Part shown: positions 1 through 64,000 of the stretch, piece by piece
Layout: each line of letters opens with the position of its first letter
Numbering within the stretch: the first letter of the stretch is position 1
Origin: Monocercomonoides exilis PA203
Lineage: Eukaryota > Protista > Preaxostyla
DNA length: 64,000 nucleotides
Assembly: GCA_001643675.2 (NCBI GenBank)
Contig: LSRY02000013.1
Span: forward strand, 248,001 to 312,000
Direction: 5' to 3'
Made by a program: the position numbers and the translations under genes
The notes under the pieces: generated by a model
The model's database searches: none
Seen by the model: the letters and a program-made list of their open reading frames with translations, nothing else
What the model was told of the DNA's origin: nothing

Positions 1-20
1 AGGAGGCAGAGAAAAGCGGG

Positions 21-1836
21 ATGGCAGACAGAAACCCGATTGGCTCAGCATCGATGAGAGGAGGTTCAACACAAAGAAGCAGGGCAGACACGCAATTAAG
101 TTCATATCGAACTTCTGCTTCAGCAACTTCTCGAGTATCTCTGAATGGAGCAACTCCATCTACACCTCCGTTCTCTGCCTCTTCACTGAGAGAGGCCAAC
201 GGGGAAGCGACATATTCTTCGATGGTTGTTCCTCCGCTTTCAGTGACCAACAGTGCAGTCTCAGAGAATGCAGATTTGAGAGAGCGGATTATGGAGACAT
301 ATCTTTCAGCACGCCTCTCACAGCGTGCTGAAAGAGAGGCGCAGCAGCGCAATTTGTTTAAGGCGGTGCAGGCACATTCACAGCACTGCGGGCGAATGGA
401 GACAGAACACACAAAGCGGAGAGAGAGCGACAGGATTGCTTCTGTTGAAGGGAAAGGAGAAGGGTGGCAGTCTGAAAGAGAGAGAACACTGCTGAATGAC
501 ACAGACTCGCCTTCTGGCCACAGACATCCAGAACATACAGTGTATCATGCCTATCTCGATCCAAAATACAGAAAAAGCAGGAATACGCTGTTGCAGTATT
601 ACACTCCTGATGCTGGGAGGTTTGTTTTATTCTTTGTGTTCTTCATGAATTTTTCATATTTCTCCTTTTCATTCAATTTTTCTTTAAATGATAGTGGAAC
701 AGCACGCCATCACATTCCACATCTTCCACCGTTGAACTCCACACAGCATTCTCCCAATCCTCTCACTCCAGCTGGAAATGGCTCAAATCTTGCAATCACA
801 TCATCATCTGGATTAAGCAGTTCCAGATCAGACAAAGAATACACTGAAATATTCAGCCGCTCTCCGCTGAGTGGACGGATGAGGGAAGTGGCTGGAGATG
901 GAATGCTGCTCAGCGAAAGAGACGGAGGGCTGTCCACAAGACGCTCAAACGGCTGGTCGACTGCTCGTTTCGGGGCGAATGCGTTTCCATACGATGCAGA
1001 CACGAACATGTTTGCGAGGAACTCAGCGACTTCGTCGAAAGTGACTCCGCTCAAACTGCGCAACCCGCACGACGCGTCGCTCAGAGACAGAGAAATAAAA
1101 GTGGATACCGAAGAGACGGCAGATGCTGATGAAAAAATGAGGTTTTATTTTGTTAGTTATTCGTTTTTTTTACCGAATTTATTGAAAATTGCTTATTGTT
1201 TCTGTTTTTTTAATAAAATATTTGTTCTGCAACAGTGTGGATTCCAATTGGTCTGATACATCAAATGAAGATATTGCTGAGCGCGTTCGAGAGATAGAAG
1301 CTGAAGTGACTGAGAGAGAAGCATCTAACCTTTCCGCATCAAAAACGAATACTTCATTCTCTTCTACTTCTTATTCTTCGATCCGTCGCGGAGCAGGCTA
1401 TCATCTGAATACAGGGCGGGACGGCTCAGAAATGCTTGCTGGCACTGCAAAGTCGCAGTATCCTTCTCGCACACTTCAAACAAGCACATCATCACCACAA
1501 ATTTCTCCTGTCACTTCACTCCAGCCTCAAGGTTCGCCTATGGGCACTCTTCCACTCCAGGGCGATTATCATTTGTCTCCCTTCGTATCTGCAGAGAAAA
1601 AAGAAAGCACCCCTGTTCAGACATCTTCTTCTGAAGGTGTGTTCCTTTTTTTTAAAATTTATTTTTATTATTGAAAATCTTTGACAAATTATGTTGCAGA
1701 TTCAGAAACACCTTCTGAAGAGAAATCCTTTTCGATCACCAAAACAATGCAACGCATCAGTGAGTCAGTTGTTATTGATGAAAAAAGCACAGGAAAATAT
1801 CTTATACCGAATAGAATTGAAAAAGAGTTACAGTAG
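21..1836 (+). CDS. Hypothetical Ser/Thr-rich protein, 4 predicted exons (21-619, 695-1141, 1236-1636, 1700-1836); may extend upstream of the window
   Basis: GC-richer coding blocks separated by T-rich GT...AG introns (620-694, 1142-1235, 1637-1699). Splicing gives one frame ending at TAG 1834-1836. The frame is open upstream of ATG 21. No family recognised. Confidence 0.7.
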
Positions 1837-2151
1837 AATTATTTAACAATCAAAATATTATTATTTTTTCTTTCTAAGTCTTCAAGTTGTTTGTATCAAT
1901 CTTTCTTCCTTGTTTTATTTTTTTCTTTCAATTTTATGCTTTTGTATCATTTCGCCATTCTATGAAAACATTGTTAAAAGCCAAATCTGTTTAGATTTTG
2001 GGGGAAATGTCAGCAAAGTTAATGAGATGTAAAAGAAGATTTATTTAGTAAATGAACTAATCGTACATTAATTATTTCTCGAAGTGAAAGTTCAAGAAGA
2101 AATTGCAGTGAAGTTTAACACAAAAGAAAAATGTTGAAGTGGAGAAGGTGA

Positions 2152-2424
2152 TCACGATTTCTTGTGAGCAGCTGAAACTTCGCGAATGTGAATTGCAAAT
2201 GCATCATCTGGATTTTCTTCGTCCCATTCGTCTTGCCACTCTCCAGCGTCTATGTCAGCGGTTGGAGCCGAAAAATCTGAAAAATCAAAATCACGAACTA
2301 AAGCAATATAAATGTTTATAATCAATAAACCTCCCTCAAATTCTTCAAATTCATCGTCATCTTCCAAAGAAACAAGATGAGGTTGTGTTCGTTGTGTCTC
2401 TGGTGCCTTTTGTTTCTCCGACAT
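2152..2424 (-). CDS. SEM1: SEM1/DSS1 26S proteasome lid subunit, one 54-nt intron (2277-2330)
   Basis: LEDDDEFEEF and WQDEWDEE...DDAF motifs typical of DSS1/Sem1. The hydrophobic insert coincides with a GTTTAT...TTTCAG intron. Confidence 0.9.
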   Translation of the reverse strand: MSEKQKAPETQRTQPHLVSLEDDDEFEEFEGGLLIINIYIALVRDFDFSDFSAPTADIDAGEWQDEWDEENPDDAFAIHIREVSAAHKKS

Positions 2425-2602
2425 TTATCACTTGATCAAACTGCCCTTGATTTTTTTTATCAAAAACGAAAAAACAAAAATTATTCTGTCATCAAATAAA
2501 AAAATTTCATTACAATTCAAATTGAAATGTTAATAAAGAAGAGGAAGAAGAACCATAAATAATTACTTGATCTATTTTCAGCTTCGCTATTTGGGTAATC
2601 TA

Positions 2603-3407
2603 ATGGATATCACTTCACGCTTTTTCGATCTTGTGCAAGAAAATGAAGCCAAAAAACCACTTTCTCAGAGAAAGTCCGTTTCATTGCAAAAGAAAAACAG
2701 AAAAATTGATCCGAAATATATGCAGATTTTACAGAGAGCAAAAACTGTTCAGGGAAAGACAGCACAGTGCCTTAAAAAACTTTCCCATCTTAATGAACTT
2801 TCCAAAAGAAAAGATTTGTTTGATGAAAATGAGTCTCAAATCGACCTTCTTTCTGCGAGCTTTCAAACAGACATGCAAGATATTTCTGGAGAAATAGCTC
2901 GAATCAATCAACTTCTAAGCAACGCATCAATGAATGCTTCCACAATTGTGTGCATTTAATAATTCAAAAATACTCACCATATTTTCTTTTTTTTTTCAGA
3001 ATCATTCAAAAGCAATTGTTGAGGATTTGGCAAGTGTAACTCAAGATTTAACAAGAGCTTTTCAATCACAGTTGAAGGAGCACGCTGAGGTATACAAATT
3101 TTATTGTTCTTTTTTGTTTATTATTATTTTTTGAAGTACTTACAACAAAGAGCTGAACGACGAAATCTGTTCATGGGAACTGAAGATGTAGCTATTCCAA
3201 GAAGAAGTATGTAATTTAGTATTTTTGAATGAATTTTTAACTTTATTGCTTATTTTCTTATGTATGCTTCACAAAGAAGGATCTCACAAAATTCAGTATG
3301 GTAAATTTCTTTTTGACAATAATAAATATCTTTCAATTTGTTTGAACTTAAAACATTGTAGATTTGAAGATGAATTTGATGAACCAACGCCTGTCCTTTC
3401 CTCCTCC

Positions 3408-3438
<31 letters not shown>

Positions 3439-4131
3439 CTGTCACTTCATCAGCATCCACATCATTCAATTTTCCACGTCATTCTAATCAAAAACAAATG
3501 CCCACTCAGCGTTTCAACAGCAGCATGGCAGAGGACGATGATGCAAAATGGAACAATAATGGACTTGGTTTGTTTACAATGGAATTTTGAATACAAGTCA
3601 AATGTGAAATATTAATTTTTGATGAATAATTATTTGTTTGAATGCGTCTGTAAGATGAAAATTATGCTCCTCTAATTACCGAGAGACGACATGATGAAAG
3701 AACAGCTGTATGTCAAATGATTTTATATTGATGGAGAAATGAATGAATTTCTTCTGAATTATCTTTTTTTTTACAACAGTCTTTGAATATGGTACACCGG
3801 GCCATGAGTGAAATTAGCACCATGTTTCAGGATTTGGGACACCTTCTAACTCAACAGAGAGAAAGCCTTCAATTGTGTGCATCTAAGTATTTTTTTCTTT
3901 CAGCAATACTTATTTTAAAATTTCCTATATTGTTTCTATTTATTCATTAAATTCGAATGGGAACTTATCAGAATTGATGCAAATCTTGATGAGACAACTG
4001 AAAATATGGATGCTTCAATATCTGCACTTGAAAAGGCTAAGCGAAAATTTGCATCACGTCGCGGACTAATCATCAAGTGCTTTCTTGCAATTTTCGTTAT
4101 GTTGCTTATATTTGGGATTTTTATCAAATGA
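2603..4131 (+). CDS. STX5: Syntaxin-5/Sed5-like Qa-SNARE, multi-exon
   Basis: N-terminal MDITSRF (RDRTxEF-like), Habc region (LNELSKRKDLFDE), SNARE motif (ISTMFQDLGHLLTQQRE...IDANLDETTENM) and C-terminal TM anchor (RGLIIKCFLAIFVMLLIFGIFIK*). Exons joined by GT-AG introns. Confidence 0.85.
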
Positions 4132-4699
4132 ATTATGTTTGCTTTTTTGTTTTCGAAGAAATAAAGTTATTTTATTTCTTTTATTCAGAGTTATTTATTT
4201 GAAACTTTTAAATTAATTTTTCTTTTATGGAATACCACATATTTTATAGAAAGTTATACGATAATAATATGGAGAATTCTTTCTTTTTCAACAATAATAA
4301 ATGATTTGTTTCTTTCAATGCTATAATATTAATGCTTATGAACGTATTATTATATTAATAATTTATTAACTTTGGATGAGAAACAATTGAGTTATACAAA
4401 AAAAACTTACCCATCATTTTAATAATAAAATCTCAAAGATAAGAAAACATGCTTCAGATGAATTCGTATGAGTTTTCTTTCTATATTAATGATTTATTTA
4501 ACTTTTTAATTAATTTAAAAGTTACAAATATTGAGACCTCGCAACGAACGTGGGTTTGTAGCACGCAAATGGTGAAAATAACAAAGATTTTGCATTTGTG
4601 CAGCGTTGCGTTTGGGCCAAATGTTCCACTTCAACAAAAAAATTGTCTTGAAATTCTATTTATTGTTTAAGACTTATTTCAAAAAATTGGATCATGCAA

Positions 4700-6770
4700 A
4701 TTCGCATTTGAATGGAATCACTAAGAAGTGATAAACTTTCGTAATGCAATGTGAATGCACTTGAAAATAATGCAAGAAATTGAAAATAAAAACGAACAGG
4801 AGCAGAAGACTACCGATGCGAAAGGAAACAAAAACGTTGGAAGTCAAAAGGCGTTCGAACAGAAAATGAAGATTAAAATTGGAAGAACCAATAGAATAAA
4901 AGACGTTAAGTGATGTGATATTTAGCTGTAAAATATCAATTTCGCGTGACATCATCAAAACACAATTTGCGTTGAAGCTATACGCTAACTGAATGAAGTT
5001 GGAATTGATCAGGCGGAAAACGGAAAGGTGAATCAGAGATTGGGAAATTTTTCTATTCAAAGGAAAGTATTGCAAAGAAAAAGCAGCTTATTGTGACTGA
5101 GAATGCGATGACAGTTGGATAATAAAGTTAGACAAGCCGCAAAGAGTGGAAGAACTGCTGAGTCGTTAATGCTGATGAACAAGTTCACAAAATCAGCAGA
5201 GAAAGTTGAATACGATGAGAATTGCTATAAATCATGAAACAAAAACTTCCAAGAATGTTAAATAGAAAGCAGTGAAGAAGAAGTCAAGAAAATGGGGAAA
5301 TCAGCAAGAGAAGAAGAGGAGCGAAAGTTATTAGAAAGGAAAGTTAAAGCAAAAAATATATTTTTAAGAGAATGGATGGGATTGCCGCTACAAGAAACTT
5401 ACTCGAGGATACCAAAGCTAAAAGAGCTTTAGCCCCATTTCTTCAATCGGAAGTTAGTTCATCGTGAATCAAACAACAAGAAAGCGACATATCTTTCCAT
5501 CATCACAACATCGGAATCATCGGATGCTTAAACATTTTCATTTCTGTTTAATTCGCTGATTTTTCAGACAACTGAATAACTTGTTACGTCATTAATATGA
5601 ATTGAAGCGCAAAATGAATGAAACAGAAAAGGATGTTGGGAACGTTATATGGAGAGAATAAGTACAGAGCAGATCAGAAGATGTGCTAGATTTTTTAATG
5701 TTTTAATGCAGCATCAAAGAAACGTGAAGGAGGTTGAGAGATTTCCACGAGAGAAAAAAAGCGAATTTGATGGAAAGCATGATACTTGCTTCCACACAAG
5801 TGAAGGAGAAATTGCAAGGAAAGTGAGGCAGAAATGATTGTATGAAAAACTAAAGAAAAGGGTTTTTTTATATCATGCTGTTCATTTTAATCAACTTTTC
5901 TATCACTTTTGCATACGCAGGAGTTTTTGCGAATTCAAGGATGCTTTGATGCTCTTTACATACTTTCCAACAAAATTTGCTGTGTTTATCTCGTAATTGA
6001 AGAGAATATTCGAACTTGTAAGAACGAGATATATTTGCTCTGAAGCATTCGAGAAAGGATATGAATTAGTATAAGACGGCAGATCATTTTGCACAGCTTT
6101 AGGTAAATTACACCAACCGAAAAATATTTGTTTGCTGAATAACGGTGCTTTCTATAGATGCGTCCAAGTGAATGAAAGGAAAGACTTAATTTAAAGTTTT
6201 GCTGAATCAACATTTTGGACATATTAATGATAATGGTTGACCTTTTTTGCAGATAAAAAAAGATCATCTGAAATTCTTTGCGATTGCGAATTAACATATG
6301 TTCCTGTGTTGTTAAAGCTAATTGGATTTAATGAAGAAGACACTTATTTTTAAGCATTGAAATTTGATATTATTTGTTTGTTTTGGTCAGGTGCGTGCAA
6401 GAAGCTGTTGTTCAGCACTAACATCTGTTCTCATCTAATATGATGGTAAATGAAAAAACTTTCCCTGGCATTTGAAATAGCAAAAATCAGAAAAGCACAC
6501 TCACGTCTTGTTTGTCAAGCAACCTTTTCAGGAAAAGGAAATCAAAGGATGATGAAAACGATGAACAAAAAGATGTGAATGTTCGTAATGAAAGATAAGG
6601 AAGTGAAAAAAAGAAACATTGAAAATTTGATGAAATATCTAAATTTGGAAGACGAAGTTGAGTGAGCCTTTAAATGATGCTGCAGATTTACAAGGTTCAT
6701 CTTCAGACATCGCAAAAAAGTTAAACATTTTGCATAATCAGATAACGAAGCCTTGTTCACATAAACCATG
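4700..6770. pseudogene. Possible decayed coding or repeat-derived DNA of unknown origin
   Basis: Purine-rich, codon-like stretches broken by stops (e.g. KVRQAAKSGRTAESLMLMNKFTKSAEKVEYDE near 5120-5220). No intact ORF and no recognisable family. Confidence 0.2.
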
Positions 6771-6787
6771 AAACTTCAAAAACTCTA

Positions 6788-9700
6788 CTAATTGAAAGCT
6801 GATGCACTTCCAGATTCATCTTCACTTATGCAACCACCACTTTCCGGTTCGTTGTCAATTGCATCTGACATTGTGAACATCACAGCGCCTGAGGGGAATC
6901 TTTGGATAAGCTCTCTCTTAACATCAGCAAGATTGGGTCTCTGCTCATTCTGCTGTGAAAAGCAAATCGAAGAAAGACGACTGAGTGTTGACTTTCTTAT
7001 GCATGCAACATCTGGCCTTTCTCCTTTTGCAATCTTGTCTCCAGCAATCACAGCCTCGTACTCCCCGAACGGGATCTGGAGTGTCAGACACTCCCACAGC
7101 ATCATCCCGATCGAGAACACCACCGACTTCTTTGTTGCTCCCATCTTCTTGTTCATCTGCAGCTCTGGCGCCTTCCACCTCAGACACTCCTTTTTGTTGT
7201 CATCCTCATCCTCAAAGGCAGACGAGGGCAAAGAATCTCTATCATCATCATCATCATCGCTGGCAGATGTCGCAACAGTTGACGAGGAGATGGATGAGGA
7301 ATCGGAATCATCGTCAGATGAGAAGTCGGAGTGCATCACGATGCAGATGACCATGTGCTCAGAGAACAATACAATGTGGGGACTGAGATTGGCAAGTGAC
7401 TGAAGAGGATTTTCCATTTCATCAAACGAGTGAATGGCTCCGTTCGCCACCCAGAACAGGATCTGAGCAGCTGTTTGTTCTCTTTCCTTCAATGAACCAA
7501 TTGGCATCTCTTTTGTCTTATTCCTTCCGTGGAGCAGCATGAACAGTGAATCCCTCAGATCCACAATCAGCTTCTCATGAGGAGATGAACAGGCCATTGC
7601 ATCCACCAGGTTTGACATTGATGAAGTGGTTGGGCACAGATCCTCCCCTCGAACAAATGTTGAATCTGAATCGGTTGTTGAAGTGGATGAAATGGATGGA
7701 GATGGAGTCTGCTTTCTTATCTCTTCCTCCTCCTCCTTTTCCAATGCCCAATCAGGGATCTTGTCTGAATCTTTCCCTAGGATATATTCTGTTGATCCAC
7801 TCTCAGATAGAAGATGCTCTGATGATTCTGAATGTCCCAAGCTTTTCGCATACACCCTCTTCTTCATCCTCTCATCATTCTTCTTCTCAGCCTCCCTCTC
7901 TGCTCTCCTCCACTGCTCTTCTGGTGATATCTCCATCGTCACCATCTCGAATGCCTTCGGATCCTTCCTCACTGTATTTTCCACAATCACTTCAAGCTCC
8001 TCAGTTCTCTTCTTTTGCTTTCTCCACCGAACAGTTGAAATCACTGCAACGATTAGAATGACAAGAAGCACAAAAGCCATGATAATAACAATCAACAACC
8101 AATACGATTTCCCTTCTTTTCCTCCCTCGACAATCCTTTCATTTTCATCAATCTTGGGCTCACTTCTGTTCTTCAAAATAAAAGAATCAGTGGATGATGG
8201 AGCATCAGCATTACCAAAGAGCAGGCATGCTGATATTTCGGTTTCTTCATTGATTGACGGTAGCTCAGATAAATGCAAATCAGAACATATTACATTTTCG
8301 CTCACAAAGTCTGATGCATTTGTCATTTTTATTATCATCACTTCTTCTTTTCCGTTTTTTTGCTGCAACTGCATAGATAGATTACACGGAATAAGGTATT
8401 TTCCAAGAAAAGTGATTCTTGTCTTATCAGTTGAAATAGAGGCTAATTCAACACTATCCAAGACAGGAATAAAAAATGCGGATGTTCTCTCCTTTACGAT
8501 TCCTCGGAGCAAGCATCCATCATTCAAAATCCACAAACTGCTTCCCGGTAACAAGCCATCACCTCCTTTCAAGCTAGCTATATCAATTACTCCTCCATTT
8601 CTGCAAACTATATTCCTTCGCGCTGATTTAAATGATGGAATCAATGGATTGTTATTCACAAACATCCCCATTTTTATGGTTGTGAATCCTCCAAAAGCGC
8701 TTAATCCTCCACTTTTTCCATTTTCAACTATGCTTTCAATTATTGAAATTGACGAATTCGCATTGTCAATGATCGACTCGTTCCATTGGCAAATATCTTC
8801 TCCTTTGGAATCTTTATGATTAAAAACACTGACCTCTTCATTGATTTCTCCGTCAAATTCGCAAACGCTCATGGTCACATTTGTACACTCTTTGATTGCC
8901 AAAATCCTTCCTTTCTCTGCTAAAGAACTGCAACTCAGAAATGAGCAATTGGCCAAATTATTTGGGATTTTGCAAGATGAAATAGCCATTCCACATGCAT
9001 AACTTTCCATCGATGTGACATTGCTCATGAAAACATGCTCTACCTCGCAATATCCCTCCAATTTCTCTGAGAGCATCTGTGCATGTTGCATTAACTCTAT
9101 GGCACTTCCGCTTTGAAGTTTGAAATTTCGAACATCCAATTCTTTGATCGATATCTTGCTTTCGGTTGCTATTATACTGATTAAGTCATGCACTCCTTCC
9201 ACTGATTTGATGCATATCTTTTCAAAGGAGATATTACACGAATCTGATGAAATGAAAGTTTTAACAATTGACGAATTGCATTCAAATGATATGAGTGAAA
9301 CTTTTGAATCTACAGTAGAAATTATGCTTTCATTCATCAAGCATCTTGTGATCTCCATTTCATCCATATGGATAATTGCTCTAAATGCTGTGATAAATGA
9401 CAATGTTGAATTAATTTCATGAATATTCACGGAATTGGCTTGGAAGCTACAAGCTTCATTTACAACAATAACCGAATTCCTTGTGCTCAATAATTCAAAC
9501 GAAACATCAATCAAAACAACAGATCCGCTTTTCACCTCAATCACAGCTTCTGTTAATTCAATAATTTCTGCAAGTGATCCAAATGAACTCATTGAAAATG
9601 TGCTCTGCCCATCCTTGATCAGAATCACTGCTTCGCAAGTCGACTCATATCCTCTCAGAAACATTATATCTATTTTTTCGAATTTCACGCTTCCGCAGCA

Positions 9701-12700
9701 GTTGATCGTTCCTGTTCCATATGAACTTTCCTTGAACTTCTCTTCCATTTTAACTTTACTCCTCTCACTCATTGATCCACTTCTGACAGCCACATCTCTG
9801 CATTCACATTCTTGTCCCACTGCTGTCTCGCTCACTACAATCACCTGACTGTAGCCAGATGGAATTATGTGTCCGAGCCCATACCCTAGAGATGCACAAG
9901 GCTGAATCCATTGCCCGCATGGGTTGACATCTGCCGATTCATTCGATACATCGTTCACAAATATCAGCTCATTCCGATACGTGACAATCAATGGTATTAA
10001 ATCAACATCACTTATTGGCTCTGTTGAATCTGTTCCCCATATCGCATTTTCACGATCATACGGAGGCTCTCGAAAATCCAGCAAAAACTGACTCTCATTT
10101 ATCTGTTTCCTGAGTAATTCACACACCACAAATATATCCCTTCCTACAATTGCTTCATTCTTACGAAAATTTACATTCGAAAAGAGGATAGGCAATATTT
10201 CCTCATGTGTGTGTATTCCTTCAATATAAATCCCACCTCCTTTTCCAACCTTTGTTCCGCACCTAACCACTTTCGATTCATTCATTTCAAATGTTGTTCT
10301 ATCACAGACTGCCACAAAAAATGAGCCTCCAAATCTACTTTTTTCAGAACTGCATTCTGTGATAGTTGAATTCTTTACCAATATACTTTGGATATTTTCA
10401 ACCGTATGAGATTCCATCACACATGCACTTTCTCCTCTCCCACTCATTGATTCAATATCACATGAATCCATAAGCACACTTCTTACAGAATTCTCTTCAC
10501 TTGGCACTTGCAGCGCGCTGTTTATCACCAAAGCACTTTTAATAAGTGGAATTAAAAAAAAACAACAGTATTCAAAATTAATTATCCCATCTGATATCAC
10601 AAATATGCTTTCAGCAACGCAAGAATCTTCTCCACAAACAAAGCGGCAATTTGCCACAGTTAACAACGAATCTGGAAAGCAATGCGATATTACTCCTTTA
10701 TACTTTACAGGTGTTGTGCAATTCAGTTGAAGATTCAGTTTACGCAACGTTCCATCCTTCACCTCAACAATGTTCTCTCTTTTCTTTTCTTCTCCAATTT
10801 TTATTCGCAGATCTGCATATGCATCATTTATCGATTCAATTCCAATGTTATCAATAATAAATTCTTGTTCAATATGTGCATTTACATTGACTTTTACGCA
10901 CAGTTCTCCCTCTCCTGCTATTCTGTTTACCCCATAATCTACACTTCTGCACTCAAACACACTCTGTCCACATCCAATGTGGTTCATCCCTTTCGTAGAG
11001 CTCACAAACACCATGCTTGCCTTGTATCCAAGGATCAGATAAAACAGATCTTCATCCTTCTCTTGAAACCAAACATCGTCTATCCCTCTGAGTGAATTGT
11101 TTCTATCTTCTTGCTCAATTAATGATGCCCATCCGCATGAGCTGCTGTTCACAATTTCAATTAAACTGTGACATTTCAGAAACATATCTTTCCCTACAAT
11201 TGCTCTGTTTGCATTAAATGTCAAATGAGACAAAGTCAAAAGTGTATTTTCTTCCTTGCAGCATATCCACATCCCTCCTCCATAGCCTCCACCACTTCTC
11301 GAGCTTTCTGAAGCACATCCGTATAACATCATTTTCTCCGTTTCATTCCCGATTAATAGACTTCCTCCACCACTAACAAAAAACAGCATTCCACCCCCGT
11401 TCCCTTCATACACATTACAGTTTTTCATCGAGCACCCAACCATCTCCACGCAGCATCCTTCTCCAATACTTCCTTCAATCCCTCCTCCATTTCCATCGTT
11501 AACGTTTATCTTCTCTATTGTGCAGTTCTTCATTCTTACACAACATTCTGCTCCAAACGAAATGCATGATTTTTGATCCAACCAGAACGATGAAATGCTG
11601 GTGTCCTCTATCTCCACAGTTCCACCTTCAAAAACAGCAACAGATGTTCTGAATTTATTGTCACTGTTATGTTCGATATCCGACGTTACCTTGCAACCTC
11701 TCACTAACATATTTCCATTTCCAGACAAATGGAATACTGTTGCATCTGCTGATGAATCTGATGAGCTCCTTACAATGCTGAACAAACTCATGGACAATGA
11801 TCCAGAACTGACATAGAACAATGAAGACAGAATTGTTTTAGAAACTATTGTAGCTTCTCCGTTCACTCCCTTTTCAATTTCTATAATCTTCTCACCAATT
11901 TTGCATTCACCCTCTGTTAGAACATCATTCTCCACAACAATTTTTGTTTGATATTGTGAAAACTCGTTGGCAATCTCCACAGCGTATTGCATCGTTCTGC
12001 ATTTACGCTCGTTTTTTCCGCATGCTTTGTGGTCAATTCCAGCATTTCCATCTAAATGAAGTTCACTTAATGATCCATTGAATATCCAATCGCTAACATC
12101 AGCATCTCCATTTACCACTCGCCTATTACCTTCAGTCATCGACCTGCACTCAATAAAAATTTCTTTTTTTGCATGACTCACCCACCGCGCTTTGAAAGAT
12201 ACATCCTTTCCATCCTCTCTGCACAAATTATCCTCAAAATAACAAAATTTTATTAATGATGTCCAATCACCTCCATAAGTTCCATCTCCTGCAAAGTTGA
12301 TTCCGCCTCCAAATTTTGCTTCGCATCTAAAAAATCCGCAATCGCTCACTATTATATTTTTTGAGTCACCAATCATTAAACCTCCTCCACCTAAATTTGA
12401 TACTGGTTCTCCTTCATCGCATTCCAAAAATAGGCATTCAGATATTGTATTGTTTTGAACATATCTGTTCAGATATACTGCTCCTCCTCCCATTTCTCCG
12501 TGATTTCGAGTATAATTAACTTTACTGAGAATCAAATTCATTTGATAATCAAGATGAGAAAATCCTGCTAATTGTTTTGCAGAACAATTAATTGCATAAG
12601 AATTGTTAATCGTTAAGTCCGAATTAACATATCCGTAACCAGTGAACAGAACACCCCCCTTTAGTTCCGAACGACATTCAACAAATGCACAGTCAATAAA

Positions 12701-13633
12701 AGTCAAACTACTTGTGATATTGTGAAAAATTGCTCCTCCATTATCATTTGATCGACAATTAAATAGACAATCAGAAAAAATAACTGGATTAGCTCCAGAT
12801 GTTGTAACTTTTTCATTGTAAACATGCTGAGCAAAGCAACGTTCAAATGAACAGTTTTTTGTGTTGAAGCCACCTATGCTTTTCATTCCTAGTACAAGTG
12901 TGCCTTCATAAGGTGAAATTGTATTCTCAACTTTTGTATTCTCAAACACATTTTCCACATTTGCAGTTGCTTGTGTTTTATTTGAAACGATACATTTACT
13001 TATATTATCAAATTGACAATTGATAACAGTTAAAGATGAAGTATATTCATTGCCCACAAATGGCTTCATGGAATTTATCAAAACTGAATCAAACGAACTC
13101 CAAGAAACAAACACATTGCAAAAGAGTTTCTCGTTTTTACTATCATCAGAAGAAACCAATGAACCAATCATTCGTGAAGAACTTGAAGCGAAAAGGCTGA
13201 TATTATTCAATTGAATTTTCCCATTACAACAAAACAGAGAATTTGCAATTTTGTCTGTTGTATATTTTATCCTGCATTCAAAAACAAAAACATCAGATAA
13301 TTCGTTGCAGTAAAGGACACTTTCGTTTCCAGAATTCAAAAAGGAAATATGAATTACCTCAATTGATGAATTCAAACATTTCATATGTGTTGATGCAGTT
13401 CCATTTTCAACATCTCCTTTGACATAAATACTTTCATTTCCATGTGACACTTGGCTGTGATACAAAAAGATATTCTCTTCTTTGCAATTTACCAAGAACT
13501 TATTTGATTCAATAATTCCAAAACATTTCATTTCATTCTTATCAAAAATGCAATGTGTCAGTTGTTGACAATCAGATGTATTTTTGGTGATTTTTGGGAA
13601 TACAACGAGAAGAAACAAAAATGAGAGTAACAT
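6788..13633 (-). CDS. Giant single-pass receptor-like protein (gene A, ~2280 aa): signal peptide, Cys-rich beta-helix/Pmp-like ectodomain with 3 CGxxxxxC modules, TM helix, C-terminal pseudokinase C-lobe
   Basis: Intronless ORF with likely start MLLSFLFLLVVFP at 13633. Repeated GGG/GGAI and FxxNxA motifs. TM WLLIVIIMAFVLLVILIVAVISTVRWRK. Kinase subdomain VIII-XI remnants RWKAPE...VFSIGMMLWECLTLQIPFGE...RP. Confidence 0.85.
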   Translation of the reverse strand: MLLSFLFLLVVFPKITKNTSDCQQLTHCIFDKNEMKCFGIIESNKFLVNCKEENIFLYHSQVSHGNESIYVKGDVENGTASTHMKCLNSSIEVIHISFLNSGNESVLYCNELSDVFVFECRIKYTTDKIANSLFCCNGKIQLNNISLFASSSSRMIGSLVSSDDSKNEKLFCNVFVSWSSFDSVLINSMKPFVGNEYTSSLTVINCQFDNISKCIVSNKTQATANVENVFENTKVENTISPYEGTLVLGMKSIGGFNTKNCSFERCFAQHVYNEKVTTSGANPVIFSDCLFNCRSNDNGGAIFHNITSSLTFIDCAFVECRSELKGGVLFTGYGYVNSDLTINNSYAINCSAKQLAGFSHLDYQMNLILSKVNYTRNHGEMGGGAVYLNRYVQNNTISECLFLECDEGEPVSNLGGGGLMIGDSKNIIVSDCGFFRCEAKFGGGINFAGDGTYGGDWTSLIKFCYFEDNLCREDGKDVSFKARWVSHAKKEIFIECRSMTEGNRRVVNGDADVSDWIFNGSLSELHLDGNAGIDHKACGKNERKCRTMQYAVEIANEFSQYQTKIVVENDVLTEGECKIGEKIIEIEKGVNGEATIVSKTILSSLFYVSSGSLSMSLFSIVRSSSDSSADATVFHLSGNGNMLVRGCKVTSDIEHNSDNKFRTSVAVFEGGTVEIEDTSISSFWLDQKSCISFGAECCVRMKNCTIEKINVNDGNGGGIEGSIGEGCCVEMVGCSMKNCNVYEGNGGGMLFFVSGGGSLLIGNETEKMMLYGCASESSRSGGGYGGGMWICCKEENTLLTLSHLTFNANRAIVGKDMFLKCHSLIEIVNSSSCGWASLIEQEDRNNSLRGIDDVWFQEKDEDLFYLILGYKASMVFVSSTKGMNHIGCGQSVFECRSVDYGVNRIAGEGELCVKVNVNAHIEQEFIIDNIGIESINDAYADLRIKIGEEKKRENIVEVKDGTLRKLNLQLNCTTPVKYKGVISHCFPDSLLTVANCRFVCGEDSCVAESIFVISDGIINFEYCCFFLIPLIKSALVINSALQVPSEENSVRSVLMDSCDIESMSGRGESACVMESHTVENIQSILVKNSTITECSSEKSRFGGSFFVAVCDRTTFEMNESKVVRCGTKVGKGGGIYIEGIHTHEEILPILFSNVNFRKNEAIVGRDIFVVCELLRKQINESQFLLDFREPPYDRENAIWGTDSTEPISDVDLIPLIVTYRNELIFVNDVSNESADVNPCGQWIQPCASLGYGLGHIIPSGYSQVIVVSETAVGQECECRDVAVRSGSMSERSKVKMEEKFKESSYGTGTINCCGSVKFEKIDIMFLRGYESTCEAVILIKDGQSTFSMSSFGSLAEIIELTEAVIEVKSGSVVLIDVSFELLSTRNSVIVVNEACSFQANSVNIHEINSTLSFITAFRAIIHMDEMEITRCLMNESIISTVDSKVSLISFECNSSIVKTFISSDSCNISFEKICIKSVEGVHDLISIIATESKISIKELDVRNFKLQSGSAIELMQHAQMLSEKLEGYCEVEHVFMSNVTSMESYACGMAISSCKIPNNLANCSFLSCSSLAEKGRILAIKECTNVTMSVCEFDGEINEEVSVFNHKDSKGEDICQWNESIIDNANSSISIIESIVENGKSGGLSAFGGFTTIKMGMFVNNNPLIPSFKSARRNIVCRNGGVIDIASLKGGDGLLPGSSLWILNDGCLLRGIVKERTSAFFIPVLDSVELASISTDKTRITFLGKYLIPCNLSMQLQQKNGKEEVMIIKMTNASDFVSENVICSDLHLSELPSINEETEISACLLFGNADAPSSTDSFILKNRSEPKIDENERIVEGGKEGKSYWLLIVIIMAFVLLVILIVAVISTVRWRKQKKRTEELEVIVENTVRKDPKAFEMVTMEISPEEQWRRAEREAEKKNDERMKKRVYAKSLGHSESSEHLLSESGSTEYILGKDSDKIPDWALEKEEEEEIRKQTPSPSISSTSTTDSDSTFVRGEDLCPTTSSMSNLVDAMACSSPHEKLIVDLRDSLFMLLHGRNKTKEMPIGSLKEREQTAAQILFWVANGAIHSFDEMENPLQSLANLSPHIVLFSEHMVICIVMHSDFSSDDDSDSSSISSSTVATSASDDDDDDRDSLPSSAFEDEDDNKKECLRWKAPELQMNKKMGATKKSVVFSIGMMLWECLTLQIPFGEYEAVIAGDKIAKGERPDVACIRKSTLSRLSSICFSQQNEQRPNLADVKRELIQRFPSGAVMFTMSDAIDNEPESGGCISEDESGSASAFN

Positions 13634-13968
13634 AATAATTGTTTTTGTTAAATGAGGAGAAAACTCTTTCGAGAACGAGACTCTTTGATCTGCAATTTTT
13701 GATCTGAAAACATAATAAGACAATATCGTTTAAGTAAATAAGGGATCTCTCCATTTTATAAGCTCCACTTTATTTTTTTTATCTCTCATATTGAGTTATA
13801 TGATGTTTGTAATTCACTGAGCATTTCAAAGCGAAATTGAACCTCCGATGATTCGAAACATTTTGATCACACGCAAATAGAGAAAAAAACTGATAAAAAT
13901 TGGTATTAATGTTTTATTTGTCAAAAAAAAAAAATGTTTTTTTTTAAAAGTACCTCCAGTTCAATTTA

Positions 13969-14134
13969 CAGGTGAAAATGAAAACCGAATATTTTCATCA
14001 AATTTTCATTCCAACTCACCAGAATTCATCAACGTGGAAATAATAACATTGTCAAGCATATATCCACGTTCTGGTGAATTCTGGTGGGTTGTAATGAAAT
14101 TTTGATGAAAACAATTTATTTTCATTTTCACCTG
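13969..14134. mobile_element. 166-bp foldback (MITE-like) element with CAGGTG...CACCTG ends
   Basis: Left arm CAGGTGAAAATGAAAA...TTTTCATCAAATTTTCATTCCAACTCACCAGAATTCA...AACGTGGA pairs with right arm TCCACGTT...TGAATTCTGGTGGGTTGTAATGAAATTTTGATGAAAA...TTTTCATTTTCACCTG. TA on the left flank, AA on the right (imperfect TSD). Confidence 0.6.
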
Positions 14135-14504
14135 AATATAACACCAAAGAAACTTCACATTCAAATCAAGATATTTGAAAAAAAAAAGTTATGTTTATTT
14201 TTTCTCAAATTGAAATACAAAAATGGTTATCAAATGATCCAACATTGTGAATCAAATAATAATAAAAATTCGCATCAAATAATTTAATGAAAAGTCAAAA
14301 AAAGTTTATTTCAACAGGAGAAAAGAAGTTTTATTATTTTCTTTTTCAAATAGCAATTGTGATTGCATATATTGGCATTTGTGCAAGAAGCTATTATCTT
14401 GTTATTTTTTTCGAAACACTTGTTCAATTTCATGCATGTGGAAAATTATTTCATCTCAATACGACCACAAACTTTTATTTGTTTCATTCAAAAAGATTGC
14501 AATC

Positions 14505-14505
<1 letters not shown>

Positions 14506-14544
<39 letters not shown>
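14506..14544. repeat. Poly-T tract
   Basis: Uninterrupted run of about 39 T. Confidence 0.9.
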
Positions 14545-14545
<1 letters not shown>

Positions 14546-14965
14546 ACTTTTGCAAAACAAATCTTTTTTTGAATATATTTTACGATATATTCATCACAAT
14601 TCTCCAAAACGAAAATATTTTGCCCCATATGGGGAAATATTAAGATTTTCAAGTTTTTTCGTTCAAAGCATTAAAAAAAACGTAACATTCATACTGGTGA
14701 TTATTTTTAAAGCCATGTTATTTTTTTCAAAAATTTAGGTTCGAAAATTTCTTTTGAATGTCAACAAATGAACACTGAAAAGTGAACAAACGTATTCAGT
14801 ACCTCTTTTTTTTCAGATCATGCATTTGTTTTTGAAACAGTTGCGACAATTTTTGCATTTATATACATAATCTCTTCCCAAAAGCAAACAATCTTTGAGA
14901 AATCAATACACCGAAAAAAGTTATGATTCCAAAAATAATGATATATGTATTAATGATTCATTCAC

Positions 14966-15034
<69 letters not shown>

Positions 15035-15038
15035 GAAA
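14966..15038. repeat. Poly-A / (AAAAG)n tract
   Basis: Long A runs followed by AAAAG repeats. Confidence 0.9.
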
Positions 15039-15231
15039 CTTAATTGGATGTTATTTTTGAAAACTGGAATCATAGAAATAGTTGAAAAAGTGATATATTG
15101 CCTCAATCGAATTTCTATAAACGAACCCACTCTATTCATTTTTTGGTCACAAATATTCGAAAAAAAGTGCTAAAATTTTCAATAAACAAGCTTGATGTTG
15201 AATATTTTTCACGATTGAAACATTGGAGGTA

Positions 15232-15628
15232 CAGATATCGCATAAAATACCGGACATCGCACAAAATACCGGACAAGATCGATTTCACAACAACTGCAAG
15301 AGGAATAATTCTAACAATTTTCCTCAAAATATATCTCTTTAATACAAACTCAATTGATAAACGAGACTTTTTTCATAGCTTCATTTGTGCTCAGAAAAAA
15401 TTATTTTTAAAATCTTGGAGAAATAGGATTTTGAGTTTTCTCCAAATTTCAATTGTATTTTTTTTCTGAGCACAAATGAAGCAATTTTGAAATCCTCGTA
15501 TATCTAATGAGTTTGTCTTAATGAGACATATTTTGAGGAAAATATTCAGAATTATTCCTCTTGCGGTTATTGTGAAATTGATCTTGTCCTGTATTTTTTG
15601 CGATGTCCGGTATTTAATGCGATATCTG
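15232..15628. mobile_element. 397-bp Tc1/mariner-type foldback MITE with TA target-site duplication
   Basis: TA-CAGATATCGCATAAAATACCGGACATCGC ... GCGATGTCCGGTATTTAATGCGATATCTG-TA. Imperfect inverted arms of ~190 bp around a short loop. Tandem 19-bp subterminal repeat ATCGCA(T/C)AAAATACCGGAC. Confidence 0.85.
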
Positions 15629-16299
15629 TATAGCAAATAAATAAATAGTGAACCTTTGCAAAAACAATTACCATAGGTGCAAATATAACACATTTGATAA
15701 ATTGAAACCAAGAAATAATCGGAATTTTCAAAAAAGATGAAAGAAATGTGATATTTCAAAAGAAGAAAAAAAAAAAAAAAAAAAAGGAAAAGAAAACGTA
15801 ATATTCAGATAAAATTCAAGAGATTAATGCCCGTAAAGATATTATTAACAGTCATTCCGAATATTTCTAAATTAGGAAAATTGAAAATTACTCCAAATAT
15901 TGTTTCAATTGTTTTGTTTCTGTTTTATTTGCATGGTTCAATTTCTAAAGAATGAAATTCTCACATTTTGAAAATGCAAACTTTTTGTTGTTGTTTTTTT
16001 TATTAATTTTATTTTTAATTTATTTATATTTATATTTATATTTTTTATTGTTGGAATTATACTGGAAATAAATTACGAAAACTTGTTGAAAAATCAACTA
16101 TTTATTGAAAGATTTGTTATTTTCAAATAAACTTTGAAAAATTATATAAAGATTTAATAAATAATTTATCAATCATATAATAACAATAAAATTTCAACAG
16201 AAAACACAGAATGTTGTTTTTTAACTTTTGTTTCAAAAATTAGAGGGATTTGATCAAATTTCATCTGTTATTTAATTGGCTGCTAACAATTTTTCCACC

Positions 16300-17662
16300 A
16301 TGGCAGATGCTTTACAAACATTTATTTCAATTTTACTTCCCATTGCTATGGTTGCATGTGGCTCTGTTGTGGTTACAATGAAAAAATTGCAATTCCAGCA
16401 AATTGTTCCAGGAAAAATTGTAAAGCCTCATCCTTTTAGAAAGCCATGGTTTGTTAGAAGCAAAAAGTTATTGTAGTCATTAAATTTTTTATATTACATT
16501 TTTAACATTTGCTATTGCATCGATTATCAATTCACAAATATTATTTAATTGCTGCATCAGCTTTCAAGTTCTAATGCTTCAATTTGCAGAGACACTTTGT
16601 TTGATATGGTTTGCTTGCATAATGTGCTATCGTAAGCGTAAAGAAAAAAAACGTTCAAATGCACTATTGGAAAATGAAGATAACGATAATGATGGAAACT
16701 TGAATCAAAATCCTCAGGGGAAAAAGGAATCCAAGGCTAAATTTATTTTGTTGCTTTGCGTTAGGATGCTTATTCCAGCTATACTAGATTTATGCTGCAG
16801 TATTTCTGCGTCATTTGCCATCCTTCTTGCTCCGCCATCTCTGATGGAAGTTCTTACTTGTTCAATAATAATTTTTTCTCCATTTTGGAACATTCTGTTT
16901 CTTAAAAGGCGATATAATTGTTATCAAGTTTCTTCTGTTCTAATTGCCCTTGCCGGCGCTGCGCTAGCATCGTGTTCGTCCTTATTGACCCCTTCTAAGT
17001 CTGGAGAAAATCCAGTTTTGGGTGTAATTCTCATGTTGATTGGTCAACTAGCATCATCCTTTCAATATGTTATTGAAGAAAAACTCATGTTTAAACGTCG
17101 GTATGAACCAGCTCTTGCAATGGGAACCGAGGGATGCTTGGGGATTGTAATGATGGTTATTTTACTCACAATATTTCAAGTAATACCAGGGAAAGAGAAC
17201 GGTAGCGTCGAAAATACATTGGACAGTTTTGTTCAGATTAGTAACAGTTCGAACCTTCAAATATTTATTCCTGTGTATACGGCAGCAGCACATTGCTTTT
17301 TGTTTTCGGGGATTAACGTTACTAGACGTTTTTCATCTTTGCATCGTGTTCTTCTTTCAGCATGCAAAGCAGCACTTGTGTGGATTATACAATTAATACT
17401 TCATCCAGCCACTGGTGGAAAGACTGGAGAGGTTTGGAAGACCGACTCATCACTGATGCAGCTTTTTGGATTTCTGACGCTTATCACTGGCAACGTTTGT
17501 TTCCAGGTTTCAACAGCAAGAAAAATGAAGCAAATGAAGCTAAAACAAAAAGAAGCACAGCAGCAAGAGAATGAAGCACAGAAATTGGAACAAGTGTCGC
17601 AGCAGCAAGCACAGGAATCGATCACAAGCGGTGACAATATTCGTCCTTCTTCTCAAGAGTAA
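16300..17662 (+). CDS. Drug/metabolite transporter superfamily, SLC35F6-like nucleotide-sugar transporter; one intron (16449-16560)
   Basis: About 10 TM helices. Motifs HPFRKP.FQ...FAE, IPAILDL, SFQYVIEEKL, MGTEG..G, ENTLDSFVQI and NVTRRFSSLHR. Confidence 0.8.
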
Positions 17663-18515
17663 CATGCAACTTATTAGCGATTTTCTTTTGTATTAGCGTT
17701 TTATTATGTATTTAGATTCCGTACATGAGATAGCACACACCGTGCTGTCATTTTCAAAAACTTCTTTTTTTTTTCTCACTCCACAATTGAAGTTCTCGCG
17801 ATCGAAAGAAGCTTAACTTTATTAGCCTATTTTTCTGAAAAGTGAACAATGCTTAATGATCTTTGTTACGTGCATTTTAAATGTTCCGAGTTCTTTTTGA
17901 TGTTATTCAAAATTTTCCTTTGATTACTCTCATTTCACTTTAATATTTAGTATTGCTGAATATTCACCACAAAATTACACTCTTTTTTATTCTTTATGAA
18001 CTGCAATTGTAATGGAGAGAATCGTTTTTGCATTGTTTTCATAAAATAAGTAATTTTTTCCTTTTCAAAAGGAAAGATTCATTCGAATACATATTTTGTT
18101 GAAGATTGAAAATTTGACAACAAAAAATTATTTTCCCTTAAACGTTTCATTTTATCAGTTCATATGGTTACATCACAAATAAAAGAATCACTAATTGTTT
18201 CTATCTTTCACATCCAAATTGAGAACATGTGAAAAAATATTCTCCAATTTCTCTCGTTTAAATTTCGGTATAATCAATTAATATTTGTTATTTTGAAACA
18301 AAGCAACAATAACTGCGCCTAAAAAATAAAAAGAAATTAAATATTTTTCGTCATAGTTTTTTCTTCAGAATTTGACAAAAAGAAAGAATTAGAATCCTCA
18401 TAAACATAAACTCCAAAAATATCAATTTATACAAAATAAAAATCTGATTTATAAACACATCGTGGTGTAATTGATTTAATATGCACTTAAAAAAAAAAAA
18501 AAATATTTTTTACAG

Positions 18516-21500
18516 TTATCCCATCGAAGGAAGTGAAATATCTTGGAACAATGGCTTTTCACCCAACGACTTTTCTCTTTCGATATGCTTGATGGTGTTG
18601 TTGAAGTATGATTGCATCGGTCCAATTGTAGCTTCATCAAGACCAGGCAAGCGCTGTTGCACAAATGTTATGATAGCAATGATTTGTCCGGAAATTGGCT
18701 GGAAAAAATATTCAAAAAGAAAATTATAAGAATATTTCATAAAACAAGATAATGAAAATTATATTATGAAAATAAAAAAAAGCAACAAGAATAATATTGA
18801 ATTCAAAAATGTCAGAACAGAATCTTCACAATATGAGATCGAATTTCTTTTTTGATGAATGCAAAAAAAGATTGTTCCCCGTTCTGTTCTTCCGTTGCAT
18901 CTTGCATCACTTGTCCACACTACACCATCCATTCATTCATGCAGATGGGAAGTTCTATCTAGTGTGCCTCTTTTCTCTTTCTTTATTCTCAGCATCTCCA
19001 TCTGATATTATTCTCTCATTCTCTCATTCATAATACTCTTTTTCCACTCATTCATAAAATTTCATACCTTGTCAATGTTCTTTGCCAGGAAGTACAAGTT
19101 CTCGTTCAATATTTCTGCAAAGATCGTAGTCTGAATGTTGAGTTGAGTAATCTTGTCTGCTAATTCTCCGCTACGCTTCAAGCATTCCACAACATGAACT
19201 GAGTTGTGATAAGGATTCTATGAACATTAAATGAAAATATAAATATTGGAAAAGAGGAAATAAATAATTAATATAATGAACAAAACAATAAAATAGTAAA
19301 AGATTGAATATTTTTACATAAAAAAAAATCGAGCATCAACACAAAGTATCAGAGGTAGTGACAAAAGCATTCAACAGATTAAAAAAATTCTGTAACGCTT
19401 TAAAATTTGCATCATAAATTATGGAATAAATAAAATGTGCACATAACAAATATAAAAAACATAAAAAACTGCCTCCTTCCTCACTCTTATAAAAATTAAC
19501 AAATTGTCTGTAGAGCATACAACATCGTCTCTATCAGCCCAGAACAGATGAGAGCAAAGGCACACAGCACGTGCCTGATCTGGACGCTTCACCAATTTCG
19601 AAGAGTATTGTGTCGTCTTCTTTATCAAAGTATCGTAGTTGTCTTCTTCCATACTGAAAAATGAAAAAGAAGATATTCAAAAATGATTAGAAATTCGTAA
19701 ATATAATTTCAAATAATTATAAAAAAGTATTTAAAAAATGAAAAACATTAAAAAAAAGCCGAAGTAGATATGCTCAGACATAAAAATTCTCAACACATAG
19801 AGATTCTGAGAAATTCTAGAGCAATTTTTGATTCATCATAGCATATCAAATGACCATTCAATAATTAAATTTTGTTTATTTTTTTTGCCTTTCCCAAATC
19901 CTAATTCTCTCATTAACATACTTTCTTGTTTGCTGCAATGATCCGATGAATGTTCTCAGAGCCAAGAACTGCATCTTCGAGTCTGCCACTCCTTCTTCAT
20001 AGACAACACACGCCTGCGACATGAACTCATACGAATACTGCTGGTTGAAGCATCTATCAGCAGAAAGCATAGCTTGTGTGCACATACGAATACCCAAATC
20101 TGGGAAGTGCTTTCCAATGACTGAGATAATCTCCATCACAAACTGGTACACTTTATCAGACGAGATAACAATCTTGGCCTTTGTCGAAACCGATCCATCT
20201 TTCGACTTGGCCTTCCTTGAGCCACGTGGAAATGCAACTGTTGTTTCAGTCACATCGCTTGATTCCTCGCTTGTCAGTTCAGATTCACCTCCTTCTGTTT
20301 CCGTGCTCTCATCGCTTCCTGTTGCTTCCTCTTCTGCTTCTTCGGCTTCTCTTTCGATTCTTGCAATTCTCTCTGCAAGTCTCAACGAAACGAAGAAGAG
20401 TGGAGTAAGAGCATATTTCACTCTCTTTATGCCTCCCTTTCCGAAATACTTTCTGGCCACATACAAAAGTCTGAACATAGCATCAGTATCATCGTTATGC
20501 AACATATGAGATATCTTCGCAACATTGTTTTGCTCAGCTTCAAATTCCTCCTCGTCTGCTTTGTCTTGCGCTCCATCGTCAGCAGCTGCAAGAGGATCAT
20601 CAGCGATCAGTGGACGCACAAATTCAAAGAGCTTTTCGAGGATTTCTGGCTGGTCGATGACTGGTGGGCATTTGTTCATAGCATTCATAATGATCATTGC
20701 CATCTCTTTTCTCGGCTGTGGTGCCAACAAAGCAATCATATCAGACACATGAGGCAAACGAAGCATGTCCTTTGTTGAGAAATATGCGCTATGTCCATCT
20801 TCACCATCTGGAGATGGAGAAGGTGATGAACCAGATGCACCGCCTGCACCTGGAAGCATAGCCGCTGCAGCCTGCTGTGCTTTCTGGATAGCATGTTGCA
20901 AAGGTGCAGTGATAAGCTGATTAAGCACTTTCACCTCTCCTGAAGCAGTTATAGAGCCTTGTGGAACGCCATCAAGAGCAATCAAGCATTTCTGATAGAC
21001 TCTGTCAACATAATCGCTGAGTGAGCTTGATGGATACACAGCAATCACCAGATGCAACAAAGCATCATACAGACGTAATTTTCCGGCTGTCTTGACAATT
21101 GCGCGTCTTGTTTTCAGCACATCATTGACAGATGTGGAAAGGATGTCAAACAGGGATGATGTTGCATCTTTGCTCACCTTGTTTGGATTGTCCACACAGA
21201 ACATAGTCAATCTCTCGATCAATCGTAAGATCAGATCTTCAACATCAACGGAGTCTTCCATCTTTCCAAAGCAAGAAAGATATTTCTCCAGTGAAATCAG
21301 ATGAAATTCACATGGGAAAATCTGAATGATAATTTCCATTAAATAGTATTGTGCAACAGCATCGTGACAATTCACAACTTGCTCCAAAATTGCAGGAAGG
21401 ATCAAGGATTCATAAAGACGTTCGTCTACGCCATCCAAATTTGATACATTCACCAGATTAGTACCAATCAATGTTCTCAACTCTTGCCTTTCTTTTTCTC

Positions 21501-22301
21501 TTCTCTCTCGATCGCGAGATGTTCCAAGATATTGCATACGGACCCACAATTTGTTCATCTCCACAAAATTGGCAAGAACGAATTCCAGAGAATCATTCAA
21601 TACACCATTTGTTGGATTTGATGAAGAACCATCGGGCAATTTGTCTTTCGTCATTTGTGACAAATAACTTCGAAGGAAAAGCCCTCTCATAGGATGTTGA
21701 ACTCCTTTCGACATTTCTACAAGATCCTTCAAAACTCCTTTTGCAGGGGCTTCTCCAGAACGAATGTACACTGATCCAACGCAAATCAAAAGATATAATC
21801 TTGATAGAATATTTGTGGTGTACTGTGCCCGCTCGTAAAGTTCGATCATAGGTGTTCCTTTTTTGTTTTGCTCCCCAATGAACACTTCGAAATCTCTTAA
21901 TCTGTTGAATACATCCATGTCTTTTAAATTACGTTGAACGCATAGACATAAGATAAGAAGCAAATAAACAAAATAAAGTTTCACAAGTTCAATAAATAAT
22001 ACAAAAATATTTGACTAAAGCACACATAGAGCATAATATTTTTGTGGTGTCAAAAGGGATGTTCTAAGCTCATCACAAATTAACGCTGCATATTTGAATG
22101 CATCGTTGACATTTCCCATATCCATAGAACGAAGCATTGCACGGTGGTTATCCGCAATTGTTTTCAAACTTGTGTTCAACCATTCCTATCATAAAATTTA
22201 TATTGATCTTGTGTCCAAAATGTAAAACTCGATCAAACCTGTTCGTTTTGTGAAAAGATCGTATCTTCTTCGGGCTCAAAACGTCTTCTTCCAGCTGACA
22301 T
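18516..22301 (-). CDS. VPS35: Retromer subunit VPS35, multi-exon
   Basis: Motifs RLYLLICVGSVY, LKDLVEMSKGVQHPMRGLFLRSYL, NFVEMNKLWVRMQ, RERREKERQELRTLIG and KRPDQARAVCLCSHLFW. Upstream and downstream exons joined by GT-AG introns. Confidence 0.97.
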
Positions 22302-22499
22302 TTTCAAAATGATATACTATGGGAAAAGATCTTTAAACATAAATTACAGATAGGATCATATAATGTTGAAACTGTTGAACAATCCTTCACAAAAAATCAT
22401 ATAAAAAATTATTTATTTAATGCAAGATAAAACAATGAAATAAATGAAGTGAGAAAATCAGAATAAGTGCTTTTTTTTGTTGTGAAATGCTCAGAAGTT

Positions 22500-23129
22500 T
22501 CACTGCTCTTCACCTCCTTCTTGTGCATCCTCCATTTCTCCTGCTGCATTTTCATCTCGTTGCGTATCCTGCTGTTCTGTGTCCTGCTGTTCTGTGTTTT
22601 GTTCTTCTGTTTGTTCTTGATTTTCACCCTGCTCTTCAACTTGTTCCTCTTGATTCTCTTCAATCGGTTCGTTCAGTCCTTCATCTTCTTCATGAGGCGT
22701 GTCTTGACTTGTTTCAGAATATCTGGTAGTATTTGGATCATAACAAGAATTTCTTGATGCTCCTGTGGAGCCCATTGCTGTCCTGCCCATTCGTTCCTTT
22801 CCTCCCAAATCAAAGCTAAGAATAATAAAATCAAAATAACTGATATTCAAAAAAATTCGGAAATATTCCATACAAGGCCAATTGGGATTCAAGTTTTGTT
22901 GTAAGTACTGTTGTATCAACAAGAAGTTGACGAATGACGGACTCTGTTGACCTGAAAAAAAACGAAATTTTAAAAATTTTACAAATGTGTTGTTTAAATG
23001 GTAGAAAACAAAGTTTAACAAAGTTTAATTTATCATAAAAAATAAATTGAAATGAGGATAGTTTTATTGGTAACATTCTTTTCAAATTAGAAGAAAAAGG
23101 AAAAATACAAACTGTTTTCCTTTTGACAT
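22500..23129 (-). CDS. Small hypothetical protein (~136 aa) with acidic Q/E-rich tail; predicted exons 23129-23113, 22951-22874, 22815-22500
   Basis: Two GT-AG introns give the continuous frame MSKGKQSTESVIRQLLVDTTVLTTKLESQLAFFDLGGKERMG...EGGEEQ*. No family recognised. Confidence 0.6.
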
Positions 23130-23257
23130 TCTTTATATTAAGGGTATTTCGATATAAAAAATTAAAAAAAAATTAAAAAATAAAATTAAAAATAAAAAAA
23201 AAAAAGGAAATATTAATTGAAATGGTTGTGAAATGAATGAAATGTAATTTTCGATAA

Positions 23258-26200
23258 TTATTCATCACTTTCAACATCTAATAATTCGATATCTTCATCA
23301 CTTTCATTTTCTTCATTCAATCTTTGCTTGCTCCTTCTCTGAGGCTTGCTTCGTGATTTGTTTCCAATCTTTTTGTCAGGCTGTGAATCGCTCCAATCTC
23401 CCTCATCTGATTCATCTGCATTTTCACTGTAATTTTCCACCTCTTCCTCTTCGTCTGACTCATCGTCTGTGTAAAGTGGCTTTTGTTTCGGCTTCCTTTT
23501 CCTCAGATTTCGAGTCTCGCTCTTCTGCTGCTCGCTCTTGTCATTCTCCAAATTCTGTGCAAGTCGCGACTGCTGCGCACCTCCTCTCCCGCGGCCTCCT
23601 CTCCTCCCTCTTCCTCTCCCTTTTGGAGGATGAGCAGAATCGCCTTGCCCCTTCGCATCTGTCAAAAGTGCAGCTGGCTTATCTGCTGAAGCTCCATCGC
23701 CTTCCACCCCCTCCTTTCCGGCCTCTGCTTTCCTCGCTGCCTCCAGCTCGTCTGCTGCCAGCGGCTCCACTCTGCCTTCGCTGATTTCTGTGATGTACTT
23801 GTTCAGCTTCGTCAGGGCAGCATCGATGATCCCTTTCCTTTCTTCGCCATGGAACCGCACAAACTTCCTCACTTTTGTTGCTGTCTTCGCAATGTGCCTC
23901 GCAAACACCTGGTCAATCTGCGCGACCGAAAAGAACAGCGTCTGGCTGCTCAAAGCCTTCGTGAACGGGACAGATGAGCGGTCGCCGAAGGGAAGAAGCG
24001 ACAGCGTCAGCGCTAGCAGACGGAGTGTGTTGACAGACACAACTGCACCTGAGGCAGCAGACATAGCTCCATTTGGAGTGGGTAGCGATGGCGTTGAAGC
24101 AGGCGTGGGCGAGGCAGAAGGGAAGAGAGCTGACTCAGTCGTCGTCTGCAGCACAGAGGAAGGATGGGGCTGCATAAAGACAGCACTTGAGGACTCCTGA
24201 AGAGTGCCCTGTGGAACAAGAGGGGTGGGAACAACAAAAGTGGTGGAGGGAGAAAGAGAAGCTGTTGGCATGTTTGGAGAGGAAGAAGGGGAAGGCGAAA
24301 GAGCAGAAAATGAATGAGGAACAAAAGAGGCAGTGGGTGTTGGAGCAGGTGGCTGTATTGTCTTCATTGATGGAGAAAGAGACAGAGCAGGTGTAGTGGA
24401 AGGAGTGGGGTATGCACTCGATGCCTTGAAGCTGGCATCGTCTGCAGAGAATGAGCGAGAGTATGTTTTGATGGCTCTGATGATGCGCTCTGCCACAGAC
24501 GCTGTCTGCGACTCATTCAGCGACGCCATTTTGATCAGATGGTCAGCAATATGCTGATACTGGGCAGTGGTGATGCCGAGGAAGAAAGACGGTAGAATGT
24601 GTATGGACTCCACCCAGTCGTCTCTGCCGTAGTCTGAGGGCGTGCTGTCGTATGCAGACGGAGAAGGCGCAATAGACACAGACTCTGCTCTTGTGATGTC
24701 CATCGTCTCGTGCTTGGCAAGCGCTGGCCCTTCGCTCTCTTCTGCCTCTCTTCCACTCCTCCCTCTCTGGAACGACGTCTGTATCCCCGTGTGCAGATGC
24801 TGCCCAGACGCCAGCGAAACAAGCGTCTCTGCAAGCAGATTGTACAGCGACTTCCCTTCGTGTGCGAGTGTGTCGACCAGCTGCTCTGCCAGCCCTGCCA
24901 GCACCGCATCCTTCTCCACCAAGCACAGCGCCACAAACGGGAAGTGCATCCGCAGCTTCATCATCCCCGTGCGTGTCAGGCTGTTCACTGCCGAAAGGGC
25001 TGCTCTTCTGACAACAGCTGCCTCGTCGTGGATGCGAATGCACAGCAGATGCGCATACGGCGCAGCCAGCGACGGATAGCGCGTGAAGGCATCGGCAAGT
25101 GAGAGGCACATGTTTGCTCGTGTCTCGGGTGAGGCAGAGTCCTGAAGGAGAGTAAATGCCAGCTGCATGTTGTCGCTTGCATACTGTGGATCCAGCATTA
25201 TGAATGCGCTCAGTGCAGATGCTGCCAGCGTGGATAAAAGAGGAGCATAGCGTCCTCTGCTGATCTTCGGCTTCTCTTTCTTTGGCTGTTCTTTCTCCAT
25301 TTCATCTTCAGACACACTCGGAAGTGACACTTCTTCATCCAATTCTTCATCCATAGACAAAGCCTGAGAGGAAGGAAACGACTCTGCCAGAAGAGTGTTC
25401 ATCTTCTCGTTCTTCTCCTTGTTCCTCTCTTCAATCGCTGTCTGTTTCTCCTCCTTTTCGTACCAGCTCGGTGGCTGCATGTTCAGCCACACACACACTC
25501 CCCCAAATGTGTCCACAATAAGCTTCGCAAGCGAGCCAGGCGGTGCTGTCGCAATCTGCTGGGCTGGTGTGCTCTGCGTTGTGCTCTGTGTTTTGTTTGT
25601 GGAAGATGCATTCGCACTCATCCCGTGTGACATCACTCCTGTCAGCGCTGCTTCCAGTCCGCTGTCTTCGTCTGAATCTTCTTCCTCATCTCCCTCTCCT
25701 TCTCCCTCTTCTCCTTCTCCTTCGCTTTTGCCATCCAAATTGGCTTTTCCTCCTTTCTTTTTGTGATGCTGGCTGTGTTTCTTCGCTTTCTTCTGTTTCT
25801 TCTCTCCTTCTTCTTCATCCATTCCATCTGAATGCTGTCTGACATCTTCTCCTTCTCCTTTGATCTTCTTTCCCCTCTTTCCCTTTTTCTGCTCATCCTG
25901 CAAGCTCTGCTGATTCCCCTTCGCCAGCTCCTTCAGCTCTCTTCTCGACTGCTCTGCTGCTTTTCTCTCTCTCAGCACAGCATCTGCCAGCGCTATCCTC
26001 GACACCAGAAAGAGCAGCCGCCCCAAACACGCCGAGCCACACAGGGCGGTCTCTTTATTCGCTCTCTGCCTCCGAAAGACTGTCTGTGCCCAGAGTGGAA
26101 TGAAGCGGCGGAAGAGCAGCTGGGGGTCGGTGCAGACGGTGAAGACGGTGACGATTCCTTGCTGTGCCACAGACATCCACTCAGCAGCCGCAGAATGAGT

Positions 26201-29200
26201 CAGTTTTCCTGTGCAGAGAGAGAAGAGCGCGAAACAGGGGGCGAAAAAGCGGTGGTTGGTGGGAAGAAGAGAAGATGAGGGAGAGGCTGTGAATGAAGAG
26301 GAAGAGGAAGAAGATGATGATGAAGCTGAAGAAGCTGATGTGGATGCTTGAGAAAGAGGTGATGAAGAAGGAGGAGCAGACGAAGAAGGCGCAGACAGAG
26401 TGGCATAAGCCGAGTAGCTTTTCGAGATGAGTGTCAGTGCCAGCCGTGCTGCCTCCACCGAATTCGGAGGGCGCTGCAGAGCAGAAGAAATAAGACTCAT
26501 CAGAACACCCAAATTCATTCGGATCGTCACCAATGGCGTGTCTGCTGTTGTGCTGCTTCCTTTTCCTTGTTCTCCTGTCTTCGTTTTGAGCGCAGGGAGA
26601 ATCGCTGTGAGTGCTCTCAGCGCTGCCAGAAGCTTCTTCTCGTTCTCCTTCCGTTTCTCTTCTGCTTTCTGTTTGTCTGCCTCTGCTGCACTTTGCTCAG
26701 CTGCATTGTTATTCGCTTTCTTCAATGTTGATGCTTCCATATTGTTTCCATTGCCTTCGTTCACATTCACCATTGAGACAGTCTCTGATGATTGTGCACT
26801 TCCTTCTGCGTCTGCCATCTTCATCTCTGTCGAAACAAACTGACCTGCTTTGGCATCTGCACTTGCACTTGCACTTGTTGTTGATGATGTTGAAGAAGCA
26901 GAAGAAGAAGCAGAAGAAGAAGAAACAGAAGAAGAAGAAGAAGGAGCATTCTCTTCCTCATTCCACATCGATGGCTTGAATATCTTCACTGCTGACCACA
27001 GCGCATCGATAATCAGAGGCTTCAGCTCTCCCTTTTCAGCAAACGTTCTCAGAACAGTTTCCACAGCAAGCGCGTGCGATGGACTTAACTCACTGCACAA
27101 AGTGACAATTCCAGCTGCAATTGTTGCGCACTGCTTCTTCGTGATTGCCTGCACAACTGTTGAGCCAGTGCCACTTTGGCTGCTGCTGCTTCCTGTCTTG
27201 TCTGCTCCTTTCCCCCCTCTTTTCTCTTCATCGTCTTCATTCTCATCATCTGAAATCCCATCCCTGCTCTTCTTCTTCTGCTGCTGCCTCCTCTGCTGTC
27301 TCTTTCTCTCCCTCTCCCTCTCCTTCTCCTTCTCCTTCCCGCTCAACCCCACACCTGTTATGGATGCAATCGCTGCATTCTTCGTCGTGTACACCTCTGG
27401 CAGCCCCACCACCTCTCTGTAATGAGCCAGACACGCCTCCCTCATCGCTGCATCGGGTGACCACACAAGTGCTGCCAATGCATCGTCCACATGCGATTTG
27501 TACTGCTCAAAGCGGAACGGCCGCAGCGCCGTCGCCAGCTGCACTGCACTCGCCACGTCGGTTACAGACTTCGAGCGGAGCATGTGCGAAAGCGCGGGGA
27601 AAGCACGTGTTTCGATGAGGTCGATGAAGAGAAGAGAAGATGTGAGGTACTCTCGGGCGAGGAGACGACGGCGGAGGAGGTGGGGATCTTGGGGAAGGAG
27701 AAGGGGAGTTATGGAAGAGGAGGAAGATGAAGATGAAGATGAAGGGGATGATGAAGATGATGAAGATGATGCTGATGATAGTGCTGGATCAGATGACGAA
27801 GAAACAGAAGGTGATGAAGCCTTTGCAGACGCAGGAGAAGAAGATGAAAGAATCGAAGATGTTGTTGAAGTGGATGAGATGGACAAAGAAGACGACTTCA
27901 TTATCGAAGAGCGTCTGCGAGGCGAGCGCATCGGAGTGATTGTGAGGCGCCTGGCAATCTTCGCCACGTCTTTTTCTTTGTCTCCCGTCTCCTCGTCTGT
28001 CTCATCGTCGCTCTCTGTGTCTTCCAATCTGTCTGCTGCTCCGCCATCATCTAGCTCATCCACACCTTGTTGTGTCGCTGCATCCACAAGGCTCTCTGCA
28101 AACTCGTCTTCTGCTTGTTTCTCTCTCTTTTCTTCGTCTTCGGCACTCTCAACAACATCCATACGATTCTTCTGTGTATCTTCTTTGTTGTTCTCTTTCT
28201 CTTTTTCCTTTTTCATTTCGATCTCCTTCAACCTCCTTCTCTCAGCCTCCTCTTCCTCTTCCTTTCTCTTCATCGCTTGCTGCCTCTCCTTCTCTTCCTC
28301 CTCCTCCAGCGCCGTCAGAATGTCCAGCTGCTTTTGATACGCTGCCCGTGCCAGCGCCGCGCCAAACGGGTTGTTCTCCACCAGCTCCTTCACACACCCC
28401 GCAGCTGCTCTTCTGACAGCAGGCGTCTTGTCGTTCAGTCTGTCTGTGGCGATGGCAGTGGCAGAGGCATACAGGCGGTGGGGGATCGAGTGAGAGGCAC
28501 ACAGCTCAGCCCAGCAGTGCAGCACACGCGCACGCGCATAGGCAGACACGTCCATCACACGCTCAGTCAGAATAGAGAAGAGATTGTCGATTGTCGTGTT
28601 CAGCTCAGCCAGTCGCTTCTCTTCGGGTGATGATGAGGGATGGTCGGAGGCTGCAGACGAAGAGGAGGAAGAGGAGGAGGAAGAAGCAGATACAGAAGAA
28701 GAAGAAGAAAATGATGATGATGATGACAACGATGAAGACGAAGATGAGGAGGATGATGAAGAATTGGCACCAGCAGCGGAGTAAATAGAAGGCATTGCTG
28801 TTTCAAACGGGAGAGAGCTTCCAGAAGAAGACAGATTGAGTGTCAGCTGTCCTTTTTTGCTGTCTGCTCTTTGCTCATTTCCCTGTGCATTCATTGCCCC
28901 AGCCTTGTTTCCATTCCCTTCCTCACCCGATGCCTGTTCGCTTTTGTCTCTCTCATTGCCGCCTTTGTCCACACTCTGCCCAGACGCAGTGGAAGCAGAG
29001 ATGGCTTTGCTCAGCTGTGTCGCCTGCTGAGTGAGTGCTTTGATGAGCCGCATGCACATTTCTGCTATGCCGTTCCGCAGCTGATAGGAATCACTCCCAA
29101 AATACGGCAGAATCTCTGGGCAGAAGCGGAGCACAACAAACGGACACCGCCCAGCCAGTTCCGAAAGGAACAGCCCAACGCTCTTTGCTGCTGCGTCTGC

Positions 29201-30789
29201 CGTGTTGCCAATCAAGTCGTTTCCGTCTGACTCCTTCTTCTCTTTCTTCTTTCCTCGCCCTTCGCCTCCATCTCCCATGCCAGTAGCACCCGCTGCCAGC
29301 TCGTCCATCTCGTCTCCTTCATTCAGCTCTCTGTATTCCCTCTCCTCCTCCGCAGCTGCCTCCATCCCGCCCGCCTCTTCCCCCTCAGCTGTCGTCTGCT
29401 TTGCCTTCGCCTTGGCAGCGGCGCTGCTCTCCTTTTCGCTCTGCATCTTCGCCTCGATTCCGCCGAGTCCGCCAGGCATGTTGATCAGCTCAGTCAGCAG
29501 CGCATCCGCCAGCAGGCAGCGGTCAGACGTCGCATCAACAGCGCTTCCTGCACTGAACAGTTCCTCATCGGCACCATACCCTTGAATCGCAATCAGCGTT
29601 GTCCTCCGCTCAGCCCCGTCTTTTGCCAGTGCGCTCTCCATCATCGCGTGGCGGAGGTCGACCTCAGACATCTCAGACAGAAGCGTCGGAGCGTGCTCAA
29701 AGCGGAAGAGTAGAGAAGACAGCGTCGAGGTGAGGAACGGGTGCGCTCTGCCAAACCGGCCGTGGAGGAGGGTCGCCAGCGACACACACGCCGCCTTCAC
29801 TTTCGTCTTCCGCAGCAGCGCCGGTGACTGCAGGCAGTACATCGGCAGAGAGAAGACACAGTTGAGAAGTGGCTCTTCGATCTGCGATGGATGCGCTGCT
29901 GCTGACGAAGAGGAAGACGATATCGGAGCAGCTCTTCCTTGGACCTTCCACAGAGAGTTTTCAAGCTGCTCCAGCTCAAACACATCGTGAACTAAGTCAC
30001 AAATCCGAATAAAATGCCGATCAACCCAGTCAAATGACTCAAGCTGTGCAGCTGCACTTGTTCCTTTGAGATACCCATGCGCCGATCGAGAATCGCTCTT
30101 TCCAGAAAAATTCTTCCCTTTTTCAAAATCATCCATCGCCAAATCACTTAAATGGCACAATAAAAATATGTACATTTTTAAAGAGTTTCTTAAAATAAAT
30201 GCGTTTTGAAGAGTTGCTGGCTCAAAGTCAATTGTCTGTGTGGATTGAGAAAAAGTTTTTCTTCCTGGAAATGCAGTCATTCTTGGCGATAAAGGTGGCG
30301 AAATAACAGTCAAACGAGGAGATAATGGAGTGCTTATTTCATTATCCACAGTTCGTTCAAAACTTCGAATGTGAGTAATTATGGATTGAGAAAGAGAACG
30401 AAGACCATTGCACAATAGCTCAACGAGCTGGTTTTTTGAACGATTATCTATTGATTCAAATGACTCGATTCTAAGCATTGAGTACAGAGAATCAAACGTA
30501 GAATGCTCAAGTATTGCATGAGGACCGTTATCAGATATAGAATCTTTAAATGTGAAAAAATGTATTGAAATAAAAAATAAATAAATTTTTTAACGTTAAA
30601 AATTGGATGACTCAAATATCTTTCATGAAATTTAAAAATCAAACTTTCAATTTGTTCTAAGGTGGCAGAAATATCTGCAGCTGAATCAAAATCAGAAAGT
30701 GTTTCCACTTGAAATCGTTGTAAATCGTCTGTTCCAACGGCTAGCTCTTCATATTTCATAGGAATAATAAATTCCTCATTTTCAGACAT
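23258..30789 (-). CDS. NCAPD2: Condensin I HEAT subunit CAP-D2/Ycs4/Cnd1 (~2476 aa), one intron 30544-30644
   Basis: N-terminal EFIIP...FDSLYS after splicing. Conserved blocks ERVMDVSAYARARVL, RLNDKTPAVRR...LVENNPFG, LRSKSVTDV, and the Cnd1 domain RANMCLSLADAFTRYP...DEAAVVRRAAL...GMMKLR. Confidence 0.9.
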
Positions 30790-30983
30790 TGCTTTTTAAA
30801 GATTCTTCCTTCTTCTTTAGTTTTTTTTTGTAAATTAAGAATTAAATTATACCCTTTTTTTATTTTTCGAGAATAGTATTTCCACTTTAAATACTTTTGA
30901 AGTTCAAAAAGCATGAAATACGTTAATCAATAAAACAATAATTATCTAAAACTTAAATAGAAATAAATGAAAATGAAATGAAT

Positions 30984-32385
30984 TTAGAAAGCGACAGTTG
31001 ACAGCATTACTCCAAGCGTCTGACTTAAATTTGTTTCTATTGTTTGCGAGACTGCAGTGTCAAGCTGCTTTTTCGGATCAACTTTTCCAACCATCGCCAA
31101 TTCTGCATTGAAACAAATACAATAAATTTTTCCTTGATGAAAAAAAAAATTGAAGCAAAATTCGTACCTTGTTTTTCTTGACGTTTTTCAATAATTGCTG
31201 ATGTTTCTTCAATAATTCTCCTGTTGAACGAATCTGCAAGAGAAACCATTTCCTAAATCAAAAGTTTATATCATATAAATTTAATTTTAGTCGTTATAAA
31301 GGATTAAATACAATGAATATTAAATAAAAATTTACTCCATTGAATTACCTTCATTCTCTTTTCATTATCATCTTCAATTGATGTGAAACTTGCAATTTTC
31401 ATTCCTTCCATCCATTCCTTTTTCTTCAAATTCAACAGCATCTGTTCTTCAAGTGTATTCTTCCTAAATTCAATTGGCATTGAATAATATTGCCTCCCGC
31501 ATCCATGAACAAGAGCCTGAAAGGTTTTAGAAAATTTATAAAATTAGGAGGAAAAATCTAAAAATACAAAGCAAAGGCATACAACAAGCGATGGACGCGC
31601 AAGATGCCCTATGTTAGATGTGGTTTGACGCGGCTCTGCTCCAGTCATCATGGTCATTTGTGGGATGAGGCGAAATGCATCTGAAGAAAATTGCAGATAC
31701 GAGATGAAAATAATTAAATCTTGCTATAAATCATTTCATACCTATAACAACTTTACCCTTAACACTTTGCACAGGGTCAACAACAACAGCCACTGCGCGA
31801 GGATGTAATTTCTCAAAGCTCTGAATGACAAAATATACGGAGAAATAAAAAGACCTTTAAACATCAGTACAAACCTGCTGAGTATTCATATCCACTCCGC
31901 TAAGCCATGGACCAAAACCTGCATTAAAAAATATTCTCATTATTTGAGGGAAATGCAAGAAATAACAAATACAAAACCTGGATGAGAATGATACCATCCA
32001 ACAACAACCTCTGTACGCCCTGTAAGTTTAAGAAGATCAATCATTTTTTGCTGAAATACTTCGTCGACAGCTTCAACTGAAACTCCTGTCCCGCTCTGAG
32101 GCATAGCAAAAACATCATCAACGCGGATGGTGTAGTCCTTCAAAACAAAATATAAAAAAGATATAAAAAATATGAACAAATGCGCTACAAAAAGGTACAT
32201 ACATCTACAAACGACCCGAGCATTAGTCCCATGACTTCCAACGGAACACCTGCTCTTCCATGCTTAAGCATTTTAAGCAGTGCCAAAGAAGAAATTGTAA
32301 TTGTTTCCCCAACATCAGGAACTGGCTCGTCCATTCCTTGTTGTGCTTGTGGTTGCATTTGACTAATAAGCTTTGATAAATCCAT
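30984..32385 (-). CDS. RPN11: 26S proteasome JAMM deubiquitinase RPN11/PSMD14, 8 predicted exons
   Basis: [65 protein letters not shown] and [23 protein letters not shown] after removing 7 GT-AG introns. Confidence 0.97.
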
Positions 32386-33279
32386 TTTTGTTTATTTACA
32401 GTTATTTGATCAATAGTCTAACCATTATAATATGCATCAAACCATCGATCAGAATTCAGATTCATTTTTCACAAATTTTATTCCGCTCTTTATATTCCCA
32501 ACAATATTTTTGCGAAAGCTATTGTCCATGAAAATTAAAAGAAAGAAAGAAAGATCGATAGAATGATAGATGCACCATTTTTAAAGAAAAATTGACACAA
32601 AAAAAAAAAAAAAATTCAACTTTGAAATGGAAATTATTAAATTAAGTGGAATGAATAATATGTGTTTTGTGCATTCCATTCTCCAAATTTTTGTCTCAAT
32701 AAAACACTTCATCTTTCTATGTTCGTGAAAAAAGAATTTTCTCTTTCAGAAAACTCATTCATTTTCATCCTCAAAAAAATTTTTTTTCGGTAATTTTAAA
32801 AACGAAAAAAAGGCAAATGGAGAAAATCATGGTACCACATGATCATTGACCATAATTAATTAATGTTTTGTTAAGCATTCTTGTTATGTTTATTAAGCTT
32901 TTGAATTTGAACGAATTAAACAAGTTCATACAAGATTTTGTGTCAGTTTAGGGTCTTGTCGAGCAATATTTGGGTCAGAGAGAACCAAAAATAAATACTT
33001 TTTAGATGGAAATTACAAAAATAGTGTGATAGGTCATTTTGGGAGTAGGATTTTCTTTTCTTGCCAAGAAATACATATTCAAACGAAGAATCTCTGTTTT
33101 TCTAATTTCAACAAAAGAGACTTACGAGATTTTTTCCCCCAAAATATTTAATTAATCCTTAATAATCTCTTTTGATCAAATATCCGCTTTTGACCGTTCA
33201 TAATATTATTGTTCAAGAAATACAACGATTTCAAAAATATCACGAGAACAAAAACTTCGAGACGAAAGACTATCGTTTG

Positions 33280-34210
33280 AAGTGAGAAACGCCAATTCAT
33301 TATTAGAAAAAATAATTGCTGCTCTTGATGCTCTTCCACAAAAGGTTTGTTTGATATCAGAAGCGTTAAACATACCGACCTTGAAATTTTATAGCGCTGT
33401 CAGATGTTATTGCTTCGGACTTATTTGGAACGAAAAGGAAATTCACACAAGGCCTTGTTTGCTTAACTTTGAGGGTGAAGAAAAGGTGCTGAATATTGTT
33501 CACGAAAAATGTCAACAGCGTGATGGAATTTAATCACAGGAGTTGAGAGAAATCATTTATTCTGAAATGCAAATATGAAACCTGAAATCATTACAGATGT
33601 CACTTCACTTTGGACAAAATCCAGTTATCAAGCATTTCGATTGACAACATGAGCCATCTTCTCAAATAAATATGTCCGGATTCATTTCGAAGCACAAGTT
33701 GAAAGTTCTCTCTCCCTCTCATATAACTCCATCCAAATTGAATACAGCATTCATGTCTAACATAAGAGCATGGTTCAATTTTATGTTCAACAAAGATATC
33801 AAACCCTCTGCCAACAAGCTTAATATATTTTACTCAGACGAATGGAAAGCTGATATTTATTCTTCACAAAAATTATTCGTGCTTGCGAAGCAAAACGAGC
33901 ACCGACTTCCACAGAAGAACTCTCAATATATGGTATTTGAATAATGACAACAATTGAACAATTTTGTCTTGCGCCTCCACCATTCATCATTGTTTCTTCC
34001 TTTAAAACCGTTCCTTCTGAACTTCAAGAATTCAAAAAAGTAGGCTCATGTGAAATCCACGTCAAAACATCAGGATGGATGAACAGAAATGCTTCAATTT
34101 TTTATGCTGTTCATTTCTGTTCATGAAAACTATTTGCAGGTTGTTTGGAGTCATTCCTCCTGATTCTCTTGTTTTTTAATTCTTGATGGTCAACCATCTC
34201 GTCTTTGCAC
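33280..34210 (+). pseudogene. Decayed pogo/Tc1-like (DDE_1-type) transposase
   Basis: Broken frames containing PPFIIV, TSGWMNR and LILDGQPSR, resembling the SGWM...LLILDGHxSH motifs of DDE_1 transposases. Multiple stops and frameshifts; no TIRs found. Confidence 0.6.
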
Positions 34211-34452
34211 TTCAGTTTTTATTTTATTTTATTTAATTTAATTTTATTTAATTTAATTAAATTTTATTTTTTTAGACAGAAGAGGGTTCGAGTGATTTTT
34301 CAGGTCTCGGAGGTTTAAACACAATTATGCCTAACGATTACCATAGCTTTACACATTGCTCTGCATCATTTCATTATTCAGAAAAATAAAACAATAATGG
34401 TCAAAATGATCCACCCATTATTTAAGAATGCAAACAAACGATTATTAAAAAA

Positions 34453-37400
34453 ATGATATTCTCTTTGTTTTCAGTTTATTTCAACTTCATTTTCTCTTTG
34501 AATATTATTGAAAATGTCGAATGCCTCTCATCTTCGAAATCTTATCCAATGCCTTCCTGTTGTCATCAAAATTCACACATTTTTGATTTGCTGTCTCTTC
34601 AAGATTCAATCAATATCCAAGAATCACACGGAAAGTCTGAATGTTGCATGAAATCTCAATTTGCACTGTTAAATTCATCGCTCATCATCAATGACGCATC
34701 TTTCTGTCAGAATTCATTTTCTTCCACTTTCATATTAAGACTCACATCCAACTTGCGTTTGCATAGTTGCAGAGCGCGATCAAATAATGACCACATATCT
34801 TCACAAGTGTCATCCTGGGGAGGCTCCGTGGAGTTATTCAATTTCTCAATAGCATCACACACACATGTTATTCAACATCCTCTAACAATGAATTGTGAAG
34901 AAAGCTCGTTGTTCATGCTGCAATGCAAAGATTGCACTTTCAATTCATTGACAAATGTTCATGTTTCCTCATTTTTGGCAACTGGGCATGTCACACTTTT
35001 TGTTGCTGACGGATGCAGCTTTTCAAACATTTCTCACTCGCCCTCCCTTCCTCATCGCTTCACATCACATGCTACCCCATCAATTTGGAATTCGTGCCTA
35101 ATCCAGAACTCAAAATTATATTCATGCCCCAACGCCCAATATGGAGTTGTTGTCACACCAACACAGAATCTGATGACGATGATGAACACTTCGTTCTCTC
35201 ACTCTTCTGATACTCACTCCCCGACAAACGGCTCCATCAACAGCTATTCTTCAGGAGATGTCATAGCCTATTCAGTCCATTTTTCAAACATAAGTGATTC
35301 AAATCGCATGGGCTTGGCATTGAACATCGGTGGAAATGCCACTTTGAACGCTTCATGTTGTTTGTTCGAAATGATAAATGCATCAAATGATGCAAGCAAT
35401 GTGTATGGAGCAGCCGTGAGCCACAAAGGCGCTGGAGTTCACTATTCACACAAATGCAATTATACAAATTGTTCCTCTGGCTTTGCGGTCGGTGGATTGG
35501 ACGCTGAGACATCAACACAAAAAATGATAACTTCTTGCTTTTTTGATAAATGTGATGCACAATATTACTCTGCCTTTTTTTTTGGAAATGAAAATGGAGC
35601 ACAATTAATCAAAATGAACACTATTAAGAATTGTGCCGCAACGCATCACACAGCAGGAATAGGCATTTGCTTCTCCACTCATAGAACATGTATTTCTGAA
35701 TGTCATACAGTTTCATGTAACTCTTTCTCGGCTCTTGGAGCCATGAGCTTTGTGTGGTTACGCGAAAGCATTCCAGGTATAACGGCAATGATTCATTTTT
35801 GTTTTTTTGAAAAAAACACAATAGGAAACACATCTTATGGTTGTGATGTCTCGACAGATTCTTCCTATTATAATTCTAAAGTGATAAATGAATCGTTTGT
35901 TCACAGTTACTCCCTGAGTGATTGCCCGATTCGAGTGACAATTAATTCCATTGATCACAGCGACTGGCTTGGACGCCCTCAATCAACCATCCCAGTTGTG
36001 TTCGTTTCATCTGTGTTTGGCAACGATTCTCGAAGTGAATGTGGGTTCGGAGGCTTGCCCTGCAAAACAATCGAAAAGGGAATTAGCAAAAGGGTCCGTT
36101 CACAGCCGTTAGTGATTTCAGAAGGATCATACATCCACGGATCGATCCCTGTTGATGAAATGAATGTGAGTTTGAGAGGCTGTGAATTCGAAGAGTCGAC
36201 ACTGACTTCCAATGCAGTTTGGGATGGAAAAGCACTGTTTTCAGTATCATCTGGCATATTGTCTGTTTCATATTTCACTGTGGTGCACACTTCTTCGAAT
36301 TCGAATCCACAATCATCTGTCTTGATGATGAGTGGGAGTGGGCGAGTGACAATACACTTTTCAACAATAAAGGGAGAAGCATCCCCAGCAACGACTTTTT
36401 CAACTCCTTTGATGATTGTTAATGGAGGTCTGGCAGAACTTGCTTCTGTTTGCTTCACAACTTTCAGCAACGAAAAGCAACTGATATCGTTTTCCTCTCC
36501 AAATTATCTGAAAATGAGCGATGTGACTTTCAACACAATCACTCGACAAAGCGGAAATGGCGCAATATTTGAAGCACAACTTTTGGATGGAAATGAGTTT
36601 TGCTTGTCAAATGTTTCTTTTGCAGATTGCTTGTGCCTCAGAGGAAACGGGGGTGGGATGCAGATACACATGGAACGTGGATCATCGTTTTCAATAGGAA
36701 ATGCATCTGACATAGGAGCAACAGCCAAGATGAACAACTGCCAGGCCATAGGTTCTTCGGTGAGTCCAAGCTGTGGAGGAGGATTGCTCATAAAGCTTGA
36801 CAAAGATGCAGACAACTTTCTTTTGAAGCAGCTGGCGTTTGAAGGGTGCATGGCCGATCAGGGAAACAATCTATTTGTCGATGCCTGGCAGCTGGACAAA
36901 TTGATAAATACCACAACCCTTGAGTTTGGGCCAGGACGCAATGATCTTGATGGATATGCTGGATATGAGAGATCAACAGCTGGAGAAACATTGTCTATCC
37001 CTCTTGTGGTTTATCTGTGGGATAACATGTCTGCATTTGCACATGTTGGTGGAGAGAAAAGTGCAGATTTCAGCAGGTGCGGGTATTCTGAGGTCCCATG
37101 CTCATCAATTATGTCTGCAGCCTCTCTTTGGTTCAAAGACAGCAACCGTTTTGTTGAGCTTCATTCTCCCTTTTCCCTCAGATCTGAATTGCTTCTTGAT
37201 GCTTTCGAATGGACAATAATGTCAAGAGTTGGCAAAGTGACGATTGGTCTGGACGATTGCAATTTCAGCGGTGAACAAGCAGGGATGATTGAAACGGTCT
37301 CAAAGTCGGCGCTCACAAACTTCACTTTTGCACTGCCAAAGAGCATTGGCTTCAAAGAGGCATTGATTGTGTGCATGTCTTCTTCGCTGAGTGTCAAAGG

Positions 37401-40400
37401 GTGCGAGATTGCAATCAAACAGCAATCGACAAACATTTCGTTTCTTTCTGCAAGAGGAGGACGGGTGTCGATAAATCAACTCATTATGCTCTCGACCTCT
37501 TTTGATGGCACATCCACACTGGATGCCATATCTGTCACAGATGCATGCGAATCTTTCATGTTGAACGACTCGATAATTGAAAACTCTCAAATCAGAGACG
37601 GATCTGTTGTGAAGATTTCTGATTGCACTGCAAATGTGAATGTGTCTAATTGCACATTCAAGGGGGTGACTTGCTCATTGGGCAAGGGCGGTGCCATTAG
37701 CATGCACAAGCCAGAAGTTGCATCGCCTTGCCACGAATGTCTTGAGAAATGCACATTTGAAGAATGCAAAATAAAAAGTGACGAAGCATGCGGGGGAGGC
37801 GTGTGCTGCTGCATTGGAATGAGCAATCATCTGGAGATCACAAACTGCGCATTCACAGGCTGTGAAGCATCTGTCGAAAAGAAAGGGGGTTTTGGAGGAG
37901 GATTGTTTCTTGAGTTCGATCATCAAGATGTCGAATTTGTTGTCTCTGAGCCTTCTTTTTCTCAAAGCTCTCCAAATGCTGCCAAATGCGGAAGCGAACT
38001 GTTCATGAAATCCCCAAGTTTGGAGGCAAGCGCCACCGACAGCACCCTTCCATTTGCCAAAACAATGGCGGACATATCTCTCGATTCCATGAGAGGGTTT
38101 GATGGCAACGATTCAGAACATGCAATTCCACTGATATTGCTTTTCCAGGCAATAGGCTCGGAAATACTTGCTTCCTCATTGGAAGGGGCAGACACAATTG
38201 CCTGTGGCTTTGAGTGCTACCCATGCGCTTCAATAGATCAAGCCCTTTCTCGCTTCAAAACTGTCGACAAAAGAGCAATAACTGTGAGGACAGAGTCTTT
38301 TGTGATCCATGAGATCGATCTGAGTGATGTGAAGATGATATCAGATGGAGAACAGCAGGCATCTCTCACAATGCCATCTGCAATTGAAAGTGGAACAACA
38401 ATGATCTCATCCAAGGGCATCACACAACTCGAACAATTGAAGATAATTGTTCCTCCTCATATCTCCAACGAAGTCAAATTTGTGATTTCTTCTTCAACTA
38501 ACAAAGGTGTGCTCTCGCTCACAAACTGCCAAATAGAGATAGAAGATGAATCAGAAGCGCCCAACAATTATGTTATAATCAAAATAAGTGGATCATCAAT
38601 CCATCTGGTGTTTGTGACTGTGACAAACTGCAGAATGGCAATGCCATTATTTTCATTTGACATAGTTCCACCAATGAATGCACCTGAAACAGCAGAAGTC
38701 CAGATGAAGAATTGCTCGTTCAGCAATATCACTCATCAAGATAAAGACAGCTCAGCGTTATCATGTGCATCTCTGGGATGTGGATGTTCGATAGCCGGGT
38801 GTAATTTCAGTGAGATTTTTGCAGATCAGAGCATAAATGGAGGAGCAATGAGAGTGGTGCTTGAAGCAGATGGAGAATTGGAAATAACTGATTGCAACAT
38901 GGAGGAATGTCAAGCAGAAAATAGAACAGAGGGGAAAGGCGGTTGGCTGTTCTTTGACTGCAAGCAGAATTATGGATTTGTCTTTGGAAACTTGTCTTTC
39001 AACGAATGCTGTGCATTTGTTGGAAACAACATTTATTTGAAGGGTAATGCTCTTTCTATCAACCTGGGAAAGCAACAGTTTGCATTGAATATGCCAACTG
39101 AAAGAGAAAGACGGAATGACTTTTGTGGATATGGCAATGATGAAGCCAAAGAAATTCCTCTCGCCTTGTTTGAAGCAGAATGGAACACTCCAGCATTTGT
39201 GAATGGTGTTGGAGGTGTGGATTATCCTTTATGCGGGTTTGACTGGTATCCGTGCAGCACAATAACATATGCTGGAAATAATCGGTTCATTGAAGAAAAT
39301 GCGGCAATTCGCTTGCAAAGCTCATTTTCTTTCAGCAAGTCAGTGATATTCTCGGGCAAAGCATATGAGATAGATGCGGAGAGCAAAGGAGAAAAAGTCG
39401 AAGTCGAAGGAATAGAAGAAAACCTCAAGGTGAGCAGTTTTTTCGAAATCAGAACATCAGTTACATTTTCCAAATTAACATTTCTCCTCCCATCATTTTT
39501 CGCTCCTTGTCCATTGAATAGCCTTTTTCTGTGCAGCAAATCAACCCTTTCATTCAAGGATGTGGATATGGAGATGAAAGTTGCAGGACTGCAGTGCAAA
39601 TACAGTCTTATTGTGGCAACTGACAGCACCATCGGAATTGACGGGTTTGGTTTATCGGAGATAGAATTCAGTGGAGTCAGTGCCTTTGAATTCTCCGGAA
39701 AAGAAGCAAATTTCACAATCAGTGCAATTACAATGAGCAATGTTAAAAGAACAGAAGCAGGAGGAATTGTTGAGATAAAACATGGTGCTCATCCAGTCTT
39801 TCAGAATTTATCATCAGCCAACAGCACATATTCCAACCATTGCACCATTTTGGTGGAAGAGGCTTGTGGGCTGACTCTTCTTGAATGCAACATGAGCGGA
39901 CTGAAAAGAACGACTGATAGTGGATGCTCTGTGGTGGGTGTTGTGGGAAATGAAAATATCATTCAGATCAATGGATGCTTCTTTGATGACATTGTTTGTT
40001 CATCATCTGGCTCCCAAGGAGGGAGCTTGCACGTGAAAGTGTTGAGTGGTGGAGAATTGTTGTTCGACAACAACAGCGTATGCCGAAGCAAAGTTCCAGC
40101 AATTGATGGGGATGGAGGAGGATTGCACATCACTTTCGAAAGTGTGGAAGTTGCATATTCAATGAAGAATGTTGTGTTTGAAGGCAACGACGCGCTCTGG
40201 GGAAAAGACATCTTCCTCAACTGCACAAAGCCAAGCACAATTGTCGATCCGCTGCTGTGGGCAGGAACTGCTGAAAGAGGTGAAGAAGAGAGGAACAAGT
40301 GGGTGTTTGACTTCACAGATGCTCGCATCAATATGACACTCTTGCGCTTTCTGTTTCCAACAGATGACGATATCATTTATGTGGACGAATCATTGGGGAA

Positions 40401-43400
40401 CGAAATGGGAAGTTGCGGCTCGGGAGTCAATCCATGCAAGGAGTTGGGCTTTGGATATGGAAAATTGGGCACATCAAAAACAATCCTTCATATACAGAAC
40501 TCAGCATGGCTCTTGGGAGAAATAGATCGAAAAGAAGAAAAACTGACAATCCGCGGAGGTGATGATAAATCTGAAATGCATGTTGGAATACAAGGCCATA
40601 TTCAGCTCTCGTCTGGCCCAGCATCCACTTCGCTCACTCTCCAGAACCTGCTGTTTTTTGTGCCATCGACACCAGGCAAACACTCAGAAGTGATTGTGGG
40701 AAGCGTTGGCCGTGTGAGCATTGTTTCATGCACTTTTGGAGATGCAGAAATAGAGTGCACAAATTCATATATGTGGGTTGTCCGAGGGGATGGAAGTGCG
40801 ATCCAGTTTGATGATCTCAAAATAGAAAATACCCAATTTGGATCGAACTGTGGAATATGCAAAGCTGATCGAGGAACAGTGGTTGTCACTCAGGCAGTTG
40901 CGACAAATATTAACATTGATGGAGATGGATTGTTTTGTTGTGGCGTTGGTGCTGCATTGATTCTCAACAGATCGTCATTCACAAATTGTGGTGCTTCAAA
41001 GGGTGTTGCAATATATGCCACAAATGCATCTCGACTGGAGATATTCAATTCGACATTTGATAGATGCAAAACCTCGGAAAGTGAAGGTGGAGGGATAAAC
41101 TGCAAGATCGGAGACAAATCCAGTCTTACTGTTCAAAATGTTTCGTTTGAAAACTGCTGGGTTGATGAGGAAAGAAGTCGCGGAGGAGCAATATTCTTGC
41201 ATGCTTTTAACGATTCGTCAAACACATTTTCATTTGAGTCTTTGACATTTCGAGACAACAAAGCGCACAAGGGCAGGGACATTTTCGTTGAATGCAAAAG
41301 CCTCAACGAATCAATAACAAACGAACGATTCAACTTCAAAATGTTCGACTCAAACAACACAAAACTCGTGTTTGCCGAGGGGATAGACTTCACAGCCTTT
41401 GCCGAGAGAACAATGGACCTTGTTCTGTTTTTGGTTCCATTCACTTCAAACAGAATTGTCGTTTCACACCAAGGCGTGGATATTGCGGGCTGTGGTGACG
41501 AGACCGTTCCATGCCAGACTTTCAGGCATGGATATTGGCACATTGACAGCAGCTCCGAGGAAAAGAACATGCTGATCGATAAAAATGCATCTGTAAAAGA
41601 TTCTTATGACATCTCAAAAATGAACATTTCGTCTTGTTCATCAGAGATAATGAGCTGCCTGAGGTTTGAACCAACACTCGAAACAACAAGCAGCAATCCC
41701 ATATTTCATGCTTCAGGTGGCTTTTTGTTTCTTCATATCATATTTTCTGTGCCAACAACATTTGTTCCGGATCAAGCAAGTCTCATTTCTTCATCTTCAG
41801 ATGCCACATCAATCTCGCACGTTTCTTTGCAAAGTTGTTCTTTTGAGCTGTATTCATTATCACACGATATGATTTTGCAGTTTTCTCTTCTTTCAACAAC
41901 AGGAGGAGATGTGGAGTTGTGCAACTGTTCAGTTCAGAGTCTTCATTTTTCGGAGACTCCCTTTGCCATTGCCTCACCCATGAGTATTCGCTCTTGTTCG
42001 TTCAACGATATATCAGCTCCAGACAGTTGTGCCGGAGGGATTATGAAAATCAATCTTCATGCACATGAAAGATTGCACATGGAGGATGTTACCATGACGA
42101 ACAGTGGATGCTCACAAAACAATGGAAACGGAGGGGCTTGCTTCATTGACTGCACAGAGGCTTATGCAACAGAACAATTTTTATTCAACAACACTGTGTT
42201 TTCGATGAATGTTGCAAAGATTGGAAAGAACATGTTCGTGCTTTCAGCAAGTTTGAACAGCTCCATAACCACACAGGCATTCTCCTTCAACTACTCTGGG
42301 TTGATCAACGATTCAAATGTGTTTGTTGGAAGCGATGCTATTTTCACTGACACCGATTTATTCAGATTTTTAATTCCATATGCAAATAACACCATTTTTG
42401 TTTCCTCCAGTGGTGCAGATGTGCTGCGATGCGGAAGCGAAGATGATCCATGCGAATCATTCTGGACTGGCGTGAATCACCTCAGTCACACGGATGATGG
42501 CAAACAAATCTTCATTGAAGGGGTTGCAAATGTGGATAATGAATACGATCTCTCAGGTTTTGCAGTGGCTTCTGCCTCAATTCTGAAAGAAGAAGATGGT
42601 CAAAGCGAAATTGTTTTTTCAAAAAGATGAATGGAACAAGTGGTGCATATGCGCTGAACAGAAATGAGATGTCCATATGCGCGATAATGTTGTCCATTGG
42701 AGAAAACTTTGAGAATTCTGTTGATTGTGTGATCCTCAGTGAAGGAGATGAGCTGTTGTTGAGAAGATGCGCCTTTCAAAGCAAAGCGGCAGATAACACA
42801 GAAGCAGACTGTTCGTTTGTGTTGATGAGGAGAGGAAAGCTCAGTGTCGATGATCTTGAGATGAAATCTTCATCGGTGCGGAAAAGTGTGTTCGTGATGC
42901 ACGATGCATGTGTGTGTGAATTTCACGCTGTGAAGATTTCCCAGTGCACAATTGATCGTGGTTGTGTTTTTGAAAGCGTGTCTTCAACAAATGCGGCAAA
43001 TGGGATTGGATTGATCAACATGACAGATTCGGCCCTTTCTTCAGTGACAAGAAACGACAATGGCGGCAGCGCTATTCATTCCACTGGCCAAAATGGCCTC
43101 ATCGTTTTGATAAGCGGATCTCAGTTTGTTGACTGCAAGGCTGAAATGAGCATGAAGGGAGGTGCAGTGTCGTTCTGCCTGAATGATGGGGGTGAGTTGA
43201 GAATAAGTGACACAACAATGACAAGATGCAGCTGCTCAATGAGCGGGAGGGGAGGTGGCATCCACGTGTCGACAAAAGTGGAGGGAACTTTGAACATTCT
43301 GTTTCAGAAGATGTTCTTCACGGGAAACACAGCAGGCGTTGGGAATGACATCTTCATTCTGTGCCATAACATCACAAAACAGATCAACGAAACTCAGTTC

Positions 43401-46357
43401 AGGTTTTCCTTGAAAGAGGGTGTGTATTCGTCTATCAACGCCATCTATGGCTCAGACACAACAGATCACATGAGCGACACAAACTTGATGGACTTCATCA
43501 CAATATATGAGTCTGATTTTATCATCGTGTCTTCTGATGATGGCAAAAACGGAAAAACGAGAGACAATGCGGATCGGCCAAGATACCATGCTTTTCAATT
43601 GGTTATGCCTGCTTCCACTTGTCAAGCGACATCACAAGCATGATGCTTGTTGATGGTGAATCTGTTATTGATGAAGAATGCATTTTGGACAGCATGACCC
43701 TCACGTCTCTCAAAAGAAATAATGCAGCCATTCGAGTTCAGACAGGCATATCCCAGGCAGGCGTGTCTCTCATCACAATTCAGAATCATGTGACTTTGTC
43801 TCGTCTGAGCTTTGTGTTTGAAAGAAATGCTCTTTCCTCGTATTCTTCTTTCATCTTTATGAGCTCCGACAGTTTGAGGATGGAATCGTGCTCTTTCACA
43901 TCTCCAAGAACTGAACAATCCCAGCTTTCCATTCCTTGCACTTTATTCACAGTGCTTTCTGGAGATGTCTATTTCAGTGAGTGTGCTTTTTCTGGACTCC
44001 ACTTGGCATCGTCTGCAATAAGCAGCTGCACAGGAAATGTCAAGGTCACATCTTGCTCTTTCAAGAGCATAGATTATTCTGCAAGTGTCATCATATGCGA
44101 TGACGGAATGTTTGAGATATGCAACACCTCTTTCGACGAGTGCTTCGAGAAAGACCATGGGGCACCTTTGATTTCGTTCACAAATGCCAAAAATGTTTCT
44201 TTAAAAGAATGCAACATTGTGGGCAGTCATTCGTCTGCGATGAAAGGTGGATTTGTGTCATTCACATCATGTACCAACATTTGCATCAGCTCGTGCCTGT
44301 TTGAAAATACAGACCTTTCAAACAGAGAAGAAAACAACATAAATCCGCAATCATCCGAGCTTTGCTCCTGGAACAGCTCGCTGGCGAGCCTTGAAAGAAG
44401 CACCGCTTCCATCTCAGATACCTTGTTTTCCAACGCATCACACGGCGGACTATCTGCTTCTGGAGGAAGCGTCAGAATTGTGAAAGGAGAGTTTGTGGGC
44501 AATGATCCATCAATCGCCAGATTCCCTTCAATCAGAAGAAACATCCTCTGCGAACACAATGGAAAGCTTGAGATCGACAGCTTGAAGGGAGGAGATGGAC
44601 TACTGCCAAACACATCACTGTGGATTTTGAATGAAGGATGCGAGCTCACGGGGATGCCAACTGAAAGGCTATCTGAATTCTTCATCCCATCACTGGATGC
44701 TGTGGAAGTGAAAGAAAATAATGATGCTGCTGAACTGACTTTCAAAGGAAGGCTCCTCATCCCATGCAATCTGAGTTTCCAGATTGTGTCAAAGATAGAT
44801 GATGTCGGCTCAATAGAGACTTTTCCGTTTGCAGAAGACAACTTTGATTCTGAAAATGAAGCGAAAGGAAAGATTAGCATTTCTCTTATAAGTTCGGCTG
44901 CAAGAGAAGAAGAGGTTCTTGTCTGTATTTTGTTTGGAAAAAAAGATGCTCCATCATCAACTGACTCTTTTATTCTGAAGAACAAGAGCGAGTCTCAGAC
45001 AAGCGGAGATGAAAGGATTTCTGAGGGAGAAAAAGAAGGGAAATCATCATGGGCATTGATTGTGATCATTATGGCTATTGTTCTATTGATTGTTCTTATT
45101 ATTTCTGTTATTCTTGCAGTCAGATGGAGAAAGGCAAAGAATGAAGCAGAAGATCTGAGAGAGATTGTGAATGACAACATCAGAAAGGATCCGAAGGCTT
45201 TTGAGATGGTGACGATGGAGATGTCACCTGAGGCACAGTGGAAGAGAGCAGAGAGGGAGGCTGAGAAGAAGAACGATGAAAGGATAAAGAAGAGGGTATA
45301 TGCGAAAAGCCTTCAGCATTCAGAGTCATCTGAGCATTTGCTGGCTGAGAGCGGATCAACTGAATACATTTTGGGAAAAGACTCAGACAAGATTCCAGAA
45401 TGGATGCTGGAGAAGGTTGATAATGAGGAGGAGATAAGGAAGAGAACACCATCTCCTTCAATTTCATCCACTTCATCCACTTCATCCACAGACACTTCAG
45501 ACACTGAATCCACTTTTGTTCGGAGGGAAGATCTGTGCCCAACCACCTCATCCATGTCCAATCTGGTGGACGCAATCGCATGTTCTTCTCCTCATGAGAA
45601 GCTGATTGTGGATTTGAGAGATTCGCTGTTCATGTTGCTTCATGGGAGGAATAAGACAAAAGAGATGGCAATTGGCTCATTGAAAGAAAGGGAGATGACA
45701 GCTGCTCAGATCCTGTTCTGGGTGGCCAATCTTGCACTCCACTCCTTTGATGAGATGGAAAACAAGCTTCAGACACTTTCCAATCTGAGCCCTCACATTG
45801 TGTTGTTCTCCGAGCACATGGTGATCTGCATTGTGATGCACTCAGACCTTTTATCAGATGACTCTGATTCATCATCGATCTCATCGACAGTTGTGACATC
45901 TGCCAGCGATGATGATGATGAAAGTGACTCCCTTCCCTCATCGGCATTTGAGGATGAAGATAGCTTCAAAAAAGAGTGTTTGAGGTGGAAGGCTCCAGAG
46001 CTGCTGATCAACAAGAACATGGGGGCAACAAAGAAGTCGGTGGTGTTCTCGATCGGGATGATGCTGTGGGAGTGCCTGACACTCCAGATCCCGTTCGGGG
46101 AGTACGAGGCTGTGATTGCTGGAGACAAGATTGCAAAAGGAGAGGCTTTGAGCATGTGCGGAAATACTCCAAGCACATTCTCTTTGATCGTCAGCGAATG
46201 CCTCTCCTTTCAGCCTTCCAACCGGCCTTCTCTCGTCTCCATTTCGAGAGAGTTCTTTCAGAAGTTCCCCGAGTCAGCCAAGCTCCCCACAATGACTGAC
46301 GCACTCTTCACAAACCAGCAATCAGCCATCAGCAGAAACAGCTGCTGCAGCTATTAG
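34453..46357 (+). CDS. Giant receptor-like protein (gene B copy 1, ~3968 aa once two homopolymer frameshifts are corrected): signal peptide, 8 CGxxxxPC beta-helix modules, TM helix, pseudokinase C-lobe
   Basis: Three consecutive ORFs (34453-42630, 42627-43643, 43619-46357) are joined by single missing A's in runs at 42621-42625 and 43553-43557. The inverted copy reads through both sites. Same architecture as gene A. Confidence 0.85.
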
Positions 46358-48570
46358 TGTTTGCTTCTCTCATCCCATCACAACCATCGCTATCGTTCCC
46401 AGCCCTCGTATTCATCTCGTTATCTCCTTTTTTCATTTTTGCTTTTGGTGAATAATAACAAGAAAGATAGAAATGAGTGCTGCCCATGGCTTCTGAAGGC
46501 TTTCTTTTGTTTTGTTTTGTTTTGTTTCTGTTGCCTCCAAACAGGGCTTGGCATTTGCCAGCCAGAGTCTGATGTTTGCGTTTTTCTGTGTTGTTCCTGC
46601 ACTTCGCTCGAAAGTGATTTTTCACAACCACTTTCGTTTTATTGCTTGTAAACCCACTTCAAAATGGAAAGGCACCGAGCCAAATGATTTCTGAAATCCT
46701 TTGATCTTCCTCTGTGAATTGCGTTCTTCTCTGAAATGAATGTTCCTCAAAAATGAATCCCAGCATCCTTGCATTGACTCAGCCAAGAAATCAAAATAAA
46801 AAAAATATGTGACATCGTTGGCACCTGCTCAAAAACCCAGAATGCACCTTTCTCAGCCTTGGCCAAATTTCTAGAGTCATGCCAAGATGACTTTTTTTTA
46901 TTCGTTCAAAACATGAAATATGTCAATATAGAAATTGTTGAGATAAAAATAACGGCAAACGATGTGAAAGGAAATGGCATTCAAAGAAATGGGAGGTTTC
47001 AAATAAGTTCCATCAAAATGAAGAGAGAAGCACTCTGGAATTTATTTTTTTTTATTGAAAGCTCATTGCCTCCTTCTTTCAAACGATTCGAGACAAAAGG
47101 CAAGAAGCTGAGTCATCTTGCGCATTCTTGCAGCGATTGCACCCAGCATCTTGCATTCCCATTCCATCCCAAAATAACTGCATTCCCCAATGAAAAATTC
47201 CCACCTCCATCAACATGGCACAGATTCACAGAGTATCTCCTTCCACTTTGTCATCCTTTTTGCGTTTAGGCGTTGATCACCAGCTTGGCACTTTCAGCCG
47301 AAGCATAAATATCTCTTCCCTTTTGAAATAGAAGCGCGCTTTCGCTGCTGATGACACAAACAAAAATTAGGCACTCAAGCTTCAGCTTTCAATTAACTTG
47401 CGATGCTTCGGGGGAAAAATGAAATAAAAAAATGTAATTGTGAACCAATGGAACATTTGCTGGCCATTTCTTGAACGCTCCAACTTGATCGGAACATCGC
47501 TTCTCTGCTTCCATTCGCAATATCCCTTGTTTCCAATTTGAAGAATATGCTATCGCCACAACTCTGTGCCCTCCAATCAACACACGCACCTGCTAGTTGG
47601 ATGCATGCCCTCCAATAAAAGAGCTGTTTTTCCTTTTCCTCTTATCCTTTTCCTTCCAGAATCTGTCTCAAAGCAGCAGCAACGATACAAATACCGAAGC
47701 ACGCAAAATCATTTGTCGGCAAGCGCATCAGATGGTCAATGTCAATTTCAGTTCTTGTTCATCCAGCCATTTTCTTTGCTTTTCGCAGGCAAACATCCCT
47801 CACATTTTCGCTTTCCACAAAATGTGACATGGCAACTGCACATTTTGGAGGGGAAAAAATAAAATAAATAAAATGCGCCAATAAAAGCAAACTGAGCTGA
47901 AGCCTCTTCAGTTGGCCATTTCCCAAACGATTTTTCTGCCAATATGGCTCTCATGGAATTTCTCAGCAAAAAACTCTTAAAAAAGAAAAGAGCTGTTCTT
48001 TTCAACAAAAGCATCCTTTCCATTCATAAAAATTCCAAACCTCTTTTTTTTTCTTGCACCTACAACGCATTCAATATTTTTATGTTCAGATCCTCAAGCA
48101 GAAGCAAAGGTTAGATTCTTTTTCCATTTTTGGAAATAAAAAATAAGGCATCGAAAAGAAAAGGCATTTCATGCTCGATGTTAGACAATTCCAAAAGATT
48201 GCATGTCTTGAGATATGCTTTATTGCTTTATTGCGAGCAATGTCTTTCTGCGCTGGCACCAGGCATTCCCTCGTTTTTTGAGTCATCGAAAAGAATCTCC
48301 ACAAAAATGAGAGAAATGAAATAAAAGAGCATTATCATCTGCAATGAAAATAGCTTTTGCTCAGTGGCTTCTTGCAATGGTCGCTCTTCACCGAACAACC
48401 ACAGTCCGACTCACACAAATTGATAGGAAAACAAAAATCATCTTTCAAATGATACGCTCTCTGCACAAATTGCAATCTTTGTTCAATGCTTAAATTCTAT
48501 CGAATCCAGCAACATTGCACGTTCATCCGTTTTTGTGCTGCCTAAGAGCAAATACACGCTTTTTGTTCTC
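37128..48570 (+). repeat. Left arm of 11.4-kb inverted repeat
   Basis: Reverse complement of 51435-62878. Mirrored ORFs have coordinate sums of about 100003-100006 along the whole arm. Confidence 0.97.
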
Positions 48571-49036
48571 TATTTTTGATTTTGAAGAAATTATTATTTG
48601 TTGATCATTTCGCTACAAAATCTTTCAAACAAAGTGTACATGTTTATTACAACAAAGCACATAGTCCTGTAAATCAATTTATAATAGGCTTGTTACGATT
48701 CGAAAAAAAATATTCAAACACTTTCAAAAATACGAAAAACTGGAAAAGAAATAAAACAAATGTTTGTATAAAACTTGCAAATTAATCTGTTCGCTATTTT
48801 TTCAAAAATAATTTATTTTCCAAAACTCAAATGCAACTTCAAAACAAAATCTTTTGGAATTTGAAAATGAAAAAACAAAAAAGTTCATCACTGAAAAAAA
48901 ACCCAACAAGCAAACAGAAAATTACCTTTGAAAACACTCAAGATACAAAAGAAGTTCGAAAAGAAATAAAATTAAAAATTAAAAACAAAAAAAAACATAA
49001 TATGAAAAGCAACATTAATTTTAGAAATCCTCCATT

Positions 49037-49654
49037 TCACATCAGAAAACATTTGAATATTGATTTCTCGTTTTTGGTAGACAGTTCTCCATCAACAACC
49101 TCATCTGCTTCAACGGGTTTGGATTCGTGGTTACTCAAGCCCAGCCGTACCAGCTCTGTGAATGCCTCATCCACATTCTCTCCTGTTTCTGCTGACGTCT
49201 CAAAATACCCACAAAATCCCTCTTTTTTGCACCAGTCTTCAACCTCAAATCGGTTAACAGCCCGATGCTCCCACTGATCGCTTCCATTTCCAATAAGGAT
49301 AAGCGGGCAATCATTTGAATAGCTCGCCAAAATACCGTCTATCTTTTTTTTCATCTCTTTCAAGTTATTAAAAGAATCATACGACGACAGTCTGAAAACA
49401 AGTGCACAAACATCCGATCCTCGAAAATTAACTCTCGGAATCAAAGTCAGATGATTGAAAGGCACATCCTAAAAATACGCCTGAACATTTTTATCATCAG
49501 CAGAAACATTTTTTGATTTGCAATCAATACCGATTCCAGTTCTAGAATTGTATAGATGTCCATCAACGTATCTTTGAATCAGTGAAGTGAGGCCCACTCC
49601 ATATTCACCAATGATGTCCACTTTCACCTTCAATTCCTCTTCTGTTTCATTCAT
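49037..49654 (-). pseudogene. Divergent Rab-like small GTPase (Rab7/Rab32-like) with one in-frame TAG
   Basis: KVDIIGEYGVGLTSLIQRYV (G1), IGIDC, F*D at the WD position (TAG 49469-49471), LILIGNGSD (G4), GYFETSAETGENVDEAF (G5) and C-terminal CFLM. Both halves are in the same frame. Confidence 0.8.
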
Positions 49655-49780
49655 CAAATAGAAATATTTTTATTACATTCAGATCTTTTTTATCATTATT
49701 TGAATCTTTTCACTTATTAACTTTGAAAGAATGTCAATACAATTGTTCTTTCAAAATAAAAATTAATTGTGAAAATATTC

Positions 49781-51185
49781 GGTAGAGGGTAACAATACAC
49801 CACAATCCAAAACCCATATATTCAAGCAGATAATTACTTGTTATTCATTTTCCAAAAAGAATTATAATATGAAACCTCCGGGTTTGTGAGAAATAAAATT
49901 TTTAAATTTTGGGAAAATAACCTCTTTTTATGGGATAGATCATATTTGATCGTATTGGTGTCTCACATTCTGGATCGCAAATCAAATATTTTTCAAAAAA
50001 CAAAACTTTTCCAAGATAATGAAGCAACGCGGAATTGGTTAATGAGATTTATGCCATTTGCAGCGAACAGAAGATGCCCTTAGTGCAGGAAAAATTACTC
50101 CAAAGAAGTTCTAGATAATTGCAGAAATTACAGGTGCTACAGATGTGGAAAATACTGCTCACTGTTAGGATTGACTCCTTTGAAAAATTCAAAAATACCA
50201 ATAGAGAAAATAATGATGATATTTCTGTGTTTCTGGATCAACATAGAAATATATCAGTGTAGCTTATTGACTGATGTTTCAAGGCAAACTGTTGGTGGTT
50301 TTTATTCCATTGGAAGAGCATGCATGGCTGATTACGGTTCAACATCTTTCGAAAAGCTTGGTGGCCCGGGAATAATTATTGAAATAGATGAAGCAATTCA
50401 ACGATAAAGAAAATTTCGAAAAGGAAGAAGAAAGAAACAGATATGGTTATTCGGAATTATAGAAAGAAAGCATGATGGAAAGAAAGGGAAATGTTTGATT
50501 GTGAGAGTGAAAAACAGAAAAAAAGAGACATTAATGCCAATTATCAAAAGTTACACGATTCCAGGATCAACTATTTACTCAGACGAGTAAAAGGCCTACA
50601 GCTCATTGTCATCTTTAGGTTATGATCATCACACTGTTTGTCACAAATACAATTTTGTGGATCCAGAAAGTGGCATTTGCACAAATTTGATTGAAAGCAC
50701 TTGGTCAAGCTTTCGTAAATCTCTTCCTAGAAATGGAATTAAAGAAAAATACATTGATGACTTTGTGACTAGCTTTGTTGGAAAAAGATCAGAAACACTT
50801 GAATTTGAAGATTTCATTCAAAAATTATTTGCATATAAGCCCTTTAATGTTGAAAAAGAAATTGATGAAACCGAAAAAGATGAAACCGAAGAATCTGATG
50901 AAAGTGATGTGCCAGTTTTAAATGAAAATGATGAAGAAACTGAAGATGAATCTGATTCTTTAGGAGCGGGCGATGGAGCAGATGCATCAGAGTTTGAATT
51001 GTGACAAATTTACTTTTTTCATTCGCATTTTAACCCAAAGTAATATATTTTCTATGAAAATTCATTTTTGTTTTTCTTTAAATCACGGAGTTGGCAGTTA
51101 CCGAAAATGTTATAAAACAACGAATATTAACATGTGGAACACAATTAAAATAAATTTGGGTTGTGGTGTATTGTTACCTTCTGCC
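49781..51185 (+). mobile_element. Merlin-superfamily (IS1595/ISXO2-like) DNA transposon, 1405 bp, full-length but inactivated
   Basis: 31-bp TIRs (GGTAGAGGGTAACAATACACCACAATCCAAA vs reverse complement GGCAGAAGGTAACAATACACCACAACCCAAA, 3 mismatches). Perfect 8-bp TSD AAATATTC at 49773-49780 and 51186-51193. Confidence 0.95.
49886..51004 (+). pseudogene. Merlin/ISXO2-type DDE transposase with three in-frame stops
   Basis: Single frame with Zn-ribbon CP*C...CYRC, then LGGPGIIIEIDE, WLFGIIER, GSTIYSDE*KAY and HHTVCHKYNFVDPESGICTNLIESTWS. Stops at 50081, 50405 and 50588. Confidence 0.92.
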
Positions 51186-51434
51186 AAATATTCTTTTTAA
51201 AAAGTCAAATTTTAATATTCATCTTTTGAAAATTCAATGATTTTTAACATGATTTTTATTTGAAAAAAATTAATTTTTCATTCGCTTGAATGTTTTCATT
51301 TTGCATCAAAGCCTACAGATAATAAATTGATTTGCTGTAATAATTGCATTTTTTTAATAAATATATTCATTTTGTTTGAAAGATTTTGTAGCGAAATGAT
51401 CAACGAATGATATTTTCGCCAAAAACAAAAAAAT

Positions 51435-54400
51435 GAGAACAAAAAGCGTGTATTTGCTCTTAGGCAGCACAAAAACGGATGAACGTGCAATGTTGCTGGA
51501 TTCGATAGAATTTAAGCATTGAACAAAGATTGCAATTTGTGCAGAGAGCGTATCATTTGAAAGATGATTTTTGTTTTCCTATCAATTTGTGTGAGTCGGA
51601 CTGTGGTTGTTCGGTGAAGAGCGACCATTGCAAGAAGCCACTGAGCAAAAGCTATTTTCATTGCAGATGATAATGCTCTTTTATTTCATTTCTCTCATTT
51701 TTGTGGAGATTCTTTTCGATGACTCAAAAAACGAGGGAATGCCTGGTGCCAGCGCAGAAAGACATTGCTCGCAATAAAGCAATAAAGCATATCTCAAGAC
51801 ATGCAATCTTTTGGAATTGTCTAACATCGAGCATGAAATGCCTTTTCTTTTCGATGCCTTATTTTTTATTTCCAAAAATGGAAAAAGAATCTAACCTTTG
51901 CTTCTGCTTGAGGATCTGAACATAAAAATATTGAATGCGTTGTAGGTGCAAGAAAAAAAAGAGGTTTGGAATTTTTATGAATGGAAAGGATGCTTTTGTT
52001 GAAAAGAACAGCTCTTTTCTTTTTTAAGAGTTTTTTGCTGAGAAATTCCATGAGAGCCATATTGGCAGAAAAATCGTTTGGGAAATGGCCAACTGAAGAG
52101 GCTTCAGCTCAGTTTGCTTTTATTGGCGCATTTTATTTATTTTATTTTTTCCCCTCCAAAATGTGCAGTTGCCATGTCACATTTTGTGGAAAGCGAAAAT
52201 GTGAGGGATGTTTGCCTGCGAAAAGCAAAGAAAATGGCTGGATGAACAAGAACTGAAATTGACATTGACCATCTGATGCGCTTGCCGACAAATGATTTTG
52301 CGTGCTTCGGTATTTGTATCGTTGCTGCTGCTTTGAGACAGATTCTGGAAGGAAAAGGATAAGAGGAAAAGGAAAAACAGCTCTTTTATTGGAGGGCATG
52401 CATCCAACTAGCAGGTGCGTGTGTTGATTGGAGGGCACAGAGTTGTGGCGATAGCATATTCTTCAAATTGGAAACAAGGGATATTGCGAATGGAAGCAGA
52501 GAAGCGATGTTCCGATCAAGTTGGAGCGTTCAAGAAATGGCCAGCAAATGTTCCATTGGTTCACAATTACATTTTTTATTTCATTTTTCCCCCGAAGCAT
52601 CGCAAGTTAATTGAAAGCTGAAGCTTGAGTGCCTAATTTTTGTTTGTGTCATCAGCAGCGAAAGCGCGCTTCTATTTCAAAAGGGAAGAGATATTTATGC
52701 TTCGGCTGAAAGTGCCAAGCTGGTGATCAACGCCTAAACGCAAAAAGGATGACAAAGTGGAAGGAGATACTCTGTGAATCTGTGCCATGTTGATGGAGGT
52801 GGGAATTTTTCATTGGGGAATGCAGTTATTTTGGGATGGAATGGGAATGCAAGATGCTGGGTGCAATCGCTGCAAGAATGCGCAAGATGACTCAGCTTCT
52901 TGCCTTTTGTCTCGAATCGTTTGAAAGAAGGAGGCAATGAGCTTTCAATAAAAAAAAATAAATTCCAGAGTGCTTCTCTCTTCATTTTGATGGAACTTAT
53001 TTGAAACCTCCCATTTCTTTGAATGCCATTTCCTTTCACATCGTTTGCCGTTATTTTTATCTCAACAATTTCTATATTGACATATTTCATGTTTTGAACG
53101 AATAAAAAAAAGTCATCTTGGCATGACTCTAGAAATTTGGCCAAGGCTGAGAAAGGTGCATTCTGGGTTTTTGAGCAGGTGCCAACGATGTCACATATTT
53201 TTTTTATTTTGATTTCTTGGCTGAGTCAATGCAAGGATGCTGGGATTCATTTTTGAGGAACATTCATTTCAGAGAAGAACGCAATTCACAGAGGAAGATC
53301 AAAGGATTTCAGAAATCATTTGGCTCGGTGCCTTTCCATTTTGAAGTGGGTTTACAAGCAATAAAACGAAAGTGGTTGTGAAAAATCACTTTCGAGCGAA
53401 GTGCAGGAACAACACAGAAAAACGCAAACATCAGACTCTGGCTGGCAAATGCCAAGCCCTGTTTGGAGGCAACAGAAACAAAACAAAACAAAACAAAAGA
53501 AAGCCTTCAGAAGCCATGGGCAGCACTCATTTCTATCTTTCTTGTTATTATTCACCAAAAGCAAAAATGAAAAAAGGAGATAACGAGATGAATACGAGGG
53601 CTGGGAACGATAGCGATGGTTGTGATGGGATGAGAGAAGCAAACACTAATAGCTGCAGCAGCTGTTTCTGCTGATGGCTGATTGCTGGTTTGTGAAGAGT
53701 GCGTCAGTCATTGTGGGGAGCTTGGCTGACTCGGGGAACTTCTGAAAGAACTCTCTCGAAATGGAGACGAGAGAAGGCCGGTTGGAAGGCTGAAAGGAGA
53801 GGCATTCGCTGACGATCAAAGAGAATGTGCTTGGAGTATTTCCGCACATGCTCAAAGCCTCTCCTTTTGCAATCTTGTCTCCAGCAATCACAGCCTCGTA
53901 CTCCCCGAACGGGATCTGGAGTGTCAGGCACTCCCACAGCATCATCCCGATCGAGAACACCACCGACTTCTTTGTTGCCCCCATGTTCTTGTTGATCAGC
54001 AGCTCTGGAGCCTTCCACCTCAAACACTCTTTTTTGAAGCTATCTTCATCCTCAAATGCCGATGAGGGAAGGGAGTCACTTTCATCATCATCATCGCTGG
54101 CAGATGTCACAACTGTCGATGAGATCGATGATGAATCAGAGTCATCTGATAAAAGGTCTGAGTGCATCACAATGCAGATCACCATGTGCTCGGAGAACAA
54201 CACAATGTGAGGGCTCAGATTGGAAAGTGTCTGAAGCTTGTTTTCCATCTCATCAAAGGAGTGGAGTGCAAGATTGGCCACCCAGAACAGGATCTGAGCA
54301 GCTGTCATCTCCCTTTCTTTCAATGAGCCAATTGCCATCTCTTTTGTCTTATTCCTCCCATGAAGCAACATGAACAGCGAATCTCTCAAATCCACAATCA

Positions 54401-57400
54401 GCTTCTCATGAGGAGAAGAACATGCGATTGCGTCCACCAGATTGGACATGGATGAGGTGGTTGGGCACAGATCTTCCCTCCGAACAAAAGTGGATTCAGT
54501 GTCTGAAGTGTCTGTGGATGAAGTGGATGAAGTGGATGAAATTGAAGGAGATGGTGTTCTCTTCCTTATCTCCTCCTCATTATCAACCTTCTCCAGCATC
54601 CATTCTGGAATCTTGTCTGAGTCTTTTCCCAAAATGTATTCAGTTGATCCGCTCTCAGCCAGCAAATGCTCAGATGACTCTGAATGCTGAAGGCTTTTCG
54701 CATATACCCTCTTCTTTATCCTTTCATCGTTCTTCTTCTCAGCCTCCCTCTCTGCTCTCTTCCACTGTGCCTCAGGTGACATCTCCATCGTCACCATCTC
54801 AAAAGCCTTCGGATCCTTTCTGATGTTGTCATTCACAATCTCTCTCAGATCTTCTGCTTCATTCTTTGCCTTTCTCCATCTGACTGCAAGAATAACAGAA
54901 ATAATAAGAACAATCAATAGAACAATAGCCATAATGATCACAATCAATGCCCATGATGATTTCCCTTCTTTTTCTCCCTCAGAAATCCTTTCATCTCCGC
55001 TTGTCTGAGACTCGCTCTTGTTCTTCAGAATAAAAGAGTCAGTTGATGATGGAGCATCTTTTTTTCCAAACAAAATACAGACAAGAACCTCTTCTTCTCT
55101 TGCAGCCGAACTTATAAGAGAAATGCTAATCTTTCCTTTCGCTTCATTTTCAGAATCAAAGTTGTCTTCTGCAAACGGAAAAGTCTCTATTGAGCCGACA
55201 TCATCTATCTTTGACACAATCTGGAAACTCAGATTGCATGGGATGAGGAGCCTTCCTTTGAAAGTCAGTTCAGCAGCATCATTATTTTCTTTCACTTCCA
55301 CAGCATCCAGTGATGGGATGAAGAATTCAGATAGCCTTTCAGTTGGCATCCCCGTGAGCTCGCATCCTTCATTCAAAATCCACAGTGATGTGTTTGGCAG
55401 TAGTCCATCTCCTCCCTTCAAGCTGTCGATCTCAAGCTTTCCATTGTGTTCGCAGAGGATGTTTCTTCTGATTGAAGGGAATCTGGCGATTGATGGATCA
55501 TTGCCCACAAACTCTCCTTTCACAATTCTGACGCTTCCTCCAGAAGCAGATAGTCCGCCGTGTGATGCGTTGGAAAACAAGGTATCTGAGATGGAAGCGG
55601 TGCTTCTTTCAAGGCTCGCCAGCGAGCTGTTCCAGGAGCAAAGCTCGGATGATTGCGGATTTATGTTGTTTTCTTCTCTGTTTGAAAGGTCTGTATTTTC
55701 AAACAGGCACGAGCTGATGCAAATGTTGGTACATGATGTGAATGACACAAATCCACCTTTCATCGCAGACGAATGACTGCCCACAATGTTGCATTCTTTT
55801 AAAAGAAACATTTTTGGCATTTGTGAACGAAATCAAAGGTGCCCCATGGTCTTTCTCGAAGCACTCGTCGAAAGAGGTGTTGCATATCTCAAACATTCCG
55901 TCATCGCATATGATGACACTTGCAGAATAATCTATGCTCTTGAAAGAGCAAGATGTGACCTTGACATTTCCTGTGCAGCTGCTTATTGCAGACGATGCCA
56001 AGTGGAGTCCAGAAAAAGCACACTCACTGAAATAGACATCTCCAGAAAGCACTGTGAATAAAGTGCAAGGAATGGAAAGCTGGGATTGTTCAGTTCTTGG
56101 AGATGTGAAAGAGCACGATTCCATCCTCAAACTGTCGGAGCTCATAAAGATGAAAGAAGAATACGAGGAAAGAGCATTTCTTTCAAACACAAAGCTCAGA
56201 CGAGACAAAGTCACATGATTCTGAATTGTGATGAGAGACACGCCTGCCTGGGATATGCCTGTCTGAACTCGAATGGCTGCATTATTTCTTTTGAGAGACG
56301 TGAGGGTCATGCTGTCCAAAATGCATTCTTCATCAATAACAGATTCACCATCAACAAGCATCATGCTTGTGATGTCGCTTGACAAGTGGAAGCAGGCATA
56401 ACCAATTGAAAAGCATGGTATCTTGGCCGATCCGCATTGTCTCTCGTTTTTTCCGTTTTTGCCATCATCAGAAGACACGATGATAAAATCAGACTCATAT
56501 ATTGTGATGAAGTCCATCAAGTTTGTGTCGCTCATGTGATCTGTTGTGTCTGAGCCATAGATGGCGTTGATAGACGAATACACACCCTCTTTCAAGGAAA
56601 ACCTGAACTGAGTTTCGTTGATCTGTTTTGTGATGTTATGGCACAGAATGAAGATGTCATTCCCAACGCCTGCTGTGTTTCCCGTGAAGAACATCTTCTG
56701 AAACAGAATGTTCAAAGTTCCCTCCACTTTTGTCGACACGTGGATGCCACCTCCCCTCCCGCTCATTGAGCAGCTGCATCTTGTCATTGTTGTGTCACTT
56801 ATTCTCAACTCACCCCCATCATTCAGGCAGAACGACACTGCACCTCCCTTCATGCTCATTTCAGCCTTGCAGTCAACAAACTGAGATCCGCTTATCAAAA
56901 CGATGAGGCCATTTTGGCCAGTGGAATGAATAGCGCTGCCGCCATTGTCGTTTCTTGTCACTGAAGAAAGGGCCGAATCTGTCATGTTGATCAATCCAAT
57001 CCCATTTGCCGCATTTGTTGAAGACACGCTTTCAAAAACACAACCACGATCAATTGTGCACTGGGAAATCTTCACAGCGTGAAATTCACACACACATGCA
57101 TCGTGCATCACGAACACACTTTTCCGCACCGATGAAGATTTCATCTCAAGATCATCGACACTGAGCTTTCCTCTCCTCATCAACACAAACGAACAGTCTG
57201 CTTCTGTGTTATCTGCCGCTTTGCTTTGAAAGGCGCATCTTCTCAACAACAGCTCATCTCCTTCACTGAGGATCACACAATCAACAGAATTCTCAAAGTT
57301 TTCTCCAATGGACAACATTATCGCGCATATGGACATCTCATTTCTGTTCAGCGCATATGCACCACTTGTTCCATTCATCTTTTTTGAAAAAACAATTTCG

Positions 57401-60400
57401 CTTTGACCATCTTCTTCTTTCAGAATTGAGGCAGAAGCCACTGCAAAACCTGAGAGATCGTATTCATTATCCACATTTGCAACCCCTTCAATGAAGATTT
57501 GTTTGCCATCATCCGTGTGACTGAGGTGATTCACGCCAGTCCAGAATGATTCGCATGGATCATCTTCGCTTCCGCATCGCAGCACATCTGCACCACTGGA
57601 GGAAACAAAAATGGTGTTATTTGCATATGGAATTAAAAATCTGAATAAATCGGTGTCAGTGAAAATAGCATCGCTTCCAACAAACACATTTGAATCGTTG
57701 ATCAACCCAGAGTAGTTGAAGGAGAATGCCTGTGTGGTTATGGAGCTGTTCAAACTTGCTGAAAGCACGAACATGTTCTTTCCAATCTTTGCAACATTCA
57801 TCGAAAACACAGTGTTGTTGAATAAAAATTGTTCTGTTGCATAAGCCTCTGTGCAGTCAATGAAGCAAGCCCCTCCGTTTCCATTGTTTTGTGAGCATCC
57901 ACTGTTCGTCATGGTAACATCCTCCATGTGCAATCTTTCATGTGCATGAAGATTGATTTTCATAATCCCTCCGGCACAACTGTCTGGAGCTGATATATCG
58001 TTGAACGAACAAGAGCGAATACTCATGGGTGAGGCAATGGCAAAGGGAGTCTCCGAAAAATGAAGACTCTGAACTGAACAGTTGCACAACTCCACATCTC
58101 CTCCTGTTGTTGAAAGAAGAGAAAACTGCAAAATCATATCGTGTGATAATGAATACAGCTCAAAAGAACAACTTTGCAAAGAAACGTGCGAGATTGATGT
58201 GGCATCTGAAGATGAAGAAATGAGACTTGCTTGATCCGGAACAAATGTTGTTGGCACAGAAAATATGATATGAAGAAACAAAAAGCCACCTGAAGCATGA
58301 AATATGGGATTGCTGCTTGTTGTTTCGAGTGTTGGTTCAAACCTCAGGCAGCTCATTATCTCTGATGAACAAGACGAAATGTTCATTTTTGAGATGTCAT
58401 AAGAATCTTTTACAGATGCATTTTTATCGATCAGCATGTTCTTTTCCTCGGAGCTGCTGTCAATGTGCCAATATCCATGCCTGAAAGTCTGGCATGGAAC
58501 GGTCTCGTCACCACAGCCCGCAATATCCACGCCTTGGTGTGAAACGACAATTCTGTTTGAAGTGAATGGAACCAAAAACAGAACAAGGTCCATTGTTCTC
58601 TCGGCAAAGGCTGTGAAGTCTATCCCCTCGGCAAACACGAGTTTTGTGTTGTTTGAGTCGAACATTTTGAAGTTGAATCGTTCGTTTGTTATTGATTCGT
58701 TGAGGCTTTTGCATTCAACGAAAATGTCCCTGCCCTTGTGCGCTTTGTTGTCTCGAAATGTCAAAGACTCAAATGAAAATGTGTTTGACGAATCGTTAAA
58801 AGCATGCAAGAATATTGCTCCTCCGCGACTTCTTTCCTCATCAACCCAGCAGTTTTCAAACGAAACATTTTGAACAGTAAGACTGGATTTGTCTCCGATC
58901 TTGCAGTTTATCCCTCCACCTTCACTTTCCGAGGTTTTGCATCTATCAAATGTCGAATTGAATATCTCCAGTCGAGATGCATTTGTGGCATATATTGCAA
59001 CACCCTTTGAAGCACCACAATTTGTGAATGACGATCTGTTGAGAATCAATGCAGCACCAACGCCACAACAAAACAATCCATCTCCATCAATGTTAATATT
59101 TGTCGCAACTGCCTGAGTGACAACCACTGTTCCTCGATCAGCTTTGCATATTCCACAGTTCGATCCAAATTGAATGTTTTCTATTTTGAGATCATCAAAC
59201 TGGATTGCACTTCCATCCCCTCGGACAACCCACATATACGAATTTGTGCACTCTATTTCTGCATCTCCAAAAGTGCATGAAACAATGCTCACACGGCCAA
59301 CGCTTCCCACAATCACTTCTGAGTGTTTGCCTGGTGTCGATGGCACAAAAAACAGCAGGTTCTGGAGAGTGAGCGAAGTGGATGCTGGGCCAGACGAGAG
59401 CTGAATATGGCCTTGTATTCCAACATGCATTTCAGATTTATCATCACCTCCGCGGATTGTCAGCTTTTCTTCTTTTCGATCTATTTCTCCCAAGAGCCAT
59501 GCTGAGTTCTGTATATGAAGGATTGTTTTTGATGTGCCCAATTTTCCATATCCAAAGCCCAACTCCTTGCATGGATTGACTCCCGAGCCGCAACTTCCCA
59601 TTTCGTTCCCCAATGATTCGTCCACATAAATGATATCATCATCTGTTGGAAACAGAAAGCGCAAGAGTGTCATATTGATGCGAGCATCTGTGAAGTCAAA
59701 CACCCACTTGTTCCTCTCTTCTTCACCTCTTTCAGCAGTTCCTGCCCACAGCAGCGGATCGACAATTGTGCTTGGCTTTGTGCAGTTGAGGAAGATGTCT
59801 TTTCCCCAGAGCGCGTCGTTGCCTTCAAACACAACATTCTTCATTGAATATGCAACTTCCACACTTTCGAAAGTGATGTGCAATCCTCCTCCATCCCCAT
59901 CAATTGCTGGAACTTTGCTTCGGCATACGCTGTTGTTGTCGAACAACAATTCTCCACCACTCAACACTTTCACGTGCAAGCTCCCTCCTTGGGAGCCAGA
60001 TGATGAACAAACAATGTCATCAAAGAAGCATCCATTGATCTGAATGATATTTTCATTTCCCACAACACCCACCACAGAGCATCCACTATCAGTCGTTCTT
60101 TTCAGTCCGCTCATGTTGCATTCAAGAAGAGTCAGCCCACAAGCCTCTTCCACCAAAATGGTGCAATGGTTGGAATATGTGCTGTTGGCTGATGATAAAT
60201 TCTGAAAGACTGGATGAGCACCATGCTTTATCTCAACAATTCCTCCTGCTTCTGTTCTTTTAACATTGCTCATTGTAATTGCACTGATTGTGAAATTTGC
60301 TTCTTTTCCGGAGAATTCAAAGGCACTGACTCCACTGAATTCTATCTCCGATAAACCAAACCCGTCAATTCCGATGGTGCTGTCAGTTGCCACAATAAGA

Positions 60401-62878
60401 CTGTATTTGCACTGCAGTCCTGCAACTTTCATCTCCATGTCCACATCCTTGAATGAAAGAGTTGATTTGCTGCACAGAAAAAGGCTGTTTAATGAACAAG
60501 GAGCGAAAAATGATGGGAGGAGAAATGTTAATTTGGAAAATGCAACTGATGTTCTGATTTCGAAAAAACTGCTCACCTTGAGGTTTTCTTCAATTCCTTC
60601 GACTTCGACTTTTTCTCCTTTGTTCTCCGCATCTATCTCATATGCTTTGCCCGAGAATATCACTGACTTGCTGAAAGAAAATGAGCTTTGCAAGCGAATT
60701 TCCGCCTTTTCTTCATTGAACCGATTATTCCCAGCATATGTTATTGTGCTGCACGGATACCAGTCAAACCCGCATAAAGGATAATCCACACCTCCAACAC
60801 CATTCACAAATGCTGGAGTGTTCCATTCTGCTTCAAACAAGGCGAGAGGAATTTCTTTGGCTTCATCATTGCCATATCCACAAAAGTCATTCCGTCTTTC
60901 TCTTTCAGTTGGCATATTCAATGCAAACTGTTGCTTTCCCAGGTTGATAGAAAGAGCATCACCCTTCAAATAAATGTTGTTACCAACAAATGCACTGCAT
61001 TCGTTGAAAGACAAGTTTCCAAAGACAAATCCATAATTCTGCTTGCAGTCAAAGAACAGCCAACCGCCTTTCCCCTCTGTTCTATTTTCTGCTTGACATT
61101 CATTTGTATTGCAATCAGTTATTTCCAATTCTCCATCTGCTTCAAGCACCACTCTCATTGCTCCTCCATTCATGCTCTGATCTGCAAAAATCTCACTGAA
61201 ATTACACCCGGCTATCGAACATCCACATCCCAGAGATGCACATGATAACGCTGAGCTGTCTTTATCTTGATGAGTGATATTGCTGAACGAGCAATTCTTC
61301 ATCTGGACTTCTGCTGTTTCAGGTGCATTCATTGGTGGAACTATGTCAAATGAAAATAATGGCATTGCCATTCTGCAGTTTGTCACAGTCACAAACACCA
61401 GATGGATTGATGATCCACTTATTTTGATTATAACATAATTGTTGGGCGCTTCTGATTCATCTTCTATCTCTATTTGGCAGTTTGTGAGCGAGAGCACACC
61501 TTTGTTAGTTGAAGAAGAAATCACAAATTTGACTTCGTTGGAGATATGAGGAGGAACAATTATCTTCAATTGTTCGAGTTGTGTGATGCCCTTGGATGAG
61601 ATCATTGTTGTTCCACTTTCAATTGCAGATGGCATTGTGAGAGATGCCTGCTGTTCTCCATCTGATATCATCTTCACATCACTCAGATCGATCTCATGGA
61701 TCACAAAAGACTCTGTCCTCACAGTTATTGCTCTTTTGTCGACAGTTTTGAAGCGAGAAAGGGCTTGATCTATTGAAGCGCATGGGTAGCACTCAAAGCC
61801 ACAGGCAATTGTGTCTGCCCCTTCCAATGAGGAAGCAAGTATTTCCGAGCCTATTGCCTGGAAAAGCAATATCAGTGGAATTGCATGTTCTGAATCGTTG
61901 CCATCAAACCCTCTCATGGAATCGAGAGATATGTCCGCCATTGTTTTGGCAAATGGAAGGGTGCTGTCGGTGGCGCTTGCCTCCAAACTTGGGGATTTCA
62001 TGAACAGTTCGCTTCCGCATTTGGCAGCATTTGGAGAGCTTTGAGAAAAAGAAGGCTCAGAGACAACAAATTCGACATCTTGATGATCGAACTCAAGAAA
62101 CAATCCTCCTCCAAAACCCCCTTTCTTTTCGACAGATGCTTCACAGCCTGTGAATGCGCAGTTTGTGATCTCCAGATGATTGCTCATTCCAATGCAGCAG
62201 CACACGCCTCCCCCGCATGCTTCGTCACTTTTTATTTTGCATTCTTCAAATGTGCATTTCTCAAGACATTCGTGGCAAGGCGATGCAACTTCTGGCTTGT
62301 GCATGCTAATGGCACCGCCCTTGCCCAATGAGCAAGTCACCCCCTTGAATGTGCAATTAGACACATTCACATTTGCAGTGCAATCAGAAATCTTCACTAC
62401 TGATCCGTCTCTGATTTGAGAGTTTTCAATTATCGAGTTGTTCAACATGAAAGATTCGCATGCATCTGTGACAGATATGGCATCCAGTGTGGATGTGCCA
62501 TCAAAAGAGGTCGAGAGCATAATGAGTTGATTTATCGACACCCGTCCTCCTCTTGCAGAAAGAAACGAAATGTTTGTCGATTGCTGTTTGATTGCAATCT
62601 CGCACCCTTTGACACTCAGCGAAGAAGACATGCACACAATCAGTGCCTCTTTGAGGCCAATGCTCTTTGGCAGTGCAAAAGTGAAGTTTGTTAGCGCAGA
62701 CTTTGAGACCATTTCAATCATCCCTGCTTGTTCACCGCTGAAATTGCAATCGTCCAAACCAATCGTCACTTTGCCAACTCTTGACATTATTGTCCATTCG
62801 AAAGCATCAAGAAGCAATTCAGATCTGAGGGAAAAGGGGGAATGAAGCTCAACAAAACGGTTGCTGTCTTTGAACCAA
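51435..62878 (-). repeat. Right arm of 11.4-kb inverted repeat
   Basis: Reverse complement of 37128-48570. Identity ends abruptly at 62878/62879. Confidence 0.97.
53646..62878 (-). pseudogene. Gene B copy 2, 5'-truncated (lacks ~890 N-terminal codons in this window), with one homopolymer frameshift near 55801
   Basis: ORFs 55699-62889 and 53646-55820 match copy 1 almost exactly, with one extra base in the run at 55801-55804. Homology stops at WFKDSNRF. Confidence 0.85.
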
Positions 62879-64000
62879 TCAAAGCACATATGTACTTTGA
62901 TTTTAAAGAAAACATTTTCTCACTTCCTTCTCTTTATTTATGAGAGCATCACTTTATGGGTCAGTCACGATCACTGATCTGAAAAAATTAATGTTATCAA
63001 ATTCCACCTTAGGAGTTGGACTTGCGGCCGAACCTAACTCAGCAACGCTGACAGGTGGTCCAACAAGTAGTTTCCCTTCCTTTTCGGAAACTTTTCCCTC
63101 TCCATCATCTATTCCCTCTCTTCCATCGTCTTCTCAAGTTGCACAAGAAGTAAAAGAAGATTCAATCGACTCCGACTCGCCAGAAGACCAGGGAATTAAC
63201 CTAGAGAATTCCTTCTTTGATATTTTTGGAAGATCACCAGAAATCTCCCTATATGACATGCCTCTTCCAGAGAATGAGATCACAGAAATTGTTTCTGCCT
63301 TAAAGCGCGAAGATCTATCTCCATTTTTGCCGAACGCTCCACCGCCGTTTTCAAGAACAACAAGCCCGTACAAGGACGCCTTGGATAGAGCGGGAGAAAG
63401 AGCTGAGACATTTTTATACCCAATGATGAAACTATTGCTATCTTCTCATGCAATGACTTCCGATGAAGATCCAATCCGAAAAATGATTGCGGATGCTTGT
63501 CTCCTACTTGAAAAAGCGTTAAAGGAGGCAAGACATGTACGTATACAAGCAAGATTTGGGTTTACAGAGGCTGCAAAGATGAAGGACGAATTTTCTTCGA
63601 CGCTCCTCACAAAAAGACAAGCAGAACTTCTCGAAGAATCAAAGAAACAAGAAATAAAAGAGCAGTTTCACACATTAAGAAATATCCATATCTCGCCGAG
63701 CTACTACATCAGCAAAAGGAAATACTCGAAACCATTAACGTCTAACGGGTCAAATAAACAGTTTTTTCGTTCGGAGCCCCGGACGTTTGCCAGAAAGAGA
63801 GACCCGATTTTTTACAACAGCAGAAGCCTCTCCAGGCAACGATCCAGGGGACAGACTCAAAATTAACTATGGATGCGCACACTGTTGGGGGCAGAACTGC
63901 AGAGCATTGGAAAGAATAGTCAAAAATCGATGGAGCAAAACTAGTGCGAAGAGGCGCATTTGCAATTTGGAAGAGCAAACAAGCGCGGAAAAAACTATCC
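62879..64000 (+). mobile_element. 5' portion of a probable DIRS-type (tyrosine-recombinase) retrotransposon, continuing beyond the window
   Basis: Begins exactly where the gene B homology ends. A gag-like ORF is followed in a shifted frame by MDAHTVGGRTAEHWKE*SKIDGAKLVRRG, resembling the VGGRL..FW..W segment that precedes DIRS reverse transcriptases. RT and YR domains are not visible in the window. Confidence 0.6.
62940..63866 (+). CDS. Gag-like ORF1 of the putative DIRS-type element (308 aa)
   Basis: Intronless ORF with Ser/Pro-rich N-terminus, helical core and basic Arg-rich C-terminus, directly upstream of the pol-like frame (ATG 63869). Confidence 0.55.
   Translation: MRASLYGSVTITDLKKLMLSNSTLGVGLAAEPNSATLTGGPTSSFPSFSETFPSPSSIPSLPSSSQVAQEVKEDSIDSDSPEDQGINLENSFFDIFGRSPEISLYDMPLPENEITEIVSALKREDLSPFLPNAPPPFSRTTSPYKDALDRAGERAETFLYPMMKLLLSSHAMTSDEDPIRKMIADACLLLEKALKEARHVRIQARFGFTEAAKMKDEFSSTLLTKRQAELLEESKKQEIKEQFHTLRNIHISPSYYISKRKYSKPLTSNGSNKQFFRSEPRTFARKRDPIFYNSRSLSRQRSRGQTQN

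Follow-up and report, generated by a model that had tools for sequence, protein, structure and literature searches.

Receptor genes, palindrome and kinase-like tail

The window analysed here, a 64-kb stretch of the Monocercomonoides exilis genome, carries a giant receptor gene (A) and a palindrome that holds two further receptor genes (B1 and B2; Table 1). Gene A, whose reading frame is open from 13723 with its first methionine at 13633, encodes a signal-peptide-like start, a Cys/Asn-rich repeat ectodomain, a single transmembrane helix and a kinase-like tail. Besides the transmembrane helix, its 1.19-kb cassette comprises a short membrane-proximal island, a juxtamembrane region of ~250 aa and a kinase C-lobe-like part up to helix G. 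The 3' edge of the cassette falls after helix G, inside the C-lobe-like region, and is followed by a type-specific tail. This tail is almost unique in the genome; its best other match, an inverted pair on contig C16, is 81% identical over 156 nt.

Table 1. Features of the window that bear on the analysis
Feature	Position	Strand	Description
Gene A	6788..13633	minus	giant receptor
A type-specific tail	6791..7020	minus	kinase helices H-I and C-terminal extension
Kinase C-lobe-like region of A	6890..7258	minus	contains the cassette 3' edge
Cassette in A	7021..8210	minus	transmembrane and cytoplasmic
Near-identical tract in A	7021..7143	minus	common to B-type genes (B1/B2, C7:120267, C7:215868)
A tract nearest L010 (C32:874468)	7140..7364	minus	87 polymorphic sites, 5 mismatches, global p 0.0015
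A tract nearest L025, L021 (contig C11) and L015	7637..7862	minus	found by permutation test
Gene B1	34453..46357	plus	full length, signal-peptide-like start
Cassette in B1	44945-46142		
Palindrome, left arm	37128..48710		arms ~11.6 kb; inverted repeats I1-I6
Palindrome spacer	48711..51293		unique sequence, 2.6 kb
Ras-like GTPase gene	49037-49657	minus	in spacer; in-frame stop
Merlin/IS1595 transposase remnant	~49785-51190		in spacer; broken; ~25-nt terminal inverted repeats
Palindrome, right arm	51294-62878		
Gene B2	53646..62889	minus	mirror of B1
Cassette in B2	53861-55058		

Two one-base homopolymer differences, one at 42620 and one at 43552, divide B1 into three ORFs. B2 lacks the first ~890 codons of B1, and hence a signal peptide, and shows a one-base homopolymer difference at 55804. 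The two B places that an earlier sequence-only reading of this DNA had listed beside A are not separate paralogues but the arms of one palindrome. The outer 3.7 kb of the arms as delimited carry 39 substitutions (~1% divergence), while the inner 7.7 kb (40834-48570) contain no substitution and only six homopolymer indels. Identity decays at the inner edge, where ~33 positions differ within the innermost ~140 nt (48570-48707). With a unique spacer, and with arms far more alike than copies across palindromes, the arrangement fits a palindrome kept uniform by conversion between its arms. The idea that the B1/B2 palindrome forms the giant inverted ends of a Merlin transposon was rejected: the transposase remnant in the spacer is an ordinary insertion with ~25-nt inverted ends of its own at about 49785 and 51190.

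The cassette is the constant module of the largest gene family of M. exilis, which encodes giant single-pass receptors. Separate searches of the genome (82,301,135 bases, 101 contigs) returned 1086, 1067, 976 and 980 candidate places, so that the copy count, a check suggested by the sequence-only reading, comes to ~1,000 candidates. These are the same genes as the published "protein tyrosine kinase / TKL" expansion (Karnkowska et al. 2019, PMC6759080; Treitli et al. 2021, PMC8767320). The two papers present it as the largest family of the genome, with 332 models counted as kinases, and note that it coincides in part with "unclassified repeats" on all chromosomes. A description of the receptor architecture or of an incomplete kinase domain was not found in the consulted passages of either paper, and a term search of PMC8767320 returned nothing on palindromes, on inverted arrangement or on gene conversion. 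Amino-acid identity within the family lies at 0.5-0.68 for the membrane-proximal ectodomain and at 0.54-0.65 around the transmembrane helix, and it reaches 0.85-0.98 in the parts further inward; the exposed part is thus variable and the C-terminal part conserved.

The kinase likeness is confined to the end of the domain. PF07714 matched A (E 1.5e-8) and B2 (E 2.9e-10) over profile positions 159-258 of 258 only, and the best solved relative was the C-lobe of the pseudokinase integrin-linked kinase (ILK; E 7e-7). Upstream of the activation-segment/APE region no model or solved chain aligned. By eye, the invariant stretch at the expected place of the catalytic loop is without HRD, and 'HSD' followed by L or F stands at the expected DFG place. 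An AlphaFold2 model of the A cytoplasmic domain, built from a 26-member alignment, was too poor to use (mean pLDDT 39.6); the order of helices and strands alone is compatible with a kinase C-lobe. Among the systems compared, where we grouped ILK with receptor pseudokinases and transmembrane kinases of protists, ILK resembles the receptors in its C-lobe and in an acting or proposed role as scaffold rather than enzyme. It differs in that only the C-lobe is detectable in the receptors, with no sequence match to the N-lobe, and the resemblance is one of domains, not of orthology. The published tyrosine kinase annotation of the family needs another look.

Divergence along the shared stretch

The sequence-only reading had described the cassette as a sharply bounded stretch, homogenised at the nucleotide level and shared by otherwise divergent receptors. 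Its 118-nt comparison was confirmed: positions 7021-7138 and 53861-53978 differ by a single mismatch in 118 nt (A/G at 7088). This near-identity exceeds chance in a GENECONV-style column permutation, both for the A-B1 fragment (47 polymorphic sites, 1 mismatch, global p = 0.0025) and for A against the B-type genes (global p 0.0025-0.0065). Mismatches accumulate quickly with distance from the 7021 edge, amounting to 4 in 135 nt, 6 in 150 nt and 23 in 236 nt. Over the whole cassette A and B are 81.3% identical (960 of 1181 ungapped columns, with 30 gap columns), and consecutive 119-nt windows from the 3' end give 98, 82, 85, 78, 88, 79, 77, 88, 63 and 75%. With such values and a pS of ~0.5 (dS ~0.8-1.1), the cassette is not homogenised. 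Synonymous divergence is uneven along the A-B1 pair: pS is 0.84 in the ectodomain, where simulated saturation lies at 0.82-0.87, against 0.574 in the core (dS ~1.09, dN 0.08) and 0.117 in the last ~150 nt. The postulated sharp bounds hold for the 3' edge at 7020, beyond which identity falls to 37% ungapped or 46% aligned. Identity of A and B is low, at 47%, upstream of 8210 too, but across the family the 5' edge is not sharp, amino-acid identity rising gradually there.

The A cassette is 81-84% identical to the 39 paralogues scored out of 1086 candidate places. Among the copies compared, identity ranges from 78 to 95% with a median of 83.6%, and these copies are not near-identical in the manner of classical concerted evolution. 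Median pN in the cassette is 0.063 versus a pS of 0.536, and most of the 81-84% DNA identity is due to this very strong purifying selection on the protein (dN/dS ~0.07). The earlier argument that such selection is insufficient applies only to the last ~120-135 nt of the A-B comparison. The same-amino-acid pS of the family (median 0.51) lies below simulated saturation, which may partly reflect site-specific codon constraint instead of exchange.

One might suppose that the 118 nt have a function at the nucleotide level, for example as an antisense gene, as the target of a small RNA or through a structured RNA, and are conserved for that function. Long antisense ORFs do run over the cassette on the plus strand (6792-7403 and 7626-8819), and family-wide pS is somewhat lower in the last 150 nt (0.43 vs 0.54). 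However, comparison of A with other family members shows differences at 13-28 of 120 sites of the near-identical tract, mostly synonymous ones, and synonymous sites of the tract are not specially conserved in the rest of the family. An Rfam scan of the whole window gave no match. The antisense ORFs are not found at matching positions in B and are probably to be expected wherever the sense strand seldom uses TTA, CTA and TCA codons. A functional element is therefore exceedingly improbable. As genes, the antisense ORFs were rejected, their positions being unshared with B and the synonymous sites too diverged for a second frame.

Exchange tracts among paralogues

Recombination was analysed in 26-38 of the ~1,000 copies, picked for their similarity to A or B. 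The PHI statistic was 0.793 against 0.906 +/- 0.006 after permutation (z = -18), and linkage between sites approached background within 30-60 nt. For both signals far-diverged synonymous sites are involved, so that multiple hits and site-rate heterogeneity may mimic a part, and we take the linkage decay, to which multiple hits contribute, as supportive only. The GENECONV-type breakpoint test (column permutation) found globally significant shared fragments (p<0.05) of 55-271 nt in 24 of 325 pairs.

Gene A is a patchwork of 100-225-nt tracts that come from different paralogues, namely L025/L015/L021, L010 and the B-type genes. The fragment shared with L025 has 3 mismatches at 103 polymorphic sites and was equalled in 0 of 2000 permutations. 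Trees of successive segments are incongruent with good support, the sister of A being first L015/L021/L025, then L010, then the B-type genes and then L016. In the near-identical tract A groups with the B-type genes at 99% support, in conflict with adjacent segments at 96-99% support. The tract matches the B-type neighbours on the same contig and ends where homology ends. We read 7021..7143 as a probable gene-conversion patch that reaches the limit of family-wide homology. It stops at 7021 because homology across the family ends there. In the nearest relatives of the A tail the tract peptide differs by one residue and the DNA at many, mostly synonymous, sites. The direction of transfer between A and B is something we infer, the nearest relative of the A tail being just 81% identical. 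Proximity is evident also for B: all 13 of 13 B-type tails lie on contig C7, and so do all 11 best non-self matches of the B1 cassette.

Recent duplicates show the same exchange from the other side. For the trio B1/L004/L026 the ectodomains are 95-97% identical, the transmembrane part plus core 72-86%, the last 138 nt 96-99% and the tails 98.6-99.1%. Same-amino-acid pS of the trio reaches 0.49-0.59 in the core and stays at 0.02-0.09 in the flanks. Recent duplicates that are 95-99% identical in their flanks thus differ by 14-28% in the cassette, which contradicts the idea that the cassette is the most homogenised part of these genes; here it is the most divergent. Targeted hypermutation was considered as a cause of the core divergence and rejected, as the differing blocks occur intact in other paralogues. 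The pattern of a core more divergent than its flanks is strong in the B-type group only, with a milder gradient in other clades.

A direct exchange event was found in another palindrome. Its arms, L052 and L053, are identical over 2.9 kb save for a ~390-nt patch with ~45 differences. In L053 this patch is 100% identical to both arms (L054/L055) of a further palindrome 43-51 kb away, while the L052 version has no match above 88% elsewhere. Intergenic DNA differs by 3-12% between the two palindromes. L054 and L055 differ from each other at 4 positions in 3.2 kb, and the arms compared at 2-4 positions in 3.2 kb, versus 3-12% between palindromes. By this comparison L053 is the recipient, L054/L055 the donor type and L052 the unconverted reference. 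A second case concerns the joining of different ectodomains to the same tail, for which the cassette had been proposed as the anchor. In the palindrome C7:711979-721594 full identity between the arms (L050/L051) sets in within the cassette and continues past the gene end, and the ectodomains, of >3,300 and ~2,100 codons, have no blastn similarity to each other. The junction lies within the cassette, which does serve in this way as the site where different ectodomains meet one tail.

Taken together, PHI, tract permutation, conflicting segment trees and the case with donor, recipient and sister arm support ectopic gene conversion in the cassette, as the sequence-only reading had inferred. We consider it very unlikely that shared ancestry and purifying selection acted without any exchange and that the 118-nt identity is due to chance or local constraint. 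A dN/dS of ~0.07 does cover most of the identity, and synonymous sites of the core are far diverged, as such an explanation requires. It does not accommodate the PHI result, the 24 globally significant tracts, a tract tree that contradicts neighbouring segments, near-identical flanks around a core with pS ~0.5, or a patch that equals its donor while the sister arm differs, and the near-identical tract lacks the family-wide synonymous conservation that local constraint would leave.

The other source of doubt is the assembly itself, which combined ONT data, Nanopolish and 10 Pilon rounds (PMC8767320). Pilon mis-mapping or Canu mis-joins in a repeated cassette, within a family that overlaps "unclassified repeats", could have created mosaics and palindromes, and the homopolymer indels that alone distinguish the inner 7.7 kb of B1 and B2 are typical of residual ONT error. 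Nevertheless, we regard such an origin as very improbable. Paralogues are ~17% different, so that 2x300-bp reads map uniquely, and mis-polishing pulls toward a consensus and would not yield the 15-25% by which recent duplicates diverge. The palindromes, with their unique gene-bearing spacers and diverged outer arms, are unlike fold-back read artefacts. In DNA runs of 2016 and 2022, independent short-read contigs continue from the A-specific tail over 7020/7021 into the shared tract by 8-26 nt, and a B-type short-read contig branches exactly at 7020. No short-read contig bridges 7020/7021 by a 31-nt criterion, these contigs breaking at every shared 31-mer. The Logan short-read contigs reach the 3' junction of the tract and are too short for the 5' junction, the palindromes and the frameshifts. 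Given the A-tail contigs and the branch at 7020, a polishing artefact, which the sequence-only reading had named as a possible refutation, is an unlikely source of the identity.

A proposed recombination pool and its relation to known systems

We propose, with a probability of roughly 0.8, that the cassette is a constrained, well-mixed recombination pool, shaped by purifying selection and by frequent ectopic exchange among ~1,000 paralogues. As the sole stretch alignable at the DNA level across the family, it would serve as substrate for ectopic homologous recombination. Exchange would mostly involve short conversion tracts of ~50-500 nt, would be commonest among neighbours on one chromosome and would occasionally set a different ectodomain before the same tail. 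The outcome is that all pairs have a comparable, intermediate pS of ~0.5, be their flanks saturated or almost identical. The 118-nt identity of A and B would then be one patch, copied between A and the surrounding B-type genes of the same contig. The data show the tracts, the mosaic structure, the separation of the cassette from its flanks and one donor/recipient case, whereas the molecular route (conversion or double crossover), the rates of exchange and a benefit to the cell are inferred.

A bolder proposal is programmed diversification or antigenic variation. The cassette and the recurrent tail-to-tail palindromes would form a selected hub or anchor for frequent ectodomain swaps onto one constant signalling tail, ectodomain, cassette and helix H-I tail would continually be combined anew, and cells would express one, a few or a subset of the genes at a time. 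The architecture fits, being variable outside and constant inside in ~1,000 copies, ectodomain/tail recombinants are present, and the identical tail-to-tail pairs resemble the Giardia vsp arrangement (PMC2996952). However, the tracts look like ordinary homology-driven conversion, favour neighbours and end with homology, and the analysis came across neither an expression site nor a switch element or dedicated enzyme. The recombinants are fixed in the assembly, which points to evolutionary rather than somatic exchange. A-specific pieces occur in RNA libraries at a depth of 3-5 only, and these libraries may contain DNA. Moreover, M. exilis is considered a commensal (PMC6759080). The analyses run here lend no support to a programmed system of the var/VSP/VSG kind, as the sequence-only reading had envisaged, and judged from sequence data we find a selected hub of this type unlikely. 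If it were true, a commensal metamonad would possess a surface-variation system based on a dead receptor kinase, in parallel to the Giardia VSPs.

The recombination pool that we favour nevertheless shares features with known systems. In Plasmodium falciparum var and Trypanosoma brucei VSG genes a variable exposed part is combined with a C-terminal or intracellular part that is conserved (var exon 2/ATS; the VSG C-terminal domain and 3' end), mosaics arise through ectopic recombination, and the conserved 3' part limits conversion tracts. For these systems it has been demonstrated that genes switch, that expression sites or epigenetic exclusion operate and that immune selection acts. The M. exilis receptors likewise pair a variable outside with a conserved tail and form mosaics by ectopic recombination, but here the conserved part is itself the main recipient of tracts. 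In the concerted evolution of multigene families, and in palindromes with arm-to-arm conversion such as the human Y ampliconic ones, ectopic conversion lets repeats follow a history different from that of their flanks. Similarly, M. exilis arms stay identical while different palindromes diverge. In contrast, conversion from outside repeatedly breaks arm identity within the cassette, and ~1,000 donors lead to mixing at ~17% divergence instead of near-identity. The closest parallel in a fellow metamonad is the Giardia VSP family, a large surface-protein family in which variable ectodomains are combined with a conserved 3' end. It, too, contains pairs of identical genes that lie tail to tail in inverted order with a few kb between them, and GENECONV gave evidence of recombination in the conserved 3' region (PMC2996952). 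VSPs differ by a CXXC-rich ectodomain and a 5-residue cytoplasmic tail, where the M. exilis receptors have a ~410-aa cytoplasmic module with a kinase remnant, and by a family size of ~300 versus ~1,000 copies. One-at-a-time expression has been shown for VSPs, while the M. exilis receptors are known here from their genes. The present evidence reveals no new kind of mechanism.

These data show how the largest gene family evolves in M. exilis, a well-known "amitochondriate" model among eukaryotes. A tightly constrained intracellular module, common to ~1,000 genes, serves as shared recombination substrate, gives the tail a history separate from that of the ectodomain and allows new ectodomain/tail combinations. 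DNA similarity should not be taken for homogenisation here: with a very large donor pool, conversion mixes sequences without making them identical, and recent duplicates may differ most where the protein is most conserved. Phylogenies, copy counts and orthology calls drawn from the conserved domain of these "kinases" will mislead.

Cassette edges and the encoded protein

Behind a signal-peptide-like start, gene A encodes a long ectodomain of Cys/Asn-rich repeats, a single transmembrane helix and a cytoplasmic part of ~410 aa. The sequence-only reading had described its 1.19-kb transmembrane and cytoplasmic stretch (the cassette) as sharply bounded and as homogenised at the nucleotide level with both copies of gene B, B1 and B2. 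Near-identity was indeed found over the 118 nt at the 3' end of the A cassette (the tract), where 7021-7138 and 53861-53978 differ by exactly 1 mismatch, at 7088. The proposed collapse past this edge was likewise confirmed, since identity beyond 7020 is 37% ungapped and 46% aligned; upstream of 8210 it is 47%. Over the whole cassette, however, A and B are 81.3% identical, and 119-nt windows from the 3' end give 98, 82, 85, 78, 88, 79, 77, 88, 63 and 75%. Nei-Gojobori estimates from the aligned codons of 26 members of the family gave an A-B1 pS of 0.574 for the cassette core (dS about 1.09, dN 0.08), 0.117 for the last ~150 nt of the cassette, 0.84 for the tail 3' of it and 0.73-0.75 for the ectodomain. 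Homogenisation thus holds for the last 120-135 nt only. There, too, purifying selection does not explain the synonymous identity, as had been argued, whereas across the rest of the cassette the similarity in DNA is accounted for by purifying selection on the protein (dN/dS about 0.07).

Only one of the two edges is sharp. Family-wide amino acid identity drops from 0.90 to 0.68 to 0.26 at the 3' edge, which lies within the kinase-like fold directly after the helix-G motif, where there is no domain border. The 5' edge is gradual, with identities of 0.5-0.68 for the part of the ectodomain nearest the membrane, 0.54-0.65 around the transmembrane helix and 0.85-0.98 thereafter.

Coordinates of features in the window
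Feature	Position	Strand or orientation	Remarks
Gene A ORF	6788-13723	minus	first Met 13633; ORF reading
Cassette of A, B1, B2	7021-8210, 44945-46142, 53861-55058
HEAT/Cnd1-repeat gene, 2406 aa	23258-30478	minus	52-55% GC vs 26-44% in the rest of the window
Palindrome arms	left 37128-48710, right 51294-62878	inverted	arm alignment
Ras/Rab-like small GTPase gene	49037-49657, palindrome spacer	minus	two same-frame ORFs, in-frame stop 49469-49471
Merlin/IS1595-type transposase remnant, broken	49785-51190, palindrome spacer		DDE motifs recognisable, two in-frame stops

A tyrosine/Ser-Thr kinase model of Pfam matched over the C-terminal 100 positions only, and among solved structures the best relative is a pseudokinase C-lobe, that of ILK; the predicted structure of the A cytoplasmic domain was of too poor quality for use. 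The cytoplasmic alignment shows extraordinary conservation with long invariant runs, and by eye no HRD or DFG motif was seen at the expected positions. In the juxtamembrane region (alignment columns 1-70; about 7830-8029 in A) two or three alternative peptide blocks occur in all combinations across members, a mosaic seen at the protein level. A-specific tail and ectodomain sequence (6664-7037, 8352-8588) was present in 2024 metatranscriptomic RNA-seq contigs labelled 'synthetic metagenome', which at a depth of 3-5 are weak evidence that A is transcribed. In the available text of two publications, these genes are described only as "protein tyrosine kinases", the largest family in M. exilis, which overlaps with unclassified repeats (PMC6759080, PMC8767320). 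In a term search of the 2021 paper (PMC8767320), neither palindromes nor an inverted arrangement nor gene conversion turned up.

Exchange between cassette copies

Searching the M. exilis genome (82,301,135 bases, 101 contigs) with the cassette returned 1086 candidate places, of which 40 were scored: the query itself and 39 others at 81-84% identity. Three further genome searches gave 976-1067 candidates. The following analyses cover 26-38 copies out of these ~1,000 candidates, in an assembly of DNA that is highly repeated here. Over 471 informative cassette sites the pairwise homoplasy index was 0.793 vs 0.906 +/- 0.006 in permuted data (z = -18). A GENECONV-style test, in which the order of 598 variable sites was permuted 2000 times, revealed globally significant shared fragments of 55-271 nt in 24 of 325 pairs, and site linkage was near background within 30-60 nt. 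The A cassette is a patchwork: 7637-7862 is closest to the paralogues L025, L015 and L021, 7140-7364 to L010 on another contig, and 7031-7143 to the genes that carry the tail of B (B-type genes). In trees of consecutive segments A changes partner each time, with 96-99% support. Exchange between cassette copies is therefore real, and the ectopic conversion put forward earlier is upheld by the homoplasy index, the shared fragments, the conflicting segment trees and the L053 patch described below.

The tract is common to A, B1/B2 and two further paralogues on the same contig (C7), L004 (C7:120267) and L026 (C7:215868); all but A share one tail type. The tail of A is almost unique, its nearest relatives being an inverted pair on contig C16 at 81%. 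Within the tract these relatives encode nearly the same peptide (1 residue different) with many, mostly synonymous, nucleotide differences. The tract is most simply read as a short conversion involving A and a B-type neighbour, its 3' end set by the end of homology; we infer the direction of this transfer. That the identity might instead be a polishing artefact is argued against by independent short-read contigs from the 2016 and 2022 DNA runs, which continue from the A tail 8-26 nt into the tract, while at precisely 7020 a B-type contig branches away. In these runs, which gave short assembled contigs only, none bridged the tract junction by the 31-nt criterion, and word depth rose from about 31 to thousands on entering the cassette.

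Palindromes on contig C7

The two places of gene B are arms of one palindrome and not independent paralogues. Of the 78 differences between the arms as delimited, 39 are substitutions in the outer 3.7 kb and 6 are one-base homopolymer indels. About 33 more fall within the final ~140 nt on the inner side (48570-48707), where identity decays. The 7.7 kb from 40834 to 48570 carry zero substitutions, and the arms differ there only by one-base homopolymer length changes (42620, 43552, 44199/55804, 47426, 48044). Frameshifts at A5/A6 or T3/T4 runs split the ORFs of B1 (42620, 43552) and B2 (55804), the other arm being intact at each; they may be Nanopore errors that survived in DNA to which short reads map at several places, and the ORF pieces were treated unjoined. 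The outer boundary falls inside gene B (34453-37128; 62878-62889). B1 runs its full length from a signal-peptide-like N-terminus at 34453, and B2 lacks the first ~890 codons. One arm hence holds a 5'-truncated copy, which nonetheless stays identical to the full gene. The outer-arm substitutions (37167-40833) are clustered, e.g. at 38898-38904, 39511-39519 and 40830-40833, a pattern suggesting that other paralogues have donated small conversion patches to the ectodomain as well. In the spacer, the transposase remnant matches Pfam PF12762 below threshold and is bounded by ~25-nt terminal inverted repeats of its own, near 49785 and 51190; the GTPase gene, whose two ORFs are separated by a stop, is thus either a pseudogene or interrupted by a tiny intron.

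Other C7 palindromes record exchange directly. The arms L054/L055 show 4 differences in 3258 positions, and L052/L053 are identical over 2.9 kb save for a patch of ~390 nt that holds about 45 differences. The L053 version of this patch is 100% identical to both L054/L055 arms, 43-51 kb away, while that of L052 has no match >88% in the whole genome. Between the two palindromes, intergenic DNA differs by 3-12%. Recipient, donor and unconverted reference can thus all be named. In a further pair, L050/L051, the arms are identical from just past the transmembrane helix to beyond the gene, and their ectodomains (>3,300 and about 2,100 codons) show no blastn similarity. Here one tail stands behind different ectodomains, with the junction within the cassette. 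The best 11 non-self matches of the B1 cassette (85-91%) all lie on C7; proximity matters for exchange.

B-type tails number 13 in the genome, all on C7 and on both sides of A, and 8 of these 13 genes form four tail-to-tail pairs. Among loci L002-L030, convergent pairs are frequent (cassettes 3-19 kb apart) and C-terminal tail types are discrete and chromosome-specific, ending in ...ISTTDR and ...TSIVSY on C9 and in ...ENMK(I/F)E on C27, with the B type on C7.

Unlikely antigenic variation, and mixing of the cassette

Antigenic-variation systems are defined by exclusive expression, switching and somatic chimeras, and it seems improbable that the M. exilis receptor family is one. In Giardia vsp genes the 3' end is conserved, identical copies are paired tail to tail at a distance of a few kb, and GENECONV detects recombination (PMC2996952). 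Several of these features are shared by the M. exilis family. The idea that the cassette is a crossover anchor for ectodomain swaps is supported as a mechanism by the L050/L051 junction, but its outcome and the stronger analogy are not supported.

In the trio B1/L004/L026, identity is 95-97% in the ectodomain, 72-85% in the transmembrane/juxtamembrane part, 79-86% in the cassette core, 96-99% in the last 138 nt and 98.6-99.1% in the tail. Same-amino-acid pS in the trio is 0.49-0.59 in the core vs 0.02-0.09 in the flanks; for A-B1 it is 0.57 in the core vs 0.84 in the ectodomain. The family median for the cassette is 0.51 (5-95% range 0.33-0.60), and random codons drawn from observed usage give 0.82-0.87. 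Pairs therefore all lie near one intermediate cassette pS, whatever the age of their flanks, which is the prediction of frequent exchange in a very large pool. Among 12 distinct B-type genes, a 3' module that starts ~150 nt before the end of the cassette and runs on through the tail and no less than 1.5 kb of intergenic sequence is 90-98% identical, the core 82-91% and the ectodomain about 60%. Clades on C9 and C27 are milder, with identity climbing toward the tail and a core pS at least as high as that of the ectodomain. In comparisons of recent duplicates, divergence is highest in the cassette. Similarity of the cassette across the family mainly reflects protein constraint, and conversion mixes its copies without homogenising them.
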